Positions 1 to 64,000 of a stretch of 64,000 bases of DNA are shown here, piece after piece. Each line of letters begins with the position of its first letter. Position 1 is the first letter of the stretch. The stretch lies in the NCBI RefSeq assembly GCF_030028105.1, contig NC_092379.1, forward strand, positions 18,949,309 to 19,013,308, in the 5' to 3' direction. The notes under the pieces were generated by a model. The model was not told the DNA's origin. It saw nothing but the letters and a program-made list of their open reading frames with translations, and did not search any database. The position numbers and the translations under genes are program-made. This stretch comes from Mobula birostris. Taxonomy: Eukaryota.

Positions 1-1159
1 ATCTGGTGAAAAGCTCTGGCTTGCAGGAGACCGAGTGGAGATTTTATAGAGATGCAAAAAATGAAGAGGGCAATGGATAGGAAAAGTTCCCACAAAATGC
101 TGTCAATGTGACGAGCTTGGATGGGCATCTTGGTCAGCATGGACGAGTTGGGCCGAAGGGCCTGTTTCCATGCTCCTTGACTCTCTGACTCTCCAAATGC
201 AAGTGCAATTTACCGTGGGCAATTAACCTACCAACAATCCTGTAGGATGTGGAAGAAAGACATATTTCAATGTGACATATTCATCTGAAAAGCTCCGGCA
301 GACTCAGGAACTCCCGATGGTCTGGAATCCTCCTGTGCACTGTTTTACCCACATCCTCCACACTCTCAGTCTGACTGATACACTGACACCCAGTGGCTGT
401 CGGTTGGTATTACAACAATCAGTTTGTTGTAATATTTGGAGGTGTTCCTCTGACCCCAGTGGTTACAGTTTATCACTGCAAGGTAACAAATGCTTCGTCA
501 AATTGTCTTCCATCCAGACACAAGAGTCTGTAAATGCTGGGATCTGGAGCTACACACAATCTACTGGAGGAACTCAGCGGGTTGAGCAGCATCGGTGGAC
601 AGAAGCTGTCAAATCCCTGAATGAGGACAGTCCGTGAGCATCTGGTTTACAACAGACAGAATGAAATTACCGGAGTAAAGAAAACCTGCTGATGTTGAAA
701 ATCAGAAGGAAAAACTCTTGGAAGCACTGGACAGACAATATAGATTGTACATCAGTGGTAGCGGGAAAGAAACGGAGTGTCGGTGAGTAGACCAGATACA
801 TCTCCAAATATGCCAACTTATCTATGTCAACGATCGTCAAAACAACTAAAATAGCAAAAGCAGAGTCCAATGAACAAGAGCTCAAATCAAGCTCTATTGA
901 AGACATCGGATAAATGCAAATTATTGCAAGGTAATGATATATTGACAGAAAAAGCCAACGAGGGAAAGCAGGGATTGTATAAAATGTCCCATCAGTGAGA
1001 AACTACTGAATGAAAACCCTGTCCTTTCCCTGTCTGTCACTTTCAATGTGACAAATTCATCTGAAGAGCTCCTGTAGTCTCAGGACCTTCTGGCACAATG
1101 GAATCCTCCTGTGCACTGTTTCACCCACACCGTCCAGCAGTGTCTCTGTGCCTGACTGG

Positions 1160-2335
1160 ACGCAGTATATCACCCCAGCCGACTCACAGGTGAAGTGTTG
1201 CCTTACCTGGAAGGACTGTCTGGGGCCCTGAATGGTGGTAAGGGAGGAAGTGTAAGGGCACGTGTAGCACTTGTCCCGCTTACAAGGATAAGTGCCGGAG
1301 GGAGATCGGTAGGGAGGGAGGGGGGGGTGGCAAATGGACAAGGGAGTCATGTAGGGAGCGATCCCTGTGGAAAGCAGAGCAAGGGGGGTAGGGAAAGATG
1401 TGCTTAGTGGTGGGATCCCGTTGGAGGTGGCGGAAGTTACGGAGAATAATATGTTGGACCCGGAGGCTGGTGGGGTGGTAGGTGAGGACAAGGGGAACCC
1501 TATTCCTAGTGGGGTGGCGGGAGGATGGAGTGAGAGCAGATGTGCGTGAAATGGGGAAGATGCGTTTGAGAGAAGAGTTGATGGTGGAGGAAGGGAAGCC
1601 CTTTTCTTTAAAAAAGGAGTACATCTCCCTCGTCCTGGAATGAAAAGCCTCATCTTGAGAGCAGATGCGGCGGAGACGGAGGAATTGTGAGAAGAGGATG
1701 GCATTTTTGCAAGAGACAGGGTGAGAAGAGGAATAGTCCAGATAGCTGTGAGAGTCAGTAGGCTTATAGTAGACATCAGTAGATAAGCTGTCTCCAGAGA
1801 TAGAGATAGAAAGATCTAGAAAGGGGAGGGAGGTGTCCAACATGGACCAGGTAAACTTGAGGGCAGGAGGAAAGTTGGAGGCAAAGTTAATGAAGTCAAT
1901 GAGCTCAGCATGCCTGCAGGAAACAGTGCCAATGCAGTCGTCGATGTAGCGAAGAAAAAGTGGGAGACAGATACCAGAATAGGTTTGGAACATAGATTGT
2001 TCCAAAGCCAACAAAAAGGCAGGCATAGCTAGGACCCATACGGGTGCACATAGCTACACTTTAGTTTGGAGGAAGTGGGAGGAGCAAAAGGAGAAATTAT
2101 TAAGAGTAAGGACTAATTCCGCTAGATGGAGCAGAGTGGTGGTAGAGGGGAACTGGTTAGGTCTGGAATCCAAAAAGAAGCGGAGAGCTTTAAGACCTTC
2201 CTGATGGGGGATGGAAGTATATAGGGACTGGACATCCATGGTGAAAATAAAGTGGTGGGGGCCAGGGAACTTAAAGTCATTGAAAAGTTTCAGAGGGTGA
2301 GAAGTGTCACGAACATAGGTAGGAAGGGATTGAAC
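1160..2335 (-). mobile_element. Penelope-like retroelement fragment (RT plus start of GIY-YIG endonuclease), frameshifted
   Basis: ORFs 2054-2239 (MDVQSLYTSIPHQEG), 1280-2026 (FLRYIDD) and 1057-1776 (RQHFTCESAGVIYC) carry motifs typical of Penelope-like element (PLE) RT and GIY-YIG domains. Confidence 0.8.
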
Positions 2336-2397
2336 TTCTCACCCTCTGATACTTTTCGATGATTTTAAGTTCCCTGGCCCCCACCGCTTTATTTTCA

Positions 2398-3190
2398 CCA
2401 TGGATGGAGTTCAAACCAGAGAAGTGTGAGGTGGTACACTTTGGAAGGACAAACTCCAAGGCAGAGTACAAAGTAAATGGCAGGATACTTGGAAGTGTGG
2501 AGGAGCAGAGGGATCTGGGGGTACATGTCCAAAGATCCCTGAAAGTTGCCTCACAGGTAGATAGGGTAGTTAAGAAAGCTTATGGAGTGTTAGCTTTCAT
2601 AAGTTGAGGGATAGAGTTTAAGAGTCGTAGGGTAATGATGCAGATCTATAAAACTCTGGTTAGGCCACACTTGAAGTACTGTGTCTAGTTCTGGTCGCCT
2701 CACTATAGGAAGGATGTGGAAGCATTGGAAAGGGTACAGAGGAGATTTACCAGGATTCTGCCTGGTTTACAGAGTATGCATTATGATCAGAGATTAAGGG
2801 AGCTAGGGCTTTACTCTCTGGAGAGAAGGAGGATGAGAGGAGACATGATAGAGGTATACAAGATATTAAGAGGAATAGATAGAGTGGACAGCCAGCGCCT
2901 CTTCCCCAGGGCACCACTGCTCAATACAAGGGGACATGGCTTTAAGGTAAGGGGTGGAAAGTTCAAGGGGGATATTAGAGGAAGGTTTTTTACTCAGAGT
3001 GTGGTCGGTGCGTGGAATGTACTGCCTGAGTCAGTGGTGGAGGCAGATACACTAGTGAAATTTAAGAGACTACTAGACAGGTATATGGAGGAATTTAAGG
3101 AGGGGGGTTATATGGAAGGCAGGGTTTAAGGGTCAGCATAACATTGTGGGCCGAAGGGCCTGTACTGTGCTGTGCTGTATTGTTCTATTG
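2398..3190 (+). mobile_element. CR1-like LINE 3' fragment
   Basis: KCEVVHFGR...ERVQRRFTRILPG...LERRRMRGDMIEVYKI RT C-terminus, followed by the GGGCCGAAGGGCCTGT 3' end. Confidence 0.85.
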
Positions 3191-3369
3191 TTTGTCCATA
3201 TATCTGTGATTCCACTTTCAAGGAATTATGGATCTGTATTCCTAGATCCCTTTGTTCTGCACATCTCAGTTCCCTATTGAATTGCATTGACTTTATTCTT
3301 TCATCCTTCACATACGTGAGGAGTAAAAATCTTTACATTACATCTCCATCTGAATGTGCAAATTATAGT

Positions 3370-3905
3370 AATTTGTAAAAAGTAGCATGTTCAGTATGAT
3401 ATACAACAGAACAGTCAATATAGCTTAGAAATACAATTGTGTCAGTGTGAATTAATCAGTCTGGTGGCCTTGTGGAAGAAGCTGTCCTGGAGCCTGTTGT
3501 CCTGGCTTTAATGCTGCGGTACTGTTTCCCGGATGGCAGCAGCTGGAGCAGTTTGTAGTTGGGGTGACTCGGGTCCCCAATGATCCTTTGGGCCCTTTTT
3601 GTAAATGTCCTGAATAGTGGGAAGTTCACAACTGCAGATGTGCTGGGCTGTCCGCACCACCTGTGCCCTGTGATTGAGGGAAGTACAGTTCCCATACCAG
3701 GTAGTGATACAGCCAGTCAGGATGCTCTCACTTGTACCCCATGGAAAGTCCTTAGGATTTGGGGACTGATGCCAAAGTTCTTCAACCATCTAAGGTGAAA
3801 GAGGTGCTGTTGTGCTTTTTTCACCACGCAGCTGGTATGTACAGACCAAGTGAGATCCTCGGTGATGTGTATACTGAGGAACTTGAAGCTGTTCACCCTC
3901 TCAAT
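3370..3905 (-). mobile_element. Rex/Babar-like LINE 3' fragment
   Basis: ESILTGCITTWYGNC and DPSHPNYKLLQLLPSGKQYRSIKART peptides in the ORF track. Confidence 0.7.
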
Positions 3906-4409
3906 CCTACCATTCACTGTGTTCTTGTCCTGGATTGTCCTGCCAAAGTGCAACACTGTACACCCATTGGCATTATTCCCCTCTGCCGTTATTCAGTCCA
4001 TCTTCCCACTGGTTCAGACCATGCTGCAATCTTGCTGCATTGGTTTATTTTGATCGTACTGATGCTTACCAGAAGCTCCCAAATAATTCTTATCAGTGCT
4101 CCGTTATCCTTCCAGAACTCTGAGATCTATCAGGTCCCCAGTGAATTGTTTTGAGCAACCTGTCATCTTTCTTTCCAGACCAGATGAAGGGTCTCAGCCC
4201 AAAATGTTGACTGTTTACTCTTTTCCATAGATGCTGCCTGACCTGCTGGGTTCCTCCAGCATTTTGTCTGTGTTGCTTTGGATTTCCAGCATCTGCTGTA
4301 TTTCTCTTGTCTGTGATGCTGCGATCTTTGTTAGCCTCCCCTACTACTTTCCCGTACTTGATCTCTTCTTCAAATTTGCTGATGCAGTTTCTAAACAGAT
4401 GATGATCAA

Positions 4410-5247
4410 TGTCACGTGATCGGCAACAATGAATATATCGAGTCAGGATTTATAAACAAACAAGCATTTATTAAACCCTGATAAACAATGAAAAAAACCG
4501 AAAACCCTAACTGGAAGTAAACGGCTATACAGCCATTCAGTAAACCGCTACTCAGTACTAGTTCTTAAAGCAATAAATGCCAAACCAGTTCTTAAAGCGA
4601 TACATTCAAACACAGTTCCTCGAATGGTAAATTTTAAAGTCCAAGAGATTTATATAGTCAATTAGGAGAGACTTTCATGAAGTAACGAATTCCTCGAAGA
4701 CACGACGTCACTGCCACTCCCAGTCGGATCCTGCCTTGTCTACAGGATTCACGACGACGGAAATAAAATGGTTTTAAAGGCACTGACATTCCTCCGTAGA
4801 ATAGATCCTGCTCAGCCTTTTCTACCACTTTTGGCAAAGGCTATCTCATGCAGATCACTCTTTCTTGAATGAATTCAATAATGGTTGATCCTTTCCAAAC
4901 CCGTCGAACGTCTCCTTCAGGGTCCCGTCTTCACTGTCCAATGTTACTGAAAAGATACATTAACAAACCTGGCAGCGATTGATCAAACTACCGGTCCAGA
5001 CTTCTGTACCTTACAATAGAACATAAAACTCCGTTTAAAATCAAAACTGCGTCATAATGCAAATACGCAGCGGAGCTGAGTATCTCATTGACGTTCTAAC
5101 TGGAAAAACTAACTGCGTCACCAGGGGTCTTCCCTTTTATACCCGTGGTGAACTCACATCGGCAGGAAAATTACATCAGGTGACCTTCAAAAGACCATTA
5201 CATCATCCTCACAAGACAGTCACAAGATCTCCATGAGGTATGTAACA
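4410..5247. mobile_element. Solo LTR, 838 bp
   Basis: Starts TGTCAC, ends GTAACA, flanked by a perfect 5-bp TSD ATCAA (4405-4409 and 5248-5252). Confidence 0.7.
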
Positions 5248-5864
5248 ATCAACAACAGATCCAACGCTGACCCCTGCTGCACACCCCTAGTCACAGCCCT
5301 CCAGTCAGAGAGACTTGTGTACTTCCACTCTGTCTTCTCCCGCTAAGACAATTTACTACTGCAACTTCAACACCAAGTGACTTAATCTTCAGGACGAGCC
5401 CCCTATGTGGTACTCTGTCAAAGGCCTTGCTAGAGTCCATGTAAACAAGGTTTTCCCTTCATCAACCTGCTCGGTTCTACAGACTTACCATGGGGAACAT
5501 CCTGACAGGCTGCACCACTGTCTGATATGGGTGGCGGCAGGGGCACGACTGCACAGAAGTTACAGTAAGTTGTAAAATTAGTCAGCGCCATCTCGGGTAC
5601 CACCCTCCATAGTATCCAAGACATCTTCAAGGAATGGTGCCTCAGAAAGGAGCCAACATTAAGGATATCACTCAGGACATGCCCCCTTCTCATTGTTACC
5701 GTCAGGAACGAGGTACAGAAACCTGAAGGCACACACACAGTGATTCAGGAACAATTTCTTTCCCTGTCATCTGATTTCTGAATGGACATTGAACCCATGA
5801 ACATTACTTCACTACTTTTTTATATTATTTCTGTTTTGCACTTTTAAAATCTATTTAATACACA

Positions 5865-6436
5865 TGAAACACTCCGGTTCCGTCGGCTGTGTAAGCCTAG
5901 GGAAGACAATCTCCGGCCCCGCTAAACGTGTGAGATTGAAGCGCAAACCCCTCAAATCCCTCTGTTTGTGTGGATGCTGTGTGATTCGTACCCCGTTACA
6001 AATAAGTACCAGAAAATAACAGACAGTACACCCCATACAATTAAATGATTTAGCTTTATAATTCTTAATTTGACTAAAGGGTTAGTAAAGAAAAAGCAAA
6101 AGAAAAAGAAAAGGGCCCATTTTAATGAAATAGCCTAATGTGCACAAGTTGGAGCTCATGGTTTCCCCTTCGCTGATCCTCTTTTGATCTTCCTGGGCTT
6201 TGTCAGATCATGGCCCCGCTCCGGGTCGAGTCCTACGACCTCTTCTCTCCGGCGTCTTCTCCCTTCATCTCCCACTGAACAAAAGACCCAGCTCACACCG
6301 GTGTCAGGCACACAACACGAAAAACACACTCCCTTCATTGGACATCTCACATTCCAAAGCACCCGTTATCTCTAATCATAACCCAAACACTGCTTCTACA
6401 GAAAGACCATTATGAAACATTTCCCAGGGTGTTACA
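5865..6436. mobile_element. Solo LTR-like element inserted in a Rex/Babar fragment
   Basis: TG...CA ends and near-TSD CACA/CATA; visibly similar to 27467-28162 (shared GTGTGGATGCTGTGTGA and CAATTAAATGATTTA). Confidence 0.55.
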
Positions 6437-6545
6437 CATATGTATACTTTAATTGATTTACTTATTTATTTTTTTCTTTCTATATCATCATGTATTGCAT
6501 TGTACTGCTGCTGCTAAGTTAACAAATTTCACGACACATGCCAAT

Positions 6546-8420
6546 AGACAATAGACAATAGGTGCAGGAGTAGGCCATTCAGCCCTTTGAGCCAGTGCCC
6601 CCATTCACTGTGATCATGGCTGATCATCCACAATCAGTACCCTTTTCCTGCCTTCTCCCCATATCCCTTGACTCCTCTATTTTTAAGAGCTCCATCTAAC
6701 TCTTTCTTGAAAGAATCCAGAGAATTGGCCTCCACTGCCTTCTGAGGCAGAGCAATCCACAGAACCACAACCCTCTGTGTGAAAAAGTTTTTCCTCAAAT
6801 CCATTCTAAATGGTCTACCCTTTATTCTTAAACTGTGGCCTCTGGTTCTGGACTCCCCCAACATCGGGAACATGTTTCCTGCCTCTAGCGTGTCCAATCC
6901 CTTAATATTCTTATATGTTTCAATCAGATACTAAACCAATGATAATAAACCTGATTCTAATTCTGATTCTGGTAATGTCCTCAAAAAACTCTTTTAAGAT
7001 CGGTTCAACACAATGTACCACGCACAATGCATGTTGACTGTCCCTAACCAGGCCCTGACTATCCGGATGCTTATACATCCTGTTCAGTAGAATACCTTCC
7101 AATAATTTACCCACAATTAATATCAGACTCACTGGCCCCTAGTTGCCTGGCTTGTTCTCAGAGCCTGTCTTGAACAATGGAACAGCATTCGGTATCCTCC
7201 AGTCCTCCGGCACATTGCCCGTGGTTAAGAATGTTTTAAGTAACTCTGTCACGGCTGCTGTGGTTTCTGAACTTGTCTCCCGTGAGGACCAAAGGGACAC
7301 CTTGTCAAGCTCTGGGGATTTTTCCACCCTAACTTCCCTCAAGTAAACACCCCCTCATCTGTTATCTGGATACAGTCCATGGCCCCACTATTGTTTTTCC
7401 TCAGTTCTATGGAGTTTGTGTCTGTCTGCTGAGAAAGTACAGATGCAGAGAATTCATTTGAGATCTCATCCATCTTTTCCTGTTCCACACACAGATGACC
7501 ATGCTGATCTTCAAGAGAAGCAATTCTGCCCATTACTATCCTTTTGCTCTTAACATATTGATGAAATCCCCTGGGATTTTCTTTCACCTTGTCTGTCAGA
7601 GCAACATCATGTCTCGTTTTAGTTCTCCTGATTTCTGTCTTACATGTTCTTTTGCATTTCTCATACTGAAGTGCCTCATTTGATCCTAACTCCCCATGTG
7701 TAATCTTCACCTCCTCCTTCTTCACAAGTGCCCCAATACCCTGAAAAACTAAGCTTCCCTAAATCTTTTAGCTGTGCCTTTATTCCTAGCAGGAACATAC
7801 AGATCCTGGACATTCAATCTTTTTCTTTTGAAGACCTTCCACTAACCAAGTATCCCTTTGCAGGAAACCAACCTATCCCAGTCCATGTCTGCCTGATCTC
7901 TTCTGATGCCATCAAAATTGGCCTTCCTCCTGTTTTCAATGTCCACCTGAGGACCAATCCTGTCCTTCTCCATAATTATCCTGAAAACGATCAGTAGAGC
8001 AAAACAGTTTTCGCCTGCACACACGTCTGTCACCTGCCCTGTCTCGTTCCCTGAGGAGATCCACTATCCTGACCTCTGCATTTTGATTAAAGAATCTTTT
8101 AAGAACACATCTGACAAACTCTATCACATGCATCGCATTTAGAGTAGGCACAGTGTCTGTATTCCTTCCACATCCGTCCCCACTCCATGGCAGCATATTA
8201 CCTTCCTCCCGTACCCCCTTCAGGCCCTGCCCCTCCTCAGAATAACGACAAACCATGCAGATGGTAAAAACTATCATGGGGAATCTGATCAGGTTACGCT
8301 GTGCTCTTTTGCTAGGGTTGCTTGAGCTGTTGGGGAGCATCTAAAATAACTTGCCAGGGAGATGGGAACTAGAGTGACAGGGCCGAGGATGGGGTAGTTG
8401 GTGTCCAACTAGATCCCGTG
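6546..8420 (-). mobile_element. CR1-like LINE fragments
   Basis: Minus-strand ORF2 pieces (LNWRKANFD-like, VKENPRGF, PEDWRIPN, FFTQRVV) ending in a (CAATAGA)n-type tail. Confidence 0.8.
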
Positions 8421-11400
8421 TGTGATGAGACTGTGAGGAAGGACAGGCAGATAGCAGGGCAAAATTGCATTCAGAATCAGGTTTATTATCACCAGCGGGT
8501 GTCGTGACATTGGTTAATTTAACAGCAGCAATTCAATGCAATACGTGATAATACAGAAAAAAATAAGCAGATCAATCAAAGTAAATATATATATAAAATA
8601 GTGCAAAACAAAAATGCTATTAAAATAGTGAGGTATTGTTCATGAGTTCAATACCAATTTTAAAATCGGTTGTCAGAGGAGAAGAAGCTGATCCTGAATC
8701 ACTGAGTGTGTGCCTTCTGACTTCTGTACCTCCTTCCCAACGGTAACAGTGAGAAGTGAGATGGGTTAAAGTGAAACGGGGCAAAATCGAAAAGGGTGAT
8801 GAATACAGGAGTGAAGGTGTTATATTTGAATGCACTCACAGTTTACAGAATAAAGGCTGATGGTCTTGTAGGACAATTAGAGATTGGCAGATACACTGTT
8901 GTGGGCATCGCTGAGTCATGGCTGGAAGGTGATAATAGTTGGGAGCTTAGCATCCAAGGATACACATGGTATTGAAAGGACAGGCAGGTAGGCAGAGGGT
9001 TGGAGTGGCTTTGTCGGTAAAAAAATGAAATCAAATCCCTAGAAAGAGGTCATGTGGGACTGGAAGATAAGACCATAAGACACAGGAGCATAATTAGGCT
9101 ATTTAGCCCATTGACTCTTCTCTGCCATTTCATCATGGCTGATTTATTTTCCATCTCAGCCCCAATCTCCTGCCTTCTCTTCATATCCCTTCATGCCCTA
9201 ATGAATCAAGAATTTATCAAACTCTTCCTTAAGTATACCCAAGGACTTACACATACACTCCAGGATATGGGCATGGGGAGCCTCCACAGGACCTGGCCCC
9301 AAGTCATCACCTGTTCCTGGATCATTTCCCCAGTATCTGATTCAGTGCCATGCCCCCTCACGACCTGCTCTGCACTCCAGGTTATGGGCACAGGGAATCT
9401 CCTCCAATACGTGATCTTGGGTACAGTCTCTAAAATCTGCTCCATATATATTTTCCCAAATGTCTGAACGTGGTGCATTTCTGAGATGTGGGGTTGGGAA
9501 TCTCATTCTCTGATTCTTCCAAATAACTGATTTTAAATTGTTTCCCTAAGATCAGTCGTACATTCCCAAGCTCTGTCGTATTCCCTTATGAATGAGGTTG
9601 AGAATTAACCACAATTTCTGGTTCTGTGGAGGGGTATTTTTCCCATTGTCTGGTCTTTCATAGTTTTCCTCAATGGCTATTCCTAGGGTATATTCTTTCA
9701 ATATCTGGTCCTGTGTCTACCTCCAATGTTCGTCCCTTGGACTTACTCTGCTCAAATTAGGTGCTGGCTGTTGTATTCTATTCCCTTCTTGGTTTGTATT
9801 AATCTAGTACCTGTTTATGTTTTCTACTCCTGGTGTGTTTTCCTCAGTATCTGTTGTATTTTCCTGCATTGGCATATTTTCTCAAAATGTTCTCATGAAA
9901 ACTGTAATGGTCGATCTCCAGTTCTGAGTCACCTGTACTTGTACCAACAGCTCCACACTCTCTGATGGGGGATGCTGCAGGATGCACAGAGTTTCCTTCA
10001 GCTAAACACCGAGCAGGCCAAAAGCTTTGGTCCCTGCAGTGAGTTCTGTTCCAGAGCACTGATGCTGTTGTCCCTTTTCACTGACCTGAGAACAAAAATT
10101 CTGGCTGGTGTTGCTGTTCACGGTAGCAGACTCCCCATTAGCACTTATTGTGGGGTCCTTGTGTTTCAATAATGATTCGTCTCGTAGTGTCACTCAGCCA
10201 AGACATTGATGTTCTGTTGGAATTCCTATGGATAAACACTTGTTTCTGTCTCTGCGTGAGATTCACTCGTTCTTCCGCTCCTGATTCAGTCGTCTGTCAG
10301 TGCATACTGTGTCAGTAGGACCCGAACATAAGTGGACCCAGCAGAGGTTCAACAGCAGCTTGGACATCGGTCGGTCAGAGACAAGGGTGCCTGCTATTCT
10401 CATTGATTGTCCAGAGGCTATGTTCCAAGTTTCTCACTGCAATGTTCTGAGTTTCTCTAGTGTATGTTCTGAGCTTCTCTGGTCTATGTTCAAGGTCTCC
10501 CATGGCCCTTCAGGTTTCCGAGGACTATTCCAGGTTTCTGAGTTTGATTCCATATTCCTGAGTTTACCATCCCTGTCTCGGGTTCTCCACAGCTCCCTGG
10601 CTGCCTTCGGGATGGAGGTACTGTCATGTCCCCTGTGGGCCTGTGCAACATATTTGTTAATTGCGAAGTTCTTGTGCATTCTGTTTAGTCTTGTCAAGTG
10701 TATTTTGACTGGCACTGATTTTCCTCATACTGTGATTATTTAAAGCAGACTCCCAATTACTGGTTATCATGGGATCCTTGTGCTTCAAGAATGATTTATC
10801 TCACTGTGTTGCTTAGTCAAATCACTGATGTTCTGTTGGGATTCCTAGGAATAAACTCTTATTTCTGTCTTTGCATGGGGTTCAGTCAGTCATCTGCACT
10901 GGGTTCAGTCATCTGTCAGCGCACCCTCGTAACTCCTCTGTTAACTTCCTTCCATAGATATTGGGTTTACTGTGTCCATAGTTCCCAACATTTTATTTGT
11001 AGCCCTTCTCAAATAAAGGAACAGATCACAGATCTCCCAGAACGTATCTGAAATGTCGACAGAACTGAATTCTTGCTCCTAGTGCAAGGTTTCAGCAATG
11101 CATTAATCTACAACGTCCTCCAATTTTTAACCTCACCAGCACATGGCATTGGGAATAATCCAGAGATTACCACTGTTGGGGTCTTACATTTTAACCTCTT
11201 TTCTAACTCCCTATTTTCACTCCACAGCAGCACATCCATTTTTCTGCCAATCGTCATTTGAGCCAATGTGTGCAACCACTTCTGTCTGCTCACCCTCCCC
11301 ACTGAGAATGTTCTGCAATCGCTCTGAGACATCCTCATCTGAATAATACTCTATCTGCAATTGCTCAGCCCACCCACCCAGCTGATCAAGATCCCACTGT

Positions 11401-11779
11401 AATTGTTGCTAACCTTCTTCTCTCCCCACAATACCATCTGTTTTAGTGTCACTTGTCATCTAATACTCAGGAATATGGGAAAAATTCCCATCAATGAGAG
11501 GACTCCTTCATCCAGGTATCAGCAGTCATTTGGACCAGAATAACATTCAAAGGAACAATTCTCAGTCCGTCTCCAGGGAAATGCTCCCTAATTCAGTGTT
11601 GTGTGAAAACATACTTGGATCAGATTTTGGAGACACATAGTGGGGGAAATAACACAGGGTGCAGAGCAGGAAGTGAAGAGCATGGCCCGGATTTGGATAT
11701 TGGTCCAGTAACCTGGCCTTAGAGGTGGCAGAGACTCCTTCCTTTCTCCTTCTCTCCCTCTTACTCTACGATCTCCATG

Positions 11780-12870
11780 TGATGTATTTGCATGGATAAA
11801 GAATTGGTTAATTAGTAGAAAACAGAGTCGGGATACGTGGATGTTACTCTGGTTGGCAATCAGTAGTGAGCGATGTGCCACAGGGGTCGGTGCTGGGCCT
11901 GCAACTGTTCACGATATACATTAACGATCTGGAAGAGGGGACAGAGTGTAGTGTATCTAAGTTTGCTGATGACACTAAATTGAGTGGAAAAGCAAATTGT
12001 GCAGAAGTTACAGAGTCTGCAGAGAGATATAGATAGGTTAAGTGAGTGGGCCAGAGTCTGGCAGATGGAGTACAATGTTGGTAAATGTGAGGTCATCCAC
12101 TTTGGAAGGAAAAATGAAAGAGCAGATTATTACTTAAGTGGTGAAAATTGCATCATGCTGCTGTGCAGAGGGACTTGGAAGTGCTTGTTTGTGAATCACA
12201 AAAGGTTGGTTTGCAGGTGCAGCAGGCTATCAAGAAGGCAAATGGATTGTTGGCCTTCATTGCTAGAGGGATTGAATTTAAGAACAGGGAGGTTATGCTG
12301 CAACTATACAGGGCACTGGTGAGGCCGCACCTGGAGTACTGCGTGCAGTTCTTGTCTCCTTACTTGAGGAAGGATATACTGGCTTTGGAGGTGGTGCAGA
12401 GGAGGTTCACCTAGTTAATTCCACTGTTGAGGAGAGATTGAGTCGCCTGGGACTGTACTCACTGGAATTCATAAGAATGACAGGAGATGCTATAGAAACA
12501 TTTAAAATTATGAAAGGGATAGGTAGAGGCAGGAAAGTTGTTTCCACTGGTGGGTGAGACTAGAACGAGGGGACGTAGCCTCTAGATTCAGGGGAGTAGA
12601 TTTAGGACGGAGATGAGGAGGAACTGTTTTTCCCAGAGAGTGGTGAATCCGTGGAATTCTCTGCCCAGTGAAGCAGTGGAGGCTACCTCAGTAAATATAC
12701 TTAACACAAGGTTGGATAGGTGTTTGCATAGTAGGGGAATTAAGGGTTCTGGGGAAAAGGCAGGTAGGTGGTGGTGAGTCCATGGCCAGATCAGCCATGA
12801 TCTTATCAAATGGTGGAGCAGGCTCGATGGGCTGGATGGCCGACTCCTGCTCCTATTTCTTGTGTTCTTA
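11780..12870 (+). mobile_element. CR1-like LINE 3' fragment
   Basis: LQRDIDRLSEWARVWQMEYNVGKCEVIHFG and LVRPHLEYCVQF; a CR1 ORF1 esterase-like fragment lies at about 11110-11340 (minus). Confidence 0.85.
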
Positions 12871-13061
12871 TCTCTCCCTCCTTGACCTTCCTCGCTTCTC
12901 TCTTTCTCTCTATCTGTCCACCCCCCTCTCTTTCTGCCTTCTCTAAGCTCATTTCAGACCTTCAAATCTCCAATTTGCTCCCTTATTTCTCTCTCCTACC
13001 CCACAGAACATGGGGTCAGAAGCTGGCTCTGACAAGCTGCCTGCACTTTGTACAATCAGAC

Positions 13062-13212
13062 NNNNNNNNNNNNNNNNNNNNNNNNNNNNNNNNNNNNNNN
13101 NNNNNNNNNNNNNNNNNNNNNNNNNNNNNNNNNNNNNNNNNNNNNNNNNNNNNNNNNNNNNNNNNNNNNNNNNNNNNNNNNNNNNNNNNNNNNNNNNNNN
13201 NNNNNNNNNNNN
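13062..13212. other. Assembly gap (151 N)
   Basis: Run of n characters. Confidence 1.
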
Positions 13213-15699
13213 AGAAAATAAAAAGAATATTGTGAGCAGTGAAGAGTATAAAATATACCGGAGGACTGGCAGCACGTGCTCACTGAGGGAAAGAAGGAGG
13301 GAGCAAGCCAGTGTCGAGAGCTGACATTCCCAGAGGGGAGCAGAGGCCAGTGGCAGGGTAAGGTCCTCAGTTGTTGCACATCCTTGATTTGTAGTTGGCT
13401 GAAATGCAAGAGTGAGAGTTAGTTTGGCTGCTGAGCAACAGGTATTGTTTATTGGCACAAAGGAAGTTGCCATGGTGGGGTGGAGGGAGGGGGAGTGGGG
13501 TGGGGGGGGCGGAGAGGAGAGGGGGAGAAGCTGCATTGACAAACTGGAAAGAAGGAATAAAGCTACTGAAGGAGGAATGGTGTTAAAATGTCAAGGGCAG
13601 AGGAATCAAATGAAAGTTGTGTGTACAAGCTGGGGAAAGAGGTTTCACGAGGGGGTAGATTGAATGAATGTGTTGGAGAATGGCAGAGTGTGTGAGTGAG
13701 ATGGGTACTGTGGCTGGAAATAAACACTGGACTGTCATTGTTGATCTCTCTGTAATATGAAGCAGTACGGGCACATACAGACACAGTTTATGTTACTGAG
13801 AGTTTAATTGAGAAGCTGGGTTCGTGACATAGATACGTGAGTTCAGATCACATCACGGCAGCAGGGATATGTAACTGAAGTCCTGTGTCAGTGACCGTGA
13901 CTGAGAGAAATGGATTGGTGTCTAAATGCATGACTGACGTGTTTCAGGGAAGGGAATCTGCTGACTTTACCTGGTCTGGCCTGTATATATCTCCAGGCCC
14001 TCAGTAAAGTAACTGACCTTTAACTGCACTGTGAAATGGCCCAGTAAACCACCCAGTTCAAGAGCAGTTGGGATGGTAAAGAAATGTTGTTCTACTCACA
14101 TCCTGCGAATGAATAACTAAAAGTTATCCACAGTTATGTTGTATCATGACTGATCTATCATTGTTTTGTTTTTAGATCTATCTACATGATTGGGATTGAT
14201 TTTTAATTACTTCGCAATGTAATTAATTCATTATTAAGAATATTTGCCCTCCCCTTGGACAACATTGGTGTCGTGGAGAGGGGGGACTTGCAGCATGGGC
14301 AACTGCTGGTCTTCCATACAACCTTGCCCAGGCCTGCACCCTGGAGAATGAAGACTTTCCAGGCGCAGGTCCATGATCTCGCAAGACTAACGGATGCCTT
14401 TACTTTAATAATATTTAGAAGGGGGAGGAGAAGATGGCAGCGCGACGCAGCGCGCGCGGCCGCTACAGAATGATATCTGTATTTGTTAAGTAGGGTACCA
14501 TGCACAATTCTGATTTGATGGAGGCAGACGTGAGCAGCATGGAGGAACATCTGGAGAAACTTCTGAAATGCCTGCTTCGCTGCCGCTGCTACTGTGCGAT
14601 TGAGAATCTCCGGAGGGGAAGGCCCCAAATCCTCGGCTTTGCCTGTTGCTTGGCGGCCGGGGCCGGGGTCGAAGCACTCGGCAGAGATGGTGCTTGGTGC
14701 TCGGTGTTGGAGGCTTGAAGTTTTCGGACGGACCCAAGAGTCGGCTATGGTCAGGTGCCTCCAGGGTGCTGCATCGGCAAGTTTGCGGCGCTGGAGGTTC
14801 ATGGCAGGGAGAGTTTTTCTTCCTTCTACCGTCTGCGTGAGATGATGGGACCTTTGAGAGACTTTGAGACTTTTTTTTACCATGCCCATAGTCTGTTCTT
14901 TATCAAATTGCGGTATTGCCTTGCACTGTTGTAACTATATGTTATAATTATGTGGTTTCTGTCAGTTTTTCAGTCTTGGTCTGTCTTGTGTTTCTGTGAT
15001 ATCATACTGGAGGAACATTGTATCATTTCTTAATGCATGCATTACTAAATGATAATAAAAGAGGACTGCGTGTCCTCATAATCATATTTCATGCCTGATT
15101 ACTCTTTATTATTTTAGATTGTTATATCATGATAATGTAGTGAATTGTTTCCATGGAAATTCCATGGATAAGTTGTTTCTTTTTATAAAACTGTGTGTGG
15201 TAGAATTCCCTCAGAGACGGCACTGGGAATGACTCTGCCAAAATTCTATTGGTCAGACTTGCCATTACATGTGACAGGTAATCTCCATAGAATCTGGTCA
15301 CAGTTATCACCGGTTCCTGCAATTACATTCCCCAGTACCTGAGTCAGTGCCATGTCCCTCACAACCTGCTCTACATTCCAGATTATGGGTGCAGGAGTTT
15401 CTTCCACTACGTGATTTTGGTTCCAGTCTCCAAGCACAGTTCCATATATATTTTCCAAATTGACTGAAGGTGGAGCATTCCCTGAGAATCTAATCCTCAA
15501 ATCCTTACAAATAAGAGAATTTCTTGTATAAATTGTTTCTCATACATGGGAATCACAACCTTCCCGAAGATCAATTGTGCATTCCCAAGCTCTGTTGTAT
15601 TCCCTCAGGAACAATGTTGAGAATTAATCACAATTTCTGGTCCTGAGAAGGGGTATTGTCTGGTCTTTCATAGTTTTCCCCAATGTCTCTTTCCATATA

Positions 15700-16390
15700 A
15701 CCATATAACAATTACAGCACGGAAACAGTCTATCTCGGCCCTTCTAGTCCATGCGGAACTCTTACTCTCACCTAGTCCCACTGACCTGCACTCAGTCCAT
15801 AACCCTCCATTCCTTTCCTGTCCATATAGCTGTCCAATTTAACTTTAAACGACGACTTCGTACCTGCCTCAACCACTTCTGCTGGAAGCTCATTCCACAC
15901 AGCTACCACTCTCTGAGTAGAGAAGTTCCCCCTCATGTTATCCCTAAACTTTTGTCCTTTAACTCTCAACTCATGTCCTCTTGTTTGAATCTTCCCCTCT
16001 CTCAATGGAAAAAGCCTATCCACGTCAACTCTATCAATCCCCCTCATAATTTTAAACACTTCTATCAAGTCCCCCCTCAACCTTCTACGCTCCAAAGAAT
16101 AAACCTAACTTGTTCAACCTTTCTCTGTAACTTAGGAGATGAAACCCAGGCAACGTTTTAGTAAACCTCCTCTGTACTCTCTCAATTTTATTGACATCTT
16201 TCCTATAATTTGGTGACCAGAACTGTACACAATACTCCAAATTTGGCCTTACCAATGCCTTATACAATTTCAACATTACATCCCAACTCCTATCCTCAAT
16301 GCTCTGATTAATAAAGGCCAGCAAACCGAAAGCTTTCTTCACCACCCTATCCACAGGAGATTCCATTGTAATGGAATTGCACATCAAGCA
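15700..16390 (-). mobile_element. CR1-like LINE 3' fragment
   Basis: ORFs 16085-16387 and 15772-16095 (MERRRLRGDLIEVFKIMRG). Confidence 0.85.
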
Positions 16391-16544
16391 TTTTTATGAT
16401 TTATAATGGACATAAATAATCATCACAAACATCAGTAACAACTGCTTACAAGTGGCTTAAGTTCCAATAGCCAGAACTCAGCTTTCACAGGTGCTGAACT
16501 CAATCAAATTAATATATTAAAGGACCACTTCTGATGGCTTCATT

Positions 16545-16880
16545 CAGTGGCCACTTTATTAGGTACACTTGCTCTTTTCTGTAAATATCAAATCAGCCAA
16601 TCATGTGGCATCAACTCAATGCATAAAAGCATTCAGACATGTTTGTTGTTCAGACCAAACATCAGAATGATGAAGAAGTGTGATCCAAGTGAGTTTGACT
16701 GTAGAAAGGTTATTGAGGCCAGATGGGGTGGTTTGAATATCTCAGAAACTGCTGGCCTACTGGGATTTTCACACACAACAGTCTCTAGAGTTCATGGAGA
16801 ATGGAGCAAAAAACAAAAAAAAAATCAATGGACGTCAGTTTTGTGGGTGAAAATGCCCTGTTAACGAGAGAGGTCAGAGG
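16545..16880 (+). mobile_element. Tc1/mariner transposon 5' fragment
   Basis: CAGTGGCCACTTTATTAGGTACAC terminal-repeat-like start and a helix-turn-helix peptide GLNISETAGLLGFSHTTVSRV. Confidence 0.75.
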
Positions 16881-18259
16881 CTGATGGCCAATATATACCC
16901 ATTTCAGGGGTATATTCCTTCAATATCTGGTCCTGTGTGCATTCTTCCAATGTCTGTCCCTTGGAGTTACTCTGCTCAAATCAGGTGCTGTTGTCCATCA
17001 ATGTATTCTATTCAATTCTTGATTTGCATTAATCTAGTACCTGTTTATGTTTTCTACTCCTGGTGTGTTTTACCCCAGTATCTGGCATGTTTTCCTGCAC
17101 TGGTATATTTTCTTAAAAATGCTTTCTCTTGCTGACATCACATTAAAACATGTACATGGTCGATAGCCAGTTCTGAGTCACCTGTACTTGTACCAACAGC
17201 TCCACACTCTCTGATGGGGGATGCTGCAGGATGCACAAAGTTTCCTTCAGCTAAACACCGAGCAGGCCAAAAGCTTTGGTCCCCACAGTGAGTTCTGTTC
17301 CAGGGCACTGATGCTGTTCAGTCGATTTTCAGTGACCTGAGAACAAAAATTCAGACTGACTTGGCTGTTCACTGTAGTACAGAGGGACAGAGGTGCTGCC
17401 TTTCAGCTGAGACATTGAAGGGAGGTTGTGTGTGCAATGGTGAAGCTCCTGTACCCACGGTTTTATAGGACATGGAGTGTGGAGATTAGGATAATGTGTT
17501 GAAATATGGATTGAGACACTCATTATGAAACATTCCATCAATATCTGGCTCTGGGATGTATAACAAGGTTCTGAGAAACTCCCCCAGTGAGCCTCTGTGC
17601 TTTCCTGAATATCTTTCTCGGGGTGCAGCACCCCAGTGTTCCCACTGTGAGAAATCCTTTATGAACATGAGCAGTACGTGTGGGGCTACACTCATATAGT
17701 ACTGGCTGGGAATCACTCCGATATTTGTCCCGGGATGCATTACCCACTGGTATGTGGAGGCAGATGGAATCTCTGCAGTGATGAGGGAACTAAGATGGGC
17801 TGAATGGCTTCCCTCAGTTTTATCAACTCCAGTCACTTCATGTTCTCCTTTTCTTTGTTTTTAATGAATAAAATTTCAAATCATGACATGACATAAACTC
17901 CAGCAGAAAACTGGAAGAAAAGTTATAGGCAATGATTTCCACAACATCTGATTTACAAAATTTGACAGAGCAAGATCCCAAACCCACTTTCCACCACATC
18001 CCCCTCCCCACGTCACCTTCTTGCTCCATAACAATAATAACCACTTCCTCACCTCCCCACTCTCCATCACAAACTACACCTCCATCCCCTGCTCCCCATT
18101 CCCAAGCCTTAATCCTGCCTTCCTCTCCCCTCCTGTATACCCCCTCCAGTGTCACATATCCTGCCATTTTCCCAATGTATCATCCACTGCTGTCCCTCTG
18201 CCCACTGAACCGGCTCTGTGCCCCCATTTCCCATCTGGCATCCCCGGTACATTTAGAGG

Positions 18260-18265
18260 TTTATT
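18260..18265 (-). terminator. Candidate poly(A) signal of the membrane-form mRNA
   Basis: AATAAA on the minus strand about 125 nt after the candidate TM2 stop. Confidence 0.55.
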
Positions 18266-18390
18266 TCCTGAAATGAGCAGTTGCAGTGCAGTAGCCTCGG
18301 ATTGCCGAGTGAGTGAGATGGAGACTCCATTTCCAAACATTGCAGCCACAGGGGGATTTCTTCATTGAACGTGGGGCGTGTGTCTGCTGG

Positions 18391-18402
18391 TCACTGCTGA
18401 GC
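18391..18402 (-). CDS. IgW: Candidate IgW TM2 exon (cytoplasmic AQQ-stop)
   Basis: Pyrimidine-rich acceptor CTCTCCCGTCTATATTTCAG|GCT CAG CAG TGA, phase 0 matching TM1, with a downstream AATAAA. Confidence 0.55.
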   Translation of the reverse strand, partial: AQQ

Positions 18403-18599
18403 CTGAAATATAGACGGGAGAGTATGATATAGTACGTGACAAGGTGCAGCACAGGGGTTAACCTGTGAGAACAGGTGAACTAAATAACAGACGGTCTGTC
18501 CTCATTTGAGGAGATGGAGCCCCATGAAGAGGTGTCTGTCAGTATTCCCCGAGGTCACCCCAAAACACGAATCTGAGTATCAGTTCAGACCTTTAGTGT

Positions 18600-20560
18600 G
18601 ATCCATAGTTGGGCTAAAGTTTTATGTCCTGAGTAAGACCATAAGATAAGATATAGGAGCAGAACCCCCCCCATCTTTAACTATCGACTGCAACATCTTC
18701 CCAACCACCGAGGTCAGGCTAACTGGGCTAGAATTTCCTTTTGTCTGCCTCTCTCCCTTCTTGAAGAATGGCGTGACAATTACAATTTTCCAGTCCTTCA
18801 GAACTGTACCAGAATCTAGTGATTCTTGAAAGATCATTACTAACGCCTTCATAATCTCTTCAGCCACCTCTTTCAGAATCCTGGAGTGTAGACCATCTGA
18901 TCCAGGTGACTTATCTACCTTCAGACCTTTCAGTTTCCAAAGCACCTTTTCCCTGGTAATAACATCTTCACTCACTTCTTCCCCCTGACACTCTTGAACT
19001 TCCGTCATACTGCCAGTGCCTTCCCCAGTGTAGTCTGATGCAAAGTGCTTATTCATTTCCTTGTCCCTTATTACTACCTCTCCAGCATCATTTTCCAGCA
19101 CTCCAAAATCTCCTCTCACCTCTCTTTTACACTTTATGTATCTGAAGAAACTTTTGGTATCCTCTTTAATATTATTGGCTATCTTACCTTTGTATTCCTT
19201 CTTTTTCTTTCTGACTTTATTTAGTTGTCTTCTGTTGTTTTTTAAAAGCTTCCCAATCCTCTAACTTCCCACTAATTTTTGCTCTATTATATGCCCGTTG
19301 TTTGGATTTTATGTTGGCTTTGACTTCTCTTGTCAGCCACGGTGTCTCATCCTGCATTTTGAATACTTCTTCTTCTTTGGGATGTGCCTTCTGAATTACT
19401 CCCAGAAACTCCAGCCATTGCTGCTCTGCTGTTATCCCTGTCAGTGTCCCCTTCCAATCAATTTTGGGCAGTTCCTCTCTCATGCCTCTGCATTTCCCTT
19501 TATTCCACTGTAATACTGATACATCTGACTCTAGCTTCTCCTTCTCCATTTGCAGAGTGAGTTATATCATATTATGATCACTGGACCCTAAGGGTTCCTT
19601 TAGCTTAAGCTCCGTAATCAATTCCAGTTCATTGCACAACACCCAATCCAGAATAGCTAATCCCCTGATGTGCTCGACCATGACCTGCTTTAAAAAGCCA
19701 TCTTGTAGGCATTGTACGAATTTCCACTCTTGAGATCCAGCACCAACTTGATATTCCCAATCTACCTGCATATTGAGATTCTCCCATGACTATTGTAACA
19801 TTGCCCTTTTGACATGCATTTTCTATCTCCTGTTGTAATTAGTAGACCAAGTATTTGCCACTGTTCATTATAGGGTCTTTTTACCCTTGCAATTCCTTAA
19901 TTCTACCCACAATGATTCTACACCTTCCGATCCTATGTCATCTCTTTCTATTGATTTGATTTCATTTTTTACCAACAGAGCTAATCCACCCCCTCTACCT
20001 ACCTGCCTGTCCTTTTGATGCAATGGGCATCCTTGGACATTAAGCTCCCAGCTGTAATCTTCTTTCAGCCGTGATTCAGTGATGCCACAACATCATGCAT
20101 TCCAATCTGTAGCTGTGCCACAAGTCCATCCACATTATTCCATATACTGTGTGCATTGAAATGTTACACCTTCACTTTTGTATTCATCACCCTCTCCTAT
20201 TTTGTCCTCCTTTTACATTGCAACTCATCCTGTTGACTGCATTTTAGTCCAATCATCAGTCTCTGCTTGCTAGCAACCTCGCTACATACTGCCTTTGTTA
20301 GTAAACCAATGACTAGATCCTCTGCCCTATCACTCCATTTCCTATCCCCCGTCAAATTAGTTTAAATGCACTCGAACGGCTCTAGCAAACCTGCCCACTT
20401 GATATTTGTCCCCCTAAGGTTCAGGTGTTATCTGTCCCTTTTATACAGGTCACACCTTCCCCAGAGGTGATCACAGTGATTCAGAAATCTGCCCCCTGCC
20501 CCCTACACCAGTTCCTCAGCCACACATTCATCTGCCAAATCATCCTCTTCTGACCCTTAC
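18600..20560 (-). mobile_element. CR1-like LINE (endonuclease to RT part) in the TM1-TM2 intron
   Basis: Fragments GSSDHNMI, KLKGLKVDKSPGSDGLHSRILKE, PVSLTSVVGK. Confidence 0.8.
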
Positions 20561-20839
20561 CCTGCTGTTCTCTCAATACAACTCTTGCTTGATTTCCTTG
20601 TTTAAGTTCACAATTGTTGCTCTAAATACCCTTTCACATTCTGCCACCTTCTGCTTATCAAGGCCCAGAGGCTCGGAGTAAAGAGGAAAGGTGTAAAGTC
20701 CCAGGGGTTGTGAAGGCCTCAGACTGCGTTGTCTGTTGACTGTGCTGTCGTTGGGATTGCAGTGTCAGAGAATGCAATGTGAGATAAGGAAGCTGAAAGT
20801 TTGTGTTTCATGGGAGGCCTCTGTTAGTCAATTAGTTAC

Positions 20840-20982
20840 CTTGACAACGGTGACGAAGGTGCTGTAGAGGAAACTGATGATAAACAGAACGGCAAAGGCA
20901 GCAACTGTAAGCACATTGTCATTTCCATCCACGTGTCCCTGTTCTTCCTTCCCCTCCTCTCCTGTCAAGTCTGTGCAGGTTT
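20840..20982 (-). CDS. IgW: IgW transmembrane exon TM1
   Basis: TTCTTTCAG|AA ACC TGC... gives ETCTDLTGEEGKEEQGHVDGNDNVLTVAAFAVLFIISFLYSTFVTVVK, with the antigen-receptor TM motif (LF...YST..T) and donor AAG|GTAACT. Not in the ORF track. Confidence 0.93.
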
Positions 20983-23563
20983 CTGAAAGAATTGAGAAAG
21001 TGAGATAGTTGATGTTTCCTGAAGATCAACAACATCTTAATCACATGAAGACAACAGGAAGACAGGAAAACAGGAGGCCTGAGTCAGTTCCACCATTCAA
21101 TGACATTGTAGTTGATCTTTGACCAACTGCATTGACCTGACTTTTGCCCAGATCCATTAATCCCAGTGATTATCCAAGCCACTAAATCTCATGTTTAAAA
21201 TGACCTTCAGACCTGACACTGTGGAAGACTGTACTGAACTTCCATGAACCTCTTCAAGTTGAATGTCTGTTTTTCTTTGCATTTCCGGCACTGTTTTTTT
21301 CTCTTCCTTGTCTTGCATGATTTATGTAAAATTAGGATGTAGCGCGTTGTCTGAAGCTACATGCCTGTGATGCTGCAAGCAAGTTTCTGATTTTACCTGC
21401 CCCTCAAGGTACTTGTGCACATGACAATAAACTCGACTTAACTTGTTTCCTTACAGCATGTCATTTGTAACTTGGGAGCCCCTAGACAGAACTCAATGAA
21501 CTAGTTTTTCCTCATCGACTATGTTCACTCCGCCGAAAATATTGACCAGATCTTCCATTAGTGTTCTTCATTACAGATGCTACACTCTCATTTAACATTA
21601 TCCCAACTTGTAATTTGCACTGGGGAGTGCATGTTTGTTCATCACTCTCTTCAAGACAGTTTGTCCTTTCCTGGATGTGGTCCCAAAACCTTGAATTGGT
21701 TCTTGCCTATTCATTTCATCGATTATTATCTCTGCAGTTAAAACACTACAGATTGCTGATAGATTTGTCAGCCTTGTGTGAGTGGCAAAGTTGTCACGTG
21801 GGTATCTGCCCAATATCAGCGCCGACTGCCTGTCTTTTGATCGCTGCTGGAGATGGATTCTGTGAGCGGCCTATTGCTGTGTGTCTCGCTGTGACAGGCG
21901 GGTCGGCCTCTCTGCCTCGTGTGGTGTTCCTCTCCTCTCTTTCAATGGATGTCGGTGATATCAGAGATGGTATTGTGGATCTGTGTTTATGGATTGGACT
22001 GTTGTGTTTATGGACTGTGGACATTTTCAGACTTATCGTTTTATATTCTGTGTTTTTTTTTTCGCCCGTTCCTTTTCGGTTTTGTTGTGTGAGGGGAGGG
22101 TGTTTGGGGGTTGGTGTTCTGTTAGTTTTTTGTGTGGACGAGGGGTTGCCTTTTGGGGTTTGCTGTTTCTGTTCCATTTTGTGTGGGGGAGGGTGTTTTT
22201 GGGGGGGGTTTGATGATCGGGTGTTGTTCTTATTTATATGGGGGGTGGGTTTGCTGTTTCTCTGTGAACGATTTTCATATACTTTCTTTGTTTTCGTGGC
22301 TACCTGGAGAATCAAATTTCAGAGTCGTATATGGATATAGTATATTGATAATAAAAGAACCTTTGAATCTTTGATCTAGTGAATAGTGTCAGCACTGAAC
22401 ACATTGCTGCAGGTCACAGGTCATCACTGTCTACATATTGTCCCTTCTTTCTGTAACTCTCCACTTTCTGAATGAGTTCACCAATTGTCTTCACAAAGTT
22501 GATGAAATACCTTTCCCTGTCAATTAACCTTAGAAACTGTGGACCAATCCGGAATGTTCTATCATTTCCACAGTGGAAACTATAGTACACATTGACCAAA
22601 ATCTACTTGAATGTCTGTCTGTCTGTCTATACAATGAAGCACAGAACCAACCAGGCAACACTTCCAGCCCCTCAGGTTTAAGTCACACAATTGTATCCCA
22701 AAACATACCGGCACGGAACACTGGCAGCCGAATGCTTTCCATACCTTCTTTATTGAACTTTGATTACACAAACACAGGCTGACATTCAACCTGTCAAGTA
22801 GTCTACACAAGTTTCCAACACCATCAGACCTGACACAAGGAAGTTTTAACAAGAGCTGCAGGATCTCAGAAATGTTAGTAATTTATTTTGATGCATTTAA
22901 TCATGAAATATATATTTCCATTTTGAGCTAATGAGAAGGACTTGCAGGTAATCTTGCTTGTTTCAGTGAGGTAAACCACACTGTTGTAGGATCAACCATC
23001 AATTGAAGGTTTGCAATTGGTGTTGTTGGCCACTCTGTCCATGGGAATCTCTGCTGCAGAGAACCCAGTGACCCAACTTCTTTCCATCTCATCTGGTGGG
23101 GAAGGGTAACTTTAGAGGGTTCCTATTGGGAATGGATTTTTTAATCATTTGTTGTTTACCTGGAGTATTCTGCTCTTACTCCATCCAAGCCAATGTTTAT
23201 ACCACTAGCGATCTCACCGCATCTAAAATATGAAGGCTTTTTACTTTTGGAAATGAAAGATAAATTGTGGAAAGTGTTCAGTGGGTTAGAAAACACTTGT
23301 GAACAGAGAAAGGGATAACATTGAGAGAGCATCACACGTGTACTCTGTACCATTGCTTCAGCACTAGTTCTGTGCCTGGCTGAGTACTGTGCATCTCTCT
23401 GGTTTACTGGAACTCAACAACTGTCTGGTGTCCAGTTACATTCCACAATGCCTGCTCCAGTGGAACTCAGTTCCTCCAGTTCTGCTGACAGATAGACTTG
23501 CTTCATGTCTCTGAGACGTTGGTGTGTAAACATTGACCCTGCAGTCATTATTTCATCATTCCC

Positions 23564-23637
23564 TCACTGACAAGGTCGGCATTCCTTACTCTGCTCCAGC
23601 AGGTCCGTCACAGAGCAATGAAGAGTTTGATGTGGGA
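23564..23637 (-). CDS. Candidate Cys-rich secretory tail exon after CH4'
   Basis: CCCTGTTTACCCATATCCATCAG|TC CCA...; phase 1 gives VPHQTLHCSVTDLLEQSKECRPCQ-stop (3 Cys, one penultimate). No homology check was possible. Confidence 0.4.
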
Positions 23638-24096
23638 CTGATGGATATGGGTAAACAGGGTAGGAAGGCCAGTGTCCTTCACCAAAGAACATCAGAGAAA
23701 TAGTTTGTAATCTAAAACTAGAATCCGGCACAGTCACCTCCAGTTATGTGTTCACGCCATTGTCCTGAGGCTTGGGAACAGACTGTAGGTCAATGATCCT
23801 GGTGCTAGTACTGAGGGAGTGCTGCACTCTTGCACATCTGTCTGAGATGCGAAAGAGGGGCCCAGATGGGTATTTACTGATGGACAGACAGACCTTGTGT
23901 TGGTAGTTTAGAAGAGAGTTAAGTTTTGAAAGCATCGGATGAACTCTGCTTCTTTCCCACTCTCTGCCTCTGCATTATTAATCCACTCACACAACTACAA
24001 CAATGCCAGACTTGCCGTTACCTATTGACCTGGGTTGTCCCTGGGTTGTGACTGTGGCAGAGGATGTCAACAGTGGAGTGAACCTCAGAATCATAC

Positions 24097-24414
24097 CTTG
24101 AATGTTTTTCACATCCTGCCTGACACTGGTGTTGGAGGGGGGATGAGACACTGTGCATCTGAAAACTGAGCCTTCCTTCCACTCCTCTGTGCTCACAGTC
24201 AGGACGTAGCTGGCAATGAAAGTCCCTGCCTGTTCCAGGGCAGTTGGTCTCACACTGGTGTTGGAAGAGATCAGAGAGTCCCCTTTCTCCCAGGTGATGG
24301 TTATTTGGTCCGGGTAGAATCCAGAAGCAACACACTCGAGGGTGACCGTGTTCCCACTCTTGGTCTCTCCCTCTGGCGGTGGCAGCAGTCTGACTTTGGG
24401 ACTTGTTATCTCCA
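24097..24414 (-). CDS. IgW: IgW distal CH4' exon
   Basis: 318 nt, CCAG|TG...CAAG|GTATGA; VEITSPKVRLLPP...CVASGFYPDQITITW...FRCTVSHPPSN. Confidence 0.93.
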
Positions 24415-24503
24415 CTGGAACAGATAGGCAAACAATGGAAATATCACACATTTTTACTGAGGTAACCAACGTTGTCCATTTTAATCACTGACATCTTGCC
24501 CAC

Positions 24504-24806
24504 CTTTGGTACTTTTTGTCCGTGCTGATACTGGTGAGGTTGCAGAAGGTTGTTGGGCAGAGCAAGTGTACTCCACCCCACTGGTCCACTCCTCCACACT
24601 GGTCTGGAGTTGGCTGATCACTGTGTCTTGGGTTCCTTCCTCTCTTGCTTTTTTGGTCGCATTTGCTTTGACTTTCTCCCTCTCGTTCACCTGCCAGTGG
24701 ATTTGGACCTGGCTCAGATCAGCACCCACAATCATACACACCAGAGTAGCGGTCTGGTTGATCCACATCTCTTCAATGGAGGGATTTTGGATAAAGACAG
24801 ACAACT
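24504..24806 (-). CDS. IgW: IgW distal CH3' exon
   Basis: 303 nt, TACAG|AG...AAAG|GTGGGC; ELSVFIQNPSIEEMWINQTATLVC...SVEEWTSGVEYTC. Confidence 0.93.
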
Positions 24807-25999
24807 CTGTAGATTAGAAATAGAAAATTTACAAACTGGACAATATCTGCTGTTAGCTGGCTTGACAACTTCAGCTCAGATTTATCCCAAAGCTCAATTT
24901 GTACATAATTGTACAACGGAATGAAATCAGGTTTGCTTACAGAGTGGGTTGCTCATCTCTGCTTCCAACCTTTGACTGAGAAAACAAAATTAAACATCAA
25001 GGAGCTTATTTCCTTGGGACCCTTTCGGGTCACAGCATGAACTGTGGGACAGTTGCCTAGCTACGTGACATTTAGCTGCTGGAATGCCAATAAAATGTGC
25101 TATCAGAGCTGTGAATTGGAATGAGAAATTCAGTTTCTGACCAAAGACAACATTTCCTGTCTCAGGAAGGGAATTTGTGGGAAGACACACCAGTCTTCAT
25201 TGAGGGATCAGCAGTGGAAAGGCTGAGCAGTTTCCAGTTCCTGGGTGTTAATATCTCTGAAGATCTATCCTGAGTCAACATATTGATGCAATAACAAAGA
25301 AGGCATGACAGTGGCTGCATTTCATTTGGAGTTTGAGTACGTTGGTATGTCGGTAAAGACTCTCTCAGATCTCTACAGGTGTACCGTGGAGAATATTCTA
25401 ACTGTTTCACAATCGGAAAAAGCTGCAGGAGGTTGTAAACTCAGCCAGCTCCATCATGGGCACCAACCACCCCAGGGTTGATGACACCTTCAACAGGCGA
25501 TGCCCCAAGAAGGCGGTGTGGTTTATTTGCAACCTATCTTAGTATTAATTAGACAGTGCATATATCACGACTCGATGCTTTATGCTCTGAGTGTGTTTTT
25601 ATTTCTCATTCTCGCTTCCATGTTCCCTCAATCATGTGATGTTCTGTCCCAGAGTGATGACATCACTGAACTTGACAAGTGTCAAAACTACATTAACTGA
25701 CCTTACCATTTCAATACATGACATTGCTGCTTTCCTGAGAAATGAACTGCAGTGTTTCAGAACACATTCAACTCACAGATTTAATTATTTCAATTCAACG
25801 GTACTCTCTGAAATGCATGACTATAACCAACACATTTTCTGTTTCAACTTAATAACTCTGGAACTGAAAACTTCATTTTCAACTTACAACAGTCTACATT
25901 GTTTCAAACCCACAACTTAAGCTCTACTTCAATACAATAATGTGAAACTCCAGAGGTTGTTTCCTAACCCTTTGAGGTCTCTCTTTGAGTTTCTCTTTG

Positions 26000-26660
26000 C
26001 TTTCAATGTCTGGTAATGGCTTTTGCTCACAGTGAAGCTGATCTTATCCATAACTGTCCATCATATTGTTCTTCTGTCCCAGTATCTCATTGTGAAATCC
26101 TTGAATTTCCTCCTGTTTGCCAAAAGTCCTTCTTGTGTTGAACTTTTTCCATGTGTGGTGTTCCTTGCATACTGCACTCCAGTTGGAGATTCAACTATCA
26201 CTTGATTTCTTGTTTTCCTTACCACCCTGTGTGTTGTGTTGAAAGGTGTGGCGAACTTGTCCATTTTTTCTTGCTGGATAAGCGCAGTGTCTCCAACTTT
26301 CACAGTAGACTTTTCAGCTCCCTGTGGCCGTCTGCAAACAGCTTGCAATTTCCTTTTCGTTCTGCATCCTGATCCCGTACTTCCAGTTCTGTTGTGTGTA
26401 CCTCCTTGATGTCTGGTAACTTCCCCCTCATTTTGTGGTTGTAGAGAAGTTCAGCAGGACTTTTCCCTGTGGTAGCATGTTCCACACATCTGTACACAGT
26501 CACATACTTTCTCAGTTCACGTTTCCAATCAAGTCCTTCTGCTCAAGCAGTCCTCATCCTTTCCATCAGTGATGCATTTTGGTATTCCACTTCACCATTT
26601 GCCTGAGCCCACTTTGGGCATTGTTCTCAGTCGTTTTCCCTGTAATGTTCAGATCTGAAT
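26000..26660 (-). mobile_element. Gypsy-type LTR retrotransposon integrase C-terminal fragment
   Basis: HATTGKSPAELLYNHKMRGKLP and VKVGDTALIQQ...FATPF peptides. Confidence 0.7.
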
Positions 26661-26799
26661 TGAGGTCCATTGCCTGATTTGATGGATATGGGCAGGCCAT
26701 GTCAACTGAAAATATTCTCCAGACTGTCAATAACTCCAAGTAATGTAGACACAGTCTGTCTGGTCTTGGTCACTGTCAGACAGTCATTGAGTCATAGAA

Positions 26800-29420
26800 A
26801 GCAGGCACATCTAGTCACTGCCAAGCCATTTAAACTGCCAGGTCCCATTGACTTGCACCTGGACCATAGCCCTCCATATCCCTCCCATCCATGTACCTAT
26901 CCAAACTTCTCTTAAAAGTTGAAATTGAGCTTGCATTCACCACTTGCTCTGGCAGCTCATTCCACGCTCTCACAAACCTCTGTGAAGAAGTTTCCCCTCA
27001 TGTTCCTTTTAAACATTTCATCTTTCATCCTTAACGCATGATCTCTAGTTGTGGACTCAGCCAACCTCAGCGGAAAAAGCCTACTTGCATTTATCCTGTC
27101 TATACCCCTGATAATTTTGTATATCGCTATCAAATCTTCCCCCCAATCTTCTATGCTCCAAGGAATAAAGTCTTTACCTATGCAATCTTTCCTTATAACT
27201 CAAGTTCTCCAGTCCTGGTAGCATACTTTTAAACTTTCTCTGTACTCTTTCAACCTTATTTACATCTTTCCAGTAGGTAAATGACCAAAACTGCACATAA
27301 TACTCCAAATTATGCCTCACCAATGTCTTGTACAACTTAAACATAACATCCATCTCCCAAGTAAATGCAGATGCAAAGAAATCCATTTAAGATTTCCCCA
27401 TCCCTTTTGTCTCCATGCATAGATTACCATTCTGATCTTCGAAGGAACCAATTTTGTCCTTTGCAACTGCAGCCCCCCTGGCCACCCTCAGGGTCGCTCA
27501 GCTCGCTGTCGTCTAGGGAAACAGCCTCGGCCCCGCCAAACTGGGTAATTCGTTTGTGTGGATGCTGTGTGAGGTACCCCACCCCGCCCAAATAACAGAC
27601 ATTACACCAGATGCAATTAAATGATTTACAGTTTATAGATATTACTGGAACTATATAATTAAAAGAGAATAAAATATAAAAGGAAAATAAAAGGCGCCAC
27701 ACTAATCAAAGTTCAATCTTTTCGTGCACAAAAACCGTTGGAGCTCAAGGACCTTCTTCTTCACCCTGTGACCCCTCGGACCACCTCGACCGGCCGCCTG
27801 GGACCAACAACGGTGGTGGACCAGACGCTCCACACGAGTCCGTCTCCGTCTCCTCGCCGAACGTCCCGCTCGGGGTCCGACCCCGTTAGCGGACTCACAG
27901 CACCTGGTCCATCCTCTGTCTCGCTCTCCGGCCTTCTGCCCCCAAACCTCCTCGCACACAGTATCCTCAAATACACCAAAACCATAACAACTATCCCAAT
28001 TGGTTAATAGCACCCTCTTATCACCCTCTAAACCACAATAAGCTGCTAGCGCAAACCTTCTCAGCGTTAAAGCACAACAAAGCCGCATTCCCCAGATTAA
28101 CATAACAAAAACGCCATTTTAATTAGCCTCCGCAGTAACATAAAAATCGAAACCCCCTTACATAACCATTATGCTCTTAACGTATCTGTAGAATCCCTTA
28201 GGATTCTCCTTCATTTTGTCTGCTCGGGCAACCTCGTCCATTCTTTTAGCCCTTCTTATTTCTTTTTAGGTATTTTCTTGCATTTTTTACACTCCATAAG
28301 TACCTCATTTGTTCATACCTGCCTATACCTGCTGTGCACTTCCTTCTTCTTCTTAATCAGGGCTTCACTATCTCTTGAAGACCAAGACTCCCTAAATCTG
28401 TCATCATTGCTTTTTATTCTGACAGGCACATACAAGCAATGTGCTCTCAAAATTTCACTTTTGAAGGCTTCTCACTTACCAAGTACACCTTTGCCAGAAA
28501 ACAGCCTGTCCCAATTCATGCTTACCAGATCCTTTCTGATACCATCAAAATTGGCCTTTCTCCAATTTAGAATCTGAACCTGGGAACCAGATCTATCTTT
28601 TTCCCTATTTATTTTGGAACTAATGGCATTATGATCAGTAGATGCAAAGTGTTCCTGTATACAATTTTCTGTCACCTGCCCTGTCTCATTCCTGAATAAG
28701 AAATCAAGTATTGCACATACTCTGTTGGAATTTCTATGTACTGATTAATGAAACTTTCTTGAATACGTTTGATAGACTCCATCCCTTTTGTAGTCTGGAT
28801 GTCCAAGTCAATATGTGGAAAGTTGAAATCACCTACTATCACCACCTTATGTTTCTTGCAAAAGTCTGTGATCTCCCGACAAATTTATACCTCTGAATCC
28901 TGCAGACTGTTGGGTGGTCTATAATATAGCCCCATTAATGTGGTCATACCTTTCTTATTCCTCATTTCCACCAATAAAGCCTCACTAGGGGAGTTTTCCA
29001 GTCTCTCCTGACTGAACACTGCCGTGACAATTTCTCTGACTGGTTACACCATCCCTCCCCTCTTTAATCCCTCCTGCACTGACGTGTCTAAAACAATGGA
29101 ACCCTGAAACATTGAGATGCCAGTCCTGCCTCTCCTGCAACCAAGTCTCACTAATGACTACAATATCATAATTCCATGCGTTGATCCATGACATGAGCTC
29201 ATTTGGCTTTCCTAAAATACTTCTTGCATTGAAATATACGCAGCTCAAAACATTACTCACACCATGCGCAACTTTTTAATTCCTACCATCTGATTCCACA
29301 ACCTCTCCACTATCTGTCCTGACACTCTGGTTCTCATCCCCTGTAACTCTAGTTTAACCGGCCCCCACCCCCGCCATGCAGCATTAGCAAACCTGTCCGT
29401 GAGGATATTAGTCCCCTTCT
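26800..29420 (-). mobile_element. CR1-like LINE fragments interrupted by a solo LTR
   Basis: SCVYFNARSI (endonuclease start), LNWRKANFDGIR, LVRHNLEYYVQFW. Confidence 0.75.
27467..28162. mobile_element. Solo LTR-like element
   Basis: TG...CA ends, near-TSD CAAC/TAAC; CR1 sequence resumes on both sides; related to 5865-6436. Confidence 0.55.
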
Positions 29421-29836
29421 GTACAGATGCAAACAGTCTGCCCTGACAAACAGATGTTTAACTGCACCATTGCAACAGAACAGTTCCCAACAATGATATG
29501 TTTTGTTTAGTTAGCGACACACAGGCACCAGATGAGGAGCAGCAGTGTTAGTGGGGACAAGGAGCCCTCAAACAGTGATCCGACATCTTTGACACAAAGA
29601 TATTGTCTGGTCAGTGATTTCAACTCTCAACTCCTTGTCAGATAGCCGTAGGTTCTAATTTCTCTGACTATTAGTTGACAGCTGATCATTGGAACACCCG
29701 AAGTGGGAAGGGTTCAGATACCAGAGATACAAAGATTACTATTTCTCCCTGAGTGTGCGTCATATGCCACGCTTCATGTTGAAAGTTCCTTATTTCCCGT
29801 CACCAAACGTCACAACGAAGACATATTCATGTCATA

Positions 29837-29842
29837 TTTATT
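29837..29842 (-). terminator. Candidate poly(A) signal of the long secreted form
   Basis: AATAAA (minus) about 295 nt after the CH6 stop, followed by GT-rich sequence. Confidence 0.55.
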
Positions 29843-30136
29843 GAACTTGGATCGGTACATTGACACATACAAAGATTTAATACATTGTGCAGTCCCACAC
29901 AGGGTTGAAATCCATTCAAATGTGGCACAGGAAGGTTTGAGAATGTACACACAAACTCAGAGATTTGTGCTGAATCATGTTTGTTGTTTAATTTGGTTCT
30001 TGACCTTATTTTCATTTTTAATTATTTTAAAAGGCCTAGGCTTTTATCATGTTTTAATCAGTTAAATAATCCTCTCTGATAATTAACAATCATAAGACTA
30101 ACAAAACTAGGGTTTCATGGATTGAATCACACAGTA

Positions 30137-30522
30137 TTACACACAAGATTTAAAACTATCAGTCAGAACAAGTGAGACATTGACCAGGGTGGGTTTGCTG
30201 TGAGATTTATTGATGCTTCGGAACAGGTTGGTTGGGAGCGACTCATGACCCACCACACAGGAGAAAGTGGTGCCGCTATTCCACTCCTCAGGAGAAACCT
30301 TCAGCTGACTGGTCATTGTGTTCCAGCCTTTTCTGGGGTCCTTGGCCACTGGCTGGTTCACAAACCCCGTCTTCAGAAGGGTGTCATTGGCCATCCAGGC
30401 CACATAGATCTCTGCGGGAGAGAACTTGGTGACCAGACACATCAAGGTCACAGTCTGATCGATGTCTACCTCATCCGATGAAGGAGGGAGGAGGTAGACC
30501 TGAGGACGAGTCACAACACCAC
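30137..30522 (-). CDS. IgW: IgW CH6 plus secretory tailpiece
   Basis: TCTCTCTGTTCCAG|GT; RPQVYLLPPS...MCLVTKFSPAEIYVAW...FSCVVGHESL...KPTLVNVSLVLTDSFKSCV-stop, with an NVS sequon and penultimate Cys. Confidence 0.96.
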
Positions 30523-31174
30523 CTGGAACAGAGAGAATCTCATTTAGAATGAATCTTCCAATAATTCCCTACTTACCCGGCACATTGTGGTCTTGTACCA
30601 ATATGAACAATTTCTAAATCTGAGAGGCTTCACTTGATCTGAAACTAAAGGCTTTTCCCTTTCTGCTCATTGTTGGGAGTTGTGGAGTGGAAATCTTGGA
30701 CCTGCTGCATTTTACAACTCCCAGTGAGGCTGGTCTATTCAGTTTAATCAGTGGGAGTCACTGAACACAGCAACTCAACAGAAAGTGGAACTCAGCCCCT
30801 GGACTTGCATCATCCTGTGCTGTTTGTTCCATCTCACCTGGAGCAGGGGTGGCAGTCTAAGCTGTGTACGTGTGAGAGGGAGTGAGAACCTGTGGAACTG
30901 TCTCCCACAGAAAACACTTGAAGAATTATCATCTAACATATTCAAGAATGGGTTGTATATACTTCTTCAGGTGAAAGTGTCAAAGGATATCTGGGGATAA
31001 CAGGAACAAGGATTGAATTTCGATGATCAGCCGAGACCAGATTGAATGGTTGAGCAGATCGAGAGACCCAATGGCCTGCTCCTGTTCTCATTTTCTATAG
31101 TCTATCACAGTGCTGGATTATGATAAATCTGTCAAATTGCTATCAGACTCACACTGAAGTCTGTCCACACGTAC

Positions 31175-31495
31175 CTGTGTCCTTCCTGATTGATTTCTTC
31201 ACCGGTGTTGGCAAACCCTTGTCCTCTATCACACACGAGTACTCAGCCCCACTGTTCCACTCTGCAGCAGGGACTGTCAGTCTGCTGGTGATCACGTCTT
31301 CACCTCCGTTGCTGTCTGGACCCAGAGTCCTCACCCCATCTTCCCTCTTCCTTCCGTCCACTTGCCAGGTTACACTGAATCCCTGTAAATCACTGTGAAC
31401 CACCTCACACACAATGGTCGCTGTCCTCTTCGTCCAGATCTCTTCGAAGGGAGGTTTACTTAAAGTGACTGAGGGGCGGGTATCTGAACAGTCAT
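31175..31495 (-). CDS. IgW: IgW CH5 exon (intact)
   Basis: 321 nt, TCTCCCAG|AT...ACAG|GTACGT; DDCSDTRPSVTLSKPPFEEIWTKRTATIVC...EYSCVIED; IgNAR C4-like with an N-terminal extra Cys. Confidence 0.95.
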
Positions 31496-32364
31496 CTGGG
31501 AGAAACATCACAATTATTATTTCACCATTCCCCAATGGATGAGTTTGTCACCGACAAGACCAGCATTTCCTGTTCATCTCTGGTCAATGATTTGCCAGTC
31601 CCATCAAGATGAGATGAGACCAATCTACATTGGTGAAGAAAGGAATCTCCCTTATTGAGCAGACAGGGTAAACACCCTGAGGGAACGTGAATGAACAAGA
31701 TCGACCCTTAGATCGTTTTTGTACTTCCATGGTCACTTAAACTGTTACCAGCAACTTATTAAAACAAATACAGAAAATACGCAGTATTTCAGAGAGTGTC
31801 TGTGGAACAGGAAACAGAGCAAAGTTTTCCATAAAAATATTGCAGAAAATACACTTCATATTTCAAAATTTAAGTATGAGAAATATTTAGTTTCAGTCAC
31901 AAATATTGAAAAGCACTCTTTTTCTCTATTAGGTGTACTAAAAATTTGCTGCTGCATTGTCAGAATGTTGTGTATTTAAGCCGCCCTCCAGAGGCTTCTA
32001 CACATTGTCCAGGCTAACAATTCCCACACAGGAGCAGAGGGAGAGCTGCTCTGCTGGAAATTCAGTCACAGCAAAGGCACGAGTCAGAGGCTGGGATTAT
32101 GTTCAAAGGCAGAGGGAGAGAACATTTTGAAGACAAGTATCAGGGATCTCTAGAGTACCTGCGCAATGAAATGATCTGGATTCCCCTCAAGTTATTAAAA
32201 CATTTTCTTAATACAATTATTTCTGTGGTGAAGTTCTGAACGATGTTGGTTGAGAGCAGAAAACAACCAATAATTGTCCGATTTAAGTGGGAAGCAAGAT
32301 TAAAAAGATGAAGACGTTGAGGCTCAGGCAATGGAAGTTCCGGTATCCTGCTCACTACTCTATG

Positions 32365-32695
32365 TGGCTTCACTCGCCTCGGCGCTGAACTGACTCTGCA
32401 GCTGCGGCCTGCAGCCATCGGCACTCACCTCAGCACCGAGCCTGGCTCCATGGCCGTGGCCTGCAGCCATCGGTCTCCTGGACCAGTTGTAGTGCTGAAC
32501 TGGCAACGTGGCTGTGGATTTGTTTGAATTTTTTTTATCGTTTACACAATTTGTTCTTTCCTTTTCACACATTGGATGTTTGACTCTGTATTCTATTGTG
32601 TTTCTTTGTTTTGTGGCTGCCTGCAAGAGGAGAATCTCAAGGTTGTATATGGTGCACAGACTTTGATAATAAATGTACTCTGTACTTTGAACTTT
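32365..32695 (+). mobile_element. SINE-like element with a Rex/Babar-like 3' end in the CH4-CH5 intron; copies in every module (about 37980, 42333, 44690, 47060)
   Basis: Same sequence after each CH4, with internal GCCTGCAGCCATCGG repeats and a TTTGATAATAAATGTACT(T/C)TGTACTTTGAACTTT-type 3' end. Confidence 0.55.
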
Positions 32696-32806
32696 ATCAG
32701 TTCACTGACATAACTAAACCAGGGCTGCACCACGATTCAGTGCTGACCTTGAATTAATAGCACAATGTAAACAATTTCAATAATGGGGTGGGTCCCAGGA
32801 ACCTAC

Positions 32807-33124
32807 CTTGGACACTTTTCACTTGCTTCTTGATACTGCTGTTGGAGGGGGGATGAATCACTGTACAGCTGAAGACTGATTCTGACTTCCACTCCTGTAA
32901 ACTCACGGTCAGGAAGTGTCTGGCACTGAAAGTCCACCCCTGCTCCAGAGCGGTCGGTGTCGCGCTGGTGTTGGAGGTGATCACGGTGCTGTCTTTCTCC
33001 CAAGTGACAGTTATTTCATCCGGGTAGAATCCAGAGACCACACACTCCAGTGTGGCTGTTTTCCAATTCTTTGTCTCTTCCTGAGGTGGAGGCAGCAGTC
33101 TGACTTTGGGACTTTTTATCTCAA
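32807..33124 (-). CDS. IgW: IgW CH4 copy 5
   Basis: 318 nt, open, CCAG|TT...CAAG|GTAGGT. Confidence 0.93.
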
Positions 33125-33212
33125 CTGGAATAGACAAGTAAACAAAGGAAATGTGAAACATTTTGACTCAGGTAACTAATGCTGGCCATTTAATTGCTGG
33201 TCTCTTGCCCAC

Positions 33213-33515
33213 CTTTAGTACTATTGGTGCGTGCTGACACTGGGGAAGATGAAGGAGATTCCTGAGCGGAGCACTCATACTCCACCCCACTGAACCACTC
33301 CTCCACACTGATCTGGAATTCACTGAGCACTCTGTATCGGGACCCGTCCATCTCCACTGGGTGGGTGTGAATTCCTTTAGTTTTCTCCTTCCCGCCCACG
33401 TGCCAAGAGATGTGGATATCTTCGGGATCTGTACAGATAACTGTGCACTTCAGGGTAGCAGTCTCGTCGATCCACATCTCTTCAATGTCGGGATTTTGAA
33501 TAAATACAGACAGTT
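33213..33515 (-). CDS. IgW: IgW CH3 copy 5
   Basis: 303 nt, open, CACAG|AA...AAAG|GTGGGC; 88-nt intron to CH4. Confidence 0.93.
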
Positions 33516-33599
33516 CTGTGGGTTAGAAATGGAAATGCTCAGAATCGTACTGGAGATATTTCCATTGGTTGTGTTAGGTCCAGGCAGATCATCAGTACT

Positions 33600-36500
33600 T
33601 GACAGCTGCATTTAATGCAAACAGAATAACAGAAACACCCGGGGCTGAGTCACGTGTCTCATATTCCTATAAGTTTGATTGAGAAAAGAAATTCAGAACA
33701 AAGGATATGCTAACGAGGTTTCGAATCCCTTTCTAATAACTGTACCAATCGGTTCACTGTGAGATGGAGCTCTGTGAGACAGAGAAGCATGCAGATTTCT
33801 CAGCAGAGACACAGCTCAGTATATTCTTTGCTTGGAGACTCAGTGCCATTGATTAGTAACAATGAACACTGTGAATCAATGAGAATCCCTTTCTCCATCT
33901 GGGCTGAGCCTGGGATTCACTCAGTTTAATAACTTCACATCCCGACATTCCAGTCTCACTGTGACTGCACCTCTCCTCATCTCTGCAACCTTCACAGCTC
34001 ATACAAACTTCAGACAGCATTGTATTCTTTCAACTCTGCTCACTCATACACCTGCACTACTCCTGCTGGTGCCTGTGGTTTTAGCATTCTTGCTGACAAA
34101 CACTGAAGCCTCTGTCTCTCTTGAAATGAGCAGCCATGGTCAGAATGTATCCATAAGTTAGGGACTGATGAACTGGCAACATGGGTTCAAATCCCAACCC
34201 GGTGGATGGGAGTTTAAATTCAATTCAGAAATGCCTTCTGGAGTAAAATGAAGACTCTGGAAGAATTTGTAGTGTTATTTGCTGTGGTAACTTCTGAAAA
34301 GAAATCTCATCTGGGCTGGCTGCTATGTGATTCCAGACCTGCAGCAATACAGCTGAACCTGAATCACCATCAGGAATGAGCCAGCAAGTCCCACTGTTCA
34401 AGAGCAATCAGTGATTGATAGGAAATGGTAAATTAAATAAATAGCCCTTTGTTCAGGTTACTGTCACTCTTGTGTGATTACACTCAAGTGAAGTTGTTGA
34501 GGTCGTCTCCCAATGCACTGTTGGCCAGAAAGAACTACCATCTATAGATCAGTGAATTTGGACCAGGGATCATTTCCAAATAAGAAGACACATGCGAGAT
34601 GTTCTTTGGTTGGATATAACATGCAGGTCTGTGACTGTTGGGGTCTGTCTCTGCCTTGTGTGATCAAGCTGATTGCCGATTGAGAACAAAGAGCCATAGA
34701 TTACTAGATGTCATTCCTCGATCAGAGCCAATAAGAAGGTGTTAGAGGTCAATCAGGTGACTATAGCCAATATCACTGGAATGTAACATTTGAATTAGTA
34801 AGGAATGAACTTAAAAGCAGGTGCTTCAAGTGTGCTGGCAGCAGTGGCTCTGTAGGAGATTCACTTTCGTGGATATGAGGTGCCTCACGGATGTGGAGAT
34901 TCAAAATGGGGCACCAAGGAACACGTGGCTAGCAGTAAAATCTCCTTTTTGACTGGTATAATCTTTTTAATATTTGACTGTTCATGGAAGGTCAGGGAAA
35001 CTCAGCAGGTGTGCACACAGGTATTGGTTGTGTAAGTTCACATGTTCTTGCATTGAGACAATAAAGGTATTTGTCGGTAAATCCAATTCTCTCTGTGCCT
35101 CCCTGATCATTATTACAAGAGATGATATTTGTAACATCACTATTGTCTGTTGACTTACATTGCAGCTCTCTGCACCTTGTGTACACCATTTACACACTCG
35201 GTCACCTTCAGGCAGGTGGGGTGTTTTTGCTCTTTGACATTTAGTGTGGAGGCTGATTGTGTTTGTGTCACAGTTGAGACCTTCAATGAGACTGTGAGTC
35301 AGTGTCTTTGTCTGAAGAAAGAGCAGATGTAACACACACGGTTCCAGTCTGACTGGGACGGATCATCTGACAAAGTATGATATGTATTTCTCAACATTCC
35401 TCATTTCAGAAAGATTATGAGCGATTTTCTTTTAAAACAGAAAATCTGTGGGTGTAGTCTAGATGATCATTGTTGTCGTGTAATATCATAAATATGCAAA
35501 CCTAGGTGTACACTGAAGGGTCACTGAATTATGAACCTCAGTTTAATCAGCACTGTGATGTTGTTAAGCGTGTTTTCTGCAGTTTTCTCAGTTGTGTCCG
35601 ATATCAGCACAGTCTTGAGGTTCAGCAGTCCCTGGGAAATGTGATCCCCACATAAAACCTGACAGAGTCAGGATCGCTCCCCTTATTGCTGAATGCTGGC
35701 ATTATTCCACAAGAAGCATATAATTCTATCAATGCTTGGGTAGTTCTAACAAAACATTCTCCTTTCTGACATTCCTTGGGATCACTGAGTTTTCCTCTTG
35801 GACTGAATTCGGTGCCCGGCACGTGGATCAATGTAACTTCAGCAATTTGTCTGGTCCAGGATTTACACACAGAGCATGCCAGATTGGACAGGAGACTGGT
35901 TGGACCCCAGTGTCTTGTCTCACCAATTTATCTTGTGCACAACATTTTCAAAGGGTCATGGTCCTTTGACTGAGCAAATTTGGAATTTCAGCCCTGTTCA
36001 CCTTCATCACCTCGTGCCTCACAGCCATCGGGTGAAAAACAGGTTCCAGTTCTTGCTGACTGGAGTCAGACAGGAGGGAATCTGGCCAAGGAAACTGGAA
36101 TTGGGATCTGAGTCACACTGAAGCAACAATGTATACAAATGAATGAGTGTATGGACAACCAGAAACACAAGAGATTCTACAGATGCTGGAAATCTTGAAC
36201 AACACACACAAAATGCTGGAGGAACTCGGTAAGTCAGGCAGCATCTGTGGATGGAAATAAACAGTCAATATTTTGGGCCGAGAGATTCCACTGGTACTGG
36301 AAAGGAAGTGGGCAGAAGCCAGAGTAAGAAGGTGGGTGGAGCAGAGAGGAATACATTCTGTCAGATGAGAGGTGAGACCAGGTGAGGGGGAAAGTGTGTG
36401 GACGGGGGAGGCAGTATGAAGTAAGAAGCTGGTAGGGATAAGTGGAAGAGATAAATGACTGAAACAGAAGGAGTCTGACAGGATAGTGGACCATGGAGGA

Positions 36501-37970
36501 AAGTGCAGGAGGAAGGGAACCAAATGGAGATGATGGGCAGGTGAGAAGTGTAGGGATGAGGGTGTATCTAGTATGGGGAATAGAACAAAAGGGAGAATAA
36601 AAGAGTTGGGGGGGGGTGTTACTGGAAGTTGCAGAAATCTGTATTCGTGCCATCAGGTAGGCAGGTATCTGGATGGAATATGAGGTCCTGACTTTGGCCT
36701 CCCCCTGGCAGTAGAGAAGGAAATGGACAGACATGTCAGAATGGGAATGGGAAGTCAAATTGAAATAGCAGGACACAAGGATATTGAAAAGTCAAATTGA
36801 AATGTGGAGGGGAGAGGTAGTCATTTTAAATAACGTATTTTCATCACTGTCTGTGAAACTTCCATCCCAATGGATACCAGAGACAGGTCTGGAATCCAGT
36901 AAGTGGATTGTAAAAGAATTCATTGATGAATTGTACACAGCCAATCACCTTATTTCACACTTTCCTGCTGAACAATGATACTGTTGGGTAGAACCATCGG
37001 AGAATGTTGCATTGAGATTACTCTGGTAAAAGAACATTGGCACAGGCTCCGAAAAACAGCTGGGACATTTTCTCACCATGTCAGCAGAGGAGGCCATGGA
37101 CAGACATGTCAGAATGGGACTGGGAAGCCAAATTGAAATAGATGGCCATGAGGATATTGGAAAGTCAAATTGAATTTTGGAGGGGAGAGACAGTTTAAAT
37201 CACGCGTTTTCTTCTCTAGCAAACGTCCATTCCAAAGGATTCCAGCGGCAGGTCTGGAACCCTGTAAATGGATTGTAAGGAAATTCATTGATGAATTTTA
37301 TAGAGAACCAATCACTTTATTTCACACTTTCCCGCCGAACAATGGTACTGTCGGGTAGAACCATCTGAGAATGTGGCATTGAGATTACTCTGGTAAAAGA
37401 ACATTGGCGCACTCTCTGAAAAACAGCGGGGACAGTTTCCACCTGGAAATAGAAAATTCATTAATGTCAGCATTAAATATTTTCACCTCTTTTCCTGTGC
37501 TTGGAAAAAAGAGAGCCCCACATATTCCCACTCTCTATTCTCTGTATTGCATCCTATTGGGATGAGGTTATGTCAGCCATGATAAATGAATATGCTCTCT
37601 GAACCTGGCTGAGGATCTGAGGACACAAGATCACAATATTTACTTGAGGATTGGGCATCAATTCAAAAATAATCCAGGCACCTACATTACAGTGAGTGGA
37701 CAATCGACAGAAGAGTCTCTCAGGAAACACTGGAAACAAGACTCTGGAGAGTGAAACAAATACAAAATTGCAATGATATGTTTTTGAGGAACTGACACTG
37801 AAGAGACAGTGAAAAGGGAAAGTGGAGATTTTCTCCAGATGGTAAAGCATGGGCGTGAGCTTTGCGCACTAACTTATTTTCATTATAACTGGAGAGACAA
37901 CTAAAATTATTGAGACAGAATGGGCAGGTGACCTAATCTTACAACTTTTCTGCCCAGTAGATGGGGTTAA
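33600..37970. repeat. Duplicate of the CH2-CH3 intron (paralogue at about 48330-51608)
   Basis: Collinear high similarity over about 3.3-4.4 kb. Differences include a 622-bp indel (34520-35141) and a roughly 370-bp local tandem duplication (about 36720-37440). Confidence 0.9.
35155..35311 (-). other. Candidate interspersed secretory-tail exon (copy B)
   Basis: Acceptor TCTGCTCTTTCTTCAG; phase 1 gives DKDTDSQSH-stop. A second AG 21 nt downstream gives VSLKVSTVTQ...TCLKVTECVNGVHKVQRAAM-stop. ATTAAA at 34966-34971. Confidence 0.33.
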
Positions 37971-38462
37971 AACTTCTCGATGAGGCTTCACTCACCTCAG
38001 CACTGAACTGACTCTGCAGCTGCGGCCTGCAGCCATCGGCACTCACCTCAGCACTGAGCCTGGCTCCACGGCCGTGGCCTGCAGCCATCGGACTCCTGGA
38101 CCGGTTGCAGTGCTGAACTGGCAACGTGGCTGTGGATTTACTTCAGGGGACTCTGCGGTTCAGGTTCTGTGGATTGTTTTTTTGAATATTTTTATTGTTT
38201 GCACAATTTGTTCTTTTTTTTCACACATTGGATGTTTGACCCTGAATTCTAGTGTATTTCGTTGTTTTGTGGCTGCCTGCAAGAAGAGAATCTCAAGGTT
38301 GTGTATAGTGCACATACTTTGATAATAAATGTACTTTGTACTTTGAACTTTATCAGTTCACTCACATAACTAAACCAGAACTGCACCGTGATTTAGTGCT
38401 GACCTTAAATTAATTGCACAATGTAAACAATTTCAATAATGGGGTGAGTCCCAGGACCCTAC

Positions 38463-38780
38463 CTTGGACGTTCTCCACTTGCTTCTTGATACTGCTGTTG
38501 GAGGGGGGATGAGTCACTGTACAGCTGAAGACTGATTGTGACTTCCACTCCTGTAAACTCACGGTCAGGAAGTGTCTGGCACTGAAAGTCCACCCCTGCT
38601 CCAGAGCGGTTGGTGTCGCGCTGGTGTTGGAGGTGATCACGGTGCTGCCTTTCTCCCAAATGACATTTATTTGATCCGGGTAGAATCCAGAGACCACACA
38701 CTCCAGTGTGGCCGTTTTCCAATTTTTCATCTCTTCCTGAGCTGGAGGCAGCAGAGTGACCTTGGGACTTCTTATCATGA
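38463..38780 (-). CDS. IgW: IgW CH4 copy 4
   Basis: 318 nt, open, CCAG|TC...CAAG|GTAGGG. Confidence 0.93.
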
Positions 38781-38868
38781 CTGGAATAGAAAAGAAAACA
38801 AAGGAAATGTCAAACATTTTGACTCAGGTAACTAATGCTGGCCATTTAATCGCTGGTCTTTTACCCAC

Positions 38869-39171
38869 CTTTGGTACTATTGGTCCGTGCTGACACTCGG
38901 GAAGATGAAGGAGATTCCTGAGCAGAGCACTCGTACTCCACCCCACTGAACCACTCCTCCACGCTGATCTGGAGCTCACTGAGGACTCTGTATCGAGCTC
39001 CGTCCATCTGCGGTGGTTGTTCGACAATTCCTTTAGTTTTCTCCTTCCTGCCAACATGCCAAGAGATGTGGATATATTCTGGATCTGTACAGATAACTGT
39101 GCACTTCACGGTAGCGGTCTTGTGGATCCACATCTCTTCAATGTTGGGATTTTGAATAAAGACAGACAATT
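38869..39171 (-). CDS. IgW: IgW CH3 copy 4
   Basis: 303 nt, open, CACAG|AA...AAAG|GTGGGT. Confidence 0.93.
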
Positions 39172-39313
39172 CTGTGGATTAGAAATTGAAATGCTCAGAA
39201 TCTTACTGGAGATATTTCCATTGGTTGTGTTAGGTCCAGGCAGATCATCAGTACGTGACAGATGCATTTAATGCAAACAGGATAACATAAAAACCCAGGG
39301 CTGAATCACTTGG

Positions 39314-39530
39314 CAGTCTGCTGGTGATCATGTCTTCACCTCTGTTGCTGACTGGACCCAGAGTCCTCACCCCATCTTCTCTCTTCCTCTGTCCAGCTGC
39401 CAGGTGACACTGAATCCCTGTAAATCACTGTGAACCACCTCATACAGAATGGCTGTTGTCCTCTTCGTCCAGATCTCTTCAAATGAAGGTTTACTTAAAG
39501 TGACTGAGGGGTGGGTATGTGAACAGCCAT
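39314..39530 (-). pseudogene. Truncated CH5 pseudo-exon
   Basis: 5' two-thirds of CH5; canonical Cys changed to Tyr (TGT>TAT), 1-nt deletion leading to TGA, fused to pre-CH3 intron sequence. Confidence 0.88.
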
Positions 39531-39986
39531 CTGGGAGAAATTATTATTTCACCATTCCCCAATGGCTGAGTTTGTCACTGACAAGACCAGTATTTCCTGT
39601 TCATCTCTGTTCAACGATATGCCAGTCCCAAGAAGATGAGATGAGAATAATGTACATTGGTGAAGAAATGAATCTCCCCTGTTGAGCAGACAGGGTAAAC
39701 ACCCTGAGGGAAAGTAAATGAACAAGATTGACCATCACATTGTTTTTGCAGTTTCATGGTCGCTTAACTGTTACCGGACGCTTTTTAAAACAAATACAGA
39801 AAATACCCAGAATTTCAGTGTGTGTCTGTGGAATTGGAAATGGAGTAAATTTCATGTAAAAAATTCCACAAAATTCACTTCTTATTTCAAGTTTTAAGTA
39901 TGAGAAATATTTAGTTTTTGTTACAAATATTAAAATGCACTTTTTTTCTCCATTAGGTGTATCTAAAATTTGCTGCTGCTTTGTCA

Positions 39987-41931
39987 TCGGGCCAACTCAG
40001 AGCAAGACAGCACCATTGAAAACTATAACAGGCGAGACCATCAATGACAAAGGCAAGTAGATGGAGAGATGGGTGGAGCATTACTTTGAACTCTTCTCCA
40101 GAGAAAACAGCATTTCAGACAGCACGCTAGATGCTGTGGAATGCCTGCCTGTCATGGAGGAACTTGATGCATTGCCGACTGCCGAAGAGTTGAGTAAAGC
40201 CATCGACAGCCTGCCCACTGGGAAGGCACCAGGATTGGGTGGCATTTCACCAGAGGCCATCAAATGTGCAAAGGGTGTCCTGCTAAACCACCTGCATAAA
40301 CTACTGTGCCAGTGCTGGATAGAGGGAGCAGTGCCACAAGACATGGGAGACTGCAACGTTGTCACCATATATGGGAACAAAGGGGACAGAAGAGACTATA
40401 ACAACTTCAGGGGAATCTCCTTGCTGAGCACCGTTGGGAAGGTCTTCGCCCGTGTGGTCCTGAACAGACTGCAGAAAATAGCCAAAAGGGTATATCCCGA
40501 GTCTCAGTGCAGTTTCAAGTCAGAACGCTCCACAATCGACAGGATCTTCTCCCTTTGACAATAACAAGAGAAATTGCAGAGAGCAAAGACAAACACTCTA
40601 CGTCTCTTTCATTGACCTTACGAAGGCCTTCGACCTTGTGAGCAGAGACGGCCTGTTCAAAATCCTTGCCAGGATTGGTTGTACCCCGAGGCTCCTCAGG
40701 ATAGTTCAGTCATTCCACACAGACATGAAGAGCATTATTCAGTTTGACGGCTCTTCTTCGGAGGCCTTCAACATCCACAGCGGTGCGAAACAAGGCTGTG
40801 TGCTTGCCCCCACCCTGTTTGGCATCTTCTTCGTAGTCATGCTGAAGCACGCCTTTGGAACATCAACTGATGGTATCTACCTCCACACCAGATCGGACTG
40901 GAGGCTGTTCAGTCTGTCCCGGCTGAGGGCGAAAGCCAAGGTTCGTTAAGTACTCATCAGGGACATGTTGTTTGCAGACGACGTGGCACTGACAACACGC
41001 TCTGAAGAGCAATTGCAACGCCTCATGGACAGCTTCTCAAGAGCTGCCAGGATTTCAGCTTGACCATCAGCCTGAAGAAGACCAACATGTTGGGCCAAGG
41101 CGTTGAGCACCCCTTGCCATTACCATCAACAACTACGAGCTGGAGGTAGTTCACAAGTTTACATTTCTAGGCTCCACCATCACGGACAGTCTCTCCCTAG
41201 ACCCCGAGATCAACAGATGGATTGGACGAGCAGCCTCAACATTCACCAGGCTGACAAAGGGAGTCTGAAAGAACAGAAAGCTGATGACGCACACCAAGGT
41301 TGCAGTCTACAGGGCCTACATCCTCAGCACACTGCTTTACGGCAGTGAGACCTGGAGCCTCTACTACAGACAAAAGAGGCGTCTCAATGCTTTCCACCTT
41401 CGCAGCCTGAGATCCATCCTGGACATCAAGTGGACTGACCTAGTCACCAACAATTAGGTCCTGGCCCACGCCCAGATACCCAGCCTCTTCACCCTGCTAC
41501 AACAACGCTGTCTCCGCTGGCTGGGCCACGTACACCGCATGTCAGACGGGAGGATCCCGAAAGACCTGCTGTATGGGGAACTGGCCTCCGGCAAGAGAGC
41601 ACAAGGGTGACCCCATCTTCGTTTCAAAGATGTCTGCAAGAGAGACATGAAGTCACTGAACATGAACGTCGAGAGGTGGGAAATCTACGCAGAGGTCTAA
41701 AAAGAGGAGAGAGAAGCTGAGGCTTGCTGCTGAAGAAAAGTGCACTCGTCGGAAAAACAGCACCAAGACAATACTAGAGGACAGTGCCTTCAAGTGCAGT
41801 CGCTGCCGCTGAGACTGTCACTCCCGTGTGGGCCTCTACAGTCACAACAGACACTGCTCTACCAACACAGACTAAAGCAATACATTCCGGGCGCAGATCC
41901 AAGGTCTCGCGAGACTAACGGATGCCACCAA
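39987..41931 (+). mobile_element. 5'-truncated RTE-clade LINE with stops, inserted in module 3
   Basis: RT peptides (NFRGISLLSTVGK, KQGCVLAPTLF, LFADD). TSD TTGTCA at 39981-39986 and 41932-41937; empty site TTTGTCAGAATG in sister modules. Confidence 0.88.
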
Positions 41932-42764
41932 TTGTCAGGATGTTGTGTGTTCAAGCCGCCCTCCAGAGACGCATTGACCAGGCTGACTATTCCCACACAG
42001 GAGCAGAGGGAGAGCTACTCTGCTGGAAATTCAGTCACAACTGAGGCACTAATTGGAGGCTGGGATTATGTTCAAAGGTAGAGGGAGGGAGAATTTTGAA
42101 GACAAGTATCAGGAATCTCCAGAGTGCCTGTCAGTGAAATGATCCGGATTCCCCTCAAGTTATGAAAGTATTTTCCGGGATACAATTATTTCTTTGGTGA
42201 AAGTCTGGATTATGTTGGCTGAAAGTGGAAAACAAACCTAAGAGGGGATAATTTTATCACCTAAGCAGATTAAAAAGATGAAGACTTGACACCAAAAGTG
42301 AAGGCCGAACTGCCGTTCATCTTACTACTCTATGAGGCTTGACTCGCCTCAGCACTGAACTGACTCTGCGGCTGTGGCCTGCAGCCATCGGTCTCCTGGA
42401 CCGGTTGCAGTGCTGAACTGGCAACCTGGCTGTGGATTTACTTCAGGGGGCTCTGCGGTTCAGGTTCTGTCAATTGCTTTTTTGAATATTTTTATTGTTT
42501 GCACAATTTGTTCTTTTTTTTTCACACATTGGATGTTTGACCCTGAATTCTATTGTATTTCGTTGTTTTGTGGCTGCCTGCAAGAAGAGAATCTCAAGGT
42601 TGTATATGGTGCACAGACTTTGATAATAAATGTACTTTGTACTTTGAACTTTATCAGTTCACTCACATAACTAAACCAGAACTACACTGTGAATTTAGTG
42701 TTGACCTTGACTTCATAGCACAATGTAAACAATTTCAATAATGTGCTGAGTCCCAGGACCCTAC

Positions 42765-43082
42765 CTTGGATGTTTTTCACTTGCTTCTTGATACGAGTGT
42801 TGGAGGGGGGATGAGTCACTGTACAGCTGAAGACTGATTCTGTCTTCCATTCCTGTAAACTCACGGTCAGGAAGTGTCTGGCACTGAAAGTCCACCCCTG
42901 CTCCAGAGCGGTCGGTGTCGCGCTGGTATTGGAGGTGATCACGGTGCTGCCCTTCTCCCAGGTGACACTTATTTGGTCCGGGTAGAATGCAGAGACCACA
43001 CACTCCAGTGTGACCGTTTTCCTATTCTTGGTCTCTTCTTGAGGTGGAGGCAGCAGACTGACCTTGGGACCTTTTATCTCGA
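42765..43082 (-). CDS. IgW: IgW CH4 copy 3
   Basis: 318 nt, open, CCAG|TC...CAAG|GTAGGG. Confidence 0.93.
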
Positions 43083-43169
43083 CTGGAATAGACAAGAAAA
43101 GAAAGGAAATGTCAACATTTTTGCCCAGGTAACTAATGCTGGCCATTTAATCACTGGTCTCTTGCCCAC

Positions 43170-43472
43170 CTTTGGTAGTATTGGTCCGTGCTGACACTCG
43201 GGAAGATGAAGGAGATTCCTGAGCAGAGCACTCGTACTCCACCCCACTGAACCACTCCTCCACACTGATCTGGAGTTCACTGAGGACTCTGTATCGAATC
43301 CCGTCCGTCTGCGGTGGTTGTTCGAAAACACCTTTAGTTTTCTCCTTCCCGTCCACATGCCAAAAGATGTGGATATATTCTGGATCTGTACAGATAACTG
43401 TGCACTTCACGGTAGCAGACTTGTCGATCCACATCTCTTCAATGTCGGGATTTTGAATAAAGACAGACAATT
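43170..43472 (-). CDS. IgW: IgW CH3 copy 3
   Basis: 303 nt, open, CACAG|AA...AAAG|GTGGGC. Confidence 0.93.
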
Positions 43473-43614
43473 CTGTGGGTTAGAAATGGAAATGCTCAGA
43501 ATCTTACTGGAGATATTTCTATTGGTTGTGTTAGGTCCAGGCAGATCGTCAGTACGTGACAGATGCATTTAATGCAAACAGAATAACAGAAACACCCAGG
43601 GCTGAATCACTTGG

Positions 43615-43831
43615 CAGTCTGCTGGTGCTCATGTCTTCACCTCTGTTGCTGACTGGACCCAGAATCCTCACCCCATCCTCCCTCTTCCTCTGTCCAGCTG
43701 CCAGGTGACACTGAATCCCTGTAAATCACTGTGAACCACCTCATACAGAATGGCTGTTGTCCTCTTCGTCCAGATCTCTTCAAATGAAGGTTTACTTAAA
43801 GTGACTGAGGGGCAGGTATCTGAACAGCCAT
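43615..43831 (-). pseudogene. Truncated CH5 pseudo-exon
   Basis: Same lesions and same junction as 39314-39530. Confidence 0.88.
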
Positions 43832-45166
43832 CTGGGAGAAATTATTATTTCACCATTCCCCAATGGCTGAGTTTGTCACTGACAAGACCAGCATTTCCTG
43901 TTCATCTCTGGTCAACGATATGCCAGTCCCAAGAAGATGAGATGAGAATAATGTACATTGGTGAAGAAATGAATCTCCCCTATTGAGCAGACAGGGTAAA
44001 CACCCTGAGGGAAAGTAAATGAACAAGATTGACCATCACATTGTTTTTTCAGTTTCATGGTGACTTAACTGTTACCAGACACTTTTTAAAACGAATACAG
44101 AAAATAGCATTTCAGAGTGTGTCTGTGGAATTGGAAATGGAGCAAATTTTCACGGAAAAAAATTCCACAAAATACACTTCATATTTCAAATTTTAAGTAT
44201 GAGAAATATTTAGTTTTTGTCCTAAATAATAAAATGCACTCTTTTTGTCTATCAGGTGTAACTAACATTTGCTGCTGCTTTGTCAGAATGTAGTGTGTTC
44301 AATCCACCCTCCAGGGGCTTCTACACATTGTCCAGGCTGACTATTCCCACACAGGAGCAGAGGGAGAGCTGCTCTGCTGGAAATTCAGTCACAACTGAGG
44401 CACTGATTGGAGGCTGGGATTATGTTCAATGTCAGAGGGAGAGAACGTTTTGAAGACAAATATCAGGGATCTCCAGAGTGCCTGTCCAGTGAAATGATCC
44501 GGATTCCCCTTAAGTTAGGATAGTATTTTCTGGGATACAATTATTTCTATGGTGAAAGTCTGGATTACGTTGGCTGAAAGTAGAGAACAAACCCAAGACT
44601 GGCTGATTCTATCACCCAGCCAGATTAAAAAAGATGAAGACATTGACAAAAAAACATGAAGGCCGAACTGCTGCTCATCTCACTACTCTCTGAGACTTCA
44701 CTTGCCCCAGCACTGAACTGACTATGCAGCTGCGGACGCAGCCATCGGCACTCACCTCAGCACTGAGCCTGGCTCCACGGCCGTGGCCTGCAGCCATCGG
44801 TCTCCTGGACCGGTTGCAGTGCTGAACTGGCAACGTGGCTGTGGATTTACTTCAGGGGGCTCTGCGGTTCAGTTTCTGTGGATTGTTTGTTTGAATTTTT
44901 TTATTGTTTGCACAATTTGTTTTTTTCACACATTGGATGTTTGACTCTGAATTCTATTGTGTTTCTTTGTTTTGTGACTGCCTGCAAGAAGAGAATCTCA
45001 AGGTTGTATATGGTGCACATTCTTTGATAATAAATGTACTTTGTACCTTGAACTTTATCAGTTCACTCACAAAACTAAACCAGGGCTGTACCGTGATTTA
45101 TATTGACCTTGAATTCATATCACAATGTAAACAATTTCATGAATGGGCTGAGTTCCAGGACCCTAC

Positions 45167-45484
45167 CTTGGACATTCTTCACCTGCTTCTTGATACGAGT
45201 GTTGGAGGGGGGATGAATCACTGTACAGCTGAAGACTGATTCTGACTTCCACTCCTGTAAACTCACGGTCAGGAAGTGTCTGGACCTGAAAGTCCACCCC
45301 TGCTCCAGAGCGGTCGGTGTAGCCCTGGTGTTGGAGGTGATCACGGTGCTGCCTTTCTCCCAGATGACATTTATTTGGTCCGGGTAGAATCCGGAGACCA
45401 CACACTCCAGTGTGGCCGTTTTCCTATTCTTGGTCTCTTCCTGTGATGGAGGCAGCAGAGTGACCTTGGGACTTTTTATCTCGA
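45167..45484 (-). CDS. IgW: IgW CH4 copy 2
   Basis: 318 nt, open, GCCAG|TC...CAAG|GTAGGG. Confidence 0.93.
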
Positions 45485-45571
45485 CTGGCATAGACAAGAA
45501 AAGAAAGGAAATGTCAACATTTTTACCCAGGTCACGAATGCTGGCCACTTAACCGCTGGTCTCTTACCCAC

Positions 45572-45874
45572 CTTTGGTACTATTGGTGCGTGCTGACACT
45601 GGGGAAGATGAAGGAGATTCCTGAGCAGAGCACTCGTACTCCACCCCACTGAACCACTCCTCCACACTGATCTGGAGTTCGCTGAGCACTCTATATCGGG
45701 ACCCGTCCCTCTCCGCTTGATGGGTGTGAATTCCTTTAGTTTTCTCCTTCCCGCCCACGTGCCATGAGATGCGGATATTTTCGGGATCTGTACAGATAAC
45801 CGTGCACTTCAAGGTAGTGGTCTTGTGGATCCACATCTCTTCAATGTTGGGATTTTGAATAAAGACAGCCAATT
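45572..45874 (-). CDS. IgW: IgW CH3 copy 2
   Basis: 303 nt, open, AACAG|AA...AAAG|GTGGGT. Confidence 0.93.
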
Positions 45875-46014
45875 CTGTTGATTAGAAATTGAAATGCTCA
45901 GAATCTTACTGGAGATATTTCCATTGGGTGTGTTAGGTCCAGGCAGATCATCAGTACATGACAGCTGCATTTAATGCAAACAGAATAACAGAAACACCCA
46001 GGGCTGAATCGTTA

Positions 46015-46239
46015 GTCAGTCTGCTGGTGATCATGTCTTCACCTCTGTTGCTGACTGGATGAGCGTCCTCACCCCATCTTCCCTCTTCTTTCCGTCCATC
46101 TGCCCAGGTGACACTGAATCCCTGTAATTAATTCACTGTGAACCACTTCACACAGAATGGTCACTGTCCTCTTTGTCCAGATCTCTTCGAAGGGAGGTTT
46201 GCTTAAAATAACTGAGGGGTTTGGTATCTGAACAGTCAT
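46015..46239 (-). pseudogene. Truncated CH5 pseudo-exon
   Basis: CH5 5' part with a +1 frameshift near the start (GATACCAAACCCC versus intact GATACCCGCCCC) and further indels; truncated at the same point. Confidence 0.88.
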
Positions 46240-47541
46240 CTGGGAGAAATGGCTCAATTATTATTTCACCATTTCCCAATGGACAAGTTTGTCACTGACA
46301 AGATCAGCATTTGCTGTTCATTTCTGGCCAATGATCTGCCAGTCCCATCAAGACGAGATGAGACCAATCTACATTGGTGAAGAAAGGAATCTCCCCTATT
46401 GAGCAGACAGGGTAAACACCCTGAGCAAATGTAAATGAACAAGGTTGGCCCTTACATTGTTTTTGCAGTTACATGGTCACTTAAACTATTACCAGCCACT
46501 TATTAAAACAAATACAGGAAATACCCAGCATTTCAAAGTGTGTCTGTGGAACGGGAAATGGAGCCAAGTTTCACATGAATATCTTCCAGAAAATACACTT
46601 CATATTTCAAAAATAAGTATTAGAAATATTTAATTTTTGTCACAAATATTTAAATGCACCTTTTTCTCTTTTAGGTGTAACTAAAATTTGGTGCTGCTTT
46701 GTCAGAATGTTGTGTGTTCAGGCCGCCCTCCAGAGGCTTCTACACATTGTCCAGGCTGACTATTCCCACACAGGAGCAGAGGGAGAGCTGCTCTGCTGGA
46801 AATTCCGTCATGACTGAGGCACTGATCGGAGGCTGGAATATTGTTCAAAGACAGACTGTCCAGTAAAATGGTCTGGATTCTCTTCAAGTGATGAGCCATT
46901 TTCAGAGATGCAATTGTTTCTATGGTGAAGCTTCTGGATTATGTTGGTTGAGAGCAGAAAACAAACCAAAGATTGGCTGATTTTATTACTGAGCCAGATT
47001 AAAAAGATTAATGCGTTGAGGGTGAAGGTGAAGTAGGAACCAATATTCAGCTCACTTCTCGATGAGGCTTCACTCGCCTCAGCACGGAACTGACTCTGCG
47101 GCTGTGGTCTGCAGCCATCGGCACTCACCTCAGCACTGAGCCTGGCTCCACGGCCGTGGCCTGCAGCCATCGGTCTCCTGGACCCGTTGCAGTGCTGAAC
47201 TGGCAACGTGGCTGTGGATTTACTTCAGGGGGCTCTGCGGTTCAGGTTCTGTAGATTGTTTGTTTGCATTTTTTTTATTGTTTGCACAATTTGTTTTTTT
47301 CACACATTGGATGGTTGACTCTGAATTCTATTGTATTTCTTTGTTTTGTGACTGTCTGCAAGAAGAGAATCTCAAGGTTGTATATGGTGCACATACTTCG
47401 ATAACAAATGTACTTTGTACTCTGAACTTTAATAGTTCACTCACAAAACTAAACCAGAACTACACCATGATTTAGTGTTTACTTTGAATTCATAGCACAA
47501 TGTAAACAATTTGAATAATGGGATGCGTCCCAGGACCCTAC

Positions 47542-47859
47542 CTTGGACATTCTTCACTTGCTTCTTGATACGGGTGTTGGAGGGGGGATGAATCACTGTA
47601 CAGCTGAAGACTGATTCTGTCTTCCATTCCTGTAAACTCACGGTCAGGAAGTGTCTGGCATTGAAAGTCCACCCCTGCTCCAGAGCGGTCGGTGTAGCCC
47701 TGGTGTTGGAGGTGATCACAGTGTTGCCTTTCTCCCAGATGACATTTATTTGGTCCGGGTAGAATCCAAAGATCACACACTCCAGCGTGGCCGTTTTCCT
47801 ATTCTTGGTCTCTTCCTGTGATGGAGGCAGCAGAGTGACCTTGGGACTTTTTATCTCGA
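47542..47859 (-). CDS. IgW: IgW CH4 copy 1
   Basis: 318 nt, open, CCAG|TC...CAAG|GTAGGG; IgNAR C3-like (PTALEQ, HPPS). Confidence 0.93.
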
Positions 47860-47946
47860 CTGGAATAGACAAGAAAAGAAAGGAAATGTCAACATTTTTG
47901 CCCAGGTCACGAATGCTGGCCACTTAACCGCTGGTCTCTTACCCAC

Positions 47947-48249
47947 CTTTGGTACTATTGGTGCGTGCTGACACTCGGGAAGATGAAGGAGATTCCTGAG
48001 CAGAGCACTCGTATTCCACCCCACTGAACCACTCCTCCACACTGATCTGGAGTTCACTGAGCACTCTGCATCGGGACCCGTCCCGCTCCGCTTGATGGGT
48101 GTGAACCCCTTTAGTTTTCTCCTTCCCGTCCACATGCCACGAGATGTGGATATTTTCAGGATCTGTACAGATAACTGTGCACTTCACGGTAGCAGTCTTG
48201 TCGATCCACATCTCTTCAATATCGGGATTTTGAATAAAGACAGCCAATT
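47947..48249 (-). CDS. IgW: IgW CH3 copy 1
   Basis: 303 nt, open, CACAG|AA...AAAG|GTGGGT; IgNAR C2-like (EEMWIDKTAT, SVEEW.SGVEY.CSA). Confidence 0.93.
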
Positions 48250-49289
48250 CTGTGGATTAGAAATTGAAATGCTCAGAATCTTACTGGAGATATTTCCATT
48301 GGTTGTGTCAAGTCCAGGCAGATCATCAGTACAGGACAGCTGCATTTAATGCAAACAGGATAACAGAAACACCCGGGGCTGAGTCACGTGCCTCATATTC
48401 CTATAAGTTTGATTGAGACAAGAAATTCAGAACAAAGGATGTGCTAACGAGGTTTCGAATCCCTTTCTAATAACCGTACAAATCAGTTTACTGTGAGACA
48501 GAGCTGGGTGAGACAGAGAAGCATGCAGATTTCTCAGCAGAGACACAGCACAGTATATTCTTTGCTTGGAGACTCAGTGCCATTGATTAGTAACAGTGAA
48601 CACTGTGAATCAATGAGAATCCCTTTCTCCATCTGGGCTGAGCCTGGGATTCACTCAGTTTAATAACTTCACATCCCGACATTCCAGTCTCACTGTGGCT
48701 GTGCCTCTCCTCATCTCTGCAACCTTCACCACCCACACAAACTTCAGACAACATCGTATCCTTTCAACTCTGCTCACTCATACACCTGCACTACTTCTGC
48801 TGGTGCCTGTGGTTTTAGCATTCTTGCTGACAAACACTGAAGCCTCTGTCTCACTTGAAATGAGCAGCCATGGTCAGAGTGTATCCATAAGTTAGGCACT
48901 GATGAACTGGCAAAGTGGGTTCAAATCCCAACCCGGTGGAAGGGAGTTTAAATTCAATTCAGAAACGTTTTTTGGAATAAAAAGAAGACTACGGAGGTAT
49001 TTGTAGTGTTATTCTCTGTGGTAATTTCTGGAGAGAAGTCTCATCTGGTCTGGCTGGTTTGTGACTCCAGACCTGCAGCAACACGGCTGGAGCTGAATCA
49101 CCATCAGGAATGAGGCAGCAAGTCCCTCAGTTCCAGAGAGATCAGTGATTGATGGGAAATGATAAATGAATAAAACAGCTCTTTGATCAACTGTTGGGTC
49201 ACCTGTCCTTTGGGTTAGAGTCAGTTTTGTGTGATTACACTCAAGTGAAGTTGTTGAGGTCATCTCCCAATGCACTATCGTCAGTTCAC

Positions 49290-49434
49290 TTACATTGCAG
49301 CTCCCTGCACTTTGTGTTCACCATTTACACACTCGGTCACCTTCAGGCCCGTGGGGTGTTTTTGCTCTTTGATATTTAGTGTGGAGGCTGATTGTGTTTG
49401 TGTCATGGCTGAGAACTTCAAGGAGATTCTTTGT
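49290..49434 (-). other. Candidate short-form secretory-tail exon after CH2 (copy A)
   Basis: Same acceptor as copy B; phase 1 gives DKESP-stop. A downstream AG gives AMTQTQSASTLNIKEQKHPTGLKVTECVNGEHKVQGAAM-stop. Confidence 0.3.
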
Positions 49435-51755
49435 CTGAAGAAAGAGCAGATGGTTCCACATGGTTCCAGTCTAACTGGGCCGGATCATCCAACAAGGTAT
49501 GATGTGTATTTCTTAACCTTTCTGATTTCAGTAATATTATGAGCAAGTTTCTTTTAAAACAGAAAGTCCGTGGGTGTAGTCTAGATGATCATTGTTGTCA
49601 TGTAATATCACAAATATGCAAATCTAGGTGTACACTGAAGGGTCACTGAATTGTGAATCTCAGTTTAATCAGCACTGTGATGTTGTTAAACATGTTTTCT
49701 GCAGGTTTCCCAGTATGTCCGATATCAGCACGGTCTTGATGTTCATCAGTCTCTGGGAAATGCGATCCCCTCATAAAACCTGACAGAGTCAGGATTGCTC
49801 TGCTTATTGCTGAATGCTGGTGTAATTCCACAAGAAGCATATAATTCCCTCAGTGCTTGGGCAATTTGAACAAAACATTCTCCTTTCTAACATTCCTTGC
49901 AGTCACTGAGTTTCCCTTTTGGACTGAATTCAGTGTCCGGCACATGGATCAATGTAACTTTAGCAACTTGTCTGGTCCAGGATTTACACACAAAGCATGT
50001 CAGATTGGACAGGAGATTGGTTAGACCCCTGTGTCTTGTCTCACCAACTTGTCTTGTGCCCAATGTTATCAAAAGGTCATCCATCCTTTGGCTGAGTCAA
50101 TTTGGAATTTCAAACCTGTTCACCTTCATCACCTCGTGCCTCACAGCCATTGGGTGAAAAACAGGTTCCAGTTCTTGCTGACTGGAGTCAGACAGGAGGG
50201 AATCTGGCCAAGGAAACTGGAATTGGGATCTGAGTCACAGTGGAGCAACAATGTACACAAATGAATGAGTGTATGGACAACCAGAAACACAAGAGATTCT
50301 ACGGATGCTGGAAATCTTGAACAACACACACAAAGTGCTGGAGGAACCTGGCAAGTCAGGCAGCATCTGTGGGGGGAAAAAACAGCCAATCTTTTGTGGC
50401 AAGTGGTTTCACCGGTACTGAAAGGAAGTGGGCAGAAGCCAGAATAAGAAGGTGGGTGGAGTAGAGAGGAATACATTCTGTCAGATGAGAGGTGAGACCA
50501 GGTGAGGGGGAAAGTGTGTGGATGGTGGAGGGGTATGAATTAAGAAGCTGGTCGGGGATAAGTGAAAGAGATAAATGGCTGAAGCAGAAGGAATCTGACA
50601 GGACAGTGGACCATGGAGGAAAGTGCAGGAGCAGGGGAACCAAATGGAGATGATGGGCAGGTGAGGAGAAGTGAAGGAATGAGGGTGTATCTAGTATGGG
50701 AATTAGAAAAAATGGGAGAATAAAGGAGCGGGGTGGAAACTGCTGGAAGTTGCAGAAATAAGTATTCATGCCATCAGGTTGGCAGGTATCTGGATGGAAT
50801 ATGAGGTCCTGACTTTGGCCTCACCCTGGCAGTAGAGAAGGAAATGGACAGACATATCAGAATGGGAATGGGAAGTCAAATTGAAATGTGGAGAGGAGAG
50901 ATAGTCATTTTAAATAACATATTTTCATCACTGTCTGTTAAACCTGTATCCCAATGGATACCAGAGACAGGTCAAGAATCCAGTAAATGGGTTGTAAAAG
51001 AATTCATTGATGAATTGTATTCTTTATTTCACACTTTCCTGCTGAACAATGATACTGTTGGGTAGAACCATCGGAAAATGTTGCATTGAGATTACTCTGG
51101 TAAAAGAACATTGGCACAGGCTCCAAAAAACAGCTGAGACAGCTTCCACCTGGAAATGGAAGATTCATAGATCTGTACATAACATCCTATTGGGATGGGG
51201 TTGTGTCAGCCATGATAAATGCATGTTGTCCCTGAACCTGGCTGAGGATCTGAGGACACAAGGTCACAACATTCACTCGAGGATTGGGCATTAATTCAAA
51301 AATAATCAAGGTACCTACATTTCAGTGAGTGGACAATCGACAAGAGAGTCTGTCAGGAAACACTGGAAACAGACTCTGGAGACTGAAGCAAATACAAAAT
51401 ATGCAGAGATATTTTTTGAGGAACTAACACTAGGCAGACAGTGAAAAGGGAACAGGGAGATTTTCTCCAGATGGTAAAGCATGGGATGTGAGCTTTGCAC
51501 AGTAACTTATTTTCATTATAACTACAAACAAAGACAACTAAAATTATTGAGACAGAATGGTCAGGTGACCTGATCTTACACCTTTCCTGCTCAGTAGATG
51601 GGGTTAAAGCTGCTGGTGATATGAGTTGATTCAAAGTGCAAAGATCAGCTGTACGTCACTCAACAAGATTGACAGTAGGGACAGGAATTTGTGGGAGATT
51701 CAGTTAATTAGTTTAGTACTGTAAGATAATAAATTTTTCTTCAGCCATCACTCAC

Positions 51756-52055
51756 CCTCTTGATACATCATGTTGACCTGACCACTGAAACCGGAAGGTG
51801 TGTGATTCACTTCACAAGTATATTTCAGTTTCTTGGTCCATTCCTGCACAGGCACTGTCAGGTAAGCGATTGTTTCAAATGTACCACCAGATCTCGGAGT
51901 GGAAGGGAGAATGATGCCTTTTTGGGCAGATCCAGCTTTTTTCCAGGATACTTTAATGTTGTCAGGAGAGAATCCAGATATCACACAGCCCAGGACAGCA
52001 TTTGCTTGACTGTGGATTGCCTCCCGGGATGGAACAATGGAGCTGAGCTTCGGAG
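51756..52055 (-). CDS. IgW: IgW CH2 exon
   Basis: 300 nt, TTACAG|CT...GAGG|GTGAGT; PPKLSSIVPSREAIHSQANAVLGCVISGFSPDNIKVSW...YTCEVNH. Confidence 0.95.
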
Positions 52056-52920
52056 CTGTAACACATTTAATATCTGTCAGTACATGATTGTTTTGCCCAA
52101 GTTTTGGACTTCATTCCCCCTCATCCCGGGCAAGTTCCCCAATTCCAGCCCTCTCAAGAATGTTGTTAATTTACAGCTGATCTGATGATCTGACAGCTCA
52201 CACCAGTGAGTGGGAGGGCTGGGTGTATAACTTGGGCCTCCCAGCATTGTGTCCCACTGTGCTATGATAATGCGGAGAGGTGGGTCATGGGGTTGAGGTG
52301 CAGACCTGCCATGATCTAATTGTTTAATGGAGAATGACTGATACCAGCTCCTGTGAGCAGGAGTACATGGTGTGGGACTGTTTCCACTGACAAGTTTGGG
52401 AAACACAATTTTACTTTCAATGAGAAAGAAGAACAGATGGACAGGAAGAAATTATTTTGTTGTAACGGCAAAGGCTTGTTCAGATCTGTGAGAAAGTTGT
52501 TAAACAAGGGCAGTAGAGTGGATTCCTTCATCACATTCACAAGGGATTGTTTTTACCAGAAGAGGGGGAAGCTGCAGGAGGAGTGGGGTAGTAAAGTTTA
52601 AATTGTTGTTCTGTGTGCAGGGGCATGATGGGCCAGCGGTCTCTGTATGTGTACAGGAGCTGATCTATAGGGAGGGTTTAGTGGGAGGGGGTGGTGGAGA
52701 GGCTCCTGAAATTAGACAGTGGAGCGGATACAATGGAGGCAGATCCTGATACTGAGTTTCACTGCCCATATTGACTTTTATACATTTTCTCACTGCTGTT
52801 GTAAGAGCAGAATAAAGGAGTTAGTTGCCATGCTCCTGCATTATCTGACAAAGCTTCCTACTCCAGATTTATGCTCTGACATCAGTGCAGCTTTCGATAT
52901 AAATTAGTTCTGATACTAAC

Positions 52921-53220
52921 GTTGAGGTTGAGGTTTCTGCCACTGCGATGTCACACTCCCTGCCTTGCAGGAGTAGACTTTATTCTTCTTCCAGTCTGCC
53001 GCAGAGATTTCGAGCAAGCTGCTCATCGTGTACTTTGAATTTTTCCCCAACACTGCTGGGTATTTCTTGATTCCAGTGGTGATGACCCCACTGTTAGTGG
53101 ACCATGTCTGACTGATGCTCTCAGGCTGATAGTCCTTGACCAGACAGAGGAGGCTGATCTTTTGGTCAGATTCTGTGTTGCAGGAAGGAGTGATGTAGAC
53201 TGATGGTGCGGACTTGACCT
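52921..53220 (-). CDS. IgW: IgW CH1 exon
   Basis: 300 nt, TTTCAG|AG...CAAC|GTTAGT; [40 protein letters not shown]...VYSCKAG, with a probable light-chain-linking Cys. This frame is missed by the ORF track. Confidence 0.93.
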
Positions 53221-56200
53221 CTGAAATGGAAAGAAATTCACAGATGGTTCTCTGAATAAATGCATTACTGGTAGAGAAAGGAGATGTTATATAAAGCAGT
53301 AATTTTCAAAATTATTCACCCGATTGTACAAAGCCGATATCACTTTTAACACTCAGCTGTGAGTCTGTGTCGCTGAGGTAGGAGGGTGTGGATCAATCCC
53401 ACAGTGGCAACTTGGACTCACAATCCAGGCCAACACTTCAGTGCAGGACTGAGGCAGTGACCCAATGTCCGATTGGTCGGATTTCAGTCAAAATACCAAA
53501 GTGACAATCTGTCTCTCATCCAAATACAATTCCTGATTCTGAGAAGTCTGTTAGCACTTGATCAATGAAGTTTACAAAAAAAGTAAGATTTAGAAGTATC
53601 TTATGGAATAATTCTGATGTGCTCAGTGTTGCTGTTGATGAGAGGAGTGATTGGTGTGGATATAGTGGTACCCAGTCTCCAGCACCATGTGTGCAATATA
53701 GTGGAGGTTGGGAAATGGACTCTGCTTCCGAAATTCAACTCAACAGACTACATGATGCAGCTGACGCTGCCTCACATATTTACCGTGTGTGACTGAGCAA
53801 GAATTACAACCCCACTGAGTCTGTGGAAACTTCTGGCTAACCGGGAGACAATGGTAACTTGCATCAGAAAGGACAGAGGAACTGTGGAAATACATTAGCC
53901 CAGACTCTGTGGAGAAGTGTTGGCCAACACAACCGACAGTGACTATGAGATTCCTGGGCAGATGCAGAAATCTCAAAATGTCATTAGATGTAGGTGATAT
54001 TCTCAGTGAAAAACCAGCCCAGAGAGTCCAGTGAGGAAATGCAGGTTGTGGCAATTCCCAAACACTTAACATGCAAAATACACTTGAAAGCACTGGTTCC
54101 TAATTCATTTCACTAGAAAAGGAGAAGTGTTGACTTACCACGGTAAGTAAAAGTGTGAAGATCAATTAACTAATTGACTAATTGACAGCTTTGAGAGGTG
54201 GATATGTTGAGGGGATGTGGTTTGACCAGTTGTCAGAATTACCTTGAACAGTGTTGTGTCATGATTGACACTGTCAATGACAGATTGTTACTGGTGGATG
54301 AGGTTAAAATCACCCAAAAAGACTGTGTGGACACAGCAGAACATGCAGGAACTCTGGGAGTAGGAGACTAGTGGGAGAGTATGTGTCAGACAGTGTGAAT
54401 TGCAGTAGATGAGGGCTTTGTTATCCAACAGTAAGATGGTCAACAGACACACACACAGGTTTCAGATTGATTCTGGTATCCGCAGGGCAGCAAACTCAAC
54501 ATTTGGAGTGGAAGTGGAGTGGTGGGAAGGTCACAATTTCAATCAGGAGCAAAATAATGAAATTTTCACCTCACAGTCATCACTCTGGGATGAAGGGCAT
54601 AAAATATTGAAATCTGGGTTTCAAACAGAATAAATATAAATCAATAAATATAACAAGTAAATAGGAATCGATATAATGTAACTGGTCAGTAATAACAGCT
54701 GCATTGTTTCGAACCATTTCCAGGTGACACTGGGGACTGTGAACTCAGAACATTTGCCTTCCTGAGCAAACACAGGTGATTCAGGTTGACAGGACAGGCA
54801 GAGCAGAGAAATGGTCCCTTTCTCATTCCTTTCAGACTGAGCCTGAAACAACCAGTGAAATGCTGACAACAGAATCCCCATCGAGGACACAACTTCTGTC
54901 AAACAGTGGGGCAAGCTGACCTGAACTGTGGGTGAAGTGTCACAGGAGAGAAAGCACAGGGCACGGTGCCAACTGGCCCATGTCCACACAGACCGGGCTG
55001 AATGGTGCTGGTTCAAACCCGCTGGGACTCTCCCCACACTCCTACACAGGGAAAGCTGCAACCTTACTGGGCCTCTGGATTCTGAAGACTTGGGGTGAGA
55101 TGTATCGAGGCCTCAGCATCAAGTAGCCTCAGACACAAAGTAAACCTGGGGTGGAGGCTGTCTTGTGTCAAAGCTGTCATGTAATTAACAGGTTTTAAAC
55201 GTCTTGGAGACATTGAGGTAAATTTCTGTAGAACAGATAATTTCTTTTGTTTAAAATAATAAATCTATATGACATTTAAAGCACAGAAATAACTCGTAAC
55301 TAATTACTTTCCCGACACACCCAGCTGAGAATCCTCAGTTATTTGAATGGGAGCTGTGATCTTTGCCAGGTCCGGCCTGTGAGGGAATTGTTGAGGTGGA
55401 TTTCCCAGTGTTACCCTGGGGAGTCCAACAGGGTCTAGTACCATGTGTTAGAGTGTGGTAACAGCTCTGGAGGTATCCATCACTCAGTAAATCCTGGGGT
55501 ACAGTGGTCTGTGGAACTGTGAGACTGACTCCAGGGTACGTGGCTGAACACTGGTGTTTCCCTTTGGAATTGCCAGCCACAGCCAGCACCATTTCACCCA
55601 CACTATCCTCAGCCTCCCAGGTACACAGCAGCTCAGGAACGGGCTGGTCAGCTGAGGTCTGAGGACCCTCATTGCTCTTTATCGACGTTAATCCCTGAAA
55701 ACAACGGAATTGCTAGATCAAAGACCTGGGACCATTTGGACGACCTACAACCAAATAGTGTCTGTCTATTCATCAACTGCACAATCAGGATTCAGATGAG
55801 GAGTTCCCAGTGGTGGGGAGCTTTAGGAATTGTAGGCTAAAAGTGACCATTCCCTTCCAACATCAACCAGACTAGATTGTCATGTTGTAGTTCAGTTTGT
55901 GGGAACAAGATGCAGACAAGTTGGATGTTTAGTCCCGCATATGAAGTGACACACTGCAGAAGTACTTGCTGGGTTCAGAAAGGCTCTGGGATGTTCTGGG
56001 GTTACAGAAGTCAAAGAAAAACACTTGTTTTCATCAAATTAAATTCAGTAAAATAAAACCTGAAACAGCGTAGTTGCCAGAAATCAGACTGACAGGGTCT
56101 GGTGAAAGGTCACTGATGTGAAACATTAACTCTGTTTCTCACCCACAGATGTTCCCTGAGCTGCTCAGTGTCGGCAGTGCAGGAGGCACAATAATGTCAG

Positions 56201-56317
56201 TCGGTGAGATTTGCAGCTGAGGATCTTTTACATCCCAGGACCAGCAGGTGTTAAGTACAGTTCTGTCTGGATCAGTGTACCTCTGGGTCTTCATAAAAAC
56301 ACCCATCAAACTGACAG

Positions 56318-56524
56318 CAGGGTGCTGGGGTGAAGAGGGTAACTGGATCTGGGCGGGTCACAGGGTGCTGGGGTGAAGAGGGGAACTGGATCTGGGTGGG
56401 TCACAGGGTGCTGGGGTGAAAAGGGGAACTGGATCTGGGTGGGTCACAGGGTGCTGGGGTGAAGAGGGGAACTGGATCTGTGTGGGTCACAGGGTGCTGG
56501 GGTGAAGAGAGGAACTGGATCTGG
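56318..56524 (+). repeat. 43-bp G-rich tandem repeat (about 4.8 copies) in the J-CH1 intron
   Basis: Unit CAGGGTGCTGGGGTGAAGAGGGGAACTGGATCTGGGTGGGTCA starting at 56318, 56361, 56404, 56447 and 56490. Confidence 0.95.
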
Positions 56525-58787
56525 CTGGATCAGCTCTGAAGAAATTTGCAATGAAATGACACGGGTATTTGTATAAAATGATTGATGTTGAATCAGTAGA
56601 TTGGGGGATACTCGGTCTGATTTTAGTCTGTATTGTAGTAAGTGGATACAACATCGGGTAGTATGAACAACAGATGGGCAATTTTATTCATTCTTCTTTT
56701 GGGTCTGGGCTTTGCTGGTAAAGTCTGAATGAATTACACGTCTGAGCTCCTATCCAGAGGCATTTGGAGACAAACACATTGATGGGTCAGGAGTCAAATA
56801 GGCTCAAAGTGTAAGGATGAGAGATCTCCTTCCCTGAGGGACATCAGTAAAACTGAAGGGTCATCATTACTAATGACTGGATTTAAAAACAATACCAATT
56901 ATTAAAATGTTGGAAATCTCACCACAGATCCAAATCTGTTGCAGATTATTATGAATTGAGTTTAAATTTTTCGGTTTTGTTGTGGTGGTATCCGTGGACT
57001 GTTCATCCATCCCTCTGCACTACTCATCTGCTTTGATGTACTGCCCTGTTTCCCATCACTCCGAATCCAACCTTGTGCCTGTCCATTGGATCACTGTGTC
57101 CACAGTGTCCTGGACAATATTTCTCCTTCAATGACATCACCAGAACAGACTGTCTGATGGTTCTCACCTTGCAGTTTGTGGATTCTGCTGTGTGCAGAGT
57201 GGCTCCACATTCCTGACTCTACAACAGGACTGTATTTTGAAACTACTTCATTGCCTGTGAAGAGCTCGGGGACACCATGAAAGCTGCTCTGTAAATGTCA
57301 GCACTTTATCTCACAACCACTTTTACTGAATCACCAGCAACACTGGTTAATGTAGGAAAGCACTTGTTAAACAAACCCAGTCGGAGGATGGAGGAGGACA
57401 AGAAATTAGATGAGTTGCTCTGTCTGTGAACTGAGAATAAGCAGTTCATTTGAACAGTAAAGTTCAACTCGTGTCCCGTGAGTGTGTGATGGGACAGGTT
57501 GGGGGAAGCTTCACTCTGTGTCTAACCTCCGCTGCCCCTGCCCTGGGAGGGATGGAACAGTGCAGAAGGATATTTGTGTCTAATCCATGGCTGCCAGCAC
57601 ACGACATGGGATCTGTAATCTGCATCTAACTCATGCTCTGTGTACTCTGGGGTGCTTGATGGAATCCCTTTGAGGAAAAAATTCCCAGATTTACAAGATA
57701 AATACTGAATCCATTGAATGACAGAGCAGAGAGTGAGGCCATTCATCCGATAGTGTCTGTGCTTCCCTTTAGCTGAGCAAACCCAATAAACCCATTGGTC
57801 TCTCTGCTCTTCCCTGTATCCTGACAAAAGGCGGATCTCCTCCTGTTCCCTCTCTACACTCACTATTGGCCACCACCATCATTCAGGCAGTGTGTTCCAG
57901 ATCACAAACGTTCATCAACAAACCTTCCCTTAAATGCTCCCCTATTACACATTATTGACTTGAACGCTTCCCTCCCCACCCCACCTGCACCACTCCCCAC
58001 TCCCCCACCCACCAATGCAAGGCTGCCCGGAATGTGTGAAGGAATTGTGATTTCAATTCCCTGCCTTACCTTTCCTGCACCAATTCCTCACTGCCTTCCC
58101 AACTCCAAAATTCTTCCCCTCCTCATCCATCAGGGAATAAAACTGAAACATTAATCCCATCAATTAATCCTGGGTTATCGCCGATACTTTTGCTGTATCC
58201 CAGGACGGACCTCACGCCGGACCTCACGCCGGACATTACATGATGGGACTGACACCCACCTGTACCCTGGGGATATTGAGCCATCAACCAGATCATACAT
58301 GTGTACACCATTCCCTCAGATTATGTCTGAATCCCATTACCTTCAACATGAAAGCAGCCGACAGTAAAACCCAATCCCAATAACTTGACACTGAACAGAT
58401 CCATTGTTGTCACTGACAGGGAACAAGTTCAACTGCACTGAAACGCTCAGCCCCTGAACGTGGCTTCAGTCGGTGCTGAGGATCAGAAGCCAGACTTGAA
58501 CCAAACACTGAGCTCACTCAGCACAATCGGCCGGTGTCAAGGCACAGTCTGGTGACAAGATCCGACCCCATTCCCCTGAGCCTGTTCCCGGTCTGTGGAC
58601 AGTTCACTGGTGGGTGGGGTATGTACCCTTGTACTGTTACTGGGCTCTAGAGAAACCCGCCGGTTCGGGGAGATTCATGTACTTGCTCTAAATATCTCAC
58701 TGATTTCAGATGAATCATCGAATTCGCCAAAACCGTAAATAAATAAAATACTAGCGCGTGAAGATACGATTGAGAAGTTGGTCTTAC

Positions 58788-58835
58788 CTGAAGTCACTGT
58801 CAGCGAGGTTCCTCCGCCCCAGTAGGCAAGATAGT
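58788..58835 (-). CDS. IgW: JH segment
   Basis: YLAYWGGGTSLTVTS with donor CAG|GTAAGA. Confidence 0.95.
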
Positions 58836-58874
58836 CACAGTGCTCCGTCTCCCCATTCACCCAGTGCAGTAATT
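58836..58874 (+). promoter_or_regulatory. JH recombination signal sequence (23-bp spacer)
   Basis: Perfect CACAGTG abutting J, a 23-nt spacer, then a degenerate nonamer GCAGTAATT (4/9 match). Confidence 0.75.
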
Positions 58875-59207
58875 TCACTTGCCCGTCACATCCAATAATC
58901 TCAGCAAAATGTCAACATGATCCCTGTCCGGACCGGGAGCAGCCGCTTCCTGGATTTCCATCCCAAACTCCGTCCTTGCCTCTTGTTGGTGTGTGAATAA
59001 AGGCATTTTTTACAATTTTCCCGTCAGTGGACGACGGCTCCCGCCATCTCCCGGAATCAGAGTCGAATCCTTTTGGGCTTTTAATTGTCCAGAAATGGGC
59101 ATTTGCGCCCAGCAGTCCGAGTGAGGCTTCAGGGATTTGACTCTGGGAAGCAGCAATGCGGAATCCGTGGAGACAGACTGCGCGCCAGACGCTCCTTTGT
59201 CGGGACC

Positions 59208-59235
59208 AGTTTCTGTTCAGCTCCCCATCAGCGTG
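59208..59235 (-). promoter_or_regulatory. 12-bp-spacer RSS 3' of the V(D) unit
   Basis: CACGCTG + ATGGGGAGCTGA (12 nt) + ACAGAAACT (7/9 match to ACAAAAACC). Confidence 0.8.
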
Positions 59236-59539
59236 GTCCCATGTCTCGCACAGTAATAGGTGGCCGTGTCGTCCAGTCTCAGGTTGTTCATTTGCAGATA
59301 GACGGTGCTGCTGCCCTTGAAAACTTCGAATCGGCTCTGGACTCCAGTCGCGTAGTTTTTGCTACCACCACCCCATACAACGGCCAGCCACTCCAGCCCT
59401 TTCCCGGAGACCTGTTTCACCCAGTGGATGCCATAGCTGCTCATATCGAACCCACTGACCGCACAGGTCAGTCTGTGGGACTGTCCGGGCTTTACCACCG
59501 CTGACTCGGGCTGTGTCAGCACGACGGCGGACCGCACGC
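59236..59539 (-). CDS. IgW: VH exon with fused D-like remnant
   Basis: TTTTTTATTGACAG|GC; VVLTQPES...LTCAVSGF...HWVKQVSGKGLEWLA...DTATYYCAR followed by CATGGGAC. Intact conventional VH with C, W and YYC hallmarks. Confidence 0.95.
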
Positions 59540-59647
59540 CTGTCAATAAAAAAGAGCAGAAATTAATAAAATGTTCCACCGTCAGGGGTTCACAAAGCCT
59601 CCGAGAACAGCCGGTCCAGGTTGGGCGACAAACCGCGGGACACCCAC

Positions 59648-59693
59648 CTGCCAGACAAGACAGGAGGAGACAGAGATAAGGAACGACCCCCAT
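59648..59693 (-). CDS. IgW: VH leader exon
   Basis: MGVVPYLCLLLSCLA(G), donor GCAG|GTGGGT, 108-nt intron. Confidence 0.93.
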
Positions 59694-60039
59694 CGCCCTG
59701 AACACTGAGCCGGACTTGGACACTTTTGAGATCGGCAGCTTCAGCTCAGGCCGGCTTTGTCCGGAGCCGCAGTGAGCGCTGTTTGATAGGGACGTGGGCT
59801 GTGAGTGAGAGAGGGAGACGCGGTTTGAACAGGCTCTCACACACTGAAAGCAGAGGCGCAGCTTCCTGTCCCCACCCACAGCAGCGATTTCAATTCCCCT
59901 AAAAATGTTTGTCCCTGCAATAGGCGGCAGGTCAGCGGCGGTGACCAGATCCGGATTAAAGATCTGTCACACTCTGCTCGATTCATCAATTTCAGCGATG
60001 AACAGTTTGTGTAAACTGAAACACACAGAATCCCAGCGA

Positions 60040-63000
60040 GAGAGAGAGAGATTGAGACACAAGCTCCCGGTCTGGACATAAAGAGGGGGGAAGAGGGGAG
60101 AAATGTGGTAATTAGGGATAGTATAATCAGGGAAATAGACAGTTCCCTGTCGTGAGCGTCCCTTAGGCTGTGCTGCCCGCCTGATGCCCGAGTTTGGGAC
60201 ATCTTTATCTGACCTACAGAGGAATTTGCAGTGGAGAGAAAAGATCCAGTTGTTGTGGTCCATGTGGGTACCAAATACATAGATAGAACGAGGAAAGAGG
60301 TTCTGCGGAAGAATTTGAACAGTTTGGGACTAAATTAAAGGACAGAACTAAAAAGGTGGTAATCTCCGGATTACTACCTGAGCCATGTGCAAATTGGCAT
60401 AGGGTCAAGAAGAATGGAGAGTTAATGTGTAGCTCAAGGATTGGTGTGGAAGAAGTAGGTTTGAATTAATGGGAAATTGACAGCAGAATTGGGAAAGGAG
60501 GGAACTGTACCAATGGGATGGGCTCGACCTGAACCATGGTGCGACCTGGATCCCAGCAAGTCACATAATCAGGGCTGTGGATTGGGCTTTGACCTAAATA
60601 GTAGGGAGAGGGTGGGTTCAACAGATTGGAGAAGTATGGATAAAGTAAAAGAAAAAAAGTGTCGATAAAGATAAAGTAAAAGCAAAAGATAAAAAAGAGG
60701 AAAGTAAGAGTGGAGTGAAGAGAAGTCAGGTGCAAAAGAGAAAAAGATTACAAGATTTTAAAAACACAATGAGTGTAAGGTCACTTTATTTGAATGCCTG
60801 TAGTATTCGAAACAAGGTCGGTGAACTTGTGGCACAAATCACTACAAAAGGGTATGATTTAGTGGCCATTACAGAGGTTGCAGGGTGGAGAGGATTGGGA
60901 ATTAAATATCCAAGTATATCAAGTAATACGGAAAGATAGGCAGGAAGGTAAGGGAAGTGGAATATCCAAGTATATCAAGTAATACGGAAAGATAGGCAGG
61001 AAGGTAAGGGAAGTGGGATAGCACTCTTAATTAAAGATGAGATCGGGGCATTAGTGAGAGTTGATATAAGATCTAAGGAGCTGAATGTTGAACCCATCTG
61101 GGAGAGATTAGGAATAGTAAAGGGAAAAAATTACTGGAGTTGTCTATCGGCCAGTGAATAATAACATTACAGTGGCTTAGGCAATCTTATGTATCTGAGG
61201 TACATAAGAATGGAACAGCAGTTGTCATGGGGGACTTTAACTTGCACATCGATTGGGTAAATCAAGGTGGTCGAGGCAGTCTTGAGGAGGACTTCAGAGA
61301 ATACATCCATGATTGCTTTCTTGAACAGCATGTTACTGAACCTACAAGGGAACATGCTATCTTAGATACGGCCCTGTGCAATGAGACAGGTAAAATTAGT
61401 GATCTTGTTGTTAAGGATCCTCTTGGAAAAAGTGATCACAGTATGATTGAATTTTTCATACAAATGGAGGGTTCAGTAGTTCATCTGAAAACAGTGTATT
61501 ATGCCTGAACAATGGAGACTACAATGGGATGAAAGGAGATTTGGCTAGTGTAGATTGGGAACACAGGCTATATGATGGGATGGTTTAAGAACAGTGGGAG
61601 ACTTTCCAAGATATTTTTCACTTGCTCAACAGAAGTATATTCCAGTTAAAAGCAAGGACAGTAAGGGTCGGAAGAGCCAGGCTTGGATACTAAGGAAATA
61701 AAAGAAGGTATCAAACTAAAAGCTTGTTTGTACAGTCACCAAGAGTAGTGGGAACATGGAAGATTGGGAAAACTTAAAAAAGCAACAAACAACCACTAGG
61801 CAAGCAATAAAGAGAGGGAAGCTGGATTATGAAAATAAAATAGCACAAAATATAAAAAAAGGATAGTAAAAATGTTTTATAATTATATAAAGTGGAAAGG
61901 GGTGGCTAAAGTGAATGTAGATCCCTTGGAGGATGAGAAGGGGGAATTGATATTGGTTAATGAGGAAATGGCCGAGGCTTTAAATGACTATTCTGTGTTG
62001 GTCATCATGGTGGAGGACACGTTTAACCTGCCAAAGAGAGATGTTATGGATGCTATGGGAGGTGAAGACCTCGATACAATAACTATCACTGAAGAGGTAG
62101 TGCTGAGCAAACTTGTGGGCCTGAAGATAGATAAGTCCCCTGGTCCTGATGGAATGCATCCCAGGATACTGAAAGAAATGGCAGAAGCTACAGTAGAGGC
62201 TTTGGTGATAATTTGCCAAAATTCTGTGGACTCTAGGCAGGTCCCGGTGGAATGAAAGATGGCAAAAATCACATCACTGTTCAAAAAAGGATGTAGGCAA
62301 AAGGCAAGTAACTATAGGCCAGTTAGTTTAACATCTGTAGTTAGGAAAACGCTTGAAGCTATCATTAAAGAAGAATTGGCAAGGCACCTGGAAAGAAATG
62401 GATCCATCAGGCAGATGCAATATGGATTCAGCAAAGACGAGTCCTGTTTAACAAACTTACTGGAGTTCTTTTACGATATAGCCAGCAATATAGTAATAGA
62501 GGGGAGCAGATGGATGTTATTTACTTGGATTTACAGAAGGTGTTCGATAAGGTGCTGCATGAAAGAATAATTCATAAGATAGGGATGCATAGAGTGGGGG
62601 AGGGAGCGGTGATGTATTAGCATTGATAGAGGATTGGTTAAATAATAGAAAGCAGACAGTTGGGATACATGGGTGTTATTCTGGTTGGCAATCAGTGGTG
62701 AGCGTTGTGATGCAGGGGTCGGTCCACGATATACATTAACGATTTGGAAGAGGGGACCGAGTGTAGAGTACCTAAGTTTGCTGGTGGTACTAAATTGAGT
62801 GGAATAGCAAATTGTGCAGAAGATACGAAGAGTCTGCAGAGAGATATAGATAGTTTAAATGAATGGGCAAGGGTCTGGCAGATGGAGTACAATGTTGGTA
62901 GATGCGAGGTAATCCACTGTGGAAGAAAACATGGAAGATCAGATTTCTACTTAAATGGTAAAAAATTGCAGCACGCTGCTGTGCAGAGTGACTTGGGAGA

Positions 63001-63710
63001 GCTTGTACATGAATCGCAGAAGGTTGGTTTGCAGGTGCAGCAGGCTATTGAGAAGTTAAATGGAATGTTGGCCTTCATTGCTGGAGGGATTGAATTTAAG
63101 AGCAGGGAGGTTATGCTGTAACTGTACAGGGTACTGGTGAGGCTGCATCTGGAGGACTGTGAGCACTCTGGTCTCCTTACTTGAGGAAGCATATACTGGC
63201 TTTGGAGGTGGTGCAGAGGAGATTCACTAGGTTGATTCCAGAGGTGAGGGGATTAGACTATGAGGAGAGATTGAGTCACCTGGGATTTTACTTTCTGGAA
63301 TTCTAAGAATGAGAGGAGGTCTTAGAGAAACATATAACGTTATGAAAGGGATAGGTAAGAAAGAGACAGGAAAGTTGTTTCGACTGGTAGGTGAGACTAG
63401 AACTAGGGGACATAACCTCAGGATATGGGGGAAGTAGATTTAGGATGGAGATGAGGAGCAACTGCTTTTCCCAGACAGTAGTGAATCTGTGGAATTCTCT
63501 GCCCAATGAAGCAGTGGAGGCTACCTCAGTAAATATATTTAAGACAAAGTTGGATAGATTTTTGCATAGTAGGGGAATTAAGGGTTATGAGGAAAAAGCA
63601 CGTAGGTGGAGATGAGTTCATGGTCAGATCAGCCATGATCTTATTGAATGGTGGAGTATGCTCAATGGGCCAGATGGCCTATTCCTGCTCCTTATGTTTT
63701 TATGTTCTTA
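60040..63710 (+). mobile_element. Near full-length decayed CR1-like LINE
   Basis: ORF1 esterase-like region (VVVHVGT-like, VVISGLLP), endonuclease (LNACSIRNK, MGDFN, SDH), RT (KSPGPDGMHPRIL, YRPVSLTS) and 3' tail; many stops. Confidence 0.88.
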
Positions 63711-64000
63711 CATCAGTGGACAAATATCCCACCGAGAGGCAGGGACTGAGATACACCAGTCAGTGGTCAGATATCCCCCAGAGAGACAGGGACTGAGAGA
63801 CACCAGTCAGTCCATAAACCATAAGACCATAAGATATAGGAGCAGAACTGGGCCATTTGGTCCATCAAGTCTGTTCCAACATTTCATCACGGCTGATCCA
63901 ATTTTCCTCTCAGCCCCAATCATCTGCTCCTCCCCTTATCCCTTCATTCCCCGACCAGTCAAGAAACTATCAACCTCTACCTTAAATATACAAAAAGAAT

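Follow-up and report, generated by a model that had tools for sequence, protein, structure and literature searches.

An inherited VD join in an IgW-type immunoglobulin heavy-chain minilocus of the ray Mobula birostris

The heavy-chain variable (VH) exon in the stretch of Mobula birostris DNA analysed here (the window: 64,000 nt, positions 18,949,309 to 19,013,308 of contig NC_092379.1) runs directly into a short D-like remnant, which is followed by a recombination signal sequence (RSS) with a 12-nt spacer. Clusters with partial joins have been on record for elasmobranchs since the 1980s. The arrangement raises the question of whether the fusion of V and D is the work of the V(D)J recombinase in an ancestral germ line or came about by some other route, whether the join is inherited or belongs to the sequenced tissue, and what remains for such a gene to do. 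The gene lies on the minus strand; the preliminary description of this DNA gave it in the gene sense with the strand unstated. Its leader, V exon and joint comprise the following features.

59648..59693, minus strand: leader exon, ATG at 59693, then a GT donor
59244..59539, minus strand: V-derived portion of the VH exon, from FR1 to Cys-Ala-Arg, frame open
59236..59243, minus strand: coding-joint remnant CATGGGAC, of which at minimum the 3′ GAC/GGAC comes from D2
59208..59235, minus strand: 12-RSS from the 3′ side of D2 (CACGCTG, spacer ATGGGGAGCTGA and nonamer ACAGAAACT)
59235-59229, minus strand: heptamer CACGCTG of this RSS
59228-59217, minus strand: its 12-nt spacer ATGGGGAGCTGA
59216-59208, minus strand: its nonamer ACAGAAACT, 7/9 against the consensus

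The leader intron (108 nt, 59647-59540) is removed in contigs of the RNA runs X1 and X4 and is retained in the DNA runs. The VH exon matches the Pfam V-set domain (E=1.6e-13), and its top named matches in a protein search are immunoglobulin heavy variable genes. It encodes GFDMSSYGIH as CDR1 and VVWGGGSKNY as CDR2. Its terminal TGTGCGAGA occupies 59252-59244; homology with unjoined V genes stops at 59244, the V coding end, and the 8 nt CATGGGAC come next. The pattern CACNNTG-12-ACANAAAC has a single occurrence in the 64 kb window and none in 100 shuffles. The heptamer CACGCTG differs from the family form, CACGGTG, at position 5 and from the consensus at positions 4-5, and recombination at this non-consensus heptamer may be inefficient. 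At a 23-nt spacing past CACGCTG, the 9-mer matches the nonamer consensus at only two of nine positions (by eye). The layout is therefore as previously described, with V fused to a D-like remnant and a 12-RSS and no 23-spacer nonamer after V.

Downstream of the joint, the minilocus continues with four further features.

58875..59207, minus strand: former D2-J interval, 333 nt, D-free
58836..58874, minus strand: J 23-RSS, with weak nonamer AATTACTGC, 23-nt spacer and heptamer CACTGTG
58788..58835, minus strand: JH segment YLAYWGGGTSLTVTS, then a GTAAGA donor
52931..53221, minus strand: CH1 exon of the same minilocus (C1-set, E=1.9e-17)

Scanning of the 333 nt between the 12-RSS and the J RSS revealed no CACNNTG on either strand, and heptamer and nonamer pairs there all scored 10/16 or less, in keeping with the earlier observation that no further heptamer precedes the J RSS. 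The heptamer of the J RSS (58842-58836) is perfect. Its nonamer matches at 4/9 at the 23-nt spacing and at 3/9 at 12; as it is poor at both, the designation of this signal as a 23-RSS leans partly on homology with paralogues, in which the J RSS is conserved upstream of J. The heptamer of the J 23-RSS proposed in the preliminary description thus stands, while the nonamer is weak (4/9) and the spacer class was assigned partly via paralogues. With the D2 12-RSS facing the J 23-RSS and no free D between them, a single VD-J join remains, as had been suggested.

CH1 homologues are located after the paralogous V-J units also. In the window, the other CH exons extend to about 30140, and the order of the constant region is CH1, CH2, five CH3-CH4 pairs, CH5 and CH6 with a tailpiece. 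This amounts to 14 CH exons ahead of the tailpiece/secretory end, and the constant region is as unusually long as first reported. At least six C1-set CH exon types and a secretory tailpiece occur in this one cluster, which by architecture points to a heavy-chain isotype of IgW type (omega/IgD-like). In a protein search, the CH6 exon matched only unnamed contig-derived proteins. The five CH3-CH4-like exon pairs are arranged in tandem between CH2 and CH5 (window 32757-48256, minus strand), and an additional CH3-CH4-like pair lies downstream of the tailpiece exon (24813-23990, minus strand). Open frames resembling fragments of retroelement endonucleases or reverse transcriptases (by eye), at 60649-63118 (plus strand), 40061-40946 (plus strand), 1283-2053 (minus strand) and elsewhere, surround and break up the minilocus. 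The window also contains an assembly gap of 151 N (13062-13212).

The origin of the joint can be read from relatives in the same genome. A search of this genome with the 921-nt V-to-J stretch of the window as query revealed a large heavy-chain region that spans about 18.4 to 24.3 Mb of the same contig. In at least six family members the V part (query 1-457) and the post-V part (462-921) lie ~860 bp apart; in the window and 18 other members the two parts adjoin. The unjoined clusters L022, L026, L028 and L030 have the organization V(23)-(12)D1(23)-(12)D2(12)-(23)J, the canonical elasmobranch layout. Their V genes end in GCGAGAGA, followed by CACAGTG-23-ACAAAAACC. D1 is ACTATACTGGGTGG, with a 12-RSS on its 5′ side and a 23-RSS on its 3′ side, and D2 is ATATGGAC, ATATGGAG or ACTATAACTATGGAC, with a 12-RSS on both 5′ and 3′ sides, the 3′ signal reading CACGGTG-ATGGGGAGCTGA-ACAGAAAC plus C or T. 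The spacer in the window is identical to that of this D2 3′ signal and the nonamer is identical or one base off; over the 386 nt from the spacer to the J heptamer, the window and the unjoined clusters are 92-93% identical.

In the alignment, the window tracks V through AGA and then D2 from ATGGAC on, with about 2 nt trimmed from each coding end and one or two extra nucleotides at the joint. The ~860 bp that it lacks contain the V signal, D1 with both its signals and the D2 5′ signal. This absence indicates a V-D2 (possibly V-D1-D2) coding joint that has kept the D2 12-RSS, and since the V 23-RSS and the D2 5′ 12-RSS form a legal pair, one deletion is enough to produce it. A contig from a related species matches the window to 59239 and continues with ATAT and the unjoined D2 5′ 12-RSS. 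The alignment with unjoined clusters that had been proposed for tracing the D of origin leads to the 3′ end of D2, and the unjoined V genes end differently from the window (GCGAGAGA|CACAGTG, not CATGGGAC). Removal of the V-D interval, as earlier proposed, is confirmed: the unjoined relatives hold the ~860 bp, and the breakpoints fall at RSS borders.

The window junction is one of at least nine different VD(D) junctions among the clusters of this family, all of them at the same D2 12-RSS. The sister junctions, read from the end of the V exon, are as follows.

GCGAGAG-TATGGAC
GCGAGA-TATGG^GGTG, CAC of the heptamer deleted
GCGAGA-GGGTGGGAG, nine copies (L004, L011-L018)
GTGAGA-CAAAGTGAGGTGTTGGAG
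ACGAAAGA-TGACAGCTGGGGTGGATATGGAG
ATAAGAGA-TCAGTCATGGAG
GCGA-TTTGGAG
GCGAAAGA-TGGAGGAACTCCGGTCTAC

Several clusters are of individual relevance.

G000:C12:21953574-21957493: L005, VD2-joined, the last two D2 bases and the heptamer CAC gone (TATGG^GGTG)
G000:C12:18934959-18938753, ~13 kb before the window start: an example of class B (L004, L011-L018), with D1+D2 junction GGGTGGGAG
G000:C12:20955773-20959233: L029, V-DD-J, a V with 23-RSS and a germline D1D2 join ACTACAACTGGCTGGAG
C12:20116000-20119200 / 20249600-20253600: L031/L032, V-D1
G000:C12:21846886-21850346, minus strand: L027, inverted D1-D2 interval

In L005, V and CH1 are intact and a usable signal is absent, so that its VD is unable to join J. 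The class-B clusters L004 and L011-L018 constitute a pseudogene class that has been duplicated; within a repeat unit of ~71 kb they alternate with the cluster of the window type. The V of L011-L018 lacks one base in FR1 and is frameshifted, and in these clusters homology with the window ends before J; class-B CH1, where found, is split and has an in-frame stop. In L031 and L032, V is fused to a long stretch that includes D1 and terminates at the D1 23-RSS, and partial V copies lie nearby. L027 has a V-D1 unit and then the D1-D2 interval reversed (404 nt, 94.8% identical on the opposite strand). Where the D1 23-RSS meets the D2 3′ 12-RSS, at the end of the interval, there is a perfect heptamer-to-heptamer signal joint (C12:21847915-21848015), which is unique in the genome, and the former D2 5′ 12-RSS is now oriented towards J. 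L027 is a direct footprint of the recombinase within the same gene family.

These clusters bear on whether the V-D interval was instead lost through an ordinary deletion independent of RAG, or whether the joined form is ancestral and the others were split by insertion. Either course is extremely improbable. Both breakpoints in the window lie no more than about 2 nt from heptamer borders, the sister clusters have varied trimmed and added junctions that every time end at the same RSS, and the perfect signal joint of L027 places the recombinase on this V family in inherited DNA. In the work of Lee et al., moreover, split genes proved to lack target-site duplications (PMC2193153, PMC2193156).

Of some 14 clusters in which an IgW-type CH1 is intact, about 10 are VD(D)-joined and two unjoined; these CH1 cluster counts are a lower bound, as the search scores best candidates only. 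A second V family, about 80% identical and located at 23.8-24.3 Mb, has no matching CH1 and so belongs to a different isotype. Joined clusters are mixed in with unjoined ones in the trees built from the V and from the D2-J interval. As gene conversion is likely, independent events were counted from the junction sequences, not from the trees. It is tentatively proposed, as a possibility still short of an expectation, that the IgW locus has largely shifted to one-step VD-to-J rearrangement via many independent germline recombinase events.

Two further copies of the window cluster lie 650-820 kb away on the same contig. One (L001) is identical to the window copy across 3921 nt; the other (L003) differs by two SNPs, one of them in the junction codon (AGA -> GGA), with the joint unchanged. 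Each copy has a class-B pseudogene cluster about 71 kb off on the same side, which indicates segmental duplication after the join. The join is also older than the duplications, since three copies share it and one of them has two private SNPs. A junction-specific 64-mer was represented by 4/4 sampled 31-mers in four DNA runs of sample S2, the probable source of the assembly. All 4/4 junction words were also found in RNA runs X1 (sample S1) and X4 (sample S3); S1 and S3 may be tissues from a single animal. The same words, only four being sampled, were absent from the related-species runs.

It could be argued that the assembly captured a somatic rearrangement of the sequenced tissue, as the DNA runs with the junction come from the probable source sample (S2). 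This is a most improbable explanation. The identical joint is present in three copies separated by 650-820 kb, one of which carries SNPs of its own; the same architecture recurs in paralogues that have diverged by about 9%; and the junction and RSS occur in RNA from two other samples. A polyclonal B-cell population, moreover, cannot yield a consensus joint. The possibility of somatic rearrangement, raised in the preliminary description as a reason for doubt, is answered by the occurrence of the junction in three paralogous copies and three samples, which is not the signature of a somatic clone. The VD join is inherited: it predates gene duplication and extends beyond one cell clone.

The D content of the remnant is less straightforward. 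Its 3′ GAC, and probably GGAC, is from D2, and the additional G in ATGGGAC makes the source of the 5′ part ambiguous. From comparison of the sequences, the 5′ part is on balance best read as one untemplated C followed by ATGG(+G)AC of D2. Another cluster, L006, shares the derived heptamer CACGCTG and reads GCGAGAG-TATGGAC, with a D2 that appears untrimmed directly after V; this junction and heptamer support a direct V-D2 join. The less probable alternative is a two-step V-D1-D2 join, composed of CA, TGG from the 3′ end of D1 and GAC from the 3′ end of D2, which may represent a common event with class B and its junction GGGTGGGAG. TGG+GAC gives TGGGAC exactly, with no inserted G to be invoked, class B comes out as the sister of the window copy in trees of V and of the D2-J interval alike, and the class-B junction is clearly D1 (GGGTGG) plus D2 (GAG). 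Against this, L006 has TATGGAC right after V together with the derived CACGCTG of the window; three or four changes are required between the class-B and window junctions; and the trees are FastTree topologies taken without support values, for clusters in which gene conversion is likely.

The preliminary description had also read the palindrome CA|TG as a P addition. P nucleotides are palindromic and must abut an untrimmed coding end. Germline D ends start ACTA or ATAT and V ends GAGA or GAGT, and no untrimmed coding end adjoins the palindrome. The TG is internal D-derived sequence (ATGGAC of D2, or TGG of D1), and a 4-mer is palindromic by chance in 1 of 16 cases. The P-nucleotide reading was rejected.

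The window cluster is very probably an inherited, partly pre-assembled heavy-chain minilocus (VD-J-C) that arose through an ancestral germ-line V(D)J recombinase join. In an ancestral germ line, cleavage by the recombinase would have occurred at the 23-RSS of V and at the 5′ 12-RSS of a D. The simplest partner would be the D2 5′ 12-RSS, for which the 12/23 rule is satisfied, the alternative being two steps via D1. Each coding end would have lost some two bases, untemplated bases (one or two) would have been inserted, and the join would have removed the ~860 bp with the V RSS, D1 and its signals and the D2 5′ signal. As a result, the V exon now continues into the D remnant and terminates at the D2 3′ 12-RSS, which faces the J 23-RSS 333 bp downstream. 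The joined cluster was duplicated at least twice afterwards. We infer that RAG acted in germ cells.

Can the window copy still be used? RNA contigs with zero mismatches cover 58949-59107 within the VD-J interval, and the unrearranged configuration is thus transcribed. Runs X1 and X4 are also very rich in V-to-J joints, in which 30-40 diverse letters separate V from J; these joints, mapped in assembled contigs rather than raw reads, anchor in family-wide FR3 and J sequence and represent the whole V family. At window position 58826 (J codon GCC), ~95% of the X1/X4 J depth has T for G, giving GAC (Asp) in the gene sense, which indicates that most expressed J segments come from other clusters. A protein search with the V exon through CARHG returned only distant VH genes (48-57% identity) and no transcripts of the window V. 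Octamer and TATA motifs are absent within ~500 nt upstream of the leader. Comparison of the V exon with seven paralogues gives dN/dS values of 0.6-1.6, which are uninformative for a V gene. If VD directly abutted J the product would be out of frame, as in most germline pairs, and productive joints therefore require trimming or added bases.

In B cells, one deletional VD-to-J join would finish the gene. Its CDR3 would begin with germline-encoded Cys-Ala-Arg-His-Gly and would be diversified at a single junction; it may also be short, as the preliminary description predicted. A functional one-step gene of this kind is the likely status of the window copy. It is rather unlikely that the cluster is instead an evolutionary relic that no longer rearranges and is in practice a transcribed pseudogene. 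Such a relic would be in keeping with the non-consensus heptamer CACGCTG, with the transcripts tied to the window copy, which represent the unrearranged configuration only, and with the many dead sisters: L011-L018 have a frameshifted V, L005 has a heptamer deletion, and CH1 with in-frame stops is found in the L011-L018 class and also downstream of L022, L028 and L032. In the window copy, however, leader and splice sites are intact, as are the V frame, J and CH1, the heptamer CAC and a 7/9 nonamer are retained, and three copies have been maintained.

On every defining feature that can be tested, the window cluster fits the partly germline-joined elasmobranch VD-J kind. Partly germline-joined (VD-J, VDD-J) IgM heavy-chain clusters were reportedly described in horned shark and skates by Kokubu in 1988 and Harding in 1990. 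The window shares with these the minilocus organization, the inherited V-D fusion, the last D 12-RSS facing a J 23-RSS and derivation from V(23)-(12)D1(23)-(12)D2(12)-(23)J; it differs in its constant region, which is of IgW type with many CH exons, and in its host, a ray. The nurse shark IgW (omega) miniloci are similar in having V-D-J and six to eight CH exons per cluster and multiple secreted isoforms. Zhang, Du Pasquier and Hsu reportedly found in 2013 that all of the eight nurse shark IgW clusters are capable of full rearrangement, whereas most clusters with an intact IgW-type CH1 in the genome of the window are VD(D)-joined.

Elasmobranch clusters can be partly (VD-J) or fully germline-joined through RAG activity in germ cells, and the joined genes are favoured early in life (PMC4279169, PMC5192425). 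In these reviews, joined heavy-chain clusters are covered as IgM or in general terms, with IgW not singled out. Nurse shark light chains have been germline-joined recently and repeatedly (Lee et al., 2000; PMC2193156). The nurse shark NS4 VJ light-chain genes resemble the window in having been joined from a split form, in a RAG-like manner in germ cells, in several independent events and with trimming. They are, however, complete VJ joins, some with credible P regions, whereas the window has a partial VD join that keeps a live RSS and has no credible P region. An inversion between D segments has been reported in the germline of the horned shark (Lewis and Wu, 2000; PMC2193153). Like L027, which lies outside the window, this Heterodontus D1-D2 inversion reflects recombinase acting between D signals in inherited DNA; it was explained by a hybrid-joint model (PMC2193153), whereas L027 has a standard inversional coding joint and a perfect signal joint, not a hybrid joint.

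The VD join of the window is therefore a real further instance of a peculiarity already familiar from sharks and rays, and leaves the principle unchanged. Germline-joined antibody genes show inherited DNA to be a possible substrate of the V(D)J recombinase, and they yield receptors with pre-set parts of the binding site, which in sharks are favoured early in life. The window copy is a cleanly documented IgW-type example in a ray. Since the split ancestor form occurs in one genome together with several sister joints and a signal joint that has been retained, the family offers a convenient series for dating the joins and for asking whether pre-joined IgW genes are used, and the variety of joins across the locus is a more interesting lead than the single copy. 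If the locus has indeed largely shifted to one-step rearrangement, this would imply recurrent, perhaps ongoing, RAG activity in the germ line, germline-encoded CDR3 starts under selection, and a natural series of V(D)J events in the germ line that could be dated.
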